Translations under genes and position numbers: made by a program
Notes under the pieces: generated by a model
The model's input: only the letters and a program-made list of their open reading frames with translations
Told to the model about the DNA's origin: nothing
The model's database searches: none
NCBI GenBank assembly: GCA_043814965.1
Contig: JBDRJN010000002.1
Span: 105,984 to 164,514 of the forward strand
Reading direction: 5' to 3'
DNA: 58,531 nt
Source of the DNA: Candidatus Omnitrophota bacterium
Lineage (GTDB): Bacteria; Omnitrophota; Gorgyraeia; Gorgyraeales; Gorgyraeaceae
In this document: one piece after another, positions 1-58,531 of the stretch
How the letters are laid out: each line of letters starts with the position of its first letter
How positions within the stretch are numbered: position 1 is the first letter of the stretch

Positions 1-743
1 CACTGATCCACCATCTTACAAACTGGGTCACTATATATGACTGCGCTAATATAGTAAAAGTATTTGGCGCCTCGCCTGTCATGGCACATGCAAAGGAAGA
101 AGTGAGTGACATGGTAAAGCTAGCTTCATCGCTGGTGCTTAATATAGGCACTCTTACGCCTGATTTTATAGAGGCTATGATACTAGCTGGAAAAGGTGCA
201 AATAAAAAAGGTATACCTATAATACTAGATGTATGCGGCGCAGGAGCAACAAGCCTTAGGAATGGAAAATGTAAAAAACTGATCAAAGAATTAAAAATAG
301 GTATTATTAAAGGTAATGCCTCTGAGATAGCTAATATTGCAGGAGAGAACATACAGACAAAAGGGGTTGATTCTTCAAAAGTAGAAAAAGACTTGGTGGA
401 GTTAGCCAAAAGTCTTGCTAAAAAAGAAAAAAATGTAGTTGTTATAACTGGAGAAGAAGACATTGTATCTGACGGAGAAAACACATATATTATTAAGAAC
501 GGATGTGAGGTGATGAGCCATATTGTTGGTACAGGCTGCATGGCTGCGTCGGTTATAGGTACATTCGCTGCAGTAGAAAAGGATCTTGCGAAGGCAAGCG
601 TAGCAGGACTGGTATGTTATGAGATTGCTGCAGAACTTGCTTGTAAAGAAAGCTCTGGCCCAGGTACTTTTAAAGAAAAGTTATTTGATAATATTTTCAG
701 ATTAAATAAAGAAAATATCGAAAAGATGAAGAAAATATCATGA
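1..743 (+). CDS. thiM: hydroxyethylthiazole kinase, 5' end cut by window edge
   Basis: The track ORF 81..743 starts at an internal Met. The same frame stays open back to nt 3 (LIHHLTNWVTIYDCANIVKVFGASPVMAH), which matches the conserved ThiM N-terminal region. Downstream motifs ITGEEDIV and VGTGC are present. Confidence 0.85.
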   Translation, partial: LIHHLTNWVTIYDCANIVKVFGASPVMAHAKEEVSDMVKLASSLVLNIGTLTPDFIEAMILAGKGANKKGIPIILDVCGAGATSLRNGKCKKLIKELKIGIIKGNASEIANIAGENIQTKGVDSSKVEKDLVELAKSLAKKEKNVVVITGEEDIVSDGENTYIIKNGCEVMSHIVGTGCMAASVIGTFAAVEKDLAKASVAGLVCYEIAAELACKESSGPGTFKEKLFDNIFRLNKENIEKMKKIS

Positions 744-1348
744 TAAAAGGTTATTATTTTATTACTGATAGAAAACTCAGTAAAAATGGCAATGAGAGTG
801 ATGGAAAAAAGGCTATAGAGGCAGGGGTAAGCATAGTTCAATACAGGAACAAAGTGAGCTCCTTTAGTGATTTTTGCCAGGAAGCGAGGTTGCTTAAAAA
901 GATGTGCGACGGCAAGGCCTTATTTATTGTAAACGACCGGGTTGATGCTGCGCTATCTATAGGAGCAGACGGAGTACATATAGGACAGGATGATGCTTCC
1001 TACGAAAAGGCAAGAGAGCTCTTAGGAGACAGAAAGATCATAGGAGTTACCGTGCATAATATAGAAGAGGCTGTGCTTTATGAGAAGAAAGGGTCTGATT
1101 ATCTGGGGGTAAGCCCTATATTTTCTACAAATACTAAAGAAGATGCTGGAAAACCAGCTGGTATAGATCTTATAAGAGAAGTAAAAAAAGCTTCAAAATT
1201 GCCTTTAGCAGCGATAGGAGGCATAGACCTGTCTAATGCAAAGGATGTTATTGATGCCGGGGCAGACGCGATATGCGCTATCTCAGCGGTTGTTACCAGA
1301 GATGATGTAAGAAGCGAGATAGAAAAATTCCAAGACCTATTTTATTAA
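740..1348 (+). CDS. thiE: thiamine-phosphate synthase
   Basis: Motifs GADGVHIGQDD, YLGVSPIFSTNTK and AIGGI. ATGA overlap with thiM. Confidence 0.9.
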   Translation: MIKGYYFITDRKLSKNGNESDGKKAIEAGVSIVQYRNKVSSFSDFCQEARLLKKMCDGKALFIVNDRVDAALSIGADGVHIGQDDASYEKARELLGDRKIIGVTVHNIEEAVLYEKKGSDYLGVSPIFSTNTKEDAGKPAGIDLIREVKKASKLPLAAIGGIDLSNAKDVIDAGADAICAISAVVTRDDVRSEIEKFQDLFY

Positions 1349-1354
1349 ACTCTC

Positions 1355-2083
1355 TTGACCTTGGATTTTATTTATAGTAGATTGAATAATGTGAATACAA
1401 AAAGGCTTACTTTTGTTGAACATTTAGAAGAATTGAGGACCAGGATGATCAAGTGCCTGATATTCTTAGCTATAGCCTCGTTCTCGGTTTATTTTTTTAG
1501 AGAGCATATTTTGGATCTAGCAGTAAGGCCGGTAGGAACGCTTGTTTTTATCTCTCCTCAGGAAGCATTCATAGCCAATCTAAAAATAGCGTTTTTTGGA
1601 GGATTGTTTTTATCATCCCCGTTCTTTATATACCAGATATGGCTATTTATATTGTATGGTATGGATAATGTCTTAAGAAGGCATATAGTTTTATTAGGAT
1701 TTGTATCTTTTGTCCTTTTTCTTGTAGGAAGTTTCTTCGGATATTTTTTGATAGTACCCATAGGCCTTAGATTTTTATTGAGTTTTGCGACAGATCATAT
1801 AGTTCCTATGATAAGTGTCGGGAAATATATATCTTTTGTAGGCCTATTGACGCTTGTCTTTGGCGTGGTCTTTGAACTGCCTCTCGCAATACTTTTTTTA
1901 GTGAAACTGAGGATAGTTACGCCAAAATTCCTTATTGAAAAAAGAAGATACGCTATTGTCATAATATTCATAGTATCCGCGATATTCACTCCGCCTGATG
2001 TAGTCACCCAGTGCCTTCTTGCGATACCCCTATTGGTCCTTTACGAACTAAGTATCTTACTTTCTAAGCTAGGTAAACAATAG
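1355..2083 (+). CDS. tatC: twin-arginine translocase subunit TatC (start uncertain: TTG 1355 or GTG 1391)
   Basis: VEHLEELRTRMIKCL signature followed by six hydrophobic segments. Confidence 0.85.
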   Translation: MTLDFIYSRLNNVNTKRLTFVEHLEELRTRMIKCLIFLAIASFSVYFFREHILDLAVRPVGTLVFISPQEAFIANLKIAFFGGLFLSSPFFIYQIWLFILYGMDNVLRRHIVLLGFVSFVLFLVGSFFGYFLIVPIGLRFLLSFATDHIVPMISVGKYISFVGLLTLVFGVVFELPLAILFLVKLRIVTPKFLIEKRRYAIVIIFIVSAIFTPPDVVTQCLLAIPLLVLYELSILLSKLGKQ

Positions 2084-2306
2084 CAAGGCTTTCCTGTAAG
2101 CGAATTGAAATTTTAGTCTTTTATTTATGTATTTTAGCTTTTTAAATACAGGCTAAAAACTGTTTGAGGCTATATATAGAGGATAGGCCGAGTTTTTTTA
2201 GCCAGATATAAAATACTTCTTTTAAAGATGATCCCGAGCAACACTCTTATGATACTATGTTGCGAGGGAAAAATTTCACTGAGCTTGTAGGGAAGACTTG
2301 CTATGG
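2081..2306. mobile_element. palindromic MITE-like element, family 1, copy a
   Basis: Termini tagcaaggctttcctgtaagc / gcttgtagggaagacttgcta are imperfect inverted repeats. The interior aligns closely by eye with 28471..28735. The tatC stop codon TAG is the first 3 nt of the element. Confidence 0.7.
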
Positions 2307-2341
2307 TTACAAAGGCTAGTAAAATATTTTTAAAAAAATAC

Positions 2342-2370
2342 TTGACAAATAGAATTAATGATACTAGAAT
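2342..2370 (+). promoter_or_regulatory. sigma70-type promoter, TTGACA-17 nt-TAGAAT
   Basis: TTGACA at 2342..2347 and TAGAAT at 2365..2370. It lies upstream of SD AAGGAGGA (2381..2388) and the TTG start at 2397. Confidence 0.6.
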
Positions 2371-2379
2371 AGTATCATT
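2357..2379. promoter_or_regulatory. perfect 10-3-10 inverted repeat overlapping the -10 box; candidate Rrf2 autoregulatory operator
   Basis: aatgatacta-gaa-tagtatcatt read directly from the sequence; it overlaps the -10 hexamer. Confidence 0.55.
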
Positions 2380-2396
2380 AAAGGAGGATCAACGCA

Positions 2397-2804
2397 TTGA
2401 AGTTCATAGTAAGAGATACTGATTATGCTGTAAGGGCGCTGGTATATATGGCAAAGGCCCTTAAAAAAGACAAGAAAAATATAGTCACTGTATATAATAT
2501 TGTAAGGGAAGAGGGCCTACCCGAGAGGTTTTTAAGGAGGATACTGCAGAAGCTTGCCAAAAAAAAGATACTAACTTCTTTTAAGGGTAAGGAGGGAGGT
2601 TTTTCTTTACTAAAGGCCCCAGAGGAAATAAAGCTGACTGATATAATAAATGTATTTCAGGGTAAACTCGACCTCACGAACTGTTTCCTTAAAAGCAGTA
2701 TCTGTCCTAATACTAAAAAGTGTATATTGAAAAAGAAATTAACTCAAGTCACAAGTATTATCAATAGTGAATTGGAGAATATAACCATAGGATCTTTATT
2801 ATAA
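2397..2804 (+). CDS. Rrf2-family transcriptional regulator with C-terminal Cys cluster
   Basis: N-terminal DTDYAVRALVYMA wHTH signature. CFLKSSICPNTKKC gives three Cys in the position of the Rrf2 Fe-S ligands. Confidence 0.85.
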   Translation: MKFIVRDTDYAVRALVYMAKALKKDKKNIVTVYNIVREEGLPERFLRRILQKLAKKKILTSFKGKEGGFSLLKAPEEIKLTDIINVFQGKLDLTNCFLKSSICPNTKKCILKKKLTQVTSIINSELENITIGSLL

Positions 2805-2816
2805 AGGAGTGGAGTT

Positions 2817-3527
2817 ATGACAAAGAGAAAGATCGTAAATATTGATGAAGACAAGTGTACTGGATGCGGCGAATGTATACCTAACTGCGCAGAAGGCGCT
2901 CTTCAGATAATAGACGGCAAAGCAAGGCTTGTAAAAGATATCTATTGTGATGGGCTCGGGGCATGCCTTGGCCATTGCCCGGAAGGAGCTATTACTATAG
3001 AGGAAAGAGACGCAAGGGTATTCGATGAAGAGGCAACAAAAAGACATCTGGAGGAGTTAAGTAAGAAGAAAAAAGAAAAACTTCCCTGCGGGTGTCCTGG
3101 CACAATGGTAAGGGAATTCAAAAAAGAAGCTAGCAAAAAAGAAGAAAATACCGCTAAGTCCGACTCAGAACTTTCTAACTGGCCTATACAGATGATGCTT
3201 GTGCCTGTAGAGGCTCCTTATTTAAAAGGAGCGGATCTCCTCATAGCTGCTGATTGCTGTAGTTTTTCATATCCGGATTTTCATAAGGATTTTTTAAAAG
3301 GAAGAGTGCTTCTAATAGGATGCCCAAAGCTTGATGCAGCTACTCTATACGAAGAAAAACTCGCCGAGATATTTAAAGTAAATAATATAAGATCCGTCAC
3401 AGTGCTTCACATGGAAGTGCCGTGCTGTTTTGGAATGGTGCAGATAGTAAAGGAAGCGCTTAGGGTCTCAGGTAAGGATATATTTTATAAAGAAGTTACT
3501 GTTGGTATAAAAGGAGACCTTAAATAA
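2817..3527 (+). CDS. 4Fe-4S dicluster domain protein with extra Cys-rich C-terminal half
   Basis: CTGCGECIPNC and CDGLGACLGHCP ferredoxin motifs. Additional CGCPG, ADCCSF, GCPK and VPCCFG motifs. Confidence 0.8.
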   Translation: MTKRKIVNIDEDKCTGCGECIPNCAEGALQIIDGKARLVKDIYCDGLGACLGHCPEGAITIEERDARVFDEEATKRHLEELSKKKKEKLPCGCPGTMVREFKKEASKKEENTAKSDSELSNWPIQMMLVPVEAPYLKGADLLIAADCCSFSYPDFHKDFLKGRVLLIGCPKLDAATLYEEKLAEIFKVNNIRSVTVLHMEVPCCFGMVQIVKEALRVSGKDIFYKEVTVGIKGDLK

Positions 3528-3534
3528 TGTTGTT

Positions 3535-3626
3535 CAGTGGGTGGCCGGCGATTGGGGGCCCCGCAAGCGCGCATCCGCCTCAGGCGAAGAGCACTTGTGG
3601 GGTGAATCGACGGACAGGACCCACTG
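3535..3626 (+). promoter_or_regulatory. GC-rich structured element (candidate cis-regulatory RNA or singleton palindromic element), class unassigned
   Basis: An 8-bp closing helix cagtgggt (3535..3542) / acccactg (3619..3626) encloses a strongly GC-rich core in an AT-rich genome. An internal ccccgc/gtgggg helix is possible. The 3' arm abuts SD AAGGAGA (3628..3634). Confidence 0.4.
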
Positions 3627-3640
3627 AAAGGAGACCATGA

Positions 3641-3898
3641 ATGGCTTTTTTTGATGGTTGTCCAGGCTCAAAGAGGATAAAAGAGCCTTTTCCAGAGAAC
3701 ATAAAATGCATCTGCGGAAAAGAGATAGAGATATGGTCTGATGAGGCCGAGGCTGTCTGTCCTAGCTGTAAGAGGAGAGCCAATAGGCATATGCCTCAGA
3801 GTTGTCTTGACTGGTGCAGCATGGCAAAGGATTGTATAGGCCCAGAAAAGTACAAAAAATATAAAAATAGCAGTTCAAAGAAAGGAAAGGGGAAATAA
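3641..3898 (+). CDS. small Cys-rich (zinc-ribbon-like) protein, function unknown
   Basis: 85 aa with CxC, CPSC and further Cys pairs. Good SD; the stop is 1 nt before the hcp start. Confidence 0.6.
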   Translation: MAFFDGCPGSKRIKEPFPENIKCICGKEIEIWSDEAEAVCPSCKRRANRHMPQSCLDWCSMAKDCIGPEKYKKYKNSSSKKGKGK

Positions 3899-3899
3899 T

Positions 3900-5198
3900 A
3901 TGTTTTGTTATCAATGCGAACAGACTGTAAGCGGCACTGGCTGTACAAAAATAGGTGTATGCGGCAAGAACGAGGATATACAAAGTCTTCAGGACACACT
4001 TCTTTATGGACTCAAAGGCATAGCAGCATATGCATTTCATGCAAGAGAACTAGGCGCAAAGGATGAAGAAGTCGATGCATTTATGCATGAGGCATTGTTC
4101 AAGACAGTAACAAATGTAAGTTTTGATCTAGATCAGTACCTTGGATTAGTTTTAAAGTGCGGAGAGATGAATCTCAAGGTTATGAAGCTCCTGGACAAGG
4201 CGCATACTGATAGGTTTGGAAATCCTGCGCCTACAGAAGTCGATACTGGCACAAAGAAAGGATATGGGATACTCGTAACAGGACATGATCTCCTGGACCT
4301 ATATGAACTTTTAAAACAGACTGAAAATACAGGTATAAATATATACACACATAGCGAGATGCTTCCAGCGCACGCTTACCCGGAACTAAAAAAATTCAAA
4401 CATCTAGCAGGGAACTTTGGAGGCGCGTGGCAGGACCAGAAAAAAGAATTTAAAGAATTTCCTGGAGCAATACTTGCGACAACTAATTGCGTGCTTACTC
4501 CTCCTGAGGGAAGCTACTTAGATAGGCTGTTTACTGTAGGGATTACAGGTGTTACTGGCGCAACGCATATAAAGGGAAGGGATTTTTCTCCTTTAATAAA
4601 AAAGGCAAAGTCACTGCCTGCATTAGTAGATATGCCTGGCAAAAAGATCATGACAGGATTTCACCATACTGCGGTATTAGGTTTGGCTGACAAGATCATA
4701 GATGCAGTTAAATCAGGCAAGATCAAGCACTTCTTCTTAATAGGCGGTTGTGATGGAGCGAAGCCAGGAAGGAATTATTATACTGATTTTGCAGAAAGCG
4801 TCCCTAAAGACTCTGTGATCCTGACACTTGCCTGCGGAAAATACAGGTTCAATAAACTTGATTTTGGAAATATAGGCGGGATACCGCGCCTTTTAGATAT
4901 AGGCCAGTGTAATAATGCGTATTCAGCGATACAGATCGCAGCGGCTTTGGCCAAGGCGTTCAATACAGATGTAAATGGCCTGCCTTTAACATTAATACTA
5001 TCTTGGTTCGAACAGAAAGCAGTTGCAATACTCTTAACTTTATTATATCTTAATATAAAGGGCATGTATATAGGCCCTACTCCGCCTGCTTTTATATCCA
5101 AGAACGTATTTAAAGTATTGCAGGATAAATTTGACCTTAGGCTTATTGGAGAACCTAAAAAAGATTTGGAAGACATACTAAAACCTAGTATTGCATAG
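3900..5198 (+). CDS. hcp: hybrid cluster protein (hydroxylamine reductase), short form
   Basis: N-terminal [19 protein letters not shown] motif. At 432 aa it is shorter than the ~550-aa enterobacterial form. Confidence 0.9.
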
Positions 5199-5206
5199 GA
5201 TCGATC

Positions 5207-5899
5207 ATGGACCTAAATATTTTACACAATATCGGTTACGGGATGTATATCGTCAGTTCCTTTAATGGCGATAAGATAAATGGCCAGATAGTGAATACGC
5301 TTTTTCAGATCACCAGTTCTCCTATAACAATAGGGGTTTCTATTAATAAGGAAAACCTGACGCATGGATATATATCTAATAGCTCCAGGTTCAGCGCCTC
5401 TATATTGACCGAAGATACACCTCTTAGTTTTATAGGTGATTTTGGTTTTAAGTCGGGTAGGGACGCGGATAAGTTCAAAGGGATAGGTTACAAGAAACTT
5501 TCATCAGGGTGTCCTGTTGTGACTGACCATAGCGTGGGCTATATCGAGGCAAAGGTGATAAATAAGATGGATTGTTTTACTCATACATTATTTATCGGTG
5601 AGCTGGTAGAATCTTCTGTTATCAAGACCGCAAGGCCCATGACATATGATTATTATCATCAGGTCAAGCGCGGCACAACCCCTAAGAATGCGCCTACATA
5701 TATCAGGGAAGAGGGGGCTCCGGTAAAAGACGAGAAGATGTCTAAGTATAGGTGTACAGTGTGCGGTTATATATATGACCCGGCTATAGGAGATCCTGAT
5801 AGCGGTATCCAGCCTGGCACTGCATTTAGTGATATACCAGAAGACTGGAAGTGCCCTATATGCGGTGTAAAAAAGGATAAATTCGTAAAAGAAGGCTAG
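5207..5899 (+). CDS. flavin reductase-like domain fused to C-terminal rubredoxin (Hrb-like)
   Basis: N-terminal FMN-binding split-barrel-like region. C-terminal [26 protein letters not shown] carries the rubredoxin CxxC pairs. Confidence 0.8.
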
Positions 5900-5903
5900 T
5901 GTC

Positions 5904-7070
5904 ATGAAAAAACAAGAGATAAAAAAAGGAATATATTGGGTTGGCGCTATTGATTGGGGGCTAAAGGATTTCCATGGCTACCTTACTCAAAGAGGTTCCA
6001 CATATAACGCATACCTAATAATAGATGAAAAAATAGTTTTAGTCGATACTGTAAAGCACTATTTATTTGACGAGATGCTGGGTAGGATAAAAGATATAGT
6101 AGACCCTTCCAAGATAGATTATATAGTATCAAATCATACTGAGATGGATCACTCCGGAAGTATTCCTAAGATGATGGAGATAGCTAAAAATGCTGTTATA
6201 ATCTGCTCTCCAAACGGAGAAAAAGGCCTCAAGCGGCATTTTAAAAAAGATTGGCGATTCAAAGTAGTCAATACAGGAGATACTTTGAATATAGGTAAGA
6301 GAAATTTAAATTTTGTCCTTACGCAGATGGTACATTGGCCGGATTCCATGGTTACTTATATACCTGAAGAAAGCTTGCTTCTTTCTAATGACGCGTTTGG
6401 CCAGCATATTGCATCTAACGAACGATTTGATGATGAGCTTGACTGGAGCATAGTAGAAGAAGAGGCTAAAAAATATTATGCAAATATAGTACTTCCCTAT
6501 GGCATGCAGGTACAAAAGGCCCTTAGCGCTGTTTCGAGCTTAAAGATAGATATGATAGCTCCAAGCCATGGACTTATATGGAGAAAGAATATAGATAAGA
6601 TAGTCAATTTTTATAAGGACTGGTCCAGTAATACTTGTAAGAATAAGGCCCTGGTGGTGTATGATACTATGTGGGAGAGTACTAAAAAAATGGCAGATGT
6701 AATTAAAGAAGCATTCGAAGAAAACAAGATAGAATGTGTTGTAAGAGACCTAAGGCAATCTCATATATCAGATGTCATGGTAGATTTGATAGACTCAAAA
6801 TATATATGTATTGGTTCACCTACATTGAACAATGGATTATTGCCTACAGTAGCTGCTTTTATCGCATATATGAAGGGCCTTGCGCCTAAGGGTAGAATAG
6901 GCATTGCTTTTGGTTCCTATGGCTGGGGAGGCCAGAGCGTAGGTGAGATAGAAAATATCCTTGGTTTATGCGGCATGGAAGTGCCGTTAAAAAGCTTAAA
7001 GATACAATATGTTCCTGATCAAGTTGATCTGGATGAGCTCAAGAAAACTTTAAAAGTTATAATAACATAA
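5904..7070 (+). CDS. fprA: flavodiiron protein (A-type flavoprotein, O2/NO reductase)
   Basis: Metallo-beta-lactamase-like HTEMDHSG diiron motif plus a C-terminal flavodoxin-like domain. Confidence 0.88.
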   Translation: MKKQEIKKGIYWVGAIDWGLKDFHGYLTQRGSTYNAYLIIDEKIVLVDTVKHYLFDEMLGRIKDIVDPSKIDYIVSNHTEMDHSGSIPKMMEIAKNAVIICSPNGEKGLKRHFKKDWRFKVVNTGDTLNIGKRNLNFVLTQMVHWPDSMVTYIPEESLLLSNDAFGQHIASNERFDDELDWSIVEEEAKKYYANIVLPYGMQVQKALSAVSSLKIDMIAPSHGLIWRKNIDKIVNFYKDWSSNTCKNKALVVYDTMWESTKKMADVIKEAFEENKIECVVRDLRQSHISDVMVDLIDSKYICIGSPTLNNGLLPTVAAFIAYMKGLAPKGRIGIAFGSYGWGGQSVGEIENILGLCGMEVPLKSLKIQYVPDQVDLDELKKTLKVIIT

Positions 7071-7182
7071 TCTCTCGTCCGCCAATATTTATAGCGGACT
7101 CGGGATAAATTCGGCCTTATGACTTATGTTCGCTTACTCCGTTCGTTCCATAAGTCATGGCCTCATTTAAAGGAGGGAAAAC

Positions 7183-7758
7183 ATGGCTAGCATCAAAGGC
7201 ACCAAGACAGAGAAGAATCTTCTGGCTTCTTTTGCAGGAGAGTCACAGGCAAGGAACCGCTATACCTATTTTGCCGGTGTTGCAAAAAAGGCTGGATATG
7301 AACAGATCGCTGCTATTTTTTTAGAGACAGCAGAGAATGAAAAAGAGCATGCAAAAAGGTTTTTTAAACTCCTTGAAGGAGGAGAAGTAGAGATAACCGC
7401 AAGTTATCCTGCGGGAGTCGTAGGGGATACTGCTCAAAATCTTGAGGCATCTGCAAGTGGAGAGAACATGGAATGGACAGTGCTTTATAAAGATGCTGCT
7501 AAGATAGCTAGAAAAGAGGGTTTTGAAGAAGTAGCAGTGCAGTTTGAAGAGATAGCAGAAGTCGAAGAACAGCATGAAAAAAGATACAGAAAACTTCTAA
7601 AAAATCTTAAAGATGGAATGGTATTCAAGAAAGACAGAGTAGTTAAATGGAAATGCCGTAATTGCGGATATGCGCATGAAGGCAATGAAGCGCCTAAGAA
7701 ATGCCCTGCGTGTGCTCATCCTCAGAGTTATTACGAAATTATGTGCGAAAATTATTGA
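7183..7758 (+). CDS. rbr: rubrerythrin
   Basis: [23 protein letters not shown] ferritin-like domain with ExxH motifs. C-terminal CRNCG..CPAC rubredoxin-like domain. Confidence 0.92.
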
Positions 7759-7759
7759 T

Positions 7760-8326
7760 ATGATAAAAGTATTAGGCATAAATGGAAGCCCTAGGATAGG
7801 TGGAAACACTGATATCTTGATCGATAAGGCCCTGGAAGGCGCAAAGAACAGAGGCGCTAGCATAGAAAAGGTCATACTTAACGAACTTGAGATATTGCCT
7901 TGCCAGGAATGTGATATCATGAATGACGACGGCACTTGTCATGTCAGGGATAATATGACAGGTCTTTATGAAAAGATCAAGTCGTGCGATGTCTTGATAC
8001 TAGCAAGCCCTATATTTTTTGGAAGCCTTAGCGCACAGACCAAGACAATGATAGATAGGTTCCAGTGCCTATGGAGGGCAAAATATATCTTGGGAAAAGA
8101 TATAAGGTTTACGAGAAAAAAGGGATATTTTGTTTCTGTGGAAGGCAGTGATAGAGAAGATTTTTTTATCAATGCACGATCTATAGTAAAAAATCTTTTT
8201 GCGACCATCAGCGCATCTTATGATGGCGAGCTTTTTTGTCCCAAGGTAGATAGAAAAGCTGGTATTTTAGAACACGGGGATTATTTAGAAAAGGCTTTTA
8301 ACCTTGGCATTGATGCAGCCTCTTAA
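7760..8326 (+). CDS. NAD(P)H-dependent FMN reductase / iron-sulfur flavoprotein-like protein
   Basis: MIKVLGINGSPRIGGNT flavodoxin-fold N terminus and a CQEC..C cluster. The track start at 7670 overlaps rbr, so the ATG at 7760 in the same frame is preferred. Confidence 0.75.
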   Translation: MIKVLGINGSPRIGGNTDILIDKALEGAKNRGASIEKVILNELEILPCQECDIMNDDGTCHVRDNMTGLYEKIKSCDVLILASPIFFGSLSAQTKTMIDRFQCLWRAKYILGKDIRFTRKKGYFVSVEGSDREDFFINARSIVKNLFATISASYDGELFCPKVDRKAGILEHGDYLEKAFNLGIDAAS

Positions 8327-8346
8327 TACAAAAAAGGGGGAGTTAA

Positions 8347-8835
8347 ATGAATAATATATTTTCAGGAAGCGAAGTGATCGAGATGGGTATAAATATAGAA
8401 AAGAACGGCAGGGATTTCTATAACAAAGTCTCGAGCTCTTCCAAGAATAAAAAAGCAAAAGAGATATTCGATTTTTTAGCAAAAGAAGAAGAAAAACATA
8501 TTGAGAGGTTCGAGGTGCTTTTAAATGGTGTCGAGAAATATGAGCCACAGGGCGCGTATTCAGGGGATTATTTTTCTTATATCAAGGCGCTGTCAGATGA
8601 ACATGTATTTACCAAAAAAGATAAGGGCTCTAGCCTGGCTGAGACAGTCTCTAGTGATATACAGGCAATAGATATGGCTATAGGTTTTGAGAGAGACTCT
8701 ATATTGTTCTACCATGAGATGAAGAGGTTTACACTAGAAAAAGAAGCCGGTATCGTAGATAAGCTTTTGGATGAAGAGAGGGCTCATCTAACAAGATTGC
8801 TGGGGCTAAGGAGGGTATTATGGCAAAAAACGTAA
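8347..8835 (+). CDS. ferritin-like (rubrerythrin-family) diiron domain protein
   Basis: Two E..EExH-type helices (KEEEKHIERF, DEERAHLTRL). Confidence 0.65.
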   Translation: MNNIFSGSEVIEMGINIEKNGRDFYNKVSSSSKNKKAKEIFDFLAKEEEKHIERFEVLLNGVEKYEPQGAYSGDYFSYIKALSDEHVFTKKDKGSSLAETVSSDIQAIDMAIGFERDSILFYHEMKRFTLEKEAGIVDKLLDEERAHLTRLLGLRRVLWQKT

Positions 8836-9056
8836 AGATATATTCTACTTCTACATGTTCATATTGTGTTATGGCCAAGAAGTATTTAAAGGACAATAAC
8901 ATTGAATTTGAAAATATAGATGTTGGAAGCGATCCTCAGGCAGGACAAGAGATGATGGAGAAATCAGGCCAGATGGGAGTTCCTGTCCTTGATATAGATG
9001 GCGAGATAGTTGTGGGATTTGATAAGACAAGGATAGCCAGCCTTTTAGGTATATGA
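8820..9056 (+). CDS. glutaredoxin-like protein
   Basis: 78 aa; CSYC active site after beta1; GVPVL motif. Confidence 0.85.
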   Translation: MAKNVKIYSTSTCSYCVMAKKYLKDNNIEFENIDVGSDPQAGQEMMEKSGQMGVPVLDIDGEIVVGFDKTRIASLLGI

Positions 9057-9682
9057 AAGATATAATAAGCCAGTATAAACATAAAAGGGCTGAGATAAGA
9101 AAGAGGCTGAAAGAGTTTAAAGGCATATACAAGAAGAGCGATAGGCATATTTTTAGCGAGCTTTGTTTTTGTATACTAACGCCCCAGGCTAAGGCGATAT
9201 CGTGCGATAGGGCTATTAAAAGATTAGAAAAAAATTGCGTGCTTTTAAAAGGGTCAAAAGAAGAAATAAGGCCTTATCTAGAAGGAGTGAGGTTTCCGAA
9301 CAATAAGGCAGGCTATCTAGCCGAGGCCAGAAAGATCTTTAAAAATTATAAGGGTATAAAGATAAAGGACAAGATAGATACCAAAGATATTTTAAAGACC
9401 AGAGACTGGCTTGCTAACAACATAAAGGGTTTTGGGTATAAAGAAGCAAGCCATTTTTTAAGGAACATAGGTTTTGGTAAGGATCTTGCGATATTAGACA
9501 GGCACATACTTAAGAATCTCAAGAAATATGGTATAATAAAAAGGATACCAGGATCCTTAAGTAAAAAAGAATATCTATATATAGAAGAAAAGATGAAGGG
9601 ATTTTTCAAAAAACTGAATATATCCCTTGAGGAAATAGACCTCTTATTTTGGTCTAAAGAGACAGGGGTAATATTCAAATGA
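9053..9682 (+). CDS. ogg: 8-oxoguanine DNA glycosylase/lyase, Ogg2-type (HhH-GPD)
   Basis: ELCFCILTPQAKA and GYKEASHFLRNIGFGKDLAILDRHI motifs. ATGA overlap with the glutaredoxin gene. Confidence 0.8.
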   Translation: MKDIISQYKHKRAEIRKRLKEFKGIYKKSDRHIFSELCFCILTPQAKAISCDRAIKRLEKNCVLLKGSKEEIRPYLEGVRFPNNKAGYLAEARKIFKNYKGIKIKDKIDTKDILKTRDWLANNIKGFGYKEASHFLRNIGFGKDLAILDRHILKNLKKYGIIKRIPGSLSKKEYLYIEEKMKGFFKKLNISLEEIDLLFWSKETGVIFK

Positions 9683-9777
9683 TAAGGAGGGAGACATGAG
9701 GGTCACTATTAAATATATGCTTAGGCCTGTAGCTCATTGTAAAGAAGGCTGTAGTATCTTCTCCTGGGTAAGAGGTT

Positions 9778-9808
9778 AAACCCCGTGTACCAAATAGGGG
9801 TTTATTTC
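9778..9808 (+). terminator. weak intrinsic terminator after ogg
   Basis: 7-bp stem aaacccc/ggggttt followed by atttcg; the U-tract is poor. Confidence 0.35.
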
Positions 9809-9843
9809 GCTGCCAAGCAATTTTGGCGCGGGGTAAACTACCC

Positions 9844-9881
9844 ATTAATGCAGGGGACACTTAAGTGTCCCCTGCATTAAT
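9844..9881. repeat. 38-bp perfect palindrome of the AGGGGA..TTAA..TCCCCT class
   Basis: attaatgcaggggacactt|aagtgtcccctgcattaat, located 18 bp upstream of the GH5 start. Confidence 0.8.
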
Positions 9882-9899
9882 AATAGCCAACTATATCCT

Positions 9900-11102
9900 A
9901 TGAAAAAAAACATACCTTTTCTATATACCAAGAATGATATTATCCTGAAAAAAGACAACGCTGCTCCTTTTTTCCTTAGAGGAGTAAATCTGGGCGGTTG
10001 GCTCATGATGGAAGGGTATATTCTTTTTGGTAAAAATATCCCAGCTAAATCTTTTAAAGCCAATATGGTAAAGCACCATGGCCAGAATGGGCTAGAGGAA
10101 TTTCTATATGAATTCAGGAATAATTTTATAGGAGAAGAAGATTTCAAGCTAGTGAAGGAAAATGGTTTTAATTGTATAAGACTTCCATTTAACTCTAGTA
10201 TTTTAGAAGAGAATAACGGCATATCCTATCTTGATAAAGCAATAGACCTATGTGAAAGATATTCTATCTATTGTATATTGGATATGCATTCAGCGCCTGG
10301 CTGTCAGAACAAAGACTGGCACGGAGATAGCGATGGAGAGAGCCGCCTGTGGACTGATGATAGGTATCAGGAAAGATTTTTTGAACATTGGGAGATGTTA
10401 TCCGATAGGTTTAAAGGTAGAGAGATCGTAGCTGGCTATAATATCCTGAACGAGCCTGTAATAGATGATAATTCAAAGGATATACTCAGGAATTTTTATA
10501 AAGAGGCTGTCAAGCGCATAAGAAAGATAGATAAAGATCATATTATATTCCTGGAGGGCAATACCTGGTCACAGGACCTTGAAGCCATAGGAGAGCCGTT
10601 CGGAAACAACCTTTCTTATAGTATACATTATTACCATCCACTTGACCTTACTCACAATTTCGGCACTAGTCTAAAATACCCGGGCCATATCCAGGGTGAG
10701 GATTGGGACAAGGAAAAGATAAAAAGGTATATGGGGCTTTACCGTGATCTTAGCCAGAAATGGAAAGTACCTATATTTGCAGGGGAATTCGGGGTCAATC
10801 CAACATATTCAAGAGATAAAGGATGCATGGAGTGGCTGGGCGATGTATTAAGTATATTTAATGAATTTGGCTTTCATTGGACGTATTGGACATATAAGAC
10901 AATAGAGAACAATTTATTTCCAGCAGGGATCTATAGATATAATGAAAACCCTCCCTGGGTCAATCAAGAAGGGTCTATAAAAGGCTGGGAGAATTTTTAC
11001 TTTTTATGGAATAAGAGCAAAAAAGGCATCGTAGAGTCATGGAAGACTACTAATTTCCAAAAAGACCCGTCTCTATTTAATTTACTTGCCAAATACACCT
11101 AA
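9900..11102 (+). CDS. glycoside hydrolase family 5, no signal peptide
   Basis: NLGGWL, ILNEP (acid/base Glu) and GEFG (nucleophile Glu) motifs. Confidence 0.8.
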   Translation: MKKNIPFLYTKNDIILKKDNAAPFFLRGVNLGGWLMMEGYILFGKNIPAKSFKANMVKHHGQNGLEEFLYEFRNNFIGEEDFKLVKENGFNCIRLPFNSSILEENNGISYLDKAIDLCERYSIYCILDMHSAPGCQNKDWHGDSDGESRLWTDDRYQERFFEHWEMLSDRFKGREIVAGYNILNEPVIDDNSKDILRNFYKEAVKRIRKIDKDHIIFLEGNTWSQDLEAIGEPFGNNLSYSIHYYHPLDLTHNFGTSLKYPGHIQGEDWDKEKIKRYMGLYRDLSQKWKVPIFAGEFGVNPTYSRDKGCMEWLGDVLSIFNEFGFHWTYWTYKTIENNLFPAGIYRYNENPPWVNQEGSIKGWENFYFLWNKSKKGIVESWKTTNFQKDPSLFNLLAKYT

Positions 11103-11126
11103 GTTGTGATAAAATAACACCTCATT

Positions 11127-14100
11127 ATGGCTAAGAAAAAGACGACCTATTATATTGATCAAAAGGGGGAGTTTGTAATAGAAAACTACAACCTTTCAAG
11201 CCCTTTTTCTAACTTTTTACCTGGCATAGCAGGCTTGTTTGGGATACCTATGTGGGTATTTTATACCAATAGGGCGCAGTGCGTGTGCAGCTTTGGGATA
11301 AAAAGTAAGGATGAGTCCATAATGGAGTTTTTACCTGCCAACAGGGCTTATCAACTTACGTCTTCACAAGGGTTTAGGACATTTATTAAGATAAAAGACG
11401 GCAAAAAGACAAAGTTTTTTGAGCCTTTTAAGGCTCAATTGACCCCTGATTCCCTATCCATAGATCAGACGATGTATATTAATTCAAGCGAGCTTAGATT
11501 AGTTGAAAAAGCTCCTGAAGCAGGCCTTGAAACAGAAGTAACCTATTATACTATCCCAAATGAGCCTTTCGCAGCTCTCGTAAGAACAGTAAAATTCAAG
11601 AATATATCTAAAAAAGATATAAAGTTAGAGGTATTAGACGGCACACCTTTAATAATACCTTATGGGGTGAATAATTTCTTTTTAAAACAGATGAGGCGTA
11701 CTGTCGAGGCCTGGATGTGCGTAGAGAACTTAAGCAATAATGCCCCATTTTTTAGATTGAATGTAGATCCAAGCGATGTCTCTGAGGTAAGCGTTATAAA
11801 TGAAGGCAATTTTTATTTAGCCACACTTTCTAAGAATGGAAAAAGCGGAAACACCCTTCCCGTTGTCATAGAGCCTGAACTTATATTTGGACAGGTAAGC
11901 GATTTTATCTATCCAGCTAATTTCGTAAACAGTAAAAAATTCAATATCCCTCAAGTGCAGATGGGCGAGACAAAACTTCCGTGCGCCATGTCCTATTCTT
12001 CTTTTAAACTTAAAAAAGGAGAAGAAGTTGTCCTTTATTCTATTATTGGGCATATGGATTCTAAAGAAAAGCTCAATTTATTACTTAGCCGTGTAAATAA
12101 GAATAAGTTTTTTATAGATAAAAAAGAAGAAAATGAAAAGATCATTTATGACCTTCAAGATACGATGCTTACTAAAAGCGCTGAGAAGAAGTATGATACA
12201 TACTGCGCTCAGACATTCTTGGATAATGTATTAAGAGGAGGGTATCCAAAGAGCTGCAGTAAAGATGGTGATGTATTTTATGTATATTCTAGAAAACACG
12301 GAGACCTGGAAAGAGACTATAATAATTTTTATATCGATCCTACTTATTTTTCTCAAGGGAATGGTAATTTCAGGGACATGAATCAAAATAGGAGAAACGA
12401 TGTATTGTTTAATCCCGAGATAAAGGATTCTAATATAATACATTTTTATAATCTCCAGCAGTTAGATGGTTTTAATCCTTTGGTGTTGAAAGGTGTAAGG
12501 TTTAAGATAAAGGATATAGATAGATTAGAGGATATGTTTAAAGAAATAGAAGAGACAAAAACTATTAGAGAATTAAAAAAGCTATTCGAAGATAGTTTTA
12601 CCCCTGGTGAATTATTCATGAACTTAGAGAAAAAGGCTATATCAATAAAAATGCCATGGGATGAATTTTTATGTTTAGTCTTAAGGAACTCTGAGACATT
12701 TTATGAAGCAGACCATGTAGAAGGATTTTGGGTAGACCACTGGACATATAACCTTGATCTAGTAGAGAATTTTCTAACTGTCTATCCAGAAAAACTAAAA
12801 GAACTTTTATTAGCCAAAGAAGAATATACATTCTATGATAATATCTTTTATGTAAAACCAAGAAGAGATAAATGTATCTTAAACGGAAACAATAAAGTAA
12901 GGCAGTATCATTCTATAGCACGCGATAGGAAAAAGGCTGATAGTATAGAAAAGAGAAACATAAGCCCTTTTACTGTCAGGACAAAACATGGAGAAGGGGA
13001 GATATACAAGACAACCTTGCTTTCTAAAATGCTTTGTCTCACAGTAAATAAGATCTCAAGCCTTGATCCTCATGGCATAGGTATGGAGATGGAAGCTGAT
13101 AAGCCTGGATGGTGTGATGCTATAAATGGTTTGCCCGCTCTGTTTGGATCCAGTATGCCGGAGGTATTTGAATTAAAAAGGCAGATGGCTTTTATATTGG
13201 ATGCATTCAAGAACATGGACCTAGGAAATACCAGCAAGATCTTGCTCGCAAAAGAGATACATGATTTCATAAAGAGCATATATGAAGTTATCAAAAAAGA
13301 ATCTAAGGTATCTTCAAAGAAAAGAGACTTTTATTACTGGGATAAGAGTAGTGGTATAAAGGAGAAATATAGAGATGCTGTAAGATACGGCATAAGCGGT
13401 ACAGAAAAGACGATCTCTATAGATGAAGTAAAAAAGATCCTTAATGTATTCCTTTCAAAAGTAGATAGATCTATCAAGAAGGCGTATATTCCTTCCAAGA
13501 AGATATACAATACGTATTATATAAATGATGTAACAAAGTATCAGGTTATCGCTAAGGAGGCCCAAGGCGAAGAAAAGTCATTCGTAAAACCGCTCGAGTT
13601 CAAGAATTCTAAGATACCTTTATTTTTAGAAGGCGTTGTAAGGGCTATGAGGATAGAAAAGGATACAAAGAAAATAAGAAGTTTATATCAATCTGTTAAA
13701 AAATCAGGTTTATATGACAAAAAGCTTAAGATGTATAAGATAAATGAATCTTTAGAAGGCGTATCAAAAGAGATCGGGCGTACAAGCGTATTTGCACCCG
13801 GATGGCTTGAGAATGAATCTATATGGCTGCATATGGAATATAAATACATACTGGAACTTTTAAGAGCAGGCCTTTATAAAGAATTTTTTGAAGAATTTAA
13901 AAACGTACTTGTCCCTTTCCAGGACCCTAAAGTTTACGGAAGAAGTATATTTGAGAATTCATCATTTATAGCCTCAAGCGCGTTCCCGGATAAAAATATA
14001 CACGGGAAAGGATTTATTGCCCGTCTTAGCGGTTCGACTGCTGAAGTGCTTAATATATGGCTTATGATGAATATAGGGAAGAAGCCTTTCTTCTTAAACG

Positions 14101-14402
14101 AGAAAAAAGAGCTTAACCTGAGATTTTCTCCTATGCTTCCAGCATGGTTTTTTTCTAAAAAAGGACAATCCGGTATCTCAAAGAATACTTATGCGTTCAA
14201 GTTTTTAAATACTACAAGAGTTACTTATTATAACCCCAGGATGAAAGATACTGTCGGAAAGGATTCGGTAAAGACCCGTTTTATGGTATTAAGGTATAAT
14301 GACGGCAAAAAAGTAGAGATCAAAAAGGATATCATAGAATGGCCTTATTCTAAAGATGTAAGAGATAGATTAGTAAAAAGTATAGATATTTATTTAGGAT
14401 AA
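11127..14402 (+). CDS. large (1091 aa) glycoside phosphorylase-like protein (GH94/GH149/GH161-like); function tentative
   Basis: Long clean ORF tightly linked to the GH5 gene. GWCDAINGL and RLSGSTAE resemble the catalytic Asp and phosphate-site motifs of (alpha/alpha)6 phosphorylases. This rests on motif memory only. Confidence 0.45.
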   Translation: MAKKKTTYYIDQKGEFVIENYNLSSPFSNFLPGIAGLFGIPMWVFYTNRAQCVCSFGIKSKDESIMEFLPANRAYQLTSSQGFRTFIKIKDGKKTKFFEPFKAQLTPDSLSIDQTMYINSSELRLVEKAPEAGLETEVTYYTIPNEPFAALVRTVKFKNISKKDIKLEVLDGTPLIIPYGVNNFFLKQMRRTVEAWMCVENLSNNAPFFRLNVDPSDVSEVSVINEGNFYLATLSKNGKSGNTLPVVIEPELIFGQVSDFIYPANFVNSKKFNIPQVQMGETKLPCAMSYSSFKLKKGEEVVLYSIIGHMDSKEKLNLLLSRVNKNKFFIDKKEENEKIIYDLQDTMLTKSAEKKYDTYCAQTFLDNVLRGGYPKSCSKDGDVFYVYSRKHGDLERDYNNFYIDPTYFSQGNGNFRDMNQNRRNDVLFNPEIKDSNIIHFYNLQQLDGFNPLVLKGVRFKIKDIDRLEDMFKEIEETKTIRELKKLFEDSFTPGELFMNLEKKAISIKMPWDEFLCLVLRNSETFYEADHVEGFWVDHWTYNLDLVENFLTVYPEKLKELLLAKEEYTFYDNIFYVKPRRDKCILNGNNKVRQYHSIARDRKKADSIEKRNISPFTVRTKHGEGEIYKTTLLSKMLCLTVNKISSLDPHGIGMEMEADKPGWCDAINGLPALFGSSMPEVFELKRQMAFILDAFKNMDLGNTSKILLAKEIHDFIKSIYEVIKKESKVSSKKRDFYYWDKSSGIKEKYRDAVRYGISGTEKTISIDEVKKILNVFLSKVDRSIKKAYIPSKKIYNTYYINDVTKYQVIAKEAQGEEKSFVKPLEFKNSKIPLFLEGVVRAMRIEKDTKKIRSLYQSVKKSGLYDKKLKMYKINESLEGVSKEIGRTSVFAPGWLENESIWLHMEYKYILELLRAGLYKEFFEEFKNVLVPFQDPKVYGRSIFENSSFIASSAFPDKNIHGKGFIARLSGSTAEVLNIWLMMNIGKKPFFLNEKKELNLRFSPMLPAWFFSKKGQSGISKNTYAFKFLNTTRVTYYNPRMKDTVGKDSVKTRFMVLRYNDGKKVEIKKDIIEWPYSKDVRDRLVKSIDIYLG

Positions 14403-14405
14403 CAA

Positions 14406-15134
14406 ATGCATTTTTTAAATCTGGACCCCTCTCTAGTCACTTTATATATTACAGCATTAACATTAGGTTTTGTACATACTGTTTTTGGCCCTGATCATTA
14501 TGTTCCATTTATTGTAATGAGTAAGGCAAGGAAGTGGTCTCTGACAAAGACTGTCTTGTTAACGTTTGTCTGTGGCATTGGACATGTTGCAAGTTCAATT
14601 GTTATAGGTCTGGTAGGGATAGCCTTTGGCATTTGCGTTATGAGACTAGAAGCATTAGAGGCATTTCGAGGAAACATAGCGGGGTGGGCATTAATTGTAT
14701 TTGGTTTTACTTATTTTATATGGGGTTTACATCAGGCTTTTAAGAATAAACCGCACAAGCACATACATACTCATTCAGATTCTACTCTTCATGCGCATAC
14801 CCATTCTCATATTAGTGAACATGCTCATGTTCATCATGAAGAAGGCAAAACTAATATTACTCCATGGGTGCTTTTTACTATTTTTGTCCTTGGCCCATGT
14901 GAACCTCTAATACCCATCTTAATGTATCCAGCCTTAAGGCTTAGCGCAGGAGGGGTAGTGATAGTAGCTGTATTGTTCAGCGCTACTACTATTCTTACTA
15001 TGCTTGGTATGGTTATTATCCTTTATAAAGGGATCAGTTTTGTCCCTTTGAAGAGATTAGAACGCTACACTCATGCCTTGGCTGGGGCGACTATTTGTCT
15101 ATGTGGGTTAGCGATCCAGTTTTTGGGGTTATAG
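14406..15134 (+). CDS. metal-ion (Ni/Co-type) transporter-like membrane protein with His-rich loop
   Basis: HTVFGPDH motif in TM1 and a central HKHIHTHSDSTLHAHTHSHISEHAHVHHEE loop; about 6 TM segments. Confidence 0.6.
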   Translation: MHFLNLDPSLVTLYITALTLGFVHTVFGPDHYVPFIVMSKARKWSLTKTVLLTFVCGIGHVASSIVIGLVGIAFGICVMRLEALEAFRGNIAGWALIVFGFTYFIWGLHQAFKNKPHKHIHTHSDSTLHAHTHSHISEHAHVHHEEGKTNITPWVLFTIFVLGPCEPLIPILMYPALRLSAGGVVIVAVLFSATTILTMLGMVIILYKGISFVPLKRLERYTHALAGATICLCGLAIQFLGL

Positions 15135-15141
15135 AGAAGGG

Positions 15142-16023
15142 TTAATACCCAAGATTCTTTAGCATAAATGCATCCTTACGCCAGTTTTCCTTGACCTTCA
15201 CCCATAGATCTAGGAATATCTTTTTTTTGAGAAATGGCTCTATTTCTTCTCTTGAGATCTGTCCTATTTTTTTTAACATGCTGCCATTTTTACCTATTAT
15301 AATTGATTTTTGGCTGTCTTTTTCTACGTAGATGTCGGCCCTTATATAGTAGATTTCATTATTTAATTTGTCTTTTCTTATCTCCATCTCTTCGACTAAT
15401 ACTGCTATGGAATGGGGCACTTCTTGATGGGCTAGCCGTAGTATCTTTTCCCTTATTAATTCCTGAACGATAAAACGCTCGCTCTTGTCGCTCAATTGGT
15501 CTTCCGGAAAAATGGGGTATCCTTCGGGTAGATAAAGCAATATATTCTGGAACACTATATCAGTGCCATTTTTGCGTGATGCTGATATAGGAATGATCTC
15601 TTTAAAGGAGAATCTAGTAGCTTCTTCGATTATGGGCAAGATCAGGCCTGTCTCTATCCTGTCTATCTTATTTATTATGAGAAAGCTTGTCTTATCAGAG
15701 ATGTCCCCGAATATTCTTTTGTCTTCTTGTGTTATCCCGGAGTAGGCATCGATAAGTACAAGTATAATGTCAACTTCTAAGAATGTGGAAGAGGCCCTTC
15801 TCACCATTGATCTACCAAGAAGCGTCTTCGGCTTATGTAAGCCAGGTGTGTCAATGAAGACTACTTGAAAATCTTTCCCAGATATTATGCCTTGTATATT
15901 GTCCCTTGTGGTCTCAGGCTTGCTGGAGACAATACAGAGCTTTTCTTTTATGAGGACATTTAGAAGCGTTGATTTGCCTACATTAGGCCTTCCGATGATT
16001 GCGACTTTACCAGCTTTGAACAT
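15142..16023 (-). CDS. era: GTPase Era
   Basis: GRPNVGKSTLLN (G1), DTPG (G3), NKID (G4) and a C-terminal KH domain. Confidence 0.92.
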   Translation of the reverse strand: MFKAGKVAIIGRPNVGKSTLLNVLIKEKLCIVSSKPETTRDNIQGIISGKDFQVVFIDTPGLHKPKTLLGRSMVRRASSTFLEVDIILVLIDAYSGITQEDKRIFGDISDKTSFLIINKIDRIETGLILPIIEEATRFSFKEIIPISASRKNGTDIVFQNILLYLPEGYPIFPEDQLSDKSERFIVQELIREKILRLAHQEVPHSIAVLVEEMEIRKDKLNNEIYYIRADIYVEKDSQKSIIIGKNGSMLKKIGQISREEIEPFLKKKIFLDLWVKVKENWRKDAFMLKNLGY

Positions 16024-16077
16024 GGGTATATTATATATGGCTTTCGGGCTTTATGGAAGTATTTAATGAAAAGGCAT

Positions 16078-16350
16078 TAGCAAGGCTTTCCTATAAGCTC
16101 AAATGAAAATTTTCTCCTTATTAGTTTTTCTGATAGCGAGAGTCTTTCAAAAAGACGTTCGGCCAAAATTGGTGATTTGTAGGTGTGGGCCTCACTCAGC
16201 TTTATTTTGACAGGCAGTCTAGATTGTAATTTGTTGAGATTCTATTTCGCAAAATAAAAACGCTTTTTTCAAGGCCTCTCGCTATCAGAAAAACTAACGA
16301 ACATTACATAAATAAAAGACTAAATTCGCTTATAGGAAAGCCTTACTATG
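16078..16350. mobile_element. composite palindromic element: family 1 termini (inverted relative to copies a/b) enclosing a family 2 element
   Basis: Termini tagcaaggctttcctataagc / gcttataggaaagccttacta. The interior at 16122..16296 has perfect 21-bp inverted termini tagtttttctgatagcgagag / ctctcgctatcagaaaaacta and aligns with 28268..28433. Confidence 0.7.
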
Positions 16351-16368
16351 CCATAACTAGCTTGTTCA

Positions 16369-16420
16369 ATAACTGTAAGTAGTAGGGGAGCTTTAAAGCT
16401 CCCCTACTACTTACAGTTAT
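16369..16420. repeat. 52-bp perfect palindrome sharing a 24-nt core with 22666..22707
   Basis: ataactgtaagtagtaggggagcttt|aaagctcccctactacttacagttat. Confidence 0.85.
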
Positions 16421-16444
16421 AAGTAACATTTGGTAAGTCTTAGT

Positions 16445-16535
16445 TAGCCCTGGCAAGCCTAAAGAAAAGCGGCACCGAGCGAAGATTACCACGCTGGGGC
16501 AATCGAGCGTCTTTTCTTTAGGCTTGCCAGGGCTA
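16445..16535. mobile_element. palindromic element, family 4, copy a
   Basis: Perfect 25-bp inverted termini tagccctggcaagcctaaagaaaag / cttttctttaggcttgccagggcta around the core gagcgaag..cgctggggca..gagcgtctttt. Confidence 0.7.
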
Positions 16536-16635
16536 GCTAACAATATAAGCGGTAATTAAAAAGAGCTTGCTTTTCTGGATATAGATGTCTTATCATAATG
16601 TGACGGTATGAAAATATGAAAAACGGAGGATAAAT

Positions 16636-17055
16636 ATGAACGCTTTTTATTTTGCAATTCTTACAGCACTTGTGTGGGGATGTGTACCGATATTAGAGAA
16701 AGCAGGCCTTATGAGGATAGACCCTATGCCAGGGCTTTTTTTGAGGGTATTTGGCGTAGCGACAGGCCTTATCGTCTTGTCAATTTTTAATATACAGGCC
16801 CTTAAGACTGCATTGAAGGCAGATCTTCGGACTATAAGCCTCATTATGCTGGGAGGATTTTTGGCAAGTGTAGTAGGGCAGATGTTCTTTTATCATGCCT
16901 TAAAAAGCGGAGAGGCATCGAAGGTCGTGCCGATATCGGGAACATATCCATTGGTATCATTTTTATTAGGAGTGATCTTTCTGGGGGAAAGCCTTACCAT
17001 ATCCAAGGGGTTTGGAGTTTTGCTGGTAGTGGCTGGATTATTCCTGCTTCGTTAA
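16636..17055 (+). CDS. EamA-domain (DMT superfamily) small membrane protein
   Basis: 139 aa with 4-5 hydrophobic helices and an EamA-like GEASKVVPI motif. Confidence 0.6.
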   Translation: MNAFYFAILTALVWGCVPILEKAGLMRIDPMPGLFLRVFGVATGLIVLSIFNIQALKTALKADLRTISLIMLGGFLASVVGQMFFYHALKSGEASKVVPISGTYPLVSFLLGVIFLGESLTISKGFGVLLVVAGLFLLR

Positions 17056-17532
17056 AGGCTTTTTGTCCGGGGCTATATCTTCAATGACTTCTTTTTTGAT
17101 ATTGGTATAAATATTACTTTTATCTATAATAATTTCAAGCTTTCCATCCGAGTCAGTATCCCTTTCTAGCTTTACGATCTTTCCATCTTGATAAGTAGTC
17201 CTTTGGTCCAGCGCGCCATCGTAGTTAGTATCTATTTCAAGCTTTGTGCGTTGGCCGTATTCATAGTAAGATGTCATATCCACTGTTCCATCAAAATTCA
17301 GGTCAGCCTCAATGGTTTTTTTGCCTTTTTCGCTATAGTTTATCCATAAGTCTATCTTACCGTCATAGTCTCTGTCGGTTTCTATTTTTTTAGGCCTGTT
17401 CTCCTCTGTATATAACCAGAAATCAGTCTTGCCATCGCTATTTTTATCTTCTTCTTTGAGTTCTAACGCATAAAGAGGGCTCGAGAGAGAGTAAATCAGT
17501 ATTATTATACCCAATAAAATTGATTTATGCAT
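17038..17532 (-). CDS. secreted repeat protein with DxDxDG Ca-binding-like motifs
   Basis: Signal peptide, then five repeats of about 22 aa (NSDGKTDFW, DRDYDGKIDLW, DLNFDGTVDM, DTNYDGALD, DTDSDGKLE). Confidence 0.6.
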   Translation of the reverse strand: MHKSILLGIIILIYSLSSPLYALELKEEDKNSDGKTDFWLYTEENRPKKIETDRDYDGKIDLWINYSEKGKKTIEADLNFDGTVDMTSYYEYGQRTKLEIDTNYDGALDQRTTYQDGKIVKLERDTDSDGKLEIIIDKSNIYTNIKKEVIEDIAPDKKPLTKQE

Positions 17533-17660
17533 ATTTGCTTATTCCTTTGAATTATGATAAAATCTCACTAATACTTCTAATATTATATATTAGCTTGTAT
17601 ATTAATGCAATTAGATAAGAAATTAAGAGTTATTATTCAAATATTTAGGTAATAGTTATA

Positions 17661-17809
17661 ACTAGCCGGCAAGCCTAAAGGAAAGCATTGCCGGTTCGAG
17701 CGGGCACGGTGTCCGCCAAGATTTATGGCGGACGAGCAAGAAGCGGCGTCGAGTGAAGGCTGCCGCGCTGGGGCAGCCAAACGTCTTTTCTTTAGGCTTG
17801 CCAGCTAGT
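17661..17809. mobile_element. palindromic element, family 4, copy b (longer interior)
   Basis: Termini actagccggcaagcctaaaggaaag / cttttctttaggcttgccagctagt. Same cgctggggca core, plus the hairpin gtccgccaagatttatggcggac (17711..17733). Confidence 0.65.
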
Positions 17810-17867
17810 AAAATTTGTCATATTATCTAACATCACCGAAACATTATAGTATAGAAATAAGGTGTAT

Positions 17868-19562
17868 ATGCCTTCCATCAGAATAGCTTTAGCTCAATTA
17901 AATCCAATAGTCGGTGACCTAAAGTGCAATACAGAAAAGATCGTTTCTTATATAGATAGCGCGAGGAAAAATGATGTTGATATGGTAGTTTTTCCAGAAC
18001 TGGCGATCACTGGATACCCCCCGGAAGACTTATTGCTTAAACCTCATTTTATAAGAGATAACCTGGGATGCCTTAAAAAGATAACTTCTTATACGAAAGA
18101 TATTATTGTGATAGTTGGTTTTGTGAATAGCGCTAATGGCAAGGCATATAATAGCGCAGCCTTACTAGCCGACAATAAGATCGTCTTCATCCATGATAAG
18201 GTGCATCTTCCTAATTATGGCGTATTTGATGAGGTGAGGTATTTTGGGAATGGCAAAGGGTATACTCTAGTAAAGTCCAAAGATTTTTCTTTTGTCATGA
18301 CTATATGCGAAGACATATGGAAGAGCACCAGAAGGGAAGAAAAGGATTATTTTTCAAAAGCGGATTTTTTAATAAATATCTCAGCCTCTCCATACTATAT
18401 AGATAAACTTAAAGAAAGGCAAGGCGTCTTGAAGGAAAAAGCAAAAAAATACAAGAGGCCTATTATATATTGCAATCTTGTTGGAGGCCAGGATGAGCTT
18501 ATATTTGATGGAAGAAGCAGTTTATTTGATGCCAAAGGAAAATGTACTCTGGAAGGAAAGGCATTTGAAGAGGATATGCTTTTATTTGATATCGATATAG
18601 ATAAAAAGAAAAAAAGTTCTTCCAGCAAGACAAGGGCCGTAAAACTGATCTATAGCCTAAGAGATAAAGTAAAGACTATACCGAAAAGGCCGATCAAGAG
18701 TATCAGCAAGATAGAAGAGATATATAATGCGCTTATACTTGGCATACGCGATTATGTAAAAAAGAATGGTTTTAAGAAGATAGTGTTGGGTATCAGCGGA
18801 GGTATTGACTCAGCCTTGGTAGCTTGTCTTTCTGCTAAGGCAGTAGGCCCTGGAAATGTATTGGGTATATCTATGCCTTCCAGATTTTCTTCTAGACAGA
18901 CACAAGATGATGGAGAAAAGATCTGTAGTAATCTTGGTATAGGTTTTAAGAAGGTCCCAATAGATGCTATATTTGATCTATACAATGAGACCCTAAAAGG
19001 GCATTTTGAAGGCAGAGGCTATGATATTACAGAGGAAAATATGCAGGCCAGGATAAGAGGCAATATCCTGATGGCTTTCTCAAATAAGTTTGGATACCTG
19101 GTACTCAATACAGGCAATAAGAGCGAGACAAGCGTAGGATACTGTACTCTATATGGAGATATGGCCGGTGGTTTTGCTGTGATAAAAGATGTACCTAAAA
19201 ACTTGGTCTATGCGCTTACCGATTACATAAACACCCTAGAGAACAGGGAATTGATACCTAGTACTATTATACAACGCGCTCCTTCTGCTGAGCTTAGGGT
19301 TGACCAAAAAGACCAGGACAGCTTGCCTTCTTATGATATATTGGATAATATTATAGAGATGTATATAAGAGAGAACAAAGGGTTTGATATTATAGCAAAA
19401 AAGATAGGAAATAAAGATATAGTGAAAAAGGTATTAAATATGATAGATATCAATGAATATAAAAGACGCCAATCTCCTCCAGGTATCAAGATCACATCTA
19501 TAGCTTTTGGGAAAGATAGGCGTATGCCGATAACTAATAGATACAAGGAGGATGATATATGA
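17868..19562 (+). CDS. nadE: glutamine-dependent NAD+ synthetase (CN-hydrolase + NadE domains)
   Basis: N-terminal nitrilase-like domain (FPELAITGYPPEDL) and the GISGGIDSA PP-loop. ATG 17868 is preferred over the track GTG at 17862. Confidence 0.9.
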   Translation: MPSIRIALAQLNPIVGDLKCNTEKIVSYIDSARKNDVDMVVFPELAITGYPPEDLLLKPHFIRDNLGCLKKITSYTKDIIVIVGFVNSANGKAYNSAALLADNKIVFIHDKVHLPNYGVFDEVRYFGNGKGYTLVKSKDFSFVMTICEDIWKSTRREEKDYFSKADFLINISASPYYIDKLKERQGVLKEKAKKYKRPIIYCNLVGGQDELIFDGRSSLFDAKGKCTLEGKAFEEDMLLFDIDIDKKKKSSSSKTRAVKLIYSLRDKVKTIPKRPIKSISKIEEIYNALILGIRDYVKKNGFKKIVLGISGGIDSALVACLSAKAVGPGNVLGISMPSRFSSRQTQDDGEKICSNLGIGFKKVPIDAIFDLYNETLKGHFEGRGYDITEENMQARIRGNILMAFSNKFGYLVLNTGNKSETSVGYCTLYGDMAGGFAVIKDVPKNLVYALTDYINTLENRELIPSTIIQRAPSAELRVDQKDQDSLPSYDILDNIIEMYIRENKGFDIIAKKIGNKDIVKKVLNMIDINEYKRRQSPPGIKITSIAFGKDRRMPITNRYKEDDI

Positions 19563-19843
19563 AGAAGGTCAGTACCTATACAAAAGAAGAGCAGTTTATT
19601 ACTATAGTAGCCAGGATAAATGGTTATTTTATTATGATGGGTGTGTTTTATCTAGTGTATTTTTTTCTGCAGACAGAGGTAGACGTGTTCTTGTTTTTAT
19701 TGGCGCTTTTAAATATGGCATTTGCGCTTCTTTCAGTGAGGCACCTCGCAGTCACTAGCAGACTTGTCGTAGAGCTTCAGCGCGCAAGGTCAGCGCTAGA
19801 AGAGATCGTAGAAGCCAAGGAAGATACAACTAAAGATAGATGA
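19559..19843 (+). CDS. small membrane protein, unknown function
   Basis: Two hydrophobic helices. ATGA overlaps with both neighbouring genes. Confidence 0.5.
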   Translation: MKKVSTYTKEEQFITIVARINGYFIMMGVFYLVYFFLQTEVDVFLFLLALLNMAFALLSVRHLAVTSRLVVELQRARSALEEIVEAKEDTTKDR

Positions 19844-20625
19844 TAATAAGATTTTTTTTAGTACCTTTATTATTTTTAAGCCTTTTTGCTCCGCCTAAAG
19901 ATATAGATATAAGCGCCGAATCCGCTATACTTGTAAGCCCTTTAGTGAAGAGAGTCATCTATTCTAAAAATCCGCATAAAAAACTTGCCCCTGCCAGCAC
20001 TGTAAAGATAATGACAGCGCTTTTAACTCTCAAAAATGGAGATCTAGACAACAGGCTGATAGTCAGTAAGTTTGCCAGTTCCATGGAGCCGTCCAAGATA
20101 TATATAAAAGAGGGAGAGGAGTACACAAGAGGGGGGCTGGTAAGAGCTATACTTTTAAATTCAGGTAATGATGCAAGCGTGGCCTTGGCTGAAAACGTAG
20201 GGGGCGCTGAGAAGGATTTTGTAATGATGATGAATATGCTGGCTGAAAAAATAGGCGCAAAGAACACAAATTTTACAAATTCAAATGGACTCCCTGACGA
20301 AAAACAATATTCAACAGCGTATGATCTGGCGCTTGTAGTAAGAGAAGCGATGAAAGACAAGAGATTCGTCAGCATAATGAATCTAAAGTATGATGAGATA
20401 GAAGAGCTGAAGACAGGAAGAAAGATAAAATTAAAGAATCACAATAAGAGCCTCTGGAAAGATAAGCCGTATGTAATCGTAGGAAAGACCGGGTACACAA
20501 AAAAGGCAAAACACTGTTTTGCAGGGTATATCCAGTACAATAGATGGCGTAGGGTAATAGTGGTCATACTGAAAAGCAATAGCCTCTGGAAGGATCTTGA
20601 GGTATTGGCGGAGAGCATGCTTTGA
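19840..20625 (+). CDS. D-alanyl-D-alanine carboxypeptidase (peptidase S11)
   Basis: STVK (SxxK), SGND (SxN) and KTGYT (KTG) motifs; signal peptide. Confidence 0.85.
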   Translation: MIIRFFLVPLLFLSLFAPPKDIDISAESAILVSPLVKRVIYSKNPHKKLAPASTVKIMTALLTLKNGDLDNRLIVSKFASSMEPSKIYIKEGEEYTRGGLVRAILLNSGNDASVALAENVGGAEKDFVMMMNMLAEKIGAKNTNFTNSNGLPDEKQYSTAYDLALVVREAMKDKRFVSIMNLKYDEIEELKTGRKIKLKNHNKSLWKDKPYVIVGKTGYTKKAKHCFAGYIQYNRWRRVIVVILKSNSLWKDLEVLAESML

Positions 20626-20681
20626 GCGGGGTAATGGGGCACGGATAACGGGTCACGGGGTATGATGTGCGGGGAGGTAAT

Positions 20682-21380
20682 ATGTTAAAAAAAGGTTTAA
20701 GTATATTTATTATTTCAGGACTTATTTTATTGTCTTCCAGCAATGCATATGCAACTTCAGCTTATGGGACACATATGCCTGAGAGATACAGGTGGACATG
20801 CGGGCTTGAGGGCAACTTTGTAATAGACAGGAACCTGGATAATTACGTAGGCGGGACCAGCGGTAACAGATATTTTTTTACTGCGAGTCTTGGTATATTT
20901 CCGTGGCTTAGTTTTGACGGAAAGGCTGGCCTGGGCAATGTTGATTGGGATAGGTCTGATGGTTCAAGAGACATAAGTTATGATACTGCTTTTGCAGGCG
21001 CATATGGCCTTAGGGTAAAAGGCCTTGAAATAAAAGAATGGGGGTTGAAGAGCGTATTGGGATTTCAGCATATAAGCGTTCACCCGGATGCAAAAAATCA
21101 GGATGGGATCAAGCATGAAGCTATTATAGATGAATGGAACGGTACGATACTTATATCAAAAGACATGGGAAAGCTTGTCCCTTATATTGGTGAAAGATTT
21201 GGAAGCCTGGATTTTATCAAGTGGGAGAATGAAGCCCATAGAAAAAGGATACACTCAGAAAAATATTATGGCGCGGTCCTGGGTTTGGACTATTGGTTGA
21301 ATGACACTACAAAGGTGAACCTAGAAAGTACTTTTGTTGACGGAGAAGAGATAAGCATCGGTATCAGTAAGGACTTTTAA
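20682..21380 (+). CDS. secreted, probably beta-barrel outer-membrane protein, unknown function
   Basis: Signal peptide MLKKGLSIFIISGLILLSSSNAYA, alternating aromatic/Gly-rich strands and a C-terminal ..ISKDF. ATG 20682 with SD GGGGAGG. Confidence 0.5.
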   Translation: MLKKGLSIFIISGLILLSSSNAYATSAYGTHMPERYRWTCGLEGNFVIDRNLDNYVGGTSGNRYFFTASLGIFPWLSFDGKAGLGNVDWDRSDGSRDISYDTAFAGAYGLRVKGLEIKEWGLKSVLGFQHISVHPDAKNQDGIKHEAIIDEWNGTILISKDMGKLVPYIGERFGSLDFIKWENEAHRKRIHSEKYYGAVLGLDYWLNDTTKVNLESTFVDGEEISIGISKDF

Positions 21381-22473
21381 CGAGTATCGTAGTAAAGGCA
21401 TTTTGTAGATAATATATCCTGGGATATTTTTTTATAGCTCTATCGATATATCTTTTAGCTTCCTTTGCACTTTTAAAGAATAAAAATGGTAGGTCCTTAT
21501 CTTTATATAGATGTGAATTCTTTGATATAAAGCCTAACTTTCCTTTTTGTAGAGCCTTTGAGGCCATGTATGCCCTATGCTCTCCTCCCAGACAACCTCT
21601 TTTTTTGATAAGAGATATAAGTTTAGAAGGATCTTTAAGCTTTAACATCTTATCCTGAAATCTTTTTTCACCAAGGCCCTTGCCAAAACCTTCTTCTAGT
21701 CCAGCTTTTACCAGTATAAGAGGGTTTTTATTGACAGGCGGATTTTTCGAATCCAGTATATAATTAAATATACGGGATGCCTGGTAGATATTGGAGCCTT
21801 TTGATTTTGGTACATCGCATATTATGACATCATAAAAAGCCCTTAGCTTTTTCTCGAATATATTTTTGGAGTATACCACGGCTTTATCAAAGGATCTTTT
21901 TGGATCTCCCTCGAACACCTTGATGAGCCTCCCTTTTTTATCATTTACTATATTAATAGAATAGTTTATGGGAAGGATACGAGCTATATCATCTATAAAA
22001 TCTCTAAAAGGATTATTTTTTATGAGACATAGCTTTACAGTAGCCTTATCCAGGAAGCGGGGGTGGTGCGTAAAATTGATCGTCTTAACCCCCGCAAGGC
22101 CTATGGATACGGCCTTTATTCCACCGCTGTATCCTGCATATAGGTGAGGCTCTACAACTCCCACTGTTATTATGGAATCAGCATTTTTAAGTTTTTTATT
22201 TAGGTATATGGGTACGCCATTTTTTGACTTTCCAAAATAAGATACGTGACTATCTTTATAGTTATGAGAGCTTACTTTTACTTTATTACAAATAAGGCCT
22301 AAATTATATTGCATCTCTTTTTTTGTAGGAGCGCGGTGAAGCCCGGTTGCTATAAGTATCTCTGTATCTTTAAGCTTTATACCGTGCTTCCCGAGTTTTT
22401 TGATCAGAGGAGGGAGTATCTTCTTTAGATGAGCTGTTCTGGTAAAATCTGGTACAGCAATAATAGTTTTCAT
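21364..22473 (-). CDS. LarA-like (lactate racemase family, DUF2088) protein
   Basis: PDFTR, ATGLHR and EPHLYAGYSGGIK motifs parallel the LarA motifs SDHTRP, ATGFHR and ESHFFAGFSGGRK. Confidence 0.65.
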   Translation of the reverse strand: MKTIIAVPDFTRTAHLKKILPPLIKKLGKHGIKLKDTEILIATGLHRAPTKKEMQYNLGLICNKVKVSSHNYKDSHVSYFGKSKNGVPIYLNKKLKNADSIITVGVVEPHLYAGYSGGIKAVSIGLAGVKTINFTHHPRFLDKATVKLCLIKNNPFRDFIDDIARILPINYSINIVNDKKGRLIKVFEGDPKRSFDKAVVYSKNIFEKKLRAFYDVIICDVPKSKGSNIYQASRIFNYILDSKNPPVNKNPLILVKAGLEEGFGKGLGEKRFQDKMLKLKDPSKLISLIKKRGCLGGEHRAYMASKALQKGKLGFISKNSHLYKDKDLPFLFFKSAKEAKRYIDRAIKKYPRIYYLQNAFTTILVKSPY

Positions 22474-22534
22474 AGCTGCAAGGGTCCTTCTTGGCTGGTG
22501 AGTTCTTCAAAAAGACGCTTTGTTATAATCGAAC

Positions 22535-22772
22535 CTTGCCTTGCTATGGGTACTGCTTTCGAGGACATAAAATTTTCCCAGCGTGAAAATTTTATTCCGT
22601 TTTCTTTCTCGCTCTCGCCTAAACCTTTTCTTCGGTAGGAGAGCCTTAAGGCTCTCCTACATTAGATATATCGGTAGGGGAGCTTTAAAGCTCCCCTACC
22701 GATATATACGAGGGCGAACCATGCCCGCTTGAAAGAAAAAGGCCTCTCAAGCAGTACCCATAGCAAGGCAAG
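22535..22772. mobile_element. palindromic element, family 3, with two internal perfect hairpins
   Basis: Perfect 24-bp inverted termini cttgccttgctatgggtactgctt / aagcagtacccatagcaaggcaag. Internal hairpins at 22635..22660 and 22666..22707. Confidence 0.7.
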
Positions 22773-22786
22773 ATTAATTTTAAGCC

Positions 22787-24238
22787 TCACTGGCTTGCCA
22801 GCAGTTCCTTAGGAAAAATATTACCCAAGCCTAGCATACATGCTGGGTCAAGCGCTTTTTTTAATCGCGCCATCTCTATCAGGGCATTTTTCCCGTACAT
22901 AGCTTCAAGGAATTTATGTTTTAATTTGCCTATGCCGTGTTCCGCGGATACCGTACCTCCCAAAGAAACAGCCTTTTTTACAAAATCCATGTATATGGAT
23001 TTACTTTCCGCGAATTCCATATCATTTTTAGGGAGGAGATTTACATGCATATGGCTTTCACCTATATGGCCGAATATTACATATTCGATTTTACAACAAG
23101 ATAATCTTTCTTTATAAAAATCAAACATCTCGATGAATTTATTGTCAGGTACAGCTATATCTGTGCCGACCTTGGGAAGCCTGTTTTTCTTTACTATCTC
23201 ATTTATCGTCTCAGGAAGAGCATGCCTGAATTCTTTTAACTTTTCCTGCTCTTTGATAGAATCCGCAAAATAACTTTTATCTTCTATATAATTATGTTTT
23301 TCTAGAAGGCCTATCCACTGGTCTATCATCTTTGATTCGTCCTGCTCTTTGTAATCTTGCTCAAAATATACAAGCGATTTTGTAGATAGTATGTTGGGAA
23401 ACTTATTATTTAATAACTTCAGGGAATTCTCATCCATGTATTCTATTGAAAGGGCGCTATATCTCTTTGCCTCGTTCACAAAATTCAAGGCATCAGAATC
23501 CTTATCAAAAAAACTGAAGAAACTCATTATCTTATCAAGCCTTCTATTTATAGATACCTCTATCTCTATTATAAAACCAAGGGTACCCTCTGACCCTATG
23601 AAAATATCTATAAGGTCCATACCATCTTTTACATAATAGCCGCTTGCATTTTTTACGTTTGGCATTACATATGTCGGTATAGGCAGCTTTAATTCTTTAT
23701 CTTTTAGTCTTATGCTAAATGTATTTCTTTTTGTTGTTATATAATCACCGCGTTTTATATCTAGTATATCGCCTGAGCTTAATACCACTTTTAACCTTTT
23801 TATATATTTTCTGGTAGAGCCATATTTAAATCCTCTTGCGCCTGATGCATTGGTAGAGACGGTTCCTCCTATAAAGGCATTTGATTCAGTGGGTTTCGGT
23901 AGATATGTAAGTCCTATCTTGAAAAGCTCATTCTCTAGTTCACTTAGCCTTACACCTGGCTGTACTATGGCAGTCAGGTCAGCCTTATCAATACAGGTTA
24001 TCTTATTAAGAGAGTCAGTGCCTATGATAGTCCCGCCAAAAGGCACACGGCTTCCTGTGACACCAGTCCCTCCGCCAGAGATAGTTGCAGGGATTTTGTT
24101 GTTAGACAGCTCTTTCAGTGTTTCTATAGAGTCTTTTTCAGATTCAGGAAGTACTAATCTATCTGCATGTCCTCCCAGAAGCCCGGACTCATCCTCAAAA
24201 TAACACTTGATTATATCAGGATCTCTTTTTATAATCAT
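22787..24238 (-). CDS. FAD-linked oxidase (GlcD / D-lactate dehydrogenase family)
   Basis: SGGGTGVTGSRVP FAD-binding motif, GTLGFIIEIEV, and C-terminal SAEHGIGKLK. Confidence 0.8.
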   Translation of the reverse strand: MIIKRDPDIIKCYFEDESGLLGGHADRLVLPESEKDSIETLKELSNNKIPATISGGGTGVTGSRVPFGGTIIGTDSLNKITCIDKADLTAIVQPGVRLSELENELFKIGLTYLPKPTESNAFIGGTVSTNASGARGFKYGSTRKYIKRLKVVLSSGDILDIKRGDYITTKRNTFSIRLKDKELKLPIPTYVMPNVKNASGYYVKDGMDLIDIFIGSEGTLGFIIEIEVSINRRLDKIMSFFSFFDKDSDALNFVNEAKRYSALSIEYMDENSLKLLNNKFPNILSTKSLVYFEQDYKEQDESKMIDQWIGLLEKHNYIEDKSYFADSIKEQEKLKEFRHALPETINEIVKKNRLPKVGTDIAVPDNKFIEMFDFYKERLSCCKIEYVIFGHIGESHMHVNLLPKNDMEFAESKSIYMDFVKKAVSLGGTVSAEHGIGKLKHKFLEAMYGKNALIEMARLKKALDPACMLGLGNIFPKELLASQ

Positions 24239-24285
24239 ATTTATAATCTATCATAGTAAATATAGAAAGTAAATATTACATTTAT

Positions 24286-24645
24286 ATGCAGATCTTACTT
24301 GGTCTTTTAATAGGCTTACTATCAGGGATAGCAAGCGGTTTCTTCGGGATAGGAGGGGCTGTGATCGCTGTCCCTCTTTTGGTATATCTATTTAAGTATC
24401 CTCAACATTATGCTCAGGGCACAGCTATAGGCGCGCTATTACTGCCCATAGGGCTTCTCGCGGCTATTAGGTATTATAGATCCGGGAATCTAAATATAAA
24501 GGTCGCGTTGCTTATAGGCTTAGGTTTTTTTATAGGGGGTTTTATAGGCGCCTCTTGGGCTCATATAGTACCCAATCTTATTCTAAAAAGGGCATTTGGC
24601 GGGTTGCTTTTAATAATAGCTATATATATGTTGTTAGGAAAATAA
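24286..24645 (+). CDS. TauE/SafE-family half-size membrane protein
   Basis: GFFGIGGAVIAVPLL motif; 119 aa; 4 TM segments. Confidence 0.6.
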   Translation: MQILLGLLIGLLSGIASGFFGIGGAVIAVPLLVYLFKYPQHYAQGTAIGALLLPIGLLAAIRYYRSGNLNIKVALLIGLGFFIGGFIGASWAHIVPNLILKRAFGGLLLIIAIYMLLGK

Positions 24646-24646
24646 T

Positions 24647-25765
24647 ATGATAAAGCCTAATCCATTTACTCCTCAATCAGGATGGGAGCCAAGGGTCTTT
24701 GGGGGCAGAGAGAAAGAGATAGATCTATTTAAAGAGACCCTTCAAGACAGTGTTTCATCAAAACCTGCACATCTTGCAGTGCTTGGCGAGTGGGGTATAG
24801 GTAAGACCTCTCTTTTAAAACAATTTAGAAGAATATCCCAGGAAAACAGCTATCCAGCATGTTTTTGTTCTATATCTAGATTTACCAAGAAAAACAAGCC
24901 TTTGGATGCGGTATATTTGATTGCCGAGGAGATGGCTATAAGTTTTTCAAGGTCAGCTGAAGACCCAGAAAAGTTATTAAAGATGTTTTCCAGGAAATCC
25001 TCACTTTCACAGGCCCAGACACAGTTTGCAAGGTTTCTGATCGAGCTATGGAAGACATTGGATGTAAAACTGGCGGTTATCTTATTGGATGATCTGCAAA
25101 ATCTTTTAGCTATATCCAATACTATAGATATATTAAGGGCGACTTTGAGCAGGGACGATGTGTTGAATAATACAAAGTTTATGTTTGTACTGTCTTCGAC
25201 CCCGAATGGATGGGGTATGTTTATCGATAAACATGATCCTGTAGGCAGGTTTTTTAGAAAAAGGCTTGTTACGGAAAATCTGACCGAGATAGAGGTGATA
25301 GATATCTTGGATAACACGCTTAAGGATACAGGAGTGTGCTTTAGTGATATCATCAAAAAAAGGGTCTTTGAATATACATATGGACATCCTTATGAAGTAC
25401 AGCTCCTTTCAAGCCATCTTTATGATGCCCAGATAGAAGGTAGCGTCGGAGAAGGCCTTTGGGATAACGCGCTTAATGTTACGCTCAGGGAATTGGGTAA
25501 GGATTATTTTAACACCCTGATCTCAAAGGCAAGCGATAGGGAGAGGGATTTACTGAGGATACTTGCTGAAGAAAAAAAGGCTTTATCTATAAAGGATTTC
25601 AGGAATATGATGATAGTAGGGCCGCGCGCCAGGAAATTTCCCATCGCCAATATAAAGAATTTTCTCTATCGCCTTCATGAAAAAGGCCTTGTAGCAAGGC
25701 TTCAGGATGGAAGCTTTGCTATGCCGGATAGGATGTTCAGGGAGTTTGTATTAAAATTTGGTTGA
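24647..25765 (+). CDS. P-loop NTPase (AAA/ORC-like ATPase with C-terminal winged-helix-like region)
   Basis: Walker A GEWGIGKTS and Walker B VILLDDLQ. Confidence 0.6.
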   Translation: MIKPNPFTPQSGWEPRVFGGREKEIDLFKETLQDSVSSKPAHLAVLGEWGIGKTSLLKQFRRISQENSYPACFCSISRFTKKNKPLDAVYLIAEEMAISFSRSAEDPEKLLKMFSRKSSLSQAQTQFARFLIELWKTLDVKLAVILLDDLQNLLAISNTIDILRATLSRDDVLNNTKFMFVLSSTPNGWGMFIDKHDPVGRFFRKRLVTENLTEIEVIDILDNTLKDTGVCFSDIIKKRVFEYTYGHPYEVQLLSSHLYDAQIEGSVGEGLWDNALNVTLRELGKDYFNTLISKASDRERDLLRILAEEKKALSIKDFRNMMIVGPRARKFPIANIKNFLYRLHEKGLVARLQDGSFAMPDRMFREFVLKFG

Positions 25766-25869
25766 CAATATTTAATATGGAATATATATTGTGTGAGATA
25801 TCCCTCGCGGTATCATATCGAATAATGGCTGCTCGGGATTAATTCGCATCATCATTGAAGGAGGAAGAA

Positions 25870-26055
25870 ATGATCGCTAAGATGAACTTAGAACTATGTG
25901 TTGGCTGCGGGTTATGCGTAAACACATGCCCAGAAGTATTCGAGATGCAGGAAGACAAGGCTATAGTAAAAGGGGATGCTGTCCCGGCTGGTAACGAAGA
26001 GACCTGCAGGCAGGCGAAAGATGAATGTCCTGTAGAGGCAATAACTATAGAATGA
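25870..26055 (+). CDS. small [4Fe-4S] ferredoxin
   Basis: CVGCGLCVNTCP plus a distal C..CP. ATG 25870 follows SD GAAGGAGG. Confidence 0.85.
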   Translation: MIAKMNLELCVGCGLCVNTCPEVFEMQEDKAIVKGDAVPAGNEETCRQAKDECPVEAITIE

Positions 26056-26080
26056 TTTATTGTTAATAGGATTCAATAAG

Positions 26081-26140
26081 CCCCTGCACCAATAGGTATA
26101 CAAAAGATAGTTGTTTCCATTGGTGCTGGGGTATTTTTTT
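26081..26140. terminator. intrinsic terminator between convergent ferredoxin and NSS operons
   Basis: Imperfect 15-bp stem cccctgcaccaatagg / ccattggtgctgggg followed by tattttttt. Confidence 0.65.
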
Positions 26141-26237
26141 AGTTCTTTTTGGAAAAGATCTTTCTAAAGCAGAATATAGTAAGGCTTATTATAGTGATCC
26201 AGGATATGGAAAATATCACCCATCCAGATATAGTCAT
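26139..26237 (-). CDS. 32-aa single-TM protein, MetS-like small subunit of the NSS transporter (below the ORF-track size cutoff)
   Basis: Its ATG overlaps the transporter TGA (ATGA). The product MTISGWVIFSISWITIISLTIFCFRKIFSKKN has one TM helix and a basic tail. Confidence 0.55.
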   Translation of the reverse strand: MTISGWVIFSISWITIISLTIFCFRKIFSKKN

Positions 26238-27790
26238 CTTTTAGGCCCTCTTTTACGTTTCGCCCAGGCGATCTTTACAAGTATAGATAAAGTCAAGAAC
26301 ATGACCACAAGCAGTATCCTTGTAGCTAATACAAAAGGTTTATTGGTTTGGCTGATGTTTTTCATGAATATGGTCGGTATTCCCTGCTGGTAGAACCAAA
26401 ACCCCAGGATAAGGAATAAGAATAAAGGCGTAATATACTTTATTATAAATTTGTATATCCTGGGTATCCTTAGATCAGCCCCATGATGTATCTCTTCCCA
26501 GGCTTTTTCTATGCCGAATACCCAGCCAAATAGTATGATCTCAACTGTTGCGAAAACCACAAGGCAAAATGTGCCTCCCCAGAAATCCAGTTCATCTACA
26601 ACACCATTTTTTAGGAAAAATATAGCCGGCTGACATAGTATAAAGGAGATTATACCAAATAAAAGAACTGCTTTTTTCTTTGAGATATTGAATTCATCCT
26701 CCAGGAATGCTATTGTCGGCTGTGCCAGGGATACGCTTGAAGTGATCCCTGCAAGGAACAGCAGGGAAAACCACAAGCACCCAAAGAATGCGCTTAGTGC
26801 GATCTTTTGAAATATAAGCGGCATGGTCACGAACCCTAGGTTGAATGCCCCGCCTGCAGCGACAGCCTGTATTTTATCCGGGCCGAAGAATATATACGCG
26901 GCTGGTATTATTATAGATGAGCCCAGTATGATCTCCGCGAATTCATTGGTGCTGGCTGCTGTAAGCCCGGAGAGCGCGACATCATCGGTTTTTTTAAGGT
27001 AGCTGGCATATGTCAGTATAACGCCTATCCCTACACTGAGAGTAAAAAATATCTGTCCAGCCGCAGCGAGCCAGACTTTGGAGTTTCTAAGGGCTGAAAA
27101 ATCCGGATTCCATAAAAAACCAAGGCCGTTCAGTATATTCCAGTCAGGTTTTGATATATCAGGAGTACCTAACGTAAGGACCCTTATTACTATGATTATC
27201 CCAAATATAAAGAGAGTAGGCATAGCAAACTTACATAGTTTTTCAATACCTCCGGATATACCTTTGTATATTATCAATATGTTTATGGCGAATGTGACAA
27301 TAAAGAATAGATAGGCATATTGGATGCTTGAGAAGTATTGATTTTTTTCTATACCCTGAAAGCCTTTTAGGAGGCTGACCATCTCTTCCTGGTTGGCCAC
27401 AGGGCTGTATTTACCTACAGCTGAGAAAAAGGCATAAGCAAGCGTCCATGATGCTATATAATTGTAATAGATAAATATCACTAGAGGCCCGAATATCCCT
27501 ATAACACCGAAGTATTTTATAAAACGGTTTTTCTCCCACATGTTATGGAATATCCCCGGGGCTGTCCCATGCCCAAATCCACCACCGAACCTTCCGACAG
27601 CCCATTCTACCCACATAAGAGGTATACCAAGGAGGAGGAGAGAGGCAAAATAAGGTATCATAAAAGCCCCGCCGCCGTTCTGTACGGCCTGGACAGGAAA
27701 GCGCAGGAAATTACCAAGCCCGACCGCGCTTCCTGCAACAGCCATTATGATGCCTAGCTTTGATTTCCATGCATCACGATTTTTCTTCAT
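26234..27790 (-). CDS. sodium-dependent transporter, NSS/SNF family
   Basis: GSAVGLGNFLRFPVQAVQNGGGAFMIPY signature; about 12 TM segments. Confidence 0.9.
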   Translation of the reverse strand: MKKNRDAWKSKLGIIMAVAGSAVGLGNFLRFPVQAVQNGGGAFMIPYFASLLLLGIPLMWVEWAVGRFGGGFGHGTAPGIFHNMWEKNRFIKYFGVIGIFGPLVIFIYYNYIASWTLAYAFFSAVGKYSPVANQEEMVSLLKGFQGIEKNQYFSSIQYAYLFFIVTFAINILIIYKGISGGIEKLCKFAMPTLFIFGIIIVIRVLTLGTPDISKPDWNILNGLGFLWNPDFSALRNSKVWLAAAGQIFFTLSVGIGVILTYASYLKKTDDVALSGLTAASTNEFAEIILGSSIIIPAAYIFFGPDKIQAVAAGGAFNLGFVTMPLIFQKIALSAFFGCLWFSLLFLAGITSSVSLAQPTIAFLEDEFNISKKKAVLLFGIISFILCQPAIFFLKNGVVDELDFWGGTFCLVVFATVEIILFGWVFGIEKAWEEIHHGADLRIPRIYKFIIKYITPLFLFLILGFWFYQQGIPTIFMKNISQTNKPFVLATRILLVVMFLTLSILVKIAWAKRKRGPKR

Positions 27791-27802
27791 ATAGGCCTAT
27801 CT

Positions 27803-28195
27803 CTAGCTTTTATCCATATTGAGCATTACAAACTCGGATATTATGGATCTATCTTTTTTATCGGCATCTTTAAATAAGATACCAAGGCGATAATCGCTTT
27901 TTGATATAGCTATATTATTTTTTACTTCTCCCAGGATATTTACTTTTTTTATCTTTTCACCGATATTAGAGATGGCGTTATTTATAAGGGTGAATTTTAT
28001 AGAGAGGATCGTGGATACGGGTATATTGTGGTTTGTTAGTATTGCCATGCCCGCCTGGCTTAGGTCAAGCATAAGCGCGCTCACTTCTTTATCATCAACT
28101 ATCATCCGCAGTTCTATAGGCCTGTCTACCGCGTAGTATACTATGAAGTTTACTTTTAAGCGCCTGAACTGTCTTTTTTCCTTGTAATCAGCCAT
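27803..28195 (-). CDS. PilZ-domain protein
   Basis: RQFRR (RxxxR) and DLSQAG (D/NxSxxG) c-di-GMP binding motifs. Confidence 0.75.
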   Translation of the reverse strand: MADYKEKRQFRRLKVNFIVYYAVDRPIELRMIVDDKEVSALMLDLSQAGMAILTNHNIPVSTILSIKFTLINNAISNIGEKIKKVNILGEVKNNIAISKSDYRLGILFKDADKKDRSIISEFVMLNMDKS

Positions 28196-28267
28196 ATGAA
28201 AATTCTATCACTTAGTATGACTTTTTTCAACATAATCTATTCACGGAATTAAGATCATATTGTATAT

Positions 28268-28433
28268 GTTCTTAGCCAGGGAAGGTCTTCAAAAAGACGC
28301 TCCGCCAGAATTAGTGATTTGTAAAGTTGGGCTTCGCTCAGTTTTATTTTGACAGGCAAACTAAGTTGTAGTTTGGTAAGAACAAAGTACGCAAAATAAA
28401 GATGCTTTTTTCAGACCCTCCCTGACTAAGAAC
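28268..28433. mobile_element. palindromic element, family 2, copy b
   Basis: Termini gttcttagccagggaaggtct / agaccctccctgactaagaac. The interior (gtcttcaaaaagacg..gtgatttgta..ttttgacaggca..cgcaaaataaa) aligns with 16122..16296. Confidence 0.65.
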
Positions 28434-28470
28434 AGATCCTAGATATAACTCTATATCAGCCCACCTAAAA

Positions 28471-28735
28471 CCATAGTAAGGCTTTCCTAATAAGCGAATT
28501 GAAATTTTAGTCTTTTATTGAGTATTTTAGTTTTTTTAATACAGGCTAAAAACTGTTTGACCCCCCACCACTTTACTATAATAGTATGGAATATAGTAAA
28601 AAAAAAGGGGGGGGAAAAGTTTTTTAGCCCTATATAAAATACTTCCTTAAAAGACGGTCCCGACTGATATTATTATGATTATTGTATCTGTCGGGAAAAA
28701 TTTCGCCTTGAGCTTATAGGAAAGCTTTGCTATGG
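28471..28735. mobile_element. palindromic MITE-like element, family 1, copy b
   Basis: Termini ccatagtaaggctttcctaataagc / gcttataggaaagctttgctatgg; both arms align with 2081..2306. Confidence 0.7.
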
Positions 28736-28792
28736 TTATAGTGGTAAAAGAATAGACTACTGCTAATAACATTTAGTCGGATTATACTGTAC

Positions 28793-28821
28793 TTGACATA
28801 CAGCATAACTCTTACTAAAAT
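28793..28821 (+). promoter_or_regulatory. sigma70-type promoter, TTGACA-17 nt-TAAAAT
   Basis: Hexamers read directly, about 55 nt upstream of the helicase start. Confidence 0.5.
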
Positions 28822-28875
28822 ATTACTTATATTTACTAGATAGTTTATATATAGATACTATCGGGAAGTCTTTCC

Positions 28876-31800
28876 ATGTCTGATTTTAATAGATTCTACA
28901 AAGAGCTCAATAAAGAACAAAAAGATGCAGTTGATATGCTGGAAGGCCCTCTTCTAGTTATAGCAGGCCCTGGCACAGGAAAGACTCAACTTCTTTCAGT
29001 AAGGGCTGCTAATATTATAAGGAACAAAAAATCTAACCCAGAAAATATCCTGGTACTTACATACACTAATGCTGCGGCAAAGGCGATGAAAGAAAGGCTC
29101 TCTAGCATAATAGGCATCAAGGGATACGATATAGAGGTATGCACTTTTCATGCATTTTGTAATTCTATAATACTTGATTCAGAAGAAGCGGCTAATTATT
29201 TGCAGGACAGGATACAGATAACTGATATAGAAAAGATAAAGGCCATAGAGTATATATTGGACCATACAAAGGGCTTGGGTGATATAAGGCCTTTTAACGC
29301 ACCATATATATATGTCAGGGAGATAGAATCAAAGATAGGAGAGCTGAAGAGAGAAGGCGTTGCACCAAAGGAATTCTTGGATCATTGTAAAGACGTGAAG
29401 CCTGACGGCATATATGTAGAAGACAGGCACATCCTCAAGATAAAGGCGCTTTCCATAGTATATGATCAATATGAGCTGCTCAAAGAAGGCAGAAATAAAG
29501 ATGTCTTTGATGTGAGAGGCAGATATGACTTTGATGATATGATCTTACTAGCGGCTACCTCGCTTCAAAATGAAAAAACGCTTAAAAAAAGATATCAGGA
29601 GAGATTCAGCTATATCATGGTCGATGAGTTCCAGGATACAAATGGGGCGCAGTTGAAGTTTTTGTTTTCCCTCCTAAAAGGCAAAAGCCCTAACCTATGC
29701 TGCGTAGGGGATGATGACCAGTCTATCTATAGGTTTCAGGGCGCAAGTATTGGAAACTTCAAGGAGCTTAAAGACAGGTTCCCGGATCTAAAGGCTATTT
29801 ACCTAAAAAATAATTACAGGTCAACAAAAGAGATATTAGGCCTCTCTCAGCATCTCATAAAAGAACTTCCTAAAGACGAGAGGGTGGGAGACAAAGACCT
29901 TGTTCCTGTAAAGGAATTTGAAAAAAAATCTATAGAATTCCATGAATTTACCAGGGCAGAAGAAGAGCTTTGTTTTCTTGTAGATAAGGTAAAGGAATTA
30001 AAGAAGGAGATAGAACATTCAAAGACCCTGACAAAAGAAGAAAGGTCCAATCCTTATAATAATATTGCTATCCTGGTAAGAAAAAGGGCATCTATTTTGA
30101 ATATAGTAGATAAATTTTTGCAAGTAGGTATACCTTATGCAACTGACGGCAACGAGGATATAAGCAGTGAATTTCGTGTGAGACAGATGCTGGACTTGAT
30201 AGAGCTTTGCAGCCTTTCCCCGGACAACTATGAAGACAGGGGAAGGATATTGTATAAGGTCTTGATATCGGATTATCTTGGGATACCGTACAAGGATACC
30301 TTGAGTTTTATCAATAGTGTAAATAAGAAGAAGAGGAATAAAGAAGGCGTGACGCTTGTCTCCGAGTTTTTTGAAGAAAAAGACACCCCAAGCTCTTTTA
30401 AAAAAATAAGGCCTTTAGTAAAAAGGCTTTTAGAGGAAGCGCCTTTCAAGCCGCTCCATACAGTCCTTATGGAATACATAAGAGATGCAGGTGTCTTTAA
30501 ATATATCCTCGAGAAATATGACAAAGAAGAGGTTGTTAAGATAAGGGAGTTAAGAGCGCTATGTTCTTTTATAAATATGGTCAAAGAGACAGATATCTCT
30601 AAACCAGGAGTGTCATTGAAAGACTTTGTCGAGGACCTGCGTACGCGCACCGAACACAATATGCCTTTAAAAGGAAGCCTTGTCACGATGACTCAGAATG
30701 GCGTAAGGATCATCACAGCTCATAGCTCAAAAGGCGAAGAATTCTATGGGGTCATCATACCTTTTTGCCTGCAGGATAAGAACTGGCCATTGAAACCGAG
30801 GCCTGCGCTAATACCTCTTCCGCCTGATATATTAAAGACAAGAGAGAAGGCCAGCGATAAGGAGAAGATCAAGGCATTGCAGTACTATGATGAGACAAGG
30901 CTTTTTTATGTAGCTATAAGCAGGGCTGAAAGCAGTGTGATATTTACCTCAAGCCCCCAGGAAAACCAGATATCAAGCTCATTCCTGCATCATTTAGGCT
31001 TGAGGTCAGAGGTAAAGGACTATAAGGAAGAAGAGGTCCTTTTAAGATCTTTGGAGTCCACCAAGGCTCAAGACCCTTTTATCGGCACAGAAGATATACT
31101 TAAGGATATAGTAAAAGATATGGCTTTGAACCCAACGAGTATAAATAATTATCTATATTGCAGGAGGAAATTTTTATATGACAATGTGTTGATGCTTCCA
31201 GGCTCAAAAAAACAGAGCCTTATATTTGGGAACTCAGTCCATGCTGCGCTGGAGCATCTTTATAGGGCTTATATGAAGACAAACAGATTTCCGGATTTTA
31301 AATTTTTTAAAGATAGATTCATAGAGGCGCTTAAATTTCAGGGGCCTGAAAAGGGCATGGAGTTACGCTTGATAGAACAATTCGAAGGCCTAAAGAGGTT
31401 TTACGATAAGTGCTCAAAAGACCCTGTCAGGCCTTTGGGCTTAGAGAATCGCATGCCTATCAATATAGATGGGATAGTCTTTACAGGTAAATATGATAAG
31501 CTGGAATTGGAAAATGAAAAAAATAAAGCTGTAAAAGTAGTGGATTACAAGACAGGACAGCCTAAGAAGCACGCAAAGGGCATATATAAGTTCAAGGACC
31601 TTGAGGATGAGGGATGCGATGGTTATCTGAGGCAGCTTGTTTGTTATAAGCTGCTTTATGAAAAGGATAATACCAGGGAGGATAAGGATCTTTTTGTAAG
31701 CCATGGCGTACTTGTATTTGTAGAGCCCGCAAAGGATGATGGCCGAAATTTTGGCATAAAGAAGAGCGAACCTACGGAATTTAAGGTAGAATTAACTGAG

Positions 31801-31950
31801 GACATGGTCTCCAGGATGGTTTCTATAATAAAGGATGTCTGGCAGGGTATCCAGGGCCTGCATTTTGAGAAACTCCCTGAAAGAGACAGTAAAAAATGCG
31901 CATGGTGTGATTTTGACTATATATGCTGGAAACAGGAGGGAATATTATGA
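28876..31950 (+). CDS. UvrD/PcrA-type helicase fused to a PD-(D/E)XK (Cas4/AddB-like) Fe-S nuclease
   Basis: GPGTGKTQ, VDEFQDT and other SF1 motifs. C-terminal GKYDKL..VVDYKTG..YLRQLVCY plus Cys at YCRRKF and CAWCDFDYIC (C-x2-C-x5-C). Confidence 0.8.
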   Translation: MSDFNRFYKELNKEQKDAVDMLEGPLLVIAGPGTGKTQLLSVRAANIIRNKKSNPENILVLTYTNAAAKAMKERLSSIIGIKGYDIEVCTFHAFCNSIILDSEEAANYLQDRIQITDIEKIKAIEYILDHTKGLGDIRPFNAPYIYVREIESKIGELKREGVAPKEFLDHCKDVKPDGIYVEDRHILKIKALSIVYDQYELLKEGRNKDVFDVRGRYDFDDMILLAATSLQNEKTLKKRYQERFSYIMVDEFQDTNGAQLKFLFSLLKGKSPNLCCVGDDDQSIYRFQGASIGNFKELKDRFPDLKAIYLKNNYRSTKEILGLSQHLIKELPKDERVGDKDLVPVKEFEKKSIEFHEFTRAEEELCFLVDKVKELKKEIEHSKTLTKEERSNPYNNIAILVRKRASILNIVDKFLQVGIPYATDGNEDISSEFRVRQMLDLIELCSLSPDNYEDRGRILYKVLISDYLGIPYKDTLSFINSVNKKKRNKEGVTLVSEFFEEKDTPSSFKKIRPLVKRLLEEAPFKPLHTVLMEYIRDAGVFKYILEKYDKEEVVKIRELRALCSFINMVKETDISKPGVSLKDFVEDLRTRTEHNMPLKGSLVTMTQNGVRIITAHSSKGEEFYGVIIPFCLQDKNWPLKPRPALIPLPPDILKTREKASDKEKIKALQYYDETRLFYVAISRAESSVIFTSSPQENQISSSFLHHLGLRSEVKDYKEEEVLLRSLESTKAQDPFIGTEDILKDIVKDMALNPTSINNYLYCRRKFLYDNVLMLPGSKKQSLIFGNSVHAALEHLYRAYMKTNRFPDFKFFKDRFIEALKFQGPEKGMELRLIEQFEGLKRFYDKCSKDPVRPLGLENRMPINIDGIVFTGKYDKLELENEKNKAVKVVDYKTGQPKKHAKGIYKFKDLEDEGCDGYLRQLVCYKLLYEKDNTREDKDLFVSHGVLVFVEPAKDDGRNFGIKKSEPTEFKVELTEDMVSRMVSIIKDVWQGIQGLHFEKLPERDSKKCAWCDFDYICWKQEGIL

Positions 31951-32528
31951 GTAAAAGGACATTTAATCTACTGGTATTTTTCATGGTGATATGTTTTTGC
32001 GGCTGCAATATAGTGCCAAAGTCAGTCCAATATCAGAAAGAAGAAGAAAAGCTTGTAGGGAGCACTGATATTATCAATCCTATAGTTGAAGAGATACAGG
32101 TCGTATTAGACAGCCTTGGTTATGATACAGGCAATAAAGACGGCAGGATGGGACAGAAGACAAGGGATGCCATAAAAGAGTTCCAGGAGTCTATTGGCAT
32201 CAAGGCAACCGGCTATGTAAATAAACTTACGCTTACACAGATAGAGGATATAAGAAGGGCCAGTGAAGAAAGGGCCCTGAGCAAGGAATATGATGTGCAG
32301 GTCAGGAGCGCATATTCTGGCGATATAGAGACATCTTTCAGGCCTACTACAAAAGATATACAGATCGCGTTGAAAAATGCAGGTTTTGATCCTGGAGGCA
32401 TAGACGGTAAGATGGGACAGCGCACCAGGCAGGCAGTCAAAGAATTCCAGAAGACAAAAGGCCTGAAAATCGATGGAGTAGTAGGCCTTAAGACCTGGGG
32501 TGAATTAGGCAAGTACCTAAAGAAGTGA
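31947..32528 (+). CDS. lipoprotein with two peptidoglycan-binding (PG_binding_1) domains
   Basis: Lipobox FCGC. Two copies of LGYDTG..DG.MGQ.TR.A.KEFQ. The ATG overlaps the helicase TGA. Confidence 0.75.
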   Translation: MSKRTFNLLVFFMVICFCGCNIVPKSVQYQKEEEKLVGSTDIINPIVEEIQVVLDSLGYDTGNKDGRMGQKTRDAIKEFQESIGIKATGYVNKLTLTQIEDIRRASEERALSKEYDVQVRSAYSGDIETSFRPTTKDIQIALKNAGFDPGGIDGKMGQRTRQAVKEFQKTKGLKIDGVVGLKTWGELGKYLKK

Positions 32529-32580
32529 ACTTCAATAACAAGTCGAGACTTATTCGTCTCCGATAGATCGGGAGGTATAT

Positions 32581-33429
32581 ATGAATTATATTAAGACTGG
32601 TTTTTTATTGGTCGCGCTTACGATGCTTTTTGTTTGGGTCGGAGGATATTTTGGAGGACAGGCAGGCGCAAGCCTTGCATTTATGATGGCGATCATTATG
32701 AATGTAGGCGCGTATTGGTTTAGCGATAAGATAGTCTTGGCTATGTATAAAGCCAAGGAAGTAGAGCCTAGCGAGGTGCCAGAGTTATATAATATGGTAG
32801 ATGAACTAGCTATCGCTGCAAGACTTCCTATGCCGAAAATATATATAGCACCTATCGACTCTCCAAATGCCTTTGCAACAGGCAGGGATCCACAGCATGC
32901 GGCAGTATGCGTGACGCAAGGTATACTGAATCTTTTGAACAAGGAAGAGTTGAGAGGTGTCTTAGCGCATGAACTGGCGCATATTAAAAATAGAGATACG
33001 CTTATAATGACTGTTACAGCTACTGTTGCAGGAGCTATCACTATGATTGCTAGTTGGGCAAGGTGGGCTGCTATATTTGGAGGAGTAGGCGGTAGATCCA
33101 GGGATAATAGGGATGGAAATATATTTGGGTATTTAGTAATGATAATCCTTGCTCCTATAGCCGCGCTTTTAATACAACTTGCCATATCCCGCTCTAGAGA
33201 ATATGCAGCAGACAAAAGAGGTTCTTATATAGCGCATTCTACAGAGGGCCTTAGCAGGGCCCTCTTAAAATTGGAAAAAGGCGTAAAGACCTATCCGATG
33301 AAAATAAATAATACTACAAGGCATCTTTTTATAGTAAATCCTTTTAGCGGGGATGCGATATCAAATCTTTTTAGCACACACCCTTCAGTACAAAAAAGGA
33401 TCGAGCAATTAAAAGGCCTTAAAGTCTAG
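32581..33429 (+). CDS. htpX: zinc metalloprotease HtpX (M48)
   Basis: HELAHIKNRD motif, 4 TM segments, EYAADK. Confidence 0.9.
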   Translation: MNYIKTGFLLVALTMLFVWVGGYFGGQAGASLAFMMAIIMNVGAYWFSDKIVLAMYKAKEVEPSEVPELYNMVDELAIAARLPMPKIYIAPIDSPNAFATGRDPQHAAVCVTQGILNLLNKEELRGVLAHELAHIKNRDTLIMTVTATVAGAITMIASWARWAAIFGGVGGRSRDNRDGNIFGYLVMIILAPIAALLIQLAISRSREYAADKRGSYIAHSTEGLSRALLKLEKGVKTYPMKINNTTRHLFIVNPFSGDAISNLFSTHPSVQKRIEQLKGLKV

Positions 33430-33483
33430 ATCATCACTAGTCCGCCAATTATCATGGAGGGCTCATTTAAACGAGGAGGTCCT

Positions 33484-34491
33484 ATGGTAGAGAATAATCC
33501 TAGATATAGCCAGGATATAAGGGCTATTAACGAGAAAGTAAAAGAGGCGTCTTTATTTATACAGGAGATCAATAATGAACTTGGCAAGGTCATAGTAGGC
33601 CAGAGGGATCTTATTGACAGGCTTCTTATCGCTATCCTTGCAAATGGCCATATCCTGATAGAAGGCGTGCCTGGCCTGGCAAAGACACTTGCTGTAAAGA
33701 CCATGTCAAATTGTATAAAGACAAAGTTCCAAAGGATACAGTTTACCCCAGACCTCCTGCCAGCTGACCTTATAGGTACTCTTGTATATAGCCCAAAGGA
33801 TGGAAGTTTTTCAACAAAAAAAGGGCCTATATTCTCAAATCTTATACTTGCGGATGAGATAAATAGGGCTCCTGCGAAAGTACAGAGCGCTTTACTGGAA
33901 GCAATGCAGGAGAGGCAGGTCACTATAGGTGAGAATACCTTCCTGTTGGAAGAACCTTTTTTAGTCCTTGCAACCCAGAATCCTATTGAGCAGGAAGGTA
34001 CTTATCCTTTGCCTGAGGCACAGATAGATAGGTTTATGCTCAAGATAAAGGTAGTGTACCCTGATAAAAAAGAAGAGAGATCGATAATGGAGCGTATGGC
34101 AGGCCAGCCTATACCTCAGGTAAGGCAGATCATCTCACCGCAGGATATCCTTAAGGCAAGGGAGATCGTCAGCAGCATCTATATGGATGAGAAAGTAAAA
34201 GACTATATAGTTGATCTAGTATATGCAACACGCCACCCAAAGGAGTACAACCTTGATATAAAGGATTTTATTGCATATGGAGCAAGCCCTAGAGCTACTA
34301 TCTATCTAAATATCGCAAGTAAAGCCCACGCATTTATACAAGGCAGGGGCTATGTCACTCCTGAAGATGTGAAGGGTATAGGTATGGATGTATTGCGTCA
34401 CAGGATACTGCTTACTTACGAGGCAGAAGCAGAAGAGATAACCAGCGAAGATATTGTTAAAAAGATATTCGACGAGATAGAAGTCCCATAA
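33484..34491 (+). CDS. MoxR-family AAA+ ATPase
   Basis: GVPGLAKT (Walker A) and ADEINRA. ATG 33484 with SD GAGGAGG is preferred over the track start at 33454. Confidence 0.9.
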   Translation: MVENNPRYSQDIRAINEKVKEASLFIQEINNELGKVIVGQRDLIDRLLIAILANGHILIEGVPGLAKTLAVKTMSNCIKTKFQRIQFTPDLLPADLIGTLVYSPKDGSFSTKKGPIFSNLILADEINRAPAKVQSALLEAMQERQVTIGENTFLLEEPFLVLATQNPIEQEGTYPLPEAQIDRFMLKIKVVYPDKKEERSIMERMAGQPIPQVRQIISPQDILKAREIVSSIYMDEKVKDYIVDLVYATRHPKEYNLDIKDFIAYGASPRATIYLNIASKAHAFIQGRGYVTPEDVKGIGMDVLRHRILLTYEAEAEEITSEDIVKKIFDEIEVP

Positions 34492-34508
34492 AACCGAAGG
34501 CCAATAAA

Positions 34509-35387
34509 ATGATCCCAAAAGAGATCCTGAAAAATATCAAGCGAATAGAGATACGGACAGGCCGTCTAGTCAATGATGTGTTTGCGGGCCAGTATGAGTC
34601 AGTGTTTAAAGGAAGGGGTATGGAATTCCATGAGGTGCGGGAATATGTCCCTGGAGACGATATCCGTTCTATAGATTGGAATGTCACAGCCAGGACAAAC
34701 CATCCTTATGTAAAGAAATTCGTAGAAGAAAGGGAACTTACTGTCTTGATCGCAGCTGACATGAGCGCGTCCGGAAATTTCGGGACAGTAAATAAGCTCA
34801 AATCCGAGATAATGGCTGAACTTGCATCGGTTCTAGCCTTCAGCGCTATCAGGAACAATGATAAGGTCGGGCTCTTGCTCTTTACGGATAGCGTAGAAAA
34901 ATTTATTCCTCCTAAAAAAGGGAGGTCGCATGTATTAAGGGTAATAAAAGAGGTCTTGTATTATAAAAGTAAAGCCAAAAAGACCAGCATAAATAATGCG
35001 CTTCAGTATCTAGGGAGGGTGCTTAAAAAAAGAGCTATTATATTTTTATTGTCTGATTTTATGGACAAAGGATATGAAAAGATACTAGGCATACTTAATA
35101 AAAGACACGATATAATAGCCCTTTCCATATCTGACCCTAGAGAAAGCCAGATACCTGATGTAGGACTTATAAAGATGGAAGATGCAGAGACAGGAGAGTT
35201 CTTATATGTAGATGCAGGGGATGAGGTGTTTAGAAAAGGTCTTTTAAAGAAGAGGACTGAGCTAATAGCTCAGCGGAGAAAGGCCTTTAGGTCTATGAGT
35301 ATAGATACTATAGACCTATCGACAGGCAAGTCTTACATAGAGCCTCTTATGCTTTTTTTTAAGGCTCGCGCCAAGAGGTTTAGATGA
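34509..35387 (+). CDS. DUF58 (vWA-like) protein
   Basis: REYVPGDDIRSIDWN signature. Confidence 0.85.
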   Translation: MIPKEILKNIKRIEIRTGRLVNDVFAGQYESVFKGRGMEFHEVREYVPGDDIRSIDWNVTARTNHPYVKKFVEERELTVLIAADMSASGNFGTVNKLKSEIMAELASVLAFSAIRNNDKVGLLLFTDSVEKFIPPKKGRSHVLRVIKEVLYYKSKAKKTSINNALQYLGRVLKKRAIIFLLSDFMDKGYEKILGILNKRHDIIALSISDPRESQIPDVGLIKMEDAETGEFLYVDAGDEVFRKGLLKKRTELIAQRRKAFRSMSIDTIDLSTGKSYIEPLMLFFKARAKRFR

Positions 35388-35611
35388 AAAGAAATATCAC
35401 TCTAAAAGTTATCACAAGGGCGAACAAGGATGAGCTGATAGGACTTTCCAAGGATAGTTATAAGATAAAGATCACTGCTATGCCTGAAAAAGGAAAAGCA
35501 AATAAAAGGATAATAGCCTTACTCTCAGAGAAGTTTAATGTTAAAAAAGCTGACATCAGGATACTTTCGGGTTTAAAGAGCGCCAATAAAATAGTGGAGA
35601 TAGGCAGTTGA
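35384..35611 (+). CDS. DUF167 (YggU-like) protein
   Basis: PEKGKANKRIIALLSEKF and ILSGLKSANKIVEI motifs. Confidence 0.7.
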   Translation: MKRNITLKVITRANKDELIGLSKDSYKIKITAMPEKGKANKRIIALLSEKFNVKKADIRILSGLKSANKIVEIGS

Positions 35612-36099
35612 TGGAAGATATAAGGCCGCTAAAGGATATAGTAGAGATAAAAGGCAGTTTTTCGGTCTTGCCTATATTGATCACAATCTTAGCGATCGCA
35701 GCGATAGCCCTTTTTGTATATTTTAATAAAAAGAAAAAGAATAAATCAGAAGATATCTATATACCACAAAAGACGCCCAGGGAAATAGCCCTTGAAGAGC
35801 TTGAGAAACTCCTTAGCGAAGGCCTCCCCGGAAAAGGCCTTATAAAAGAATATTATATAAAGTTATCTGATATCGTAAGAAAATTCATAGAGGGGAAGTT
35901 CAATATATCTACGCTTGACAGGACCACATATGAGATCTATAGAGAGTTAAGGTCAAGCAGTGTCAATAGGGCTTTAGTGGATAGCATCAGAGGCCTTTTA
36001 GAAGAAAGTGACCTGGTTAAATTTGCCAAATATAGGCCTAACGAGAAAGAGGCTATAGATATTTTTAACAGAGTAAAAGATATTATAGAAAAAGAATGA
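35611..36099 (+). CDS. single-TM protein, DUF4381-like Bat operon member
   Basis: N-terminal TM segment and the conserved position between DUF58 and BatA. Assignment rests on context only. Confidence 0.5.
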   Translation: MEDIRPLKDIVEIKGSFSVLPILITILAIAAIALFVYFNKKKKNKSEDIYIPQKTPREIALEELEKLLSEGLPGKGLIKEYYIKLSDIVRKFIEGKFNISTLDRTTYEIYRELRSSSVNRALVDSIRGLLEESDLVKFAKYRPNEKEAIDIFNRVKDIIEKE

Positions 36100-37085
36100 G
36101 ATTCCTTTACCCGATATTCTTAATATTAACCTTAATAATACCTATATTTATCTGGATATATTTTAAAGAGTATAAAAAAAGAGAATCTACTCTGATATAT
36201 TCTGACCTCGAACTAGTCAAGGGCCTATCTCCAGGTTCCCGGATAAGGTATGGGCACCTCCCTTTCATACTCAAGCTGATAGCAATATTTATATTTATTC
36301 TGGCATTGGCCAGGCCTCAATCAGGCCATGTGGAAGAAGAGTTTATAACAGAAGGGATAGATATTGTCCTTACACTTGATACTTCTGGTAGCATGAAGGC
36401 AGAAGATTTTAAACCTCAGAATAGGCTTGGAGCAGCAAAGGAGGTCTTAGAGGAGTTTATAAGATCAAGGCGCAATGATAGAATTGGACTCGTAGTGTTT
36501 GCAAAACATAGTTTTACGCAGTGCCCGCTTACGCTTGATTATGGAGTGTTGCTGGATCTATTGGATAAGATACATATAGGTATGATAGAAGATGGGACTG
36601 CCATAGGCATGGCTATGGCAAACGCTGTCAATAGATTGAGGGATTCTACTGCAAAAAACAAGGTCATAATACTTCTTACTGACGGTATAAATAACGCAGG
36701 CAAGATAGACCCTTTGACAGCGGCAAAATTAGCGTCTACGCTTGGTATAAAGATATATACGATCGGGGCAGGCCGGCCTGGAGGCGCTCTATACCCGGTA
36801 TCTGATCCTATATTCGGTAAAAGATATGTGAAGATGGATACAGAGATAGATGAAAAACTCTTAGGAGACATTGCTGAAGAGACAGGCGGGATGTATTTCA
36901 GGGCAAAGGACGAGGAAGGGCTTAGGAAGATATACGAGACTATCGGAAAACTGGAAAAGACAAAGATAGAGACCAAAGAATATGCTGATTATAATGAGAC
37001 AGCTCCGTACTTTATCTTGCCGGGATTTGTAATATATTTATTGAGTATAGTATTATCCAATACAATGTTCCGTAAGATACCATGA
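36096..37085 (+). CDS. batA: BatA-like vWA-domain membrane protein
   Basis: N-terminal TM segments and the DTSGSM MIDAS motif. Confidence 0.8.
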   Translation: MRFLYPIFLILTLIIPIFIWIYFKEYKKRESTLIYSDLELVKGLSPGSRIRYGHLPFILKLIAIFIFILALARPQSGHVEEEFITEGIDIVLTLDTSGSMKAEDFKPQNRLGAAKEVLEEFIRSRRNDRIGLVVFAKHSFTQCPLTLDYGVLLDLLDKIHIGMIEDGTAIGMAMANAVNRLRDSTAKNKVIILLTDGINNAGKIDPLTAAKLASTLGIKIYTIGAGRPGGALYPVSDPIFGKRYVKMDTEIDEKLLGDIAEETGGMYFRAKDEEGLRKIYETIGKLEKTKIETKEYADYNETAPYFILPGFVIYLLSIVLSNTMFRKIP

Positions 37086-37128
37086 ACCCAAAACCGCATA
37101 CTACATACTGTATACTGTATACTAAAAT

Positions 37129-38142
37129 ATGAATTGGGCCTTACCAGTATTTTTAAATCTATTGATATTGATACCTATATTAGTGATATTTTTTATATTT
37201 GTCGCTAAGTCCAAAGAAAGGTCCTTGAGGATATTAGGCGATATGGAGGTAGTAAAAAAGATCTCTTTTTCAAAAGATATAGCAAGAGATCACCTTAAGG
37301 CTTTATTGATAATACTGGCTAGTTTCTTTTTGATCATATCGATCGCAAGGCCGCAGATAGGTTCCAGGCTAGTCATGAATAGAAGGAGCGGAATAGACAT
37401 AATAGCCGCTATAGATACATCCCTTAGTATGAAGGCCCAGGATATAAAACCTGCTAGATTAGATAAGGCAAAGCTTGAACTAGGTTCTTTTATAGATAAA
37501 TTAAAAGGAGACAGGATCGGTATTCTAACGTTTTCCGGAGATAGTTTTGTGCAGTGTCCTCTCACTTTGGACTACAATGCTGCAAAACTTTTTCTGGATG
37601 TTATAGAGGTCGGTATAATACCCAAACCTGGGACTGCGATCGGAGAAGCTATAAAAAAGGCTGTAGATAGTTTTGTCAAAAAAGAGACTAAATATAAAGT
37701 ACTCGTACTTCTTACAGATGGTGAAGATCACGAGAGTGACCCTCTAGGCGCTGGCCGCCTTGCAAAGAAAGAAGGTGTCATAATATATACGATAGGGATT
37801 GGCACAAAGCAAGGTGAGCCTGTCCCATTGATAGATGGTTCAGGAAATGTCTCAGGGTATAAAAAGGATACCTCAGGAGAAGTCGTCATATCAAAGCTTG
37901 ATGATAGTACTCTTCAGCGGATCGCTGTCATGACAGGAGGTAAGTATTATAATGCGACCCCCAGTGAATTTGAGCTGGAAAATATATATGAAGATATAAG
38001 CAAGATGGAAAGGAAAGAGCTGTCCGGCAGGCTCTTCACGCAATATGAGGACAGGTTCCAGTATTTTCTTGCAATAGCGTTGATACTTGTTTGTTTAGAG
38101 TTTCTTATAGGGGATAGGAAGAAAAATGCAGATATTTCTTGA
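37129..38142 (+). CDS. batB: BatB-like vWA-domain membrane protein
   Basis: DTSLSM MIDAS motif; N- and C-terminal TM segments. Confidence 0.8.
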   Translation: MNWALPVFLNLLILIPILVIFFIFVAKSKERSLRILGDMEVVKKISFSKDIARDHLKALLIILASFFLIISIARPQIGSRLVMNRRSGIDIIAAIDTSLSMKAQDIKPARLDKAKLELGSFIDKLKGDRIGILTFSGDSFVQCPLTLDYNAAKLFLDVIEVGIIPKPGTAIGEAIKKAVDSFVKKETKYKVLVLLTDGEDHESDPLGAGRLAKKEGVIIYTIGIGTKQGEPVPLIDGSGNVSGYKKDTSGEVVISKLDDSTLQRIAVMTGGKYYNATPSEFELENIYEDISKMERKELSGRLFTQYEDRFQYFLAIALILVCLEFLIGDRKKNADIS

Positions 38143-39052
38143 TTTTTTTGGCTGTAGGGGGTTAAAAAACACAGAGCGAAGCTGCCTCGCTGGGGCAGAT
38201 GAGAGTCTTTTTGAAACCCCCTACAGCCAAAAAAGAATAAGCATATTAAAGTTTTTAGTGTTAGCTAGCCTGTCTTTTTCTACTATTGGCTGGGCATGGT
38301 GGAATCCCATTGCCAGAAAAGACAAAGAAGCAAGAGAACTTTACAAAGAAGACAAGGTGGATAAGGCGCTCAAAAAATGGAAAGACGCCCAGATAGATAA
38401 CCCGCACAACAATGAACTGCAGTATAATATAGGTAATGCTTTGCATAAGCTTGATAAATATGAAGATGCTTATAAGGAATACGGGAAAAGCGTTTCCTCA
38501 AAAGATGATGAACTCAAGGCCAAGGCATATTATAATATGGGTAATACAAATTACAGGCTGGGGAAACTTAATGAAGCGATAGATTCTTATAAGAATACTC
38601 TCGCTATAGAACCTGATGATGAAGACGCAAAGTATAATATAGAATTTATACAGAAATTGCTTGATAAGAAAAAAGAAGAAAGTTCCAAGAAGAAAGATCC
38701 TGAAAAAAATGAGGAGAATAAAGATCAGCAAGAGAAAAGCCAGGGCTCGCGGGGCGAAAGCCAGGACCAGAAAGAGGCTTCTAGCCGGAGAGAATTAGAA
38801 GGCCAGGAGGATAAGAAAGAAGAGAATAATGGCTCCGGGGAAAAAGGATCCGGCGAAAAAAAAGAAGAGCCTAAAGAAGATAGATCAAGTGAAGGCTCTC
38901 AAGAAAAAGAAGCCAAGTCTCAGAAGCCGGAGATGTCCAAAGAAGATGCTATGAGATTATTGGACGCATTAAAAGATGATGAACGAGATATACAAAAAAG
39001 CCTGATAAAGCAGTATAAAGAAGGCAGCTATAATGTTGAGAAGGATTGGTAG
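38126..39052 (+). CDS. batC: BatC-like TPR protein with charged low-complexity C terminus (start uncertain)
   Basis: TPR repeats (YNIGNALHKL, AYYNMGNTNYRLG). The Glu/Lys/Ser-rich tail may be a linker. Confidence 0.75.
   Translation: MQIFLDFFGCRGLKNTERSCLAGADESLFETPYSQKRISILKFLVLASLSFSTIGWAWWNPIARKDKEARELYKEDKVDKALKKWKDAQIDNPHNNELQYNIGNALHKLDKYEDAYKEYGKSVSSKDDELKAKAYYNMGNTNYRLGKLNEAIDSYKNTLAIEPDDEDAKYNIEFIQKLLDKKKEESSKKKDPEKNEENKDQQEKSQGSRGESQDQKEASSRRELEGQEDKKEENNGSGEKGSGEKKEEPKEDRSSEGSQEKEAKSQKPEMSKEDAMRLLDALKDDERDIQKSLIKQYKEGSYNVEKDW
38144..38234. mobile_element. palindromic element with the family 4 core, lying inside the annotated 5' end of batC
   Basis: Perfect 20-bp inverted termini ttttttggctgtagggggtt / aaccccctacagccaaaaaa around the core gagcgaag..cgctggggca..gagagtcttttt. 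Confidence 0.7.
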
Positions 39053-39053
39053 C

Positions 39054-40913
39054 ATGAAAAGAACTTTATTTTGTATAATATTTATATTTATTTTTTTACC
39101 ATGTTCTTTTGCTGGGCCGCAGGATATCTCAATATCAGCTAGCATAGACAAGGAAGAGATATGTGTAGACGAGGAGATCTCGCTCACCATCGTTGTAAGC
39201 GGGAGCATATCTAATATACCAGAACCCACGATACCGGATCTGGGTGGATTTGGTTATTATTCTTCAGGAAGGTCTCAGAACATCTCTATAATAAACAGCA
39301 AGGTCTCGAGCTCTGTCTCTTTTAATTATGTACTTGTACCCAATAGTGCTGGAGAACATACGCTGGGGCCTTTTACTATAGAATACAAAGGCAATACCTA
39401 TTCTACAGGCTCTATAAAGGTCAACGTCCTCCCTGAAAAAGCCAAGAAAAGCACTGTCTCATCTAAATATACTTACCCTGAAGATAGCGGAACCAGCAAC
39501 CCGGAGCCTGACCCTAGGAATAAAGGCAGGGAGCTTTTTATTACTACGGCCATTGATAAGAATTCAGCATATGTCAATGAGCAGATAACACTTACATTTT
39601 CTTTTTATCAGTCAGTGGACCTGTTTGAGAATCCCAGGTATTCTCCTCCTGATACGACAGGCTTTTGGACAGAGGATATGCCCCCTCAAAATAAATATTA
39701 CAAGGCCATCAATGGCACAAGGTATCTTGTAACTGAGATCAAAACAGCGCTTTTTGCAACTTCACCTGGGCAATTTACAATAGGCCCTGCAACGCTGGAA
39801 GCCAGCGTAGAGGATGTCGAGAGATTTATTTCAAGAAGCCCGTTCAGTGTATTTGATAGAGACCCTTTTAGTATCTTTAGGAGAGGTAAACCCATAGTAC
39901 TCAGGACAGAACCCATAGAAGTGAATGTGCTTTCTTTGCCCGATGAAAGTAAGCCTATTGGATTTAAAGGGGATGTAGGTAGATTCGATCTAAAAGCCGC
40001 TATAGACAAAGAAAAAATCACACAGAACGAGCCAGTGACTTTAAATATGAAGGTAGAAGGAAAAGGTAACATAAAGACCATCTCCAGCCCTTTTATCCCT
40101 GAACTGGATAATGTAAAATCCTATGATTCCGGGAGCTCAGAGAACATCTCCAAGGATAATTATATAGTACAGGGCAATAAGACGTTCGAAAAGATGATCA
40201 TACCGAAAAAAGAAGGTAAATTATCCATAGGCCCCATAGAGTATAGTTATTTTGACCCTTACGAGAAAAGGTATGTTGAAAAAAAGATAGGGCCCATAAA
40301 TATAGAGGTTGAGAAAACAGAAGGATCTGAACCTGATACCATATCTACGCCTATGGCCCCAGGCCTTACTAAAGAAGAGATAAAGATATTTAAAAAAGAT
40401 ATCTCGTATATAAAGGTACATCCTTCACCTTTTACTTCACAAAAAAGGACCTTGTATAAAAATAAGATCTTTATAGCTATTGATCTATCAGCACTGCTCC
40501 TATATATAATACTGCTTACCCTGAGTCTCTACAGGGAAAGGCTTAAAAAGGATATAGGATATGCCCGTTCCAGGAGCGCAAAGCGCATTGCCTCGGCCAG
40601 GCTTAAGAAGGCAAGGCAGTTTTTGACCAAAGGCTCTACAAAGGACTTTTACAGCGAGATATATAAAGCTGTCATAGAATACATAGCAGGTAAGCTCAAT
40701 ATTCCGAATGGATCTATTACAAAAAGGCTGCTGGAAGAGACCTTAATCAAAAGAGGGCTTTCCAATGAGGCTATCAATGATATCGGTGAGTTATTTGACC
40801 TTTGCGACATGGCAAGATTTGCGTCAGGTAAGTTTACCAAGGAAGATATGGCCAATACAGTGGAAAAGGCCATTTACATAATAGGGGAACTTGAAAAGAT
40901 CAAAAAGGGTTAA
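39054..40913 (+). CDS. batD: BatD-like oxygen-tolerance protein
   Basis: Signal peptide, beta-rich repeats and a C-terminal TM segment; position in the operon. ATG 39054 follows the batC stop. Confidence 0.7.
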   Translation: MKRTLFCIIFIFIFLPCSFAGPQDISISASIDKEEICVDEEISLTIVVSGSISNIPEPTIPDLGGFGYYSSGRSQNISIINSKVSSSVSFNYVLVPNSAGEHTLGPFTIEYKGNTYSTGSIKVNVLPEKAKKSTVSSKYTYPEDSGTSNPEPDPRNKGRELFITTAIDKNSAYVNEQITLTFSFYQSVDLFENPRYSPPDTTGFWTEDMPPQNKYYKAINGTRYLVTEIKTALFATSPGQFTIGPATLEASVEDVERFISRSPFSVFDRDPFSIFRRGKPIVLRTEPIEVNVLSLPDESKPIGFKGDVGRFDLKAAIDKEKITQNEPVTLNMKVEGKGNIKTISSPFIPELDNVKSYDSGSSENISKDNYIVQGNKTFEKMIIPKKEGKLSIGPIEYSYFDPYEKRYVEKKIGPINIEVEKTEGSEPDTISTPMAPGLTKEEIKIFKKDISYIKVHPSPFTSQKRTLYKNKIFIAIDLSALLLYIILLTLSLYRERLKKDIGYARSRSAKRIASARLKKARQFLTKGSTKDFYSEIYKAVIEYIAGKLNIPNGSITKRLLEETLIKRGLSNEAINDIGELFDLCDMARFASGKFTKEDMANTVEKAIYIIGELEKIKKG

Positions 40914-40925
40914 GGGTAACGGGTT

Positions 40926-41702
40926 ATGGGTAATGGGATTATAAACAATACGAAAAAGGCAGTGTTTATATTTTTTATTGTGTTTATTTTTAGCGGGGTT
41001 TTATTCGCTGATCCTCCGGAAGATATTTTTAATTCAGCTAACCTTAAATACCAGAACGAAGATTATGAAGGCGCAGCCGCGCTTTATGAAAAACTTATAG
41101 ATATGGACAAAGCGAATGTAGAGGTGTTCTATAACCTAGGGAATAGTTATTTTAAAAAAGGCTCTACAGGAAAAGCTATCCTGAATTATGAAAGAGCGCT
41201 GAGGATATCCCCCAGAGACAGGGATATCCTGCTGAATCTGAAGATCGCAAGGGCGCTTACCTTGGACAAGATCGAAGGGCCGGATAGGGGATTTATCTTA
41301 AGCGCAATATTTTTCTTTTATGATAAGTTAAATATAGATGAGTTGACGATAGCCAGCTCTATGATCTTTATTATAATGATCATGTTCTTGGTCTTTTCTA
41401 TAAATTTTGTTGAAAAAAGAAAATATATATTTTATACTGTAAGCGCGTTCGGAATATTATTTATAGTATTTATAATATTTTTGTCCTCGAAGATACAAGC
41501 TCAGTATTTTCTAAAAGAAGCTATAGTGATTTCTGAAGAAATTGATATAAGAAGCGGGCCAAAAGAAGATTATCTAAAGCAGTTTACATTGCATGAAGGA
41601 ACAAGGCTCCGGGTGCTAAAAAAGATAAATAACTGGTATGAAGTAGGCCTTTCGAAGGATCTAAGGGGCTGGCTTCCTCAGGATAGCGTCGATATCATCT
41701 AA
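40926..41702 (+). CDS. batE: BatE-like TPR + SH3b protein
   Basis: TPR repeats, TM segments, and C-terminal NNWYEVGLSKDLRGWLPQDSV (SH3b). Confidence 0.7.
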   Translation: MGNGIINNTKKAVFIFFIVFIFSGVLFADPPEDIFNSANLKYQNEDYEGAAALYEKLIDMDKANVEVFYNLGNSYFKKGSTGKAILNYERALRISPRDRDILLNLKIARALTLDKIEGPDRGFILSAIFFFYDKLNIDELTIASSMIFIIMIMFLVFSINFVEKRKYIFYTVSAFGILFIVFIIFLSSKIQAQYFLKEAIVISEEIDIRSGPKEDYLKQFTLHEGTRLRVLKKINNWYEVGLSKDLRGWLPQDSVDII

Positions 41703-41703
41703 A

Positions 41704-41751
41704 ACACTACATATAGTTATTGAGTACCGGCCAAATAGCAATATATTGTAT
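41704..41751. promoter_or_regulatory. two tandem NrdR-box-like palindromes, 32 bp apart
   Basis: ACACTACATATAGTTA (41704..41719) and TAGCAATATATTGTAT (41736..41751) compared with the consensus acaCwAtATaTwGtgt. Confidence 0.55.
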
Positions 41752-41759
41752 TTTTTCAC

Positions 41760-41787
41760 TTGACTTGATATTATTAGATGATATACT
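41760..41787 (+). promoter_or_regulatory. sigma70-type promoter, TTGACT-16 nt-TATACT
   Basis: Hexamers read directly upstream of nrdJ. Confidence 0.5.
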
Positions 41788-41854
41788 TATTTTTGTGTCT
41801 AACCAAAAAATAACCACGTAACACCAACCCCGCGGAAGCATACAGGAGGTGAAG

Positions 41855-44800
41855 ATGCAGGTAGAAACAAATGGCATGAAAAAAATAAACATCTCTGAAA
41901 ATTGTCTGACAGTCCTTAAGCGTAGATATTTAAAAAAAGATAAGGATGGAGTGGTGATCGAGACTCCCGAGGAGATGTTTAAAAGAGTCGCTTTTCACAT
42001 AGCTAAGGCTGATGAGCTGTATGGGGCGGCTGTCGAAGAGATCAAAGAAGTAGAGAATAATTTTTACGATGCGATGAGTAATTTTGAGTTCATGCCAAAC
42101 AGCCCAACGCTCATGAATGCAGGAAAAGAGTTAGGGCAATTATCCGCATGTTTTGTCTTGCCTGTAGGAGATTCGATGGATTCAATATTCGATGCAATAA
42201 AAAATACGGCCATGATCCACAAATGCTTGACCGCAGATACACTAGTTAAGACTAAAAGCGGCATAAAGAGGTTAAATGAAATAAAGAAAAATACCAAGAT
42301 TCAGACTAAAGAAGGGTATTCGCTTGTAAAAGGCCTTTATAACAATGGAAAACAGATTGTTTTTGAGGTTACTACAAATAGGGGTTATGCAATAAAAGGA
42401 ACGGGGGAGCATAAACTTTTAGTAGTAGCTGAGAATGGTGAATATGTTTGGCGGGAGATAGGAGACCTTAAAGCTGGCGATTGGGTAGCGATGAAACTCT
42501 GCGATAAATTGGATGGCGGAAAAAATAAGTTACCTTCTTTTAGATATAGATCCAAACCGGTGGTAAATTCAGGCCAATTCAAAGCACATGGAATAAATAT
42601 TCTTGAAACATTGACTTGTGAGTTAGCAGAACTAATAGGTCTTTATGTGGGCGATGGATCCAACCATAGAGATGGTATCAGATTTTCTGTTGGAAAAGAT
42701 GATAGAGAGATGGTGGATATAATAAAACGTTTGTCAAAGGCTGTTTTTAATAAGGAAGCTAGCTTTAGTTTGACAGCGAACAAGGGTTATGAGGTTGCGA
42801 TTTTAAGTATTATAGCTAAACAGTGGTTTGAATTTTTAGGCATAACCAAGCCTTCTTCCAGAAATGCAAGAATTCCTGATGTTCTTTTAGGGGCAACTGA
42901 AGATATAATCTGCGCTTTTCTAAGAGGGTTGTTCTCTGCTGACGGTTGTATTCGGGAAACAGGCCATATAACATTAAGCACAAGCTCTAAGGTTCTTTCA
43001 GAAGACCTCCAGAGCTTAATGTTTTATATAGGTATACCTACGCAGAGAACCTATTTCAAATTTACGGACAGTTTCCAGGTTTCTGTATGCACAAAACAGG
43101 GATTTTTGAATTTCAAGAAAAAGATAGGATTTTTGTTAAAGAGAAAAAATGATAGGTTAAAAGGGGTTGTTATTTCTTCAATGTTTAAGCGCGGAGAGGT
43201 TATACCGAATCAAAAAAACAGGATCAAAGACTGGTATAATGAACTTGGCAGTTTTTCTGAAAGGCATGAGGCTCGCAGGTTATTTGATGATATTATGCAT
43301 AGGAATATCAGCCCCAGAGAGTTGACCAGGCAAAAGATCGTTTCTGTTATTGAGAAGATATCTTATATGCCACAATTTTTTAAGACAATATTAAAGGAAG
43401 AATACTTTTTTGTAAGGGTTTCCGGTGTCAGTCTTTTAGGTATAATGGATACCTATGATTTGACAGTTCCTTGCGGGCATAATTATTTAGCAAATGGGTT
43501 TATATCCCATAATTCCGGAGGTGGTACTGGATTTAGCTTTTCAAGGCTGCGTGGTAAAAATAGCGTTGTAAGATCAACGGGCGGCGTATCAAGCGGGCCC
43601 GTATCTTTTATGAAGGTATTCAATGCTGCTACTCAAGCAGTGAAGCAAGGCGGTACGCGCCGCGGCGCCAATATGGGGATCCTCAGGATAGACCATCCTG
43701 ACATACTTGAATTTATAAGGTGCAAAGAAAGCGATAAAGAGATAACTAATTTTAATATATCCATTGCCTTGACAGAAGATTTTATGAAAAAAGTCATAGA
43801 TGACAAAGAGTACAATCTGATAGACCCCCATACCAAAAAGGTCGTCAATAGGCTCAAGGCAAAAGAAGTATTTGACCTGATCGTGGAGCTTGCATGGAAA
43901 AATGGTGAACCTGGTATCGTGTTTATAGACAGGATAAACAAATATAACCCTACTCCCAAACTAGGAGAGATAGAATCTACTAATCCGTGCGTTACAGGAA
44001 ATACCCTGGTCTCTACAGAACATGGGCTTATGAAGATGAGCGATATAGTTAAGTTTTTTAAAAAAGGAGGCCTCAGGGTTGCCACTGATGACAGGGTTGC
44101 TGAAATATTATATTCCGAAGGGCAAAGAGGCGGATTGGCAATAAAGGCAAGATGCGGCATTACATTTAACTCTATAAGTAAGGCACTGTATAGCGGAGAA
44201 AAAGAAGTGTTTAAACTGGTAACCGCTTCTGGTTATGAATTAGAAGCAACAGGCGATCATAAGATAATGACTACAAAAGGCTGGATTGAATTAAAAGGCC
44301 TTAAGAAAAATTATCACAAAATATTGATCCAGTCAGGCGAAGGAAGATTTAATGAGGATAAACGCCTGCCGTTTCCTGTTGTAAACAATTTTATAGGAGA
44401 AAACGGGCTTAGGTCTAAACTTAATTTGCCTTTAGAGTGGAGTAAGGAATTGGGCCAGGCTTTAGGCTGGATCGTAGGTGATGGATGGCTTAGGGAAGGA
44501 GAGAAAGATTGTAGAGTTGGGTTGACATTCAGTAAAGATGACAAAGAAATTTTAGCTTCCCTAAAGGAGAGTCTCAATAATTGGTATGGATGCGATATCA
44601 AAGAGGTTAAAAGGGAGAACGGAGTAAAGCACTTATCGTACCATAGTAAATATTTTGTTGAATTTTTTAAATCTTTAGGAGTTAAGGCATGGCAGTCTCA
44701 TGAAAAAGAAGTGCCTGAGTCGATTTATACTGCGCCAAAAGAAGCAGTGATAGGATTTTTGCAGGGTTTGTTTGGAGCTGATGGCACAGTAAGGGATAAT

Positions 44801-46660
44801 CCTAAAAGTAATAGCTCATGGGTTGCCTTGACATCAAAAAGTAAAACATTGCTCAACCAAGTACAATTATTATTGTTAAATTTTGGAATTAAAAGTAAGC
44901 TTTACGATCGCAGCAGAAAACCTAGAGAAAATTTATTCCCATATATTACGAAAGACGGTAAACATAAGACCTATAGCAGCGATGGGATTCTGTTTGAACT
45001 AGGGATATTTGGAGAAAGCCGCGAGAGATTTAGATTGCTAGTAGGTTTTTCAAACGAGAAAAAAAATAAAAGTTTGGATAGTATAAGATTTAAAAGATTT
45101 TATCGTCAGGAATATGAAGAAGATATTTTATTTATCAAAAAAATTGGAAAACGGAAAGTATATGATATTACAGAACCACAAACACACTCTATGATTGTCA
45201 GTGGTATTGTAGCTCATCAATGCGGGGAACAGCCGCTTCTGCCGTTCGAAAGCTGCAACCTGGGTTCGATAAATCTTTCAACAGTTGTGGTTGGTAATGA
45301 GAAAAAGGAAATAGATTGGGAGAAACTAAAAAAGCTTGTACATACCGCAGTACATTTTCTTGATAATGTCATAGACATGAATAAGTTCCCGCTAAAAGAG
45401 ATAGAAGACATGACCCGCGCCAATAGAAAAATAGGGCTGGGTGTCATGGGGTGGGCAGATATGCTTATAAAATTGGAGATACCCTATAATAGCGATGAGG
45501 CAGTAGAGCTGGCTGGAAAAATTGCTAGTTTTATAGATGAAGAGTCAAAGGTGAAGTCAGAAGAGTTGGCTGGTAAAAGAGGAGCTTTCCCGTCATACAA
45601 TGACAGTATCTTTGCTGAACAAGAGGTAGGCATGAGAAGGAACGCGACCCTTACTACTATTGCCCCGACAGGTACCATATCGATCATATCCAATACATCA
45701 AGCGGTATTGAGCCTATATTCGCGCTTTCGTATTACAGGAATGTCATGGATAACGATAAACTTGTAGAGGTCAATCCTTTGTTTGAGGAGATAGCAAAAA
45801 ATGAGGGGTTTTATTCCAGGAAACTTATGGAAGATATTGCAGAAAGGGGTAGCGTAAAGGATATCCCAGAAGTCCCTGAGAAATATAAAAAGACATTTGT
45901 GACCTCACATGACATAGCGCCTATTTGGCATATAAGGATGCAGGCAGCTTTTCAGAGATATACTGACAATGCTGTTTCAAAGACAGTTAACTTTCATCAG
46001 GATGCTTCCAAGGAAGATGTGCATGAAGTCTATATGCTTGCGTATAAATTAGGATGTAAAGGCATCACTATATATAGGGATAAAAGCAGGGAAGAACAAG
46101 TGCTTAATATAAGCTCAAACCCCGCGCTTAGCAAGAACATCTCTATCGCAAAAGATAAAAATGTAGCTCCCAGGCCAAGGCCTGTTGTGACGACTGGTAC
46201 GACTACTAAGGTAAATACCGGCTGCGGTAATCTGTATATTACTATCAATGTGGATGACAACAATATGCCATTCGAGGTATTTATCCAGATGGGAAAAGCT
46301 GGCGGCTGCGCAGCCAGCCAGCTGGAGGCAATAGGAAGGCTTGTGTCTTTAGCGCTTCGTTCAGGAGTTGAAAATAAAAAGATCGTAGACCAGCTAAGGG
46401 GCATCCGCTGTCCTTCTCCGTCGTGGGGAAAAGGCGGGAGGATATTCTCATGCGCTGATGCTATAGCAAGAGTGCTTGAATTGAGGCTGGGAAGCGGCAG
46501 TATGCATACCAAAGAGGAAGAGCTTGAACAAAGGTCTCCTCATACAATGATAGAAGATAAGCTGGGTAATGTCGTGGGAGTGTGTCCTGATTGCGGGGCT
46601 GCGCTCAGGCACGAAGAAGGTTGTGTAGTATGCCGTTCCTGTGGTTATTCAAAGTGCTGA
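41855..46660 (+). CDS. nrdJ: class II (adenosylcobalamin-dependent) ribonucleotide reductase carrying two inteins; the spliced extein is about 760 aa
   Basis: Extein motifs [14 protein letters not shown]|[16 protein letters not shown]|[19 protein letters not shown], and a C-terminal [13 protein letters not shown] zinc ribbon. ATG 41855 follows SD AGGAGG. Confidence 0.9.
42224..43513 (+). mobile_element. intein 1 (430 aa) with LAGLIDADG homing-endonuclease domain
   Basis: Starts CLTADTLV; block B GTGEHK; LAGLIDADG motifs [10 protein letters not shown] and [11 protein letters not shown]; ends FISHN with +1 Ser. Confidence 0.85.
43988..45220 (+). mobile_element. intein 2 (411 aa) with LAGLIDADG domain and a non-canonical C-terminal Gln
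   Basis: Starts CVTGNTLV; block B ATGDHK; LGWIVGDGW and [11 protein letters not shown]; ends VAHQ with +1 Cys, the first residue of the CGEQ motif. Confidence 0.8.
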
Positions 46661-46664
46661 TATC

Positions 46665-47216
46665 ATGTCGATAAAACCGGATTCCTGGATAAAAAACATG
46701 GCTTTGGAAGGAGATATTATAAAGCCATTTGAACCAAGACAGATAAGAGAAGGTAATATCTCTTACGGCTTGTCTAGTTTTGGGTATGATATCAGGCTTT
46801 CGGATGAGTTTAAGATATTTAAAGGCGCCAAAGATAACTTAGTTGATCCAAAAAATATAGATAAAGATTTATTTGAAGACCATAGTGGGGATAATGTAAT
46901 TATCCCCCCTAATTCTTTTATACTCGCCAGGTCCTTAGAGTACTTTAAAATGCCTAAAAACGTTCTTGCCATTTGTACTGGTAAAAGTACCTATGCCAGG
47001 AGTGGAGCGCTGGTCAATGTAACGCCCCTTGAGCCAGGATGGGAAGGGTATTTAACTATCAGTATTGCCAATACTTCCTCATCAAAAGTCAAGATCTATG
47101 CGTTTGAGGGCATAGCGCAGATCATATTCTTTGAGTCCGGGGAAGAGTGCGATATCTCCTACTCTGACAGGCAAGGAAAGTACCAATCTCAGAAAACTAT
47201 AACCCTACCTAAATAA
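46665..47216 (+). CDS. dcd: dCTP deaminase
   Basis: [22 protein letters not shown] and [12 protein letters not shown] motifs. ATG 46665 lies just after the nrdJ stop. Confidence 0.85.
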
Positions 47217-47257
47217 ACAAGTTATAACAATTAATAAAATATAAAATAAGTCCAGTA

Positions 47258-47285
47258 TTGACAATTTAAAATTATAGTGTATACT
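47258..47285 (+). promoter_or_regulatory. sigma70-type promoter, TTGACA-16 nt-TATACT, upstream of the giant ORF
   Basis: Hexamers read directly; same architecture as the nrdJ promoter. Confidence 0.55.
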
Positions 47286-47353
47286 TTATACTAGAGTTTT
47301 AAAAAGTATTTAAAATTAGAGAAATTAAGTCATGGGTCTCTAATCGATATTGA

Positions 47354-47392
47354 AGAGCCAGGTATCTATCGAGACCTGGCTCTTATATTTTT
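47354..47392 (+). terminator. intrinsic terminator/attenuator inside the giant-ORF leader
   Basis: 10-bp stem agagccaggt / acctggctct, a 10-nt loop, then tatattttt. The upstream ggtctc (47335..47340) can instead pair with gagacc (47371..47376). Confidence 0.5.
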
Positions 47393-47538
47393 AAAGGATA
47401 TTTATCTGAGACATTGCCTCTAATATTGAATAAACCTTTTCCCATGACGAAGGACAATTTAGAGGCGTGTCCAGATAATCCGTAAATCGCAGTACTAGTC
47501 AAGGCACACTTTTTAGTGTGCCGAAAAAATCTAAACCT

Positions 47539-47640
47539 ATGGAAAGCTGTAAAAGAGGGCCAAATAGAATATTCATTAAGATAATAGCACTAATATTGGT
47601 CCATTCATTTTTCCTGACATCCACCTGCTATCCTCTTCCC
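47539..47640 (+). other. giant ORF: signal-anchor-like N terminus
   Basis: MESCKRGPNR followed by IFIKIIALILVHSFFLTSTCYP. Confidence 0.55.
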
Positions 47641-50600
47641 TCTGTAAGCGAATTATTTAAATATAAAAGGCCTGTATATAGCTTTAATAATAGAAACCAT
47701 AGGGTAAATATCTCTTCTTTCAATGATATGCCTTATATATATAACCCAGATATAAAAGATAATATAAATGATCTAAGGGCTATTGTGAGTTTTTGTAAAT
47801 CAAAATTTAAAGAAGATTTTAATGAGCTGGTAAGAAAGGGAGAAAAAGAAGGCTGGCTCAACAAAGACCTTTTAAGCGAGATGGATGTATATGGGTTCAC
47901 TGATAATTTTGTAGCAATAGAAGTAGCGCTCGGGTTATTAGTAGGCCTGGAAAAAGGGATAACCCCTGATGAAGAAAACATAAGGAAGATGTTCAAAAAG
48001 AAATTTAGAAAAGCTATAAGAGACGGCGAAAGTATAAATATTAAAAATATCGGGGAAGGCTGGTATGTTTCCTACGGCAGTACAACCCTTTTTGTTAAAG
48101 CCGGGGCAATAAGTAGAGTCGATTCTATCCCTTCCAAAGACATAATCTCATCTTTTAGTATAGCTTCCAATGAGACAAGAACCAGGCCTGATCAGTTAGT
48201 GGTAAGCGCAAGACCATCACAAGCAGGCCAAGAGATAGATCTCTCTGGAATAATACAACGTACAGGCCAAAATGCCTTTAAGGATATTCTGATCAAGGCG
48301 CTATCGCCTTATTTAAACTACTCTGAAGATTATGATGAGAGGTTTTTTACTGAAGCAATAAAAAAATTAACATCATACAGGTCTTTTTCAAAGCTATATT
48401 CCGGCATAGGGGATCAAGGCGGGCAATTGATAGATATCGCTTTGCCCGGCCTTATGAGAGAGAAGATAAAAAATGACAACATAGTTTTGACAGTAAAGAG
48501 CATAGGGGTCGGAGGCGAGGGGCACGCGCTCTATGAGACAGCGAATAAGATAATAGATTACCTCAAAAAAAATGATCTTTATTCATCAGCAGAACAGGGA
48601 AAGATAAAGATCAGGCTTATAGGGTATGATATAAACTTAGCAAATCTTTCCGAAGTATCCGGAAAGATTGATAGACAATTTGAAGGCCTTGATCCTGTAT
48701 GGAGAAATTGCATAGAAAAGGAGTTTATTTACGCTGATCTAACAGATGAGAATGCCTATAAGGTATTATTTGAGGAAAAGGCTGATCTCTTGTTCTGCAG
48801 GTCCACGTGGGTAGCTTCTACCAGCAGATGGACCAAGGATAGGGCTGAAAACATAAGGGACTTATTGGAATCCAATGTAAATGATCTTGGGGTTTCATAT
48901 ATCAGCGGTTTGGGAGGCGCAGGATACGCATATCTTGATAGAGGCCGTATTATAGCGCCTAAATATACAAAGATAGATAAATTAGAGGATTCAACTTTTA
49001 TAAATGAATTTGAATTTAAGGGAGAGGCAATAGTTGAAAAAGAAGTAGAAATAAAAAGCCCTCAAAAACAGGCAGGCGTTTCGTTCGTTGATTATATAAA
49101 AACAAATAATTATACAAGTATTATAGATATTGGCACTGGCAAAAATGCTGGGTTCTTGTATAAGTTAAGAACCAGTGGATTGTCAGGAGTAGAATTATAT
49201 GGTATTGCACCTGGAATGGATACCGAAACTATAGAGACTGCTAAAAATATTAATATAGTTTTAAACGATTTAAGCTATGAAAAATTAGGAAAATTAAATA
49301 AAAAATTTGATGTAATAACTATTAATGCCCCGGATTATCAATATGACATAGATAATTTTTTAAATATTTTGAAAAGTTGCCTTTCCCCTAATGGTATTAT
49401 TATCCTTAGGGCAGATGATTTTAAAAGAGATATTAGCGAAAAGAAGAATGTTACTGAGAACTTATTCAAGAATACAATAAAACTACACCACTCTGATTTA
49501 AAAATAGTGGATGTTAATCTAGACATGAAAGAGTTGACCACTGATTTTCCATTAAGAGACCCTATAGTAATAAAACTTGCGCTGTCTCTGATCGATCAAG
49601 CTTATGATACTGCAATGGAAAAAGGCAATCTTGAAGAGGCGCTTAATTTAGCAGTAAAAGCCCTGTCATCAGAAGAAGATATAAATATTAAAACAGCCTC
49701 TGAACTTTTGGGAGGCTTGATGGATGGCCTCCAGGGAGAAAAAAGGGATATATCCGAATCTTTACTAGAAATAGTCAAAACCTACGGAGGTGATAATGTT
49801 AGGAGAAAGAAAGAAGTAGAAAGGTATTTGCAAAAGCAGGAAGACATAAAGAAAACCCTAAAGCCTATACGCGACATGCTGGGTGATGTAAAATTTCTAA
49901 AGATATACATCGCATTAAGGAGCATGGAACATGCTGGCACAGTATATGATATAAAAGGCCTTCTTGGTACAGGTATACGTAATTCCGTAGAAACCTCTAG
50001 AGTCGGGAAAAAACTTAATGCTGAAATAATGAAAGGCCTTATGGCGATCATGGCCGAGGCTGACAGGATAGTAAAAGCTAATAGTGACTTAAATAATGAA
50101 GAAGCTATTCCTATAGATCTTAATAAAGAGCTAGAAGAAGGCATAGAAGAAAAATGGCTGAATAGCCTGGAATCTATCTTAAAAAGAGTAAAAGACTTAT
50201 ATGCGCAATGTGAAGAATTAGAGAAAAAATGCAGCCCCAATAGCATAGAATTAGAGTCAATACAGGATGTCGGAAAGCCTATCAATGAAATCATAGAGAT
50301 CCTTGAGGAAAGGTTGGCGTGGATACAAGGGGAAGGGGATCTTAAAAAAGAGCTTCTCGATCTTAATGCAGTGATTAGCAATATTGTAGCTAAAATTAAG
50401 CAAGGGTTTAAAAATCCGGAACTAGAGGTATCTCTTGATTTATCTACTATACCTGTGACTGAAGCCAATAAGAGGATGATAGAGTGCCTTATAAGTAATA
50501 TCTTAACAAATAATGACCAGTTAAGTAAAACCATGGATATTACACATATTGGCATCAGGACCAGGTTATCGGATGACGGGAAGAATATCATTCTTCAAGT

Positions 50601-53600
50601 TTCTGACAATGGCCTGGGTTTTCCTGAAGAAGGCCTTGAACAGTCTTCCAAAAAGGCATTTTTTACTCAAAGAAAAGGCGGCACAGGCCTTGGCCTGACC
50701 GAGAATGAGCTGTATGCGCGTGAACATAATGGCACGATCCAGATAGGCCGCGGCATACTGGATTTCATGACCAAAGACCCTGCAAATAATGGCACCACAT
50801 TTACCATAACATTGCCTATAGAAGGCAAACAGCAGCCAGCCCAAACGCCGCAGCCAGTTCCAGAAGAGATAAATCAACAGAATGTTGATAATGATAAATC
50901 TACCCAAGCTCAAAAGACAATCTTATTAGTAGATGATAAAGAGTCACATTTAATCAGCTATAAATATGAATTAGAACAATCAGGCTACAAAGTCGTTACT
51001 GCTATTTCTGCTAAAAATGCTTTAGATATTTCTAAAACACAAAATTTTGACATGGTAGTTACGGATCTTAATCTGGGTGGGCCAGATGGATTGTCTTTGG
51101 CTAGTGATCTTAAGAGCGAAGGATTCAACGGGCCTATATTAGTACAGACACCAGCTGATGTAGGTCATCTTAATAAAAATCTTGCCAAACGAAAAGATCA
51201 AGCTATTGAAAATGGAAACATAGTAGATTTTATTGAAAAACCAGCTTCTATTTTTACTGGAATCCAGGAAGCCAGCAGTTTGTCAGCGATCATTGAGAGA
51301 TATACAAAAGCAGATGCTGAAAGAGAAATAATGCAGCCGGACATTACTCTTGCCGCAGCCGATGAGGCTAACAAGAGAATCACTCAATCGGATGTGCATA
51401 ATGCCATAGAAGAAAATCTTCCTGAGGACCTAAAAGATTTTCAGAATATGACATCCGAAGAGCAGAAGAAAATAAAGGAAAAGTATAGGGACTCGGATGG
51501 CCAGATAGTCATACCTATAGAAGAGCTTCTTTTAAATACAGGCCTATTAGGCCATATTGGCCTGGGCCAGTTCTATGGGGAGCCAGTCATATATATAGAT
51601 GCTCAGTTTAAAGGCAGGGATAGAAGAGATATCAAAAAACACGAAAAATTTGAAATATTTAAGTGGGAGAATGGAAGAAAACAGTTGGGTCTCGACCACG
51701 ATCAGATGAGGAAATGGATAGTGCAAAACTCTAACACAGACGGTAATGGAAAGGCGCAATTACTTGCATCACAATGGCACAATCAAGCCCCATCAGTAAA
51801 CCATATATACAATAGGCTTGCGAAGCAGCCTCAATATCAGAAAAGCATAAGTAGTGTTCCCAAATCAGAAAGCGGATATATCGAAGACACCTATACCACA
51901 GGATCTGTCTATCAAGATAATCATGAAAGCCAGGGTAAAAATGTATCTGCCAAAGAAGAAGATATAAAGAGATATTGCAAAAAATACCCTGCAATGGAAA
52001 AAATGTTTAAGCAGGCTTTTATAGAGAAGAATATTGATATTCTTGCTAAGGCAGAGAGTAGGGAATTTTCTGTTGGCGATGCATCAGACTTATTTGGCGA
52101 TAGATATGACAATAGCTTGCCAGACTTGATTAGCCAGGGTTATACCATTGATTTCATTGATAAGCATCTTTCTGACATTATAGATATCGTTATAAATTCC
52201 GAAACCAATGGTATTGAAGAAATGAAGAATTTTAGTTATCTGATAGATCATTTTGCTGAAAGCTGGATAAGTAGCCACTGGGACGGCATAGTAAAGCTGA
52301 TAAGAAATGGCAATAATTATGTAGGCAACAGGCTCGCGCGCTTAATTGGAGAATATGGCTTAACCACCTTTACCCGCAGCTGGTTAGATGATAACTGGGA
52401 TGCGATAGTAGCTATAGGCACTGACATAGAAGACGAATTGGTATTTCTTAAAGGCGCTTGCGGTATCCCATGGCTAAATGCTAATCTTCCAATACTTGCC
52501 TCAGGCAATGCTTCCGAGATAAAAGCAATAAAGGATAAAATTATAAATGGAAAAGCAGGCGTCACGCTTTCTGATACCAAACAATCAGGCGTACTCAGTA
52601 TTATAGATGATATTGTAAATAAAAGAAAGATCGCTCCTATAGAAGCAGGGCAAACCAGAGAGCAAAAAACCATCAATGATGTAGTCAATATCGTAAGGTC
52701 ATTAAGGCCTGCCATACCTAAAAATGGGTCTATCAGCGCAATGCAATATGAAGGATATATAAAGGCCCTTACAAAGGATTTGGGAATAGGCTATGCGTTG
52801 AAACGAGAAGGGGCAATAGGTGTTATAAAGAACTTATATAGGGAAATAAAAACAGGGGAAAGGGCCAGGCCAGATTTATTATTGTGGGAAGAATATCTTT
52901 TTAGGCCTTTCTTTAGCCAACAGCCGCGTGTAAAATATAAAGATTTCAACAGAAACCTTGAGGTAATAATGCCTGGAAAAACCGTTTTTATAACTCCTTT
53001 TTTAAGCGCTATAGCTATTATGATAGGTTCGGGTTCAGTCTTTGGCCCATTGATCGGCCCTCTGGTAGCTTTACCTATAACTTTTATGTATATGTTAACC
53101 GCGATAAAAGGATTAGCAACAAGTTTTACTAATGAGAATAGCTCTATGCGTCATGAACTTAACCATGCATATGTAAGTTGTATAATGAAAAAATTGTCAC
53201 AAGAAGGATTACTGGCTGATCTTAAAGATGGAGATAAAAAACTTGGGCCTGATGACGGATTTAGCAATCTCCCTGTAAATTATCCTATAACAAATGAAAA
53301 CCTTGAGCAAATAGAAAATCATGTCGTAAGACAACTCTATGACCTTCCTACACCAATAACGACACCTGATGTTGTTCTCGCTGCTGGCATCCAGAAAAGA
53401 CCTGACAGCCAAGGTTTTACAGGTGAGGTATATAAAAAGCTTATAGATCATATACCCAGCGGTTATTTTGATTATAATGAAAAAGGATTAGGCGTACTTT
53501 TAAAGTCGCTAGGAAGGACCGCAGAACCTACAGAGTCAGCTGCAGCCAATAGAGTATATAAAAGCATGCTTAATAATATTGAAAAAGGCATATCCAAAGC

Positions 53601-56600
53601 TGAAGAACTGGATGACAAAACAGTTTTAAATCAGCTTAATAAAAAATATAAAAAATTCCTTAATTCAGAAGGCCTGGAAAAGATAGAAGATATTACAAGA
53701 AATGCCAGGTCTAGAGAAGGATTCTATGAGCTCTTAAACACTTCGCTGACATCTATGAGTACTTCTTTGGAATTAGACCCAGAAGAACTCACCCAAAGCG
53801 GAAAGGCCGAAGAGTATTACAGGAATATACAGGAAAACGCATATAGATTCAGGGTATTATCAAGGGCTTATGACATCTTAAGCTTGAAAGGCCCATTTGA
53901 GCTAACAACCGATAGCGGGAAGATATATTATACGCTGGATGAGACTACAGATAAGGAAGAGATGTTAGGTATAGTGGAAAACTTATCTGACCCAGAAGGA
54001 GAGTTGGATGATCATGGTTTTAGGTCTGGCTGGAGAGGAGATATAAAATATACTAAAAACGCAGCCATGGTAATAGCAAAGTCATCTGATGGTAAGAGCA
54101 TAGGCGTCGCGCTTTATCATAAAGATGATTTTATGTTCATGCAGGACAGGGCTAAAAAAGGAGATTATACAAGTTCTGTGTATATGGTAGATTTTGGATA
54201 TGTATTAAAGGATTTCAGGAAAAATGGTCTTGTGTCAAACGACCTAAAGACAAAGATATATGAACGAGCTTTACTGGACAGCGGTATAGGCGCAAGGAGC
54301 GACAGCAGGATCATGCTTATAAAACCAGCTAATAAAGATATGTATGATGGTTGGAAGAAGAATAATTATACAGTTGAAACGTTCTATAGCAGGGACCTGT
54401 CACCGGAAGACCAGTGGCAGCAGAGTTATCGTGTGATTTATAGGGGCGTTGGAGAGTCGAATCTAACACAGGCTAAAAATAGGGTAGTAATTTCAGGTAC
54501 AAAAAGAGAGAGGCCTTCAGTAGCTACTTTTGCCAACTTATCCATGGGGGAATTGACAATCCTCTCTTCTGAAAAGAATGAAGATAGAGCAAATTTCACG
54601 AAAAGCATTGTAAATTGGTTAAATAATGGCAAGCCTAAGCATTTTTCCAGTAGAGTTTGGTATGCTTCTGTAGCTGGTGCGATAGGAGAAAATTATATAG
54701 TTAGATTAGGAAGTGTCGATAACCCCTTAGCGCTTGCTCATGTAACAAAAAGAACTGGAATATTATCAGGCTTTGGAAAAAAAGATTTTTATGAGATAAG
54801 CCTTGTGGAAGTTTCTGAAGAATTTAGGGGCCAGGGGATCTTAGGCCGTATAGTTGACAAAGTAGTTAATGAAATCGCTAAAGGCGAGCTGGTTGTAGCT
54901 TACCCGGATAATGATGATGCCAGGCATGCCTTTGAAAAGATCCCAGGAGGCTTCCCAGTAACCTGGCAAGAGAGCCCTTACAGGGATGAAGAAGGTAATC
55001 TATGGGCTGATGTAGAATGTTTTGCATTCCAAAACCAAGGCCTTGCAGGCGATATTACAGTAACCCAAATCCCTGCCAACTTCTCCATGCAGCCGAAGAA
55101 TACGGATCATTCTTTTAGTAAAGACGGAAGCGTAGATAATACAAAGTTTACAGTAAATGGCAAAACTTACACTATAGATTCTACCCTGGATCCAAAGGAT
55201 ATAGGCGTCCAGATAGGCGAAGACATACCTATCATAACCCAGAAAGGCGTGAATATCACCTTTACTATAAGGGGCCCGACCAATAAACAAGCTGTAGTGG
55301 AAGTACTTACCCCACAGCTTCTTGCTAATGCAATAGCGCGTTCAAAAAAGATGTATCCAGAAGGCAATCCAGCCAACCAAATAATAACCATAGTCCTTGC
55401 AGATCAATATGACTATATCGCAGGAGATGATGTCCAAAACGGCATAATTATCTTCAATGCTTCTGTAATAGAAGACATGATAAATAACGGCGAAAACAAT
55501 GCCTTTATTGATGAATTCCTGACAGCAGTCTTAGAGGAAGAAGATTCTCATGAATGCGGCGCACCGAGAGATATGGAAACAGAGATGTTCCTTGATGGAA
55601 GAGGCGCAGACCTTACTATGCAGAATCTAAACGACAAAAAACTATCCCTAAAGGGTTATATTAATTTTGTCTCTAGATACGCTTCGGATGCTAAAAACAA
55701 TAATTATCTGGCACAATTAAAAAATGACTCTGATATTACATTAGATCTTACCCTGGAAGAAATCACAAGGATGCGCCAGATACATAGTGACCATCAAATA
55801 AGGGTGTACGACAAGCTTATGGACGGCTTGGAAATAAATCTTGGCGGACTGGAAGCAGACCTTTATATGTCTGGTAGCAGAAATATCAGGCAATATAATC
55901 TTTCGTTATTAAGGCCTACCCAGGGTTATTTATATCAGACCAAGCTTGATATCCAGTCTATAAAAACCAAGATACGCAATAAATACGGCCTTTTTATGAC
56001 GCCTGTAGTCATTCTTGATTTTGGAAAAGACGGGAAGTTTATCGCTGATGGCCATCACCGTTATCAGGAGGCCTTAGCTACTGGCGAGACTTCCATAGAA
56101 GCATATACCATATCATTTGATTGGAACGATTATGATATATGGCCGCAAAAGATGAAGGACTTTTATGATGATTGCAAGTTACGAGCTGAGTCTGTAGAAA
56201 ATAATGGGTTTAATGTAATGCCGAATTCAACAACATGGGATTTTCTGTTCTACAATATGATGTACCATATACCTGTAATAATAGACACATTGATAAGCGA
56301 TGTGCATTTATTGGATGAATATTCTGCTGAAAAATTCCTGGATGCTGCTTATCATGCATTGTCAGGAAAAGACTCTCTTTGGATAGAATATGACCTAGCA
56401 AGGGCTATTGCAGAGCTTAAGCTGACTGATCGCAAAGAAGAGATAGTTATTTCTAAGGAATCATTTGATAGGGCAGTTACAGAGCTAAATTTAGAAGAAA
56501 GCAATGGCACAATAACATTAAAATCAGGGGTTATCTTTAAACGTGGAGAGATAGAAACGCCTAGTGTTAATGCCAATAGCACTATTCAGGGAGCTGAAGA

Positions 56601-58531: not shown

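Follow-up and report, generated by a model that had tools for sequence, protein, structure and literature searches.

An 11-kb reading frame left open at a contig end as the probable 5' part of a giant multi-enzyme protein gene of Omnitrophota

Background

The giant proteins of Omnitrophota are among the largest predicted proteins in nature, and to our knowledge no function has been demonstrated, and no biochemical characterization reported, for any of them. Most of the full-length giants of this phylum contain a SecA_DEAD-like domain. The archaeovorins of West-Roberts et al. (2023), for which the size threshold is above 30,000 aa, are typified by a 39,678-aa protein from Velamenicoccus archaeovorus, and their genes are often truncated by assembly (bioRxiv 10.1101/2023.11.21.568195). 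Archaeovorins have many transmembrane (TM) regions, HEAT repeats and domain-poor N-terminal parts beside signal peptides; methyltransferases and peptidases are frequent in them, and HATPase_c is in their top 20 domains (bioRxiv 10.1101/2023.11.21.568195). According to work cited in that preprint, a V. archaeovorus giant protein rises threefold upon prey contact.

The catalogue of Nielsen and Lui (2026), which applies a threshold of at least 10,000 aa, comprises 916 long proteins (bioRxiv 10.64898/2026.06.07.730766). TM helices or a signal peptide were found there in 94% of the Omnitrophota long proteins, with around 2% of residues in TM segments, and 46% of the long proteins are TM-only, with a cytoplasmic bulk. 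Around 80% of the sequence clusters are singletons. The same study describes a 'multi-enzyme' class, together with peptidase and repeat-scaffold communities, in Omnitrophota long proteins, and a 'Module 1' composed of methyltransferase, HATPase_c and GNAT domains, which is called a 'signal-transduction / regulatory architecture'; a receiver is present in 105 of 779 proteins (bioRxiv 10.64898/2026.06.07.730766).

Here we describe an open-ended reading frame that fills the last 11 kb of a window of 58,531 nucleotides, by which we mean the whole stretch of DNA analysed. We put at roughly 80% the probability that it represents the 5' 11 kb of a gene of the giant, multi-enzyme, membrane-anchored class of Omnitrophota, cut by the assembly within a tandem repeat. 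This class assignment has to be read against size, since the published thresholds are 10,000 aa or more, or above 30,000 aa, whereas 3,664 aa are visible here, and the full protein may be long and not giant, because proteins that share its modules are complete at 3,579–3,957 aa. The locus is a new example of a described Omnitrophota oddity and not an unrecognized family. An earlier reading of the sequence alone had recognized no characterized family in this chain. That is literally true, none having been characterized biochemically, but the domain mix is that of a class already described in Omnitrophota.

Coding sequence

On re-translation, the plus-strand frame that begins at ATG 47539 runs through 3,664 codons to position 58530 with zero stops, in agreement with the count given by the sequence-only reading. 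The frame is already open at 47479; ATG 47539 is the first ATG, and a GTG at 47518 lies upstream of it in frame. Given the composition of the window (38.6% G+C, corresponding to a stop probability of 0.073 per codon), a run of 3,664 codons without a stop would arise by chance with a probability of around 1e-120. Codon usage was scored with a model whose training set, 13 genes of the window with Pfam support, itself scores 0.20–0.37. All 900-nt tiles of the long ORF have log-likelihoods of 0.20–0.34 bits per codon, and the two alternative frames are negative throughout the 11 kb. Furthermore, the region from 47.5 to 58.5 kb is free of Ns, and neither G+C nor GC3 shows a step. The sequence-only reading had argued that this is not a chance open frame, as borne out by the 1e-120 estimate and by host-like codon usage in every tile, and that it contains recognizable enzyme motifs, of which the methyltransferase, HATPase_c, receiver and GNAT are matched by Pfam.

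The minus-strand ORFs within the long ORF have codon scores of −0.09 to 0.07, and in the 11-kb region they are shadows of the long frame. A 159-aa antisense ORF (58014–58493, −) has a codon score of 0.215 and sits within the terminal tandem repeat; it is probably open thanks to the repeat, and not a gene.

As the sequence-only reading had noted, the ORF track supplied with the window has no plus-strand entry after 47216. The lister omits ORFs that run off an end, and this is why the long ORF is missing from it. The ORF is therefore unlisted as far as that track is concerned, but the public catalogue already holds the identical protein: P0001 (NCBI), 3,664 aa long, equals the translation of the window and is the top match of the full HMMER search with aa 2465–3664. 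It is located on a single NCBI contig of 164,514 bp, the end of which is also the end of the window. Thus, a gene caller that tolerates open ends arrived at an identical start and an identical truncation. With no stop, host-like codons and an identical public call, the stretch at 47539–58531 (+) is annotated as an open-ended CDS that covers the 5' portion of a very long gene. Its coding sequence is real and native, and it goes on beyond the window.

A DNA tandem array, detected by TRF and by a repeat finder, fills the last 516 nt of the window (58016–58531, +) and is cut by the window end. The array consists of 4.5 units of 114 nt (38 aa), and its 228-nt super-units are 91% identical; the repeat finder detected no other DNA repeat in the 11 kb. 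This near-identical repeat is probably the reason why the assembly stops at the window end. Searches of the genome collection, of metagenomes and of the retrieved proteins yielded no contig overlapping the open end. Exact-sequence look-ups of three neighbouring proteins and of the long ORF itself led to no contig, the metagenome scan gave no match, and the retrieved proteins include no continuation fragment, the closest of them being only 47% identical to the last 152 aa. The locus illustrates two ways in which such genes escape notice: tandem repeats truncate giant-type genes in assemblies, and ORF tracks that require a stop codon hide them.

Upstream region and gene neighbourhood

A gap of 322 nt separates the long ORF from the dCTP deaminase gene. 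Within it, a consensus scan found a promoter-like sequence, TTGACA-16-TATACT (47258–47285, +), which agrees with the consensus in 11 of 12 positions and is a pattern match only. A perfect 7-bp hairpin, GGCACAC TTTTTA GTGTGCC (47503–47522, +), can be read from the sequence 16 nt 5' of the ATG. It overlaps the alternative GTG start at 47518 and is not terminator-like; it might affect translation initiation of the long ORF.

The upstream genes form an ordinary chromosomal set of an anaerobe. They include thiamine genes and genes for TatC, hybrid-cluster protein, flavodiiron protein, rubrerythrins, OGG, Era, NAD synthase, a GH5 cellulase, an AddA-type helicase-nuclease, ribonucleotide reductase (RNR) and dCTP deaminase. 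NAD synthase has 54–63% identity to proteins of Omnitrophota/Omnitrophica, which account for all organism-named entries among the 120 best matches listed, so that this one marker gene indicates a genome of Omnitrophota for which no close relative has been sequenced. The scan of the upstream ORFs, several short ones excepted, turned up no component of type II secretion or of a pilus, and tRNA and Rfam scans detected no rRNA, tRNA or Rfam elements in the window.

Several other features of this neighbourhood were recorded. A complete operon of the Bat aerotolerance type (MoxR, DUF58, two BatA-VWA genes, TPR, BatD and TPR-SH3) occupies 33454–41702 (+) and adjoins the RNR gene and the long gene on their upstream side. 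The RNR large subunit (41849–46660, +; 1,603 aa) apparently contains two inteins that bear LAGLIDADG endonuclease domains: two of its stretches are matched by Intein_splicing and two by LAGLIDADG_3, and its barrel spans 855 aa against a profile of 523 positions. The GH5 cellulase gene (9900–11102) lies 36 kb from the long ORF and is directly followed by a 1,091-aa ORF (11127–14402, +) without a Pfam match. A gene for a KAP-family/AAA_16 P-loop NTPase (24647–25765, +) is situated amid the housekeeping genes; KAP-family NTPase genes are often associated with defence.

Domain architecture of the N-terminal part

Near the N terminus, a basic stretch, KRGPNR, precedes a hydrophobic segment at aa 11–33 (47569–47637, +; peak of 2.0 in a 19-aa Kyte-Doolittle window), which we regard as a predicted signal peptide or signal anchor. 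Membrane segments were called by a simple hydropathy scale, which also revealed a membrane hairpin of two helices, aa 1816–1834 and aa 1838–1860 (52984–53118, +; peaks of 1.88 and 1.94). Twelve residues after this hairpin, a motif search found HELNH (53152–53166, +), an instance of HExxH and a possible membrane-proximal metalloprotease site; as it has no family match, it is to be taken as a lead only.

Pfam Methyltransf_31 identifies a SAM-dependent methyltransferase at aa 526–637 (49114–49449, +), with an E-value of 2.6e-6 and 27.6 bits against a cut-off of 27; the match to BioC is weak. A CheR-like fold at around aa 318–430 and a second GNAT at around aa 2170–2260 were impressions gained from the sequence and were dropped, as neither has Pfam support. 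The GNAT acetyltransferase core that we retain is at aa 2396–2472 (54724–54954, +), where Pfam Acetyltransf_1 matched the tile searched with an E-value of 3.9e-6 and 27.5 bits (cut-off 20.7) and FR47 with an E-value of 2.4e-5.

A histidine-kinase-type module, comprising a helical segment and HATPase_c, is located at aa 898–1099 (50230–50835, +). Its HATPase_c domain (aa 982–1095; Pfam E 3.5e-13) has the N, G1 and G2 boxes, and the alignments of the module with ZraS, EnvZ and SrrB from the PDB begin at the second DHp helix and take in the ATPase domain. In typical kinases the acceptor His is situated around 105–115 residues before the N box. Here aa 801–1001, which include the 180-residue stretch preceding the ATPase domain, contain no His at all, and the nearest upstream His, His798, is around 190 residues before the N box. 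Pfam found no HisKA match in the long ORF either, and together these two results indicate that the canonical phospho-acceptor is missing. The response-regulator receiver that follows, at aa 1128–1235 (50920–51243, +), is matched by Pfam Response_reg (E 7e-13) and by the PhoP receiver (E 1.9e-9), and has the acidic pair DD, the acceptor Asp (in VVTDLNL), the Thr and the Lys all in place. Given the absence of the His and of a HisKA match, the ATPase and the receiver may be a non-canonical or regulatory pair; no known output domain of the two-component type was found in the long ORF.

A small conserved module is present at aa 1325–1428 (51511–51822, +; HIGLGQ.YG.PV.Y.D ... WHNQAPS). Its relative P0280, 42% identical over 113 aa, is the sole homologue found for aa 1240–2465 in a word-indexed search that needs shared 5-residue words. 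The same kind of search, which can miss distant relatives, found none for aa 1–900, and PDB sequence searches beyond the kinase/receiver region gave no match; the first 2,465 aa or so are almost without detectable relatives. Self-comparison revealed a first block of 38-aa repeats at aa 1463–1640 (51925–52458, +), within which aa 1463–1550 match aa 3456–3536 with 33% identity (E 2e-7). This block is an older copy of the 38-aa repeat found at the C-terminal side.

C-terminal modules and their relatives

The C-terminal third of the visible chain has many relatives. The representative search with aa 2465–3664 returned 526 matches at E ≤ 1e-3, and these sort into five independent modules.

Module A, of around 220 aa (aa 2509–2729; 55063–55725, +), is marked by the motifs FTIRGP, LADxYDYxAGD, NAS and xxHExGA and has at least 24 relatives. 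It has no Pfam or PDB sequence match, the matches of its profile being limited to brief, spurious segments in designed TIM barrels. Its AlphaFold model has a pLDDT of 85.9, and the best Foldseek matches of the model are the catalytic domains of M1 aminopeptidases, although weakly (E around 1e-3, TM score around 0.4). The model suggests a zincin-like fold, in which the conserved helix bears HE and lacks the second His of HExxH.

The next module (aa 2728–3004; 55720–56550, +) is a ParB/sulfiredoxin (Srx)-fold domain with a helical extension and the motifs L.PTQ and DGHHR. DGHHR is conserved in its four relatives P0007, P0076, P0097 and P0060, and P0076 has a weak ParBc_2 match. In the AlphaFold model of aa 2728–3270, which covers this domain and module C (pLDDT 80.5), the core of the ParB/Srx domain, around 80 residues, superposes with an rmsd of 2.2–4 Å on its Foldseek matches, namely Atu1540, ParB-CDP, Noc, sulfiredoxin, free serine kinase and SbnI, at E-values of 2e-4 to 1e-2. 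ParB, Noc, sulfiredoxin, free serine kinase and SbnI share the ParB/Srx fold, and all are concerned with nucleotide binding or phosphotransfer.

Module C (aa 3084–3265; 56788–57333, +) has the motifs DN..IRG, FHE.GE, HT.LRG.GKD.R, LIRYN and G.QD. Twenty homologous segments were found, with up to three in a single long protein (three each in P0029 and P0083), and none of its matches is named. In the model, a small beta-sheet is followed by a helix bearing FHELGEG, and on this basis module C is possibly zincin-like.

A zinc metallopeptidase module occupies aa 3257–3470 (57307–57948, +). HEIGH is at residue 3361, and the third ligand is in NEDFAE around 45 residues further on, giving the gluzincin pattern of HExxH plus a downstream Glu. 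The module weakly matches Peptidase_Mx1 and ATLF, and matches TIGR04549 (HExxH lipoprotein) with an E-value of 5.8e-6; it has 54 small relatives, some of which exceed the Peptidase_Mx cut-off. Dozens of similar proteins of 210–370 aa show that the HEIGH zincin module also circulates as a free-standing gene. One stand-alone zincin of 268 aa is encoded on a Patescibacteria MAG contig (CBFIAK010000001.1, L001, 9566–10372). It is 37% identical to ours over around 100 aa, and it was the only match of the genome-collection scan with aa 3001–3450. Motifs and models taken together suggest that, besides a single canonical gluzincin peptidase, the chain contains two modules of zincin-like character.

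The second block of 38-aa repeats (aa 3467–3664; 57937–58531, +) runs on at the window end. It is up to 77% identical to itself at a 76-aa period, and the repeat is common to around 60 proteins. The repeat profile has weak matches among designed helical repeat proteins (best E 1.5e-4), and Pfam assigned the repeats to no repeat family, HEAT included.

At the module level, long proteins of Omnitrophota share modules A and C and the repeat block with the long ORF. Order and copy number differ between the long proteins with shared modules, none of which is collinear with the long ORF. Those with a named organism are mostly from Omnitrophota: P0006, P0008, P0009 (Candidatus Orphnella occulta), the P0010 cluster and P0057. 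Single cases come from Margulisiibacteriota, Elusimicrobiota and Auribacterota. The module-sharing proteins that are complete at 3,579–3,957 aa are P0151 and P0153, both of Omnitrophota. No SecA_DEAD, C39 or glycosyl-transferase domain is present in the visible 3,664 aa of the long ORF, and a C39 peptidase was not found near its N terminus.

Discussion

We interpret the protein as a series of autonomous enzyme modules that is associated with the membrane and divided up by repeat blocks. Such a protein would be held at the cell membrane, and its repeat blocks would serve as spacers or scaffolds between the enzyme modules. The kinase-type ATPase and the receiver might provide local regulation, and the peptidase modules might act on the surface of a partner cell or else cut the polyprotein. 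The whole assembly would then serve the host-attached or predatory lifestyle that has been proposed for Omnitrophota.

The sidedness of the chain presents a difficulty. If aa 11–33 are a signal anchor and there is one hairpin, all modules should lie outside, though they need ATP, SAM and acetyl-CoA; outward-facing modules that depend on these cofactors are hard to square with catalysis. The conflict is resolved if the bulk of the chain is cytoplasmic, or if the enzymes are exported, cut free by the internal peptidase modules and active in another cell, and each of these solutions corresponds to an alternative explanation.

The alternative that survives best, although we consider it unlikely, is a membrane-tethered signalling or regulatory scaffold that faces the cytoplasm of the producer. 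In it, the kinase-type ATPase and the receiver would detect a signal or pass one on, and the modules that transfer methyl, acetyl or nucleotide groups would modify the producer's own targets. Every enzymatic module uses cytoplasmic cofactors, and the HATPase_c and receiver motifs are intact. The description of Module 1 as a 'signal-transduction / regulatory architecture' and the 46% of long proteins that are TM-only (bioRxiv 10.64898/2026.06.07.730766) also agree with a scaffold of this kind. However, the N-terminal segment, following basic residues as it does, resembles an export signal; the phospho-acceptor His is missing where the DHp helix should bear one; and signalling through the pair would lead to no known two-component-type output domain found in the chain.

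We rate as distinctly improbable a self-processing effector polyprotein resembling MARTX toxins, which would be exported, cut by its zincins and active through its enzymes within a host or prey cell. The enzymes delivered would be the methyltransferase, the acetyltransferase, the ParB/Srx-type nucleotide enzyme and the His-less ATPase/receiver pair. The hydrophobic leader at the N terminus suits such a protein, as do the zincin-like modules along the chain, one canonical and two or three degenerate. It would also account for enzymes that need cytoplasmic SAM, acetyl-CoA and ATP even though a simple reading of the topology places them outside. The shuffling of the modules among relatives recalls polymorphic toxins, and the reported threefold rise of a V. 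archaeovorus giant on prey contact (cited in bioRxiv 10.1101/2023.11.21.568195) points in the same direction. Yet the visible chain has no RTX repeats, cysteine protease autoprocessing domain, translocation domain or match to a toxin family, two of its zincin-like modules are without the full metal-binding motif, no cleavage sites are known, and the scanned upstream ORFs include no secretion genes. If it were true, the polyprotein would represent a delivery strategy unlike the 'cell-wall degradation' role at the surface that has been proposed for the giants of Omnitrophota.

An artefact, whether ordinary genes fused by errors or a chimeric contig end, is scarcely credible: the contig is metagenome-assembled and does end in a repeat, but the frame is free of stops over 3,664 codons, its codon usage is uniform and host-like, its composition shows no step, its sole DNA repeat is at the very end, its domain boundaries bear no start-like or stop-like signals, and long fused architectures are usual in this phylum.

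As a probable member of the multi-enzyme, membrane-anchored class, the present example adds to the Omnitrophota giants a readable N-terminal 3.6 kaa with a promoter-like upstream region. It also adds a kinase-type ATPase/receiver pair without the His, a ParB/sulfiredoxin-fold module and the recurrent, unnamed modules A and C. Modules A and C have confident models and are small enough for stand-alone expression, which makes them a practical route to the function of the class; the His-less kinase/receiver pair is likewise testable in isolation.

Comparison with known systems

MARTX and polymorphic toxins resemble the long ORF in being very long secreted or anchored chains of unrelated, shuffled enzyme modules with internal protease-like modules. 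In contrast to MARTX, the long ORF has no RTX repeats, no cysteine protease autoprocessing domain and no toxin-family match in Pfam or NCBIfam, and type I secretion genes are absent among the scanned neighbours. With hybrid histidine kinases of the TorS, ArcB and BarA type it shares a HATPase_c domain directly followed by a complete receiver, but it has no HisKA match and no acceptor His, and the module amounts to less than 10% of the visible chain.

Compared with the archaeovorins, the visible part is without SecA_DEAD, glycosyl transferase, NUDIX and C39 domains and without a Pfam HEAT match, and no collinear homology is detectable. It resembles them in phylum, in a domain-poor N-terminal region by a predicted signal peptide, in the presence of methyltransferase, peptidase and HATPase_c, in TM segments, in possibly helical repeats between the enzymes, and in a gene cut by an assembly break.

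The class described by Nielsen and Lui differs from the long ORF in some respects: 3,664 aa are visible here against a threshold of 10,000 aa, the visible part has no sugar-metabolism domains, and the ParB/Srx domain and modules A and C are unnamed in their paper. No secretion or pilus genes are among the upstream ORFs scanned, and the downstream side lies beyond the contig. In other respects the correspondence is close. The host is a member of Omnitrophota, and the chain combines an anchor with sparse TM segments, which account for around 1.6% of its residues against around 2% in the class. Methyltransferase, HATPase_c, GNAT and receiver are found in one chain, together with peptidases and repeats that may act as scaffolding, and, as in that class, the overall sequence is unique while its modules are shared.
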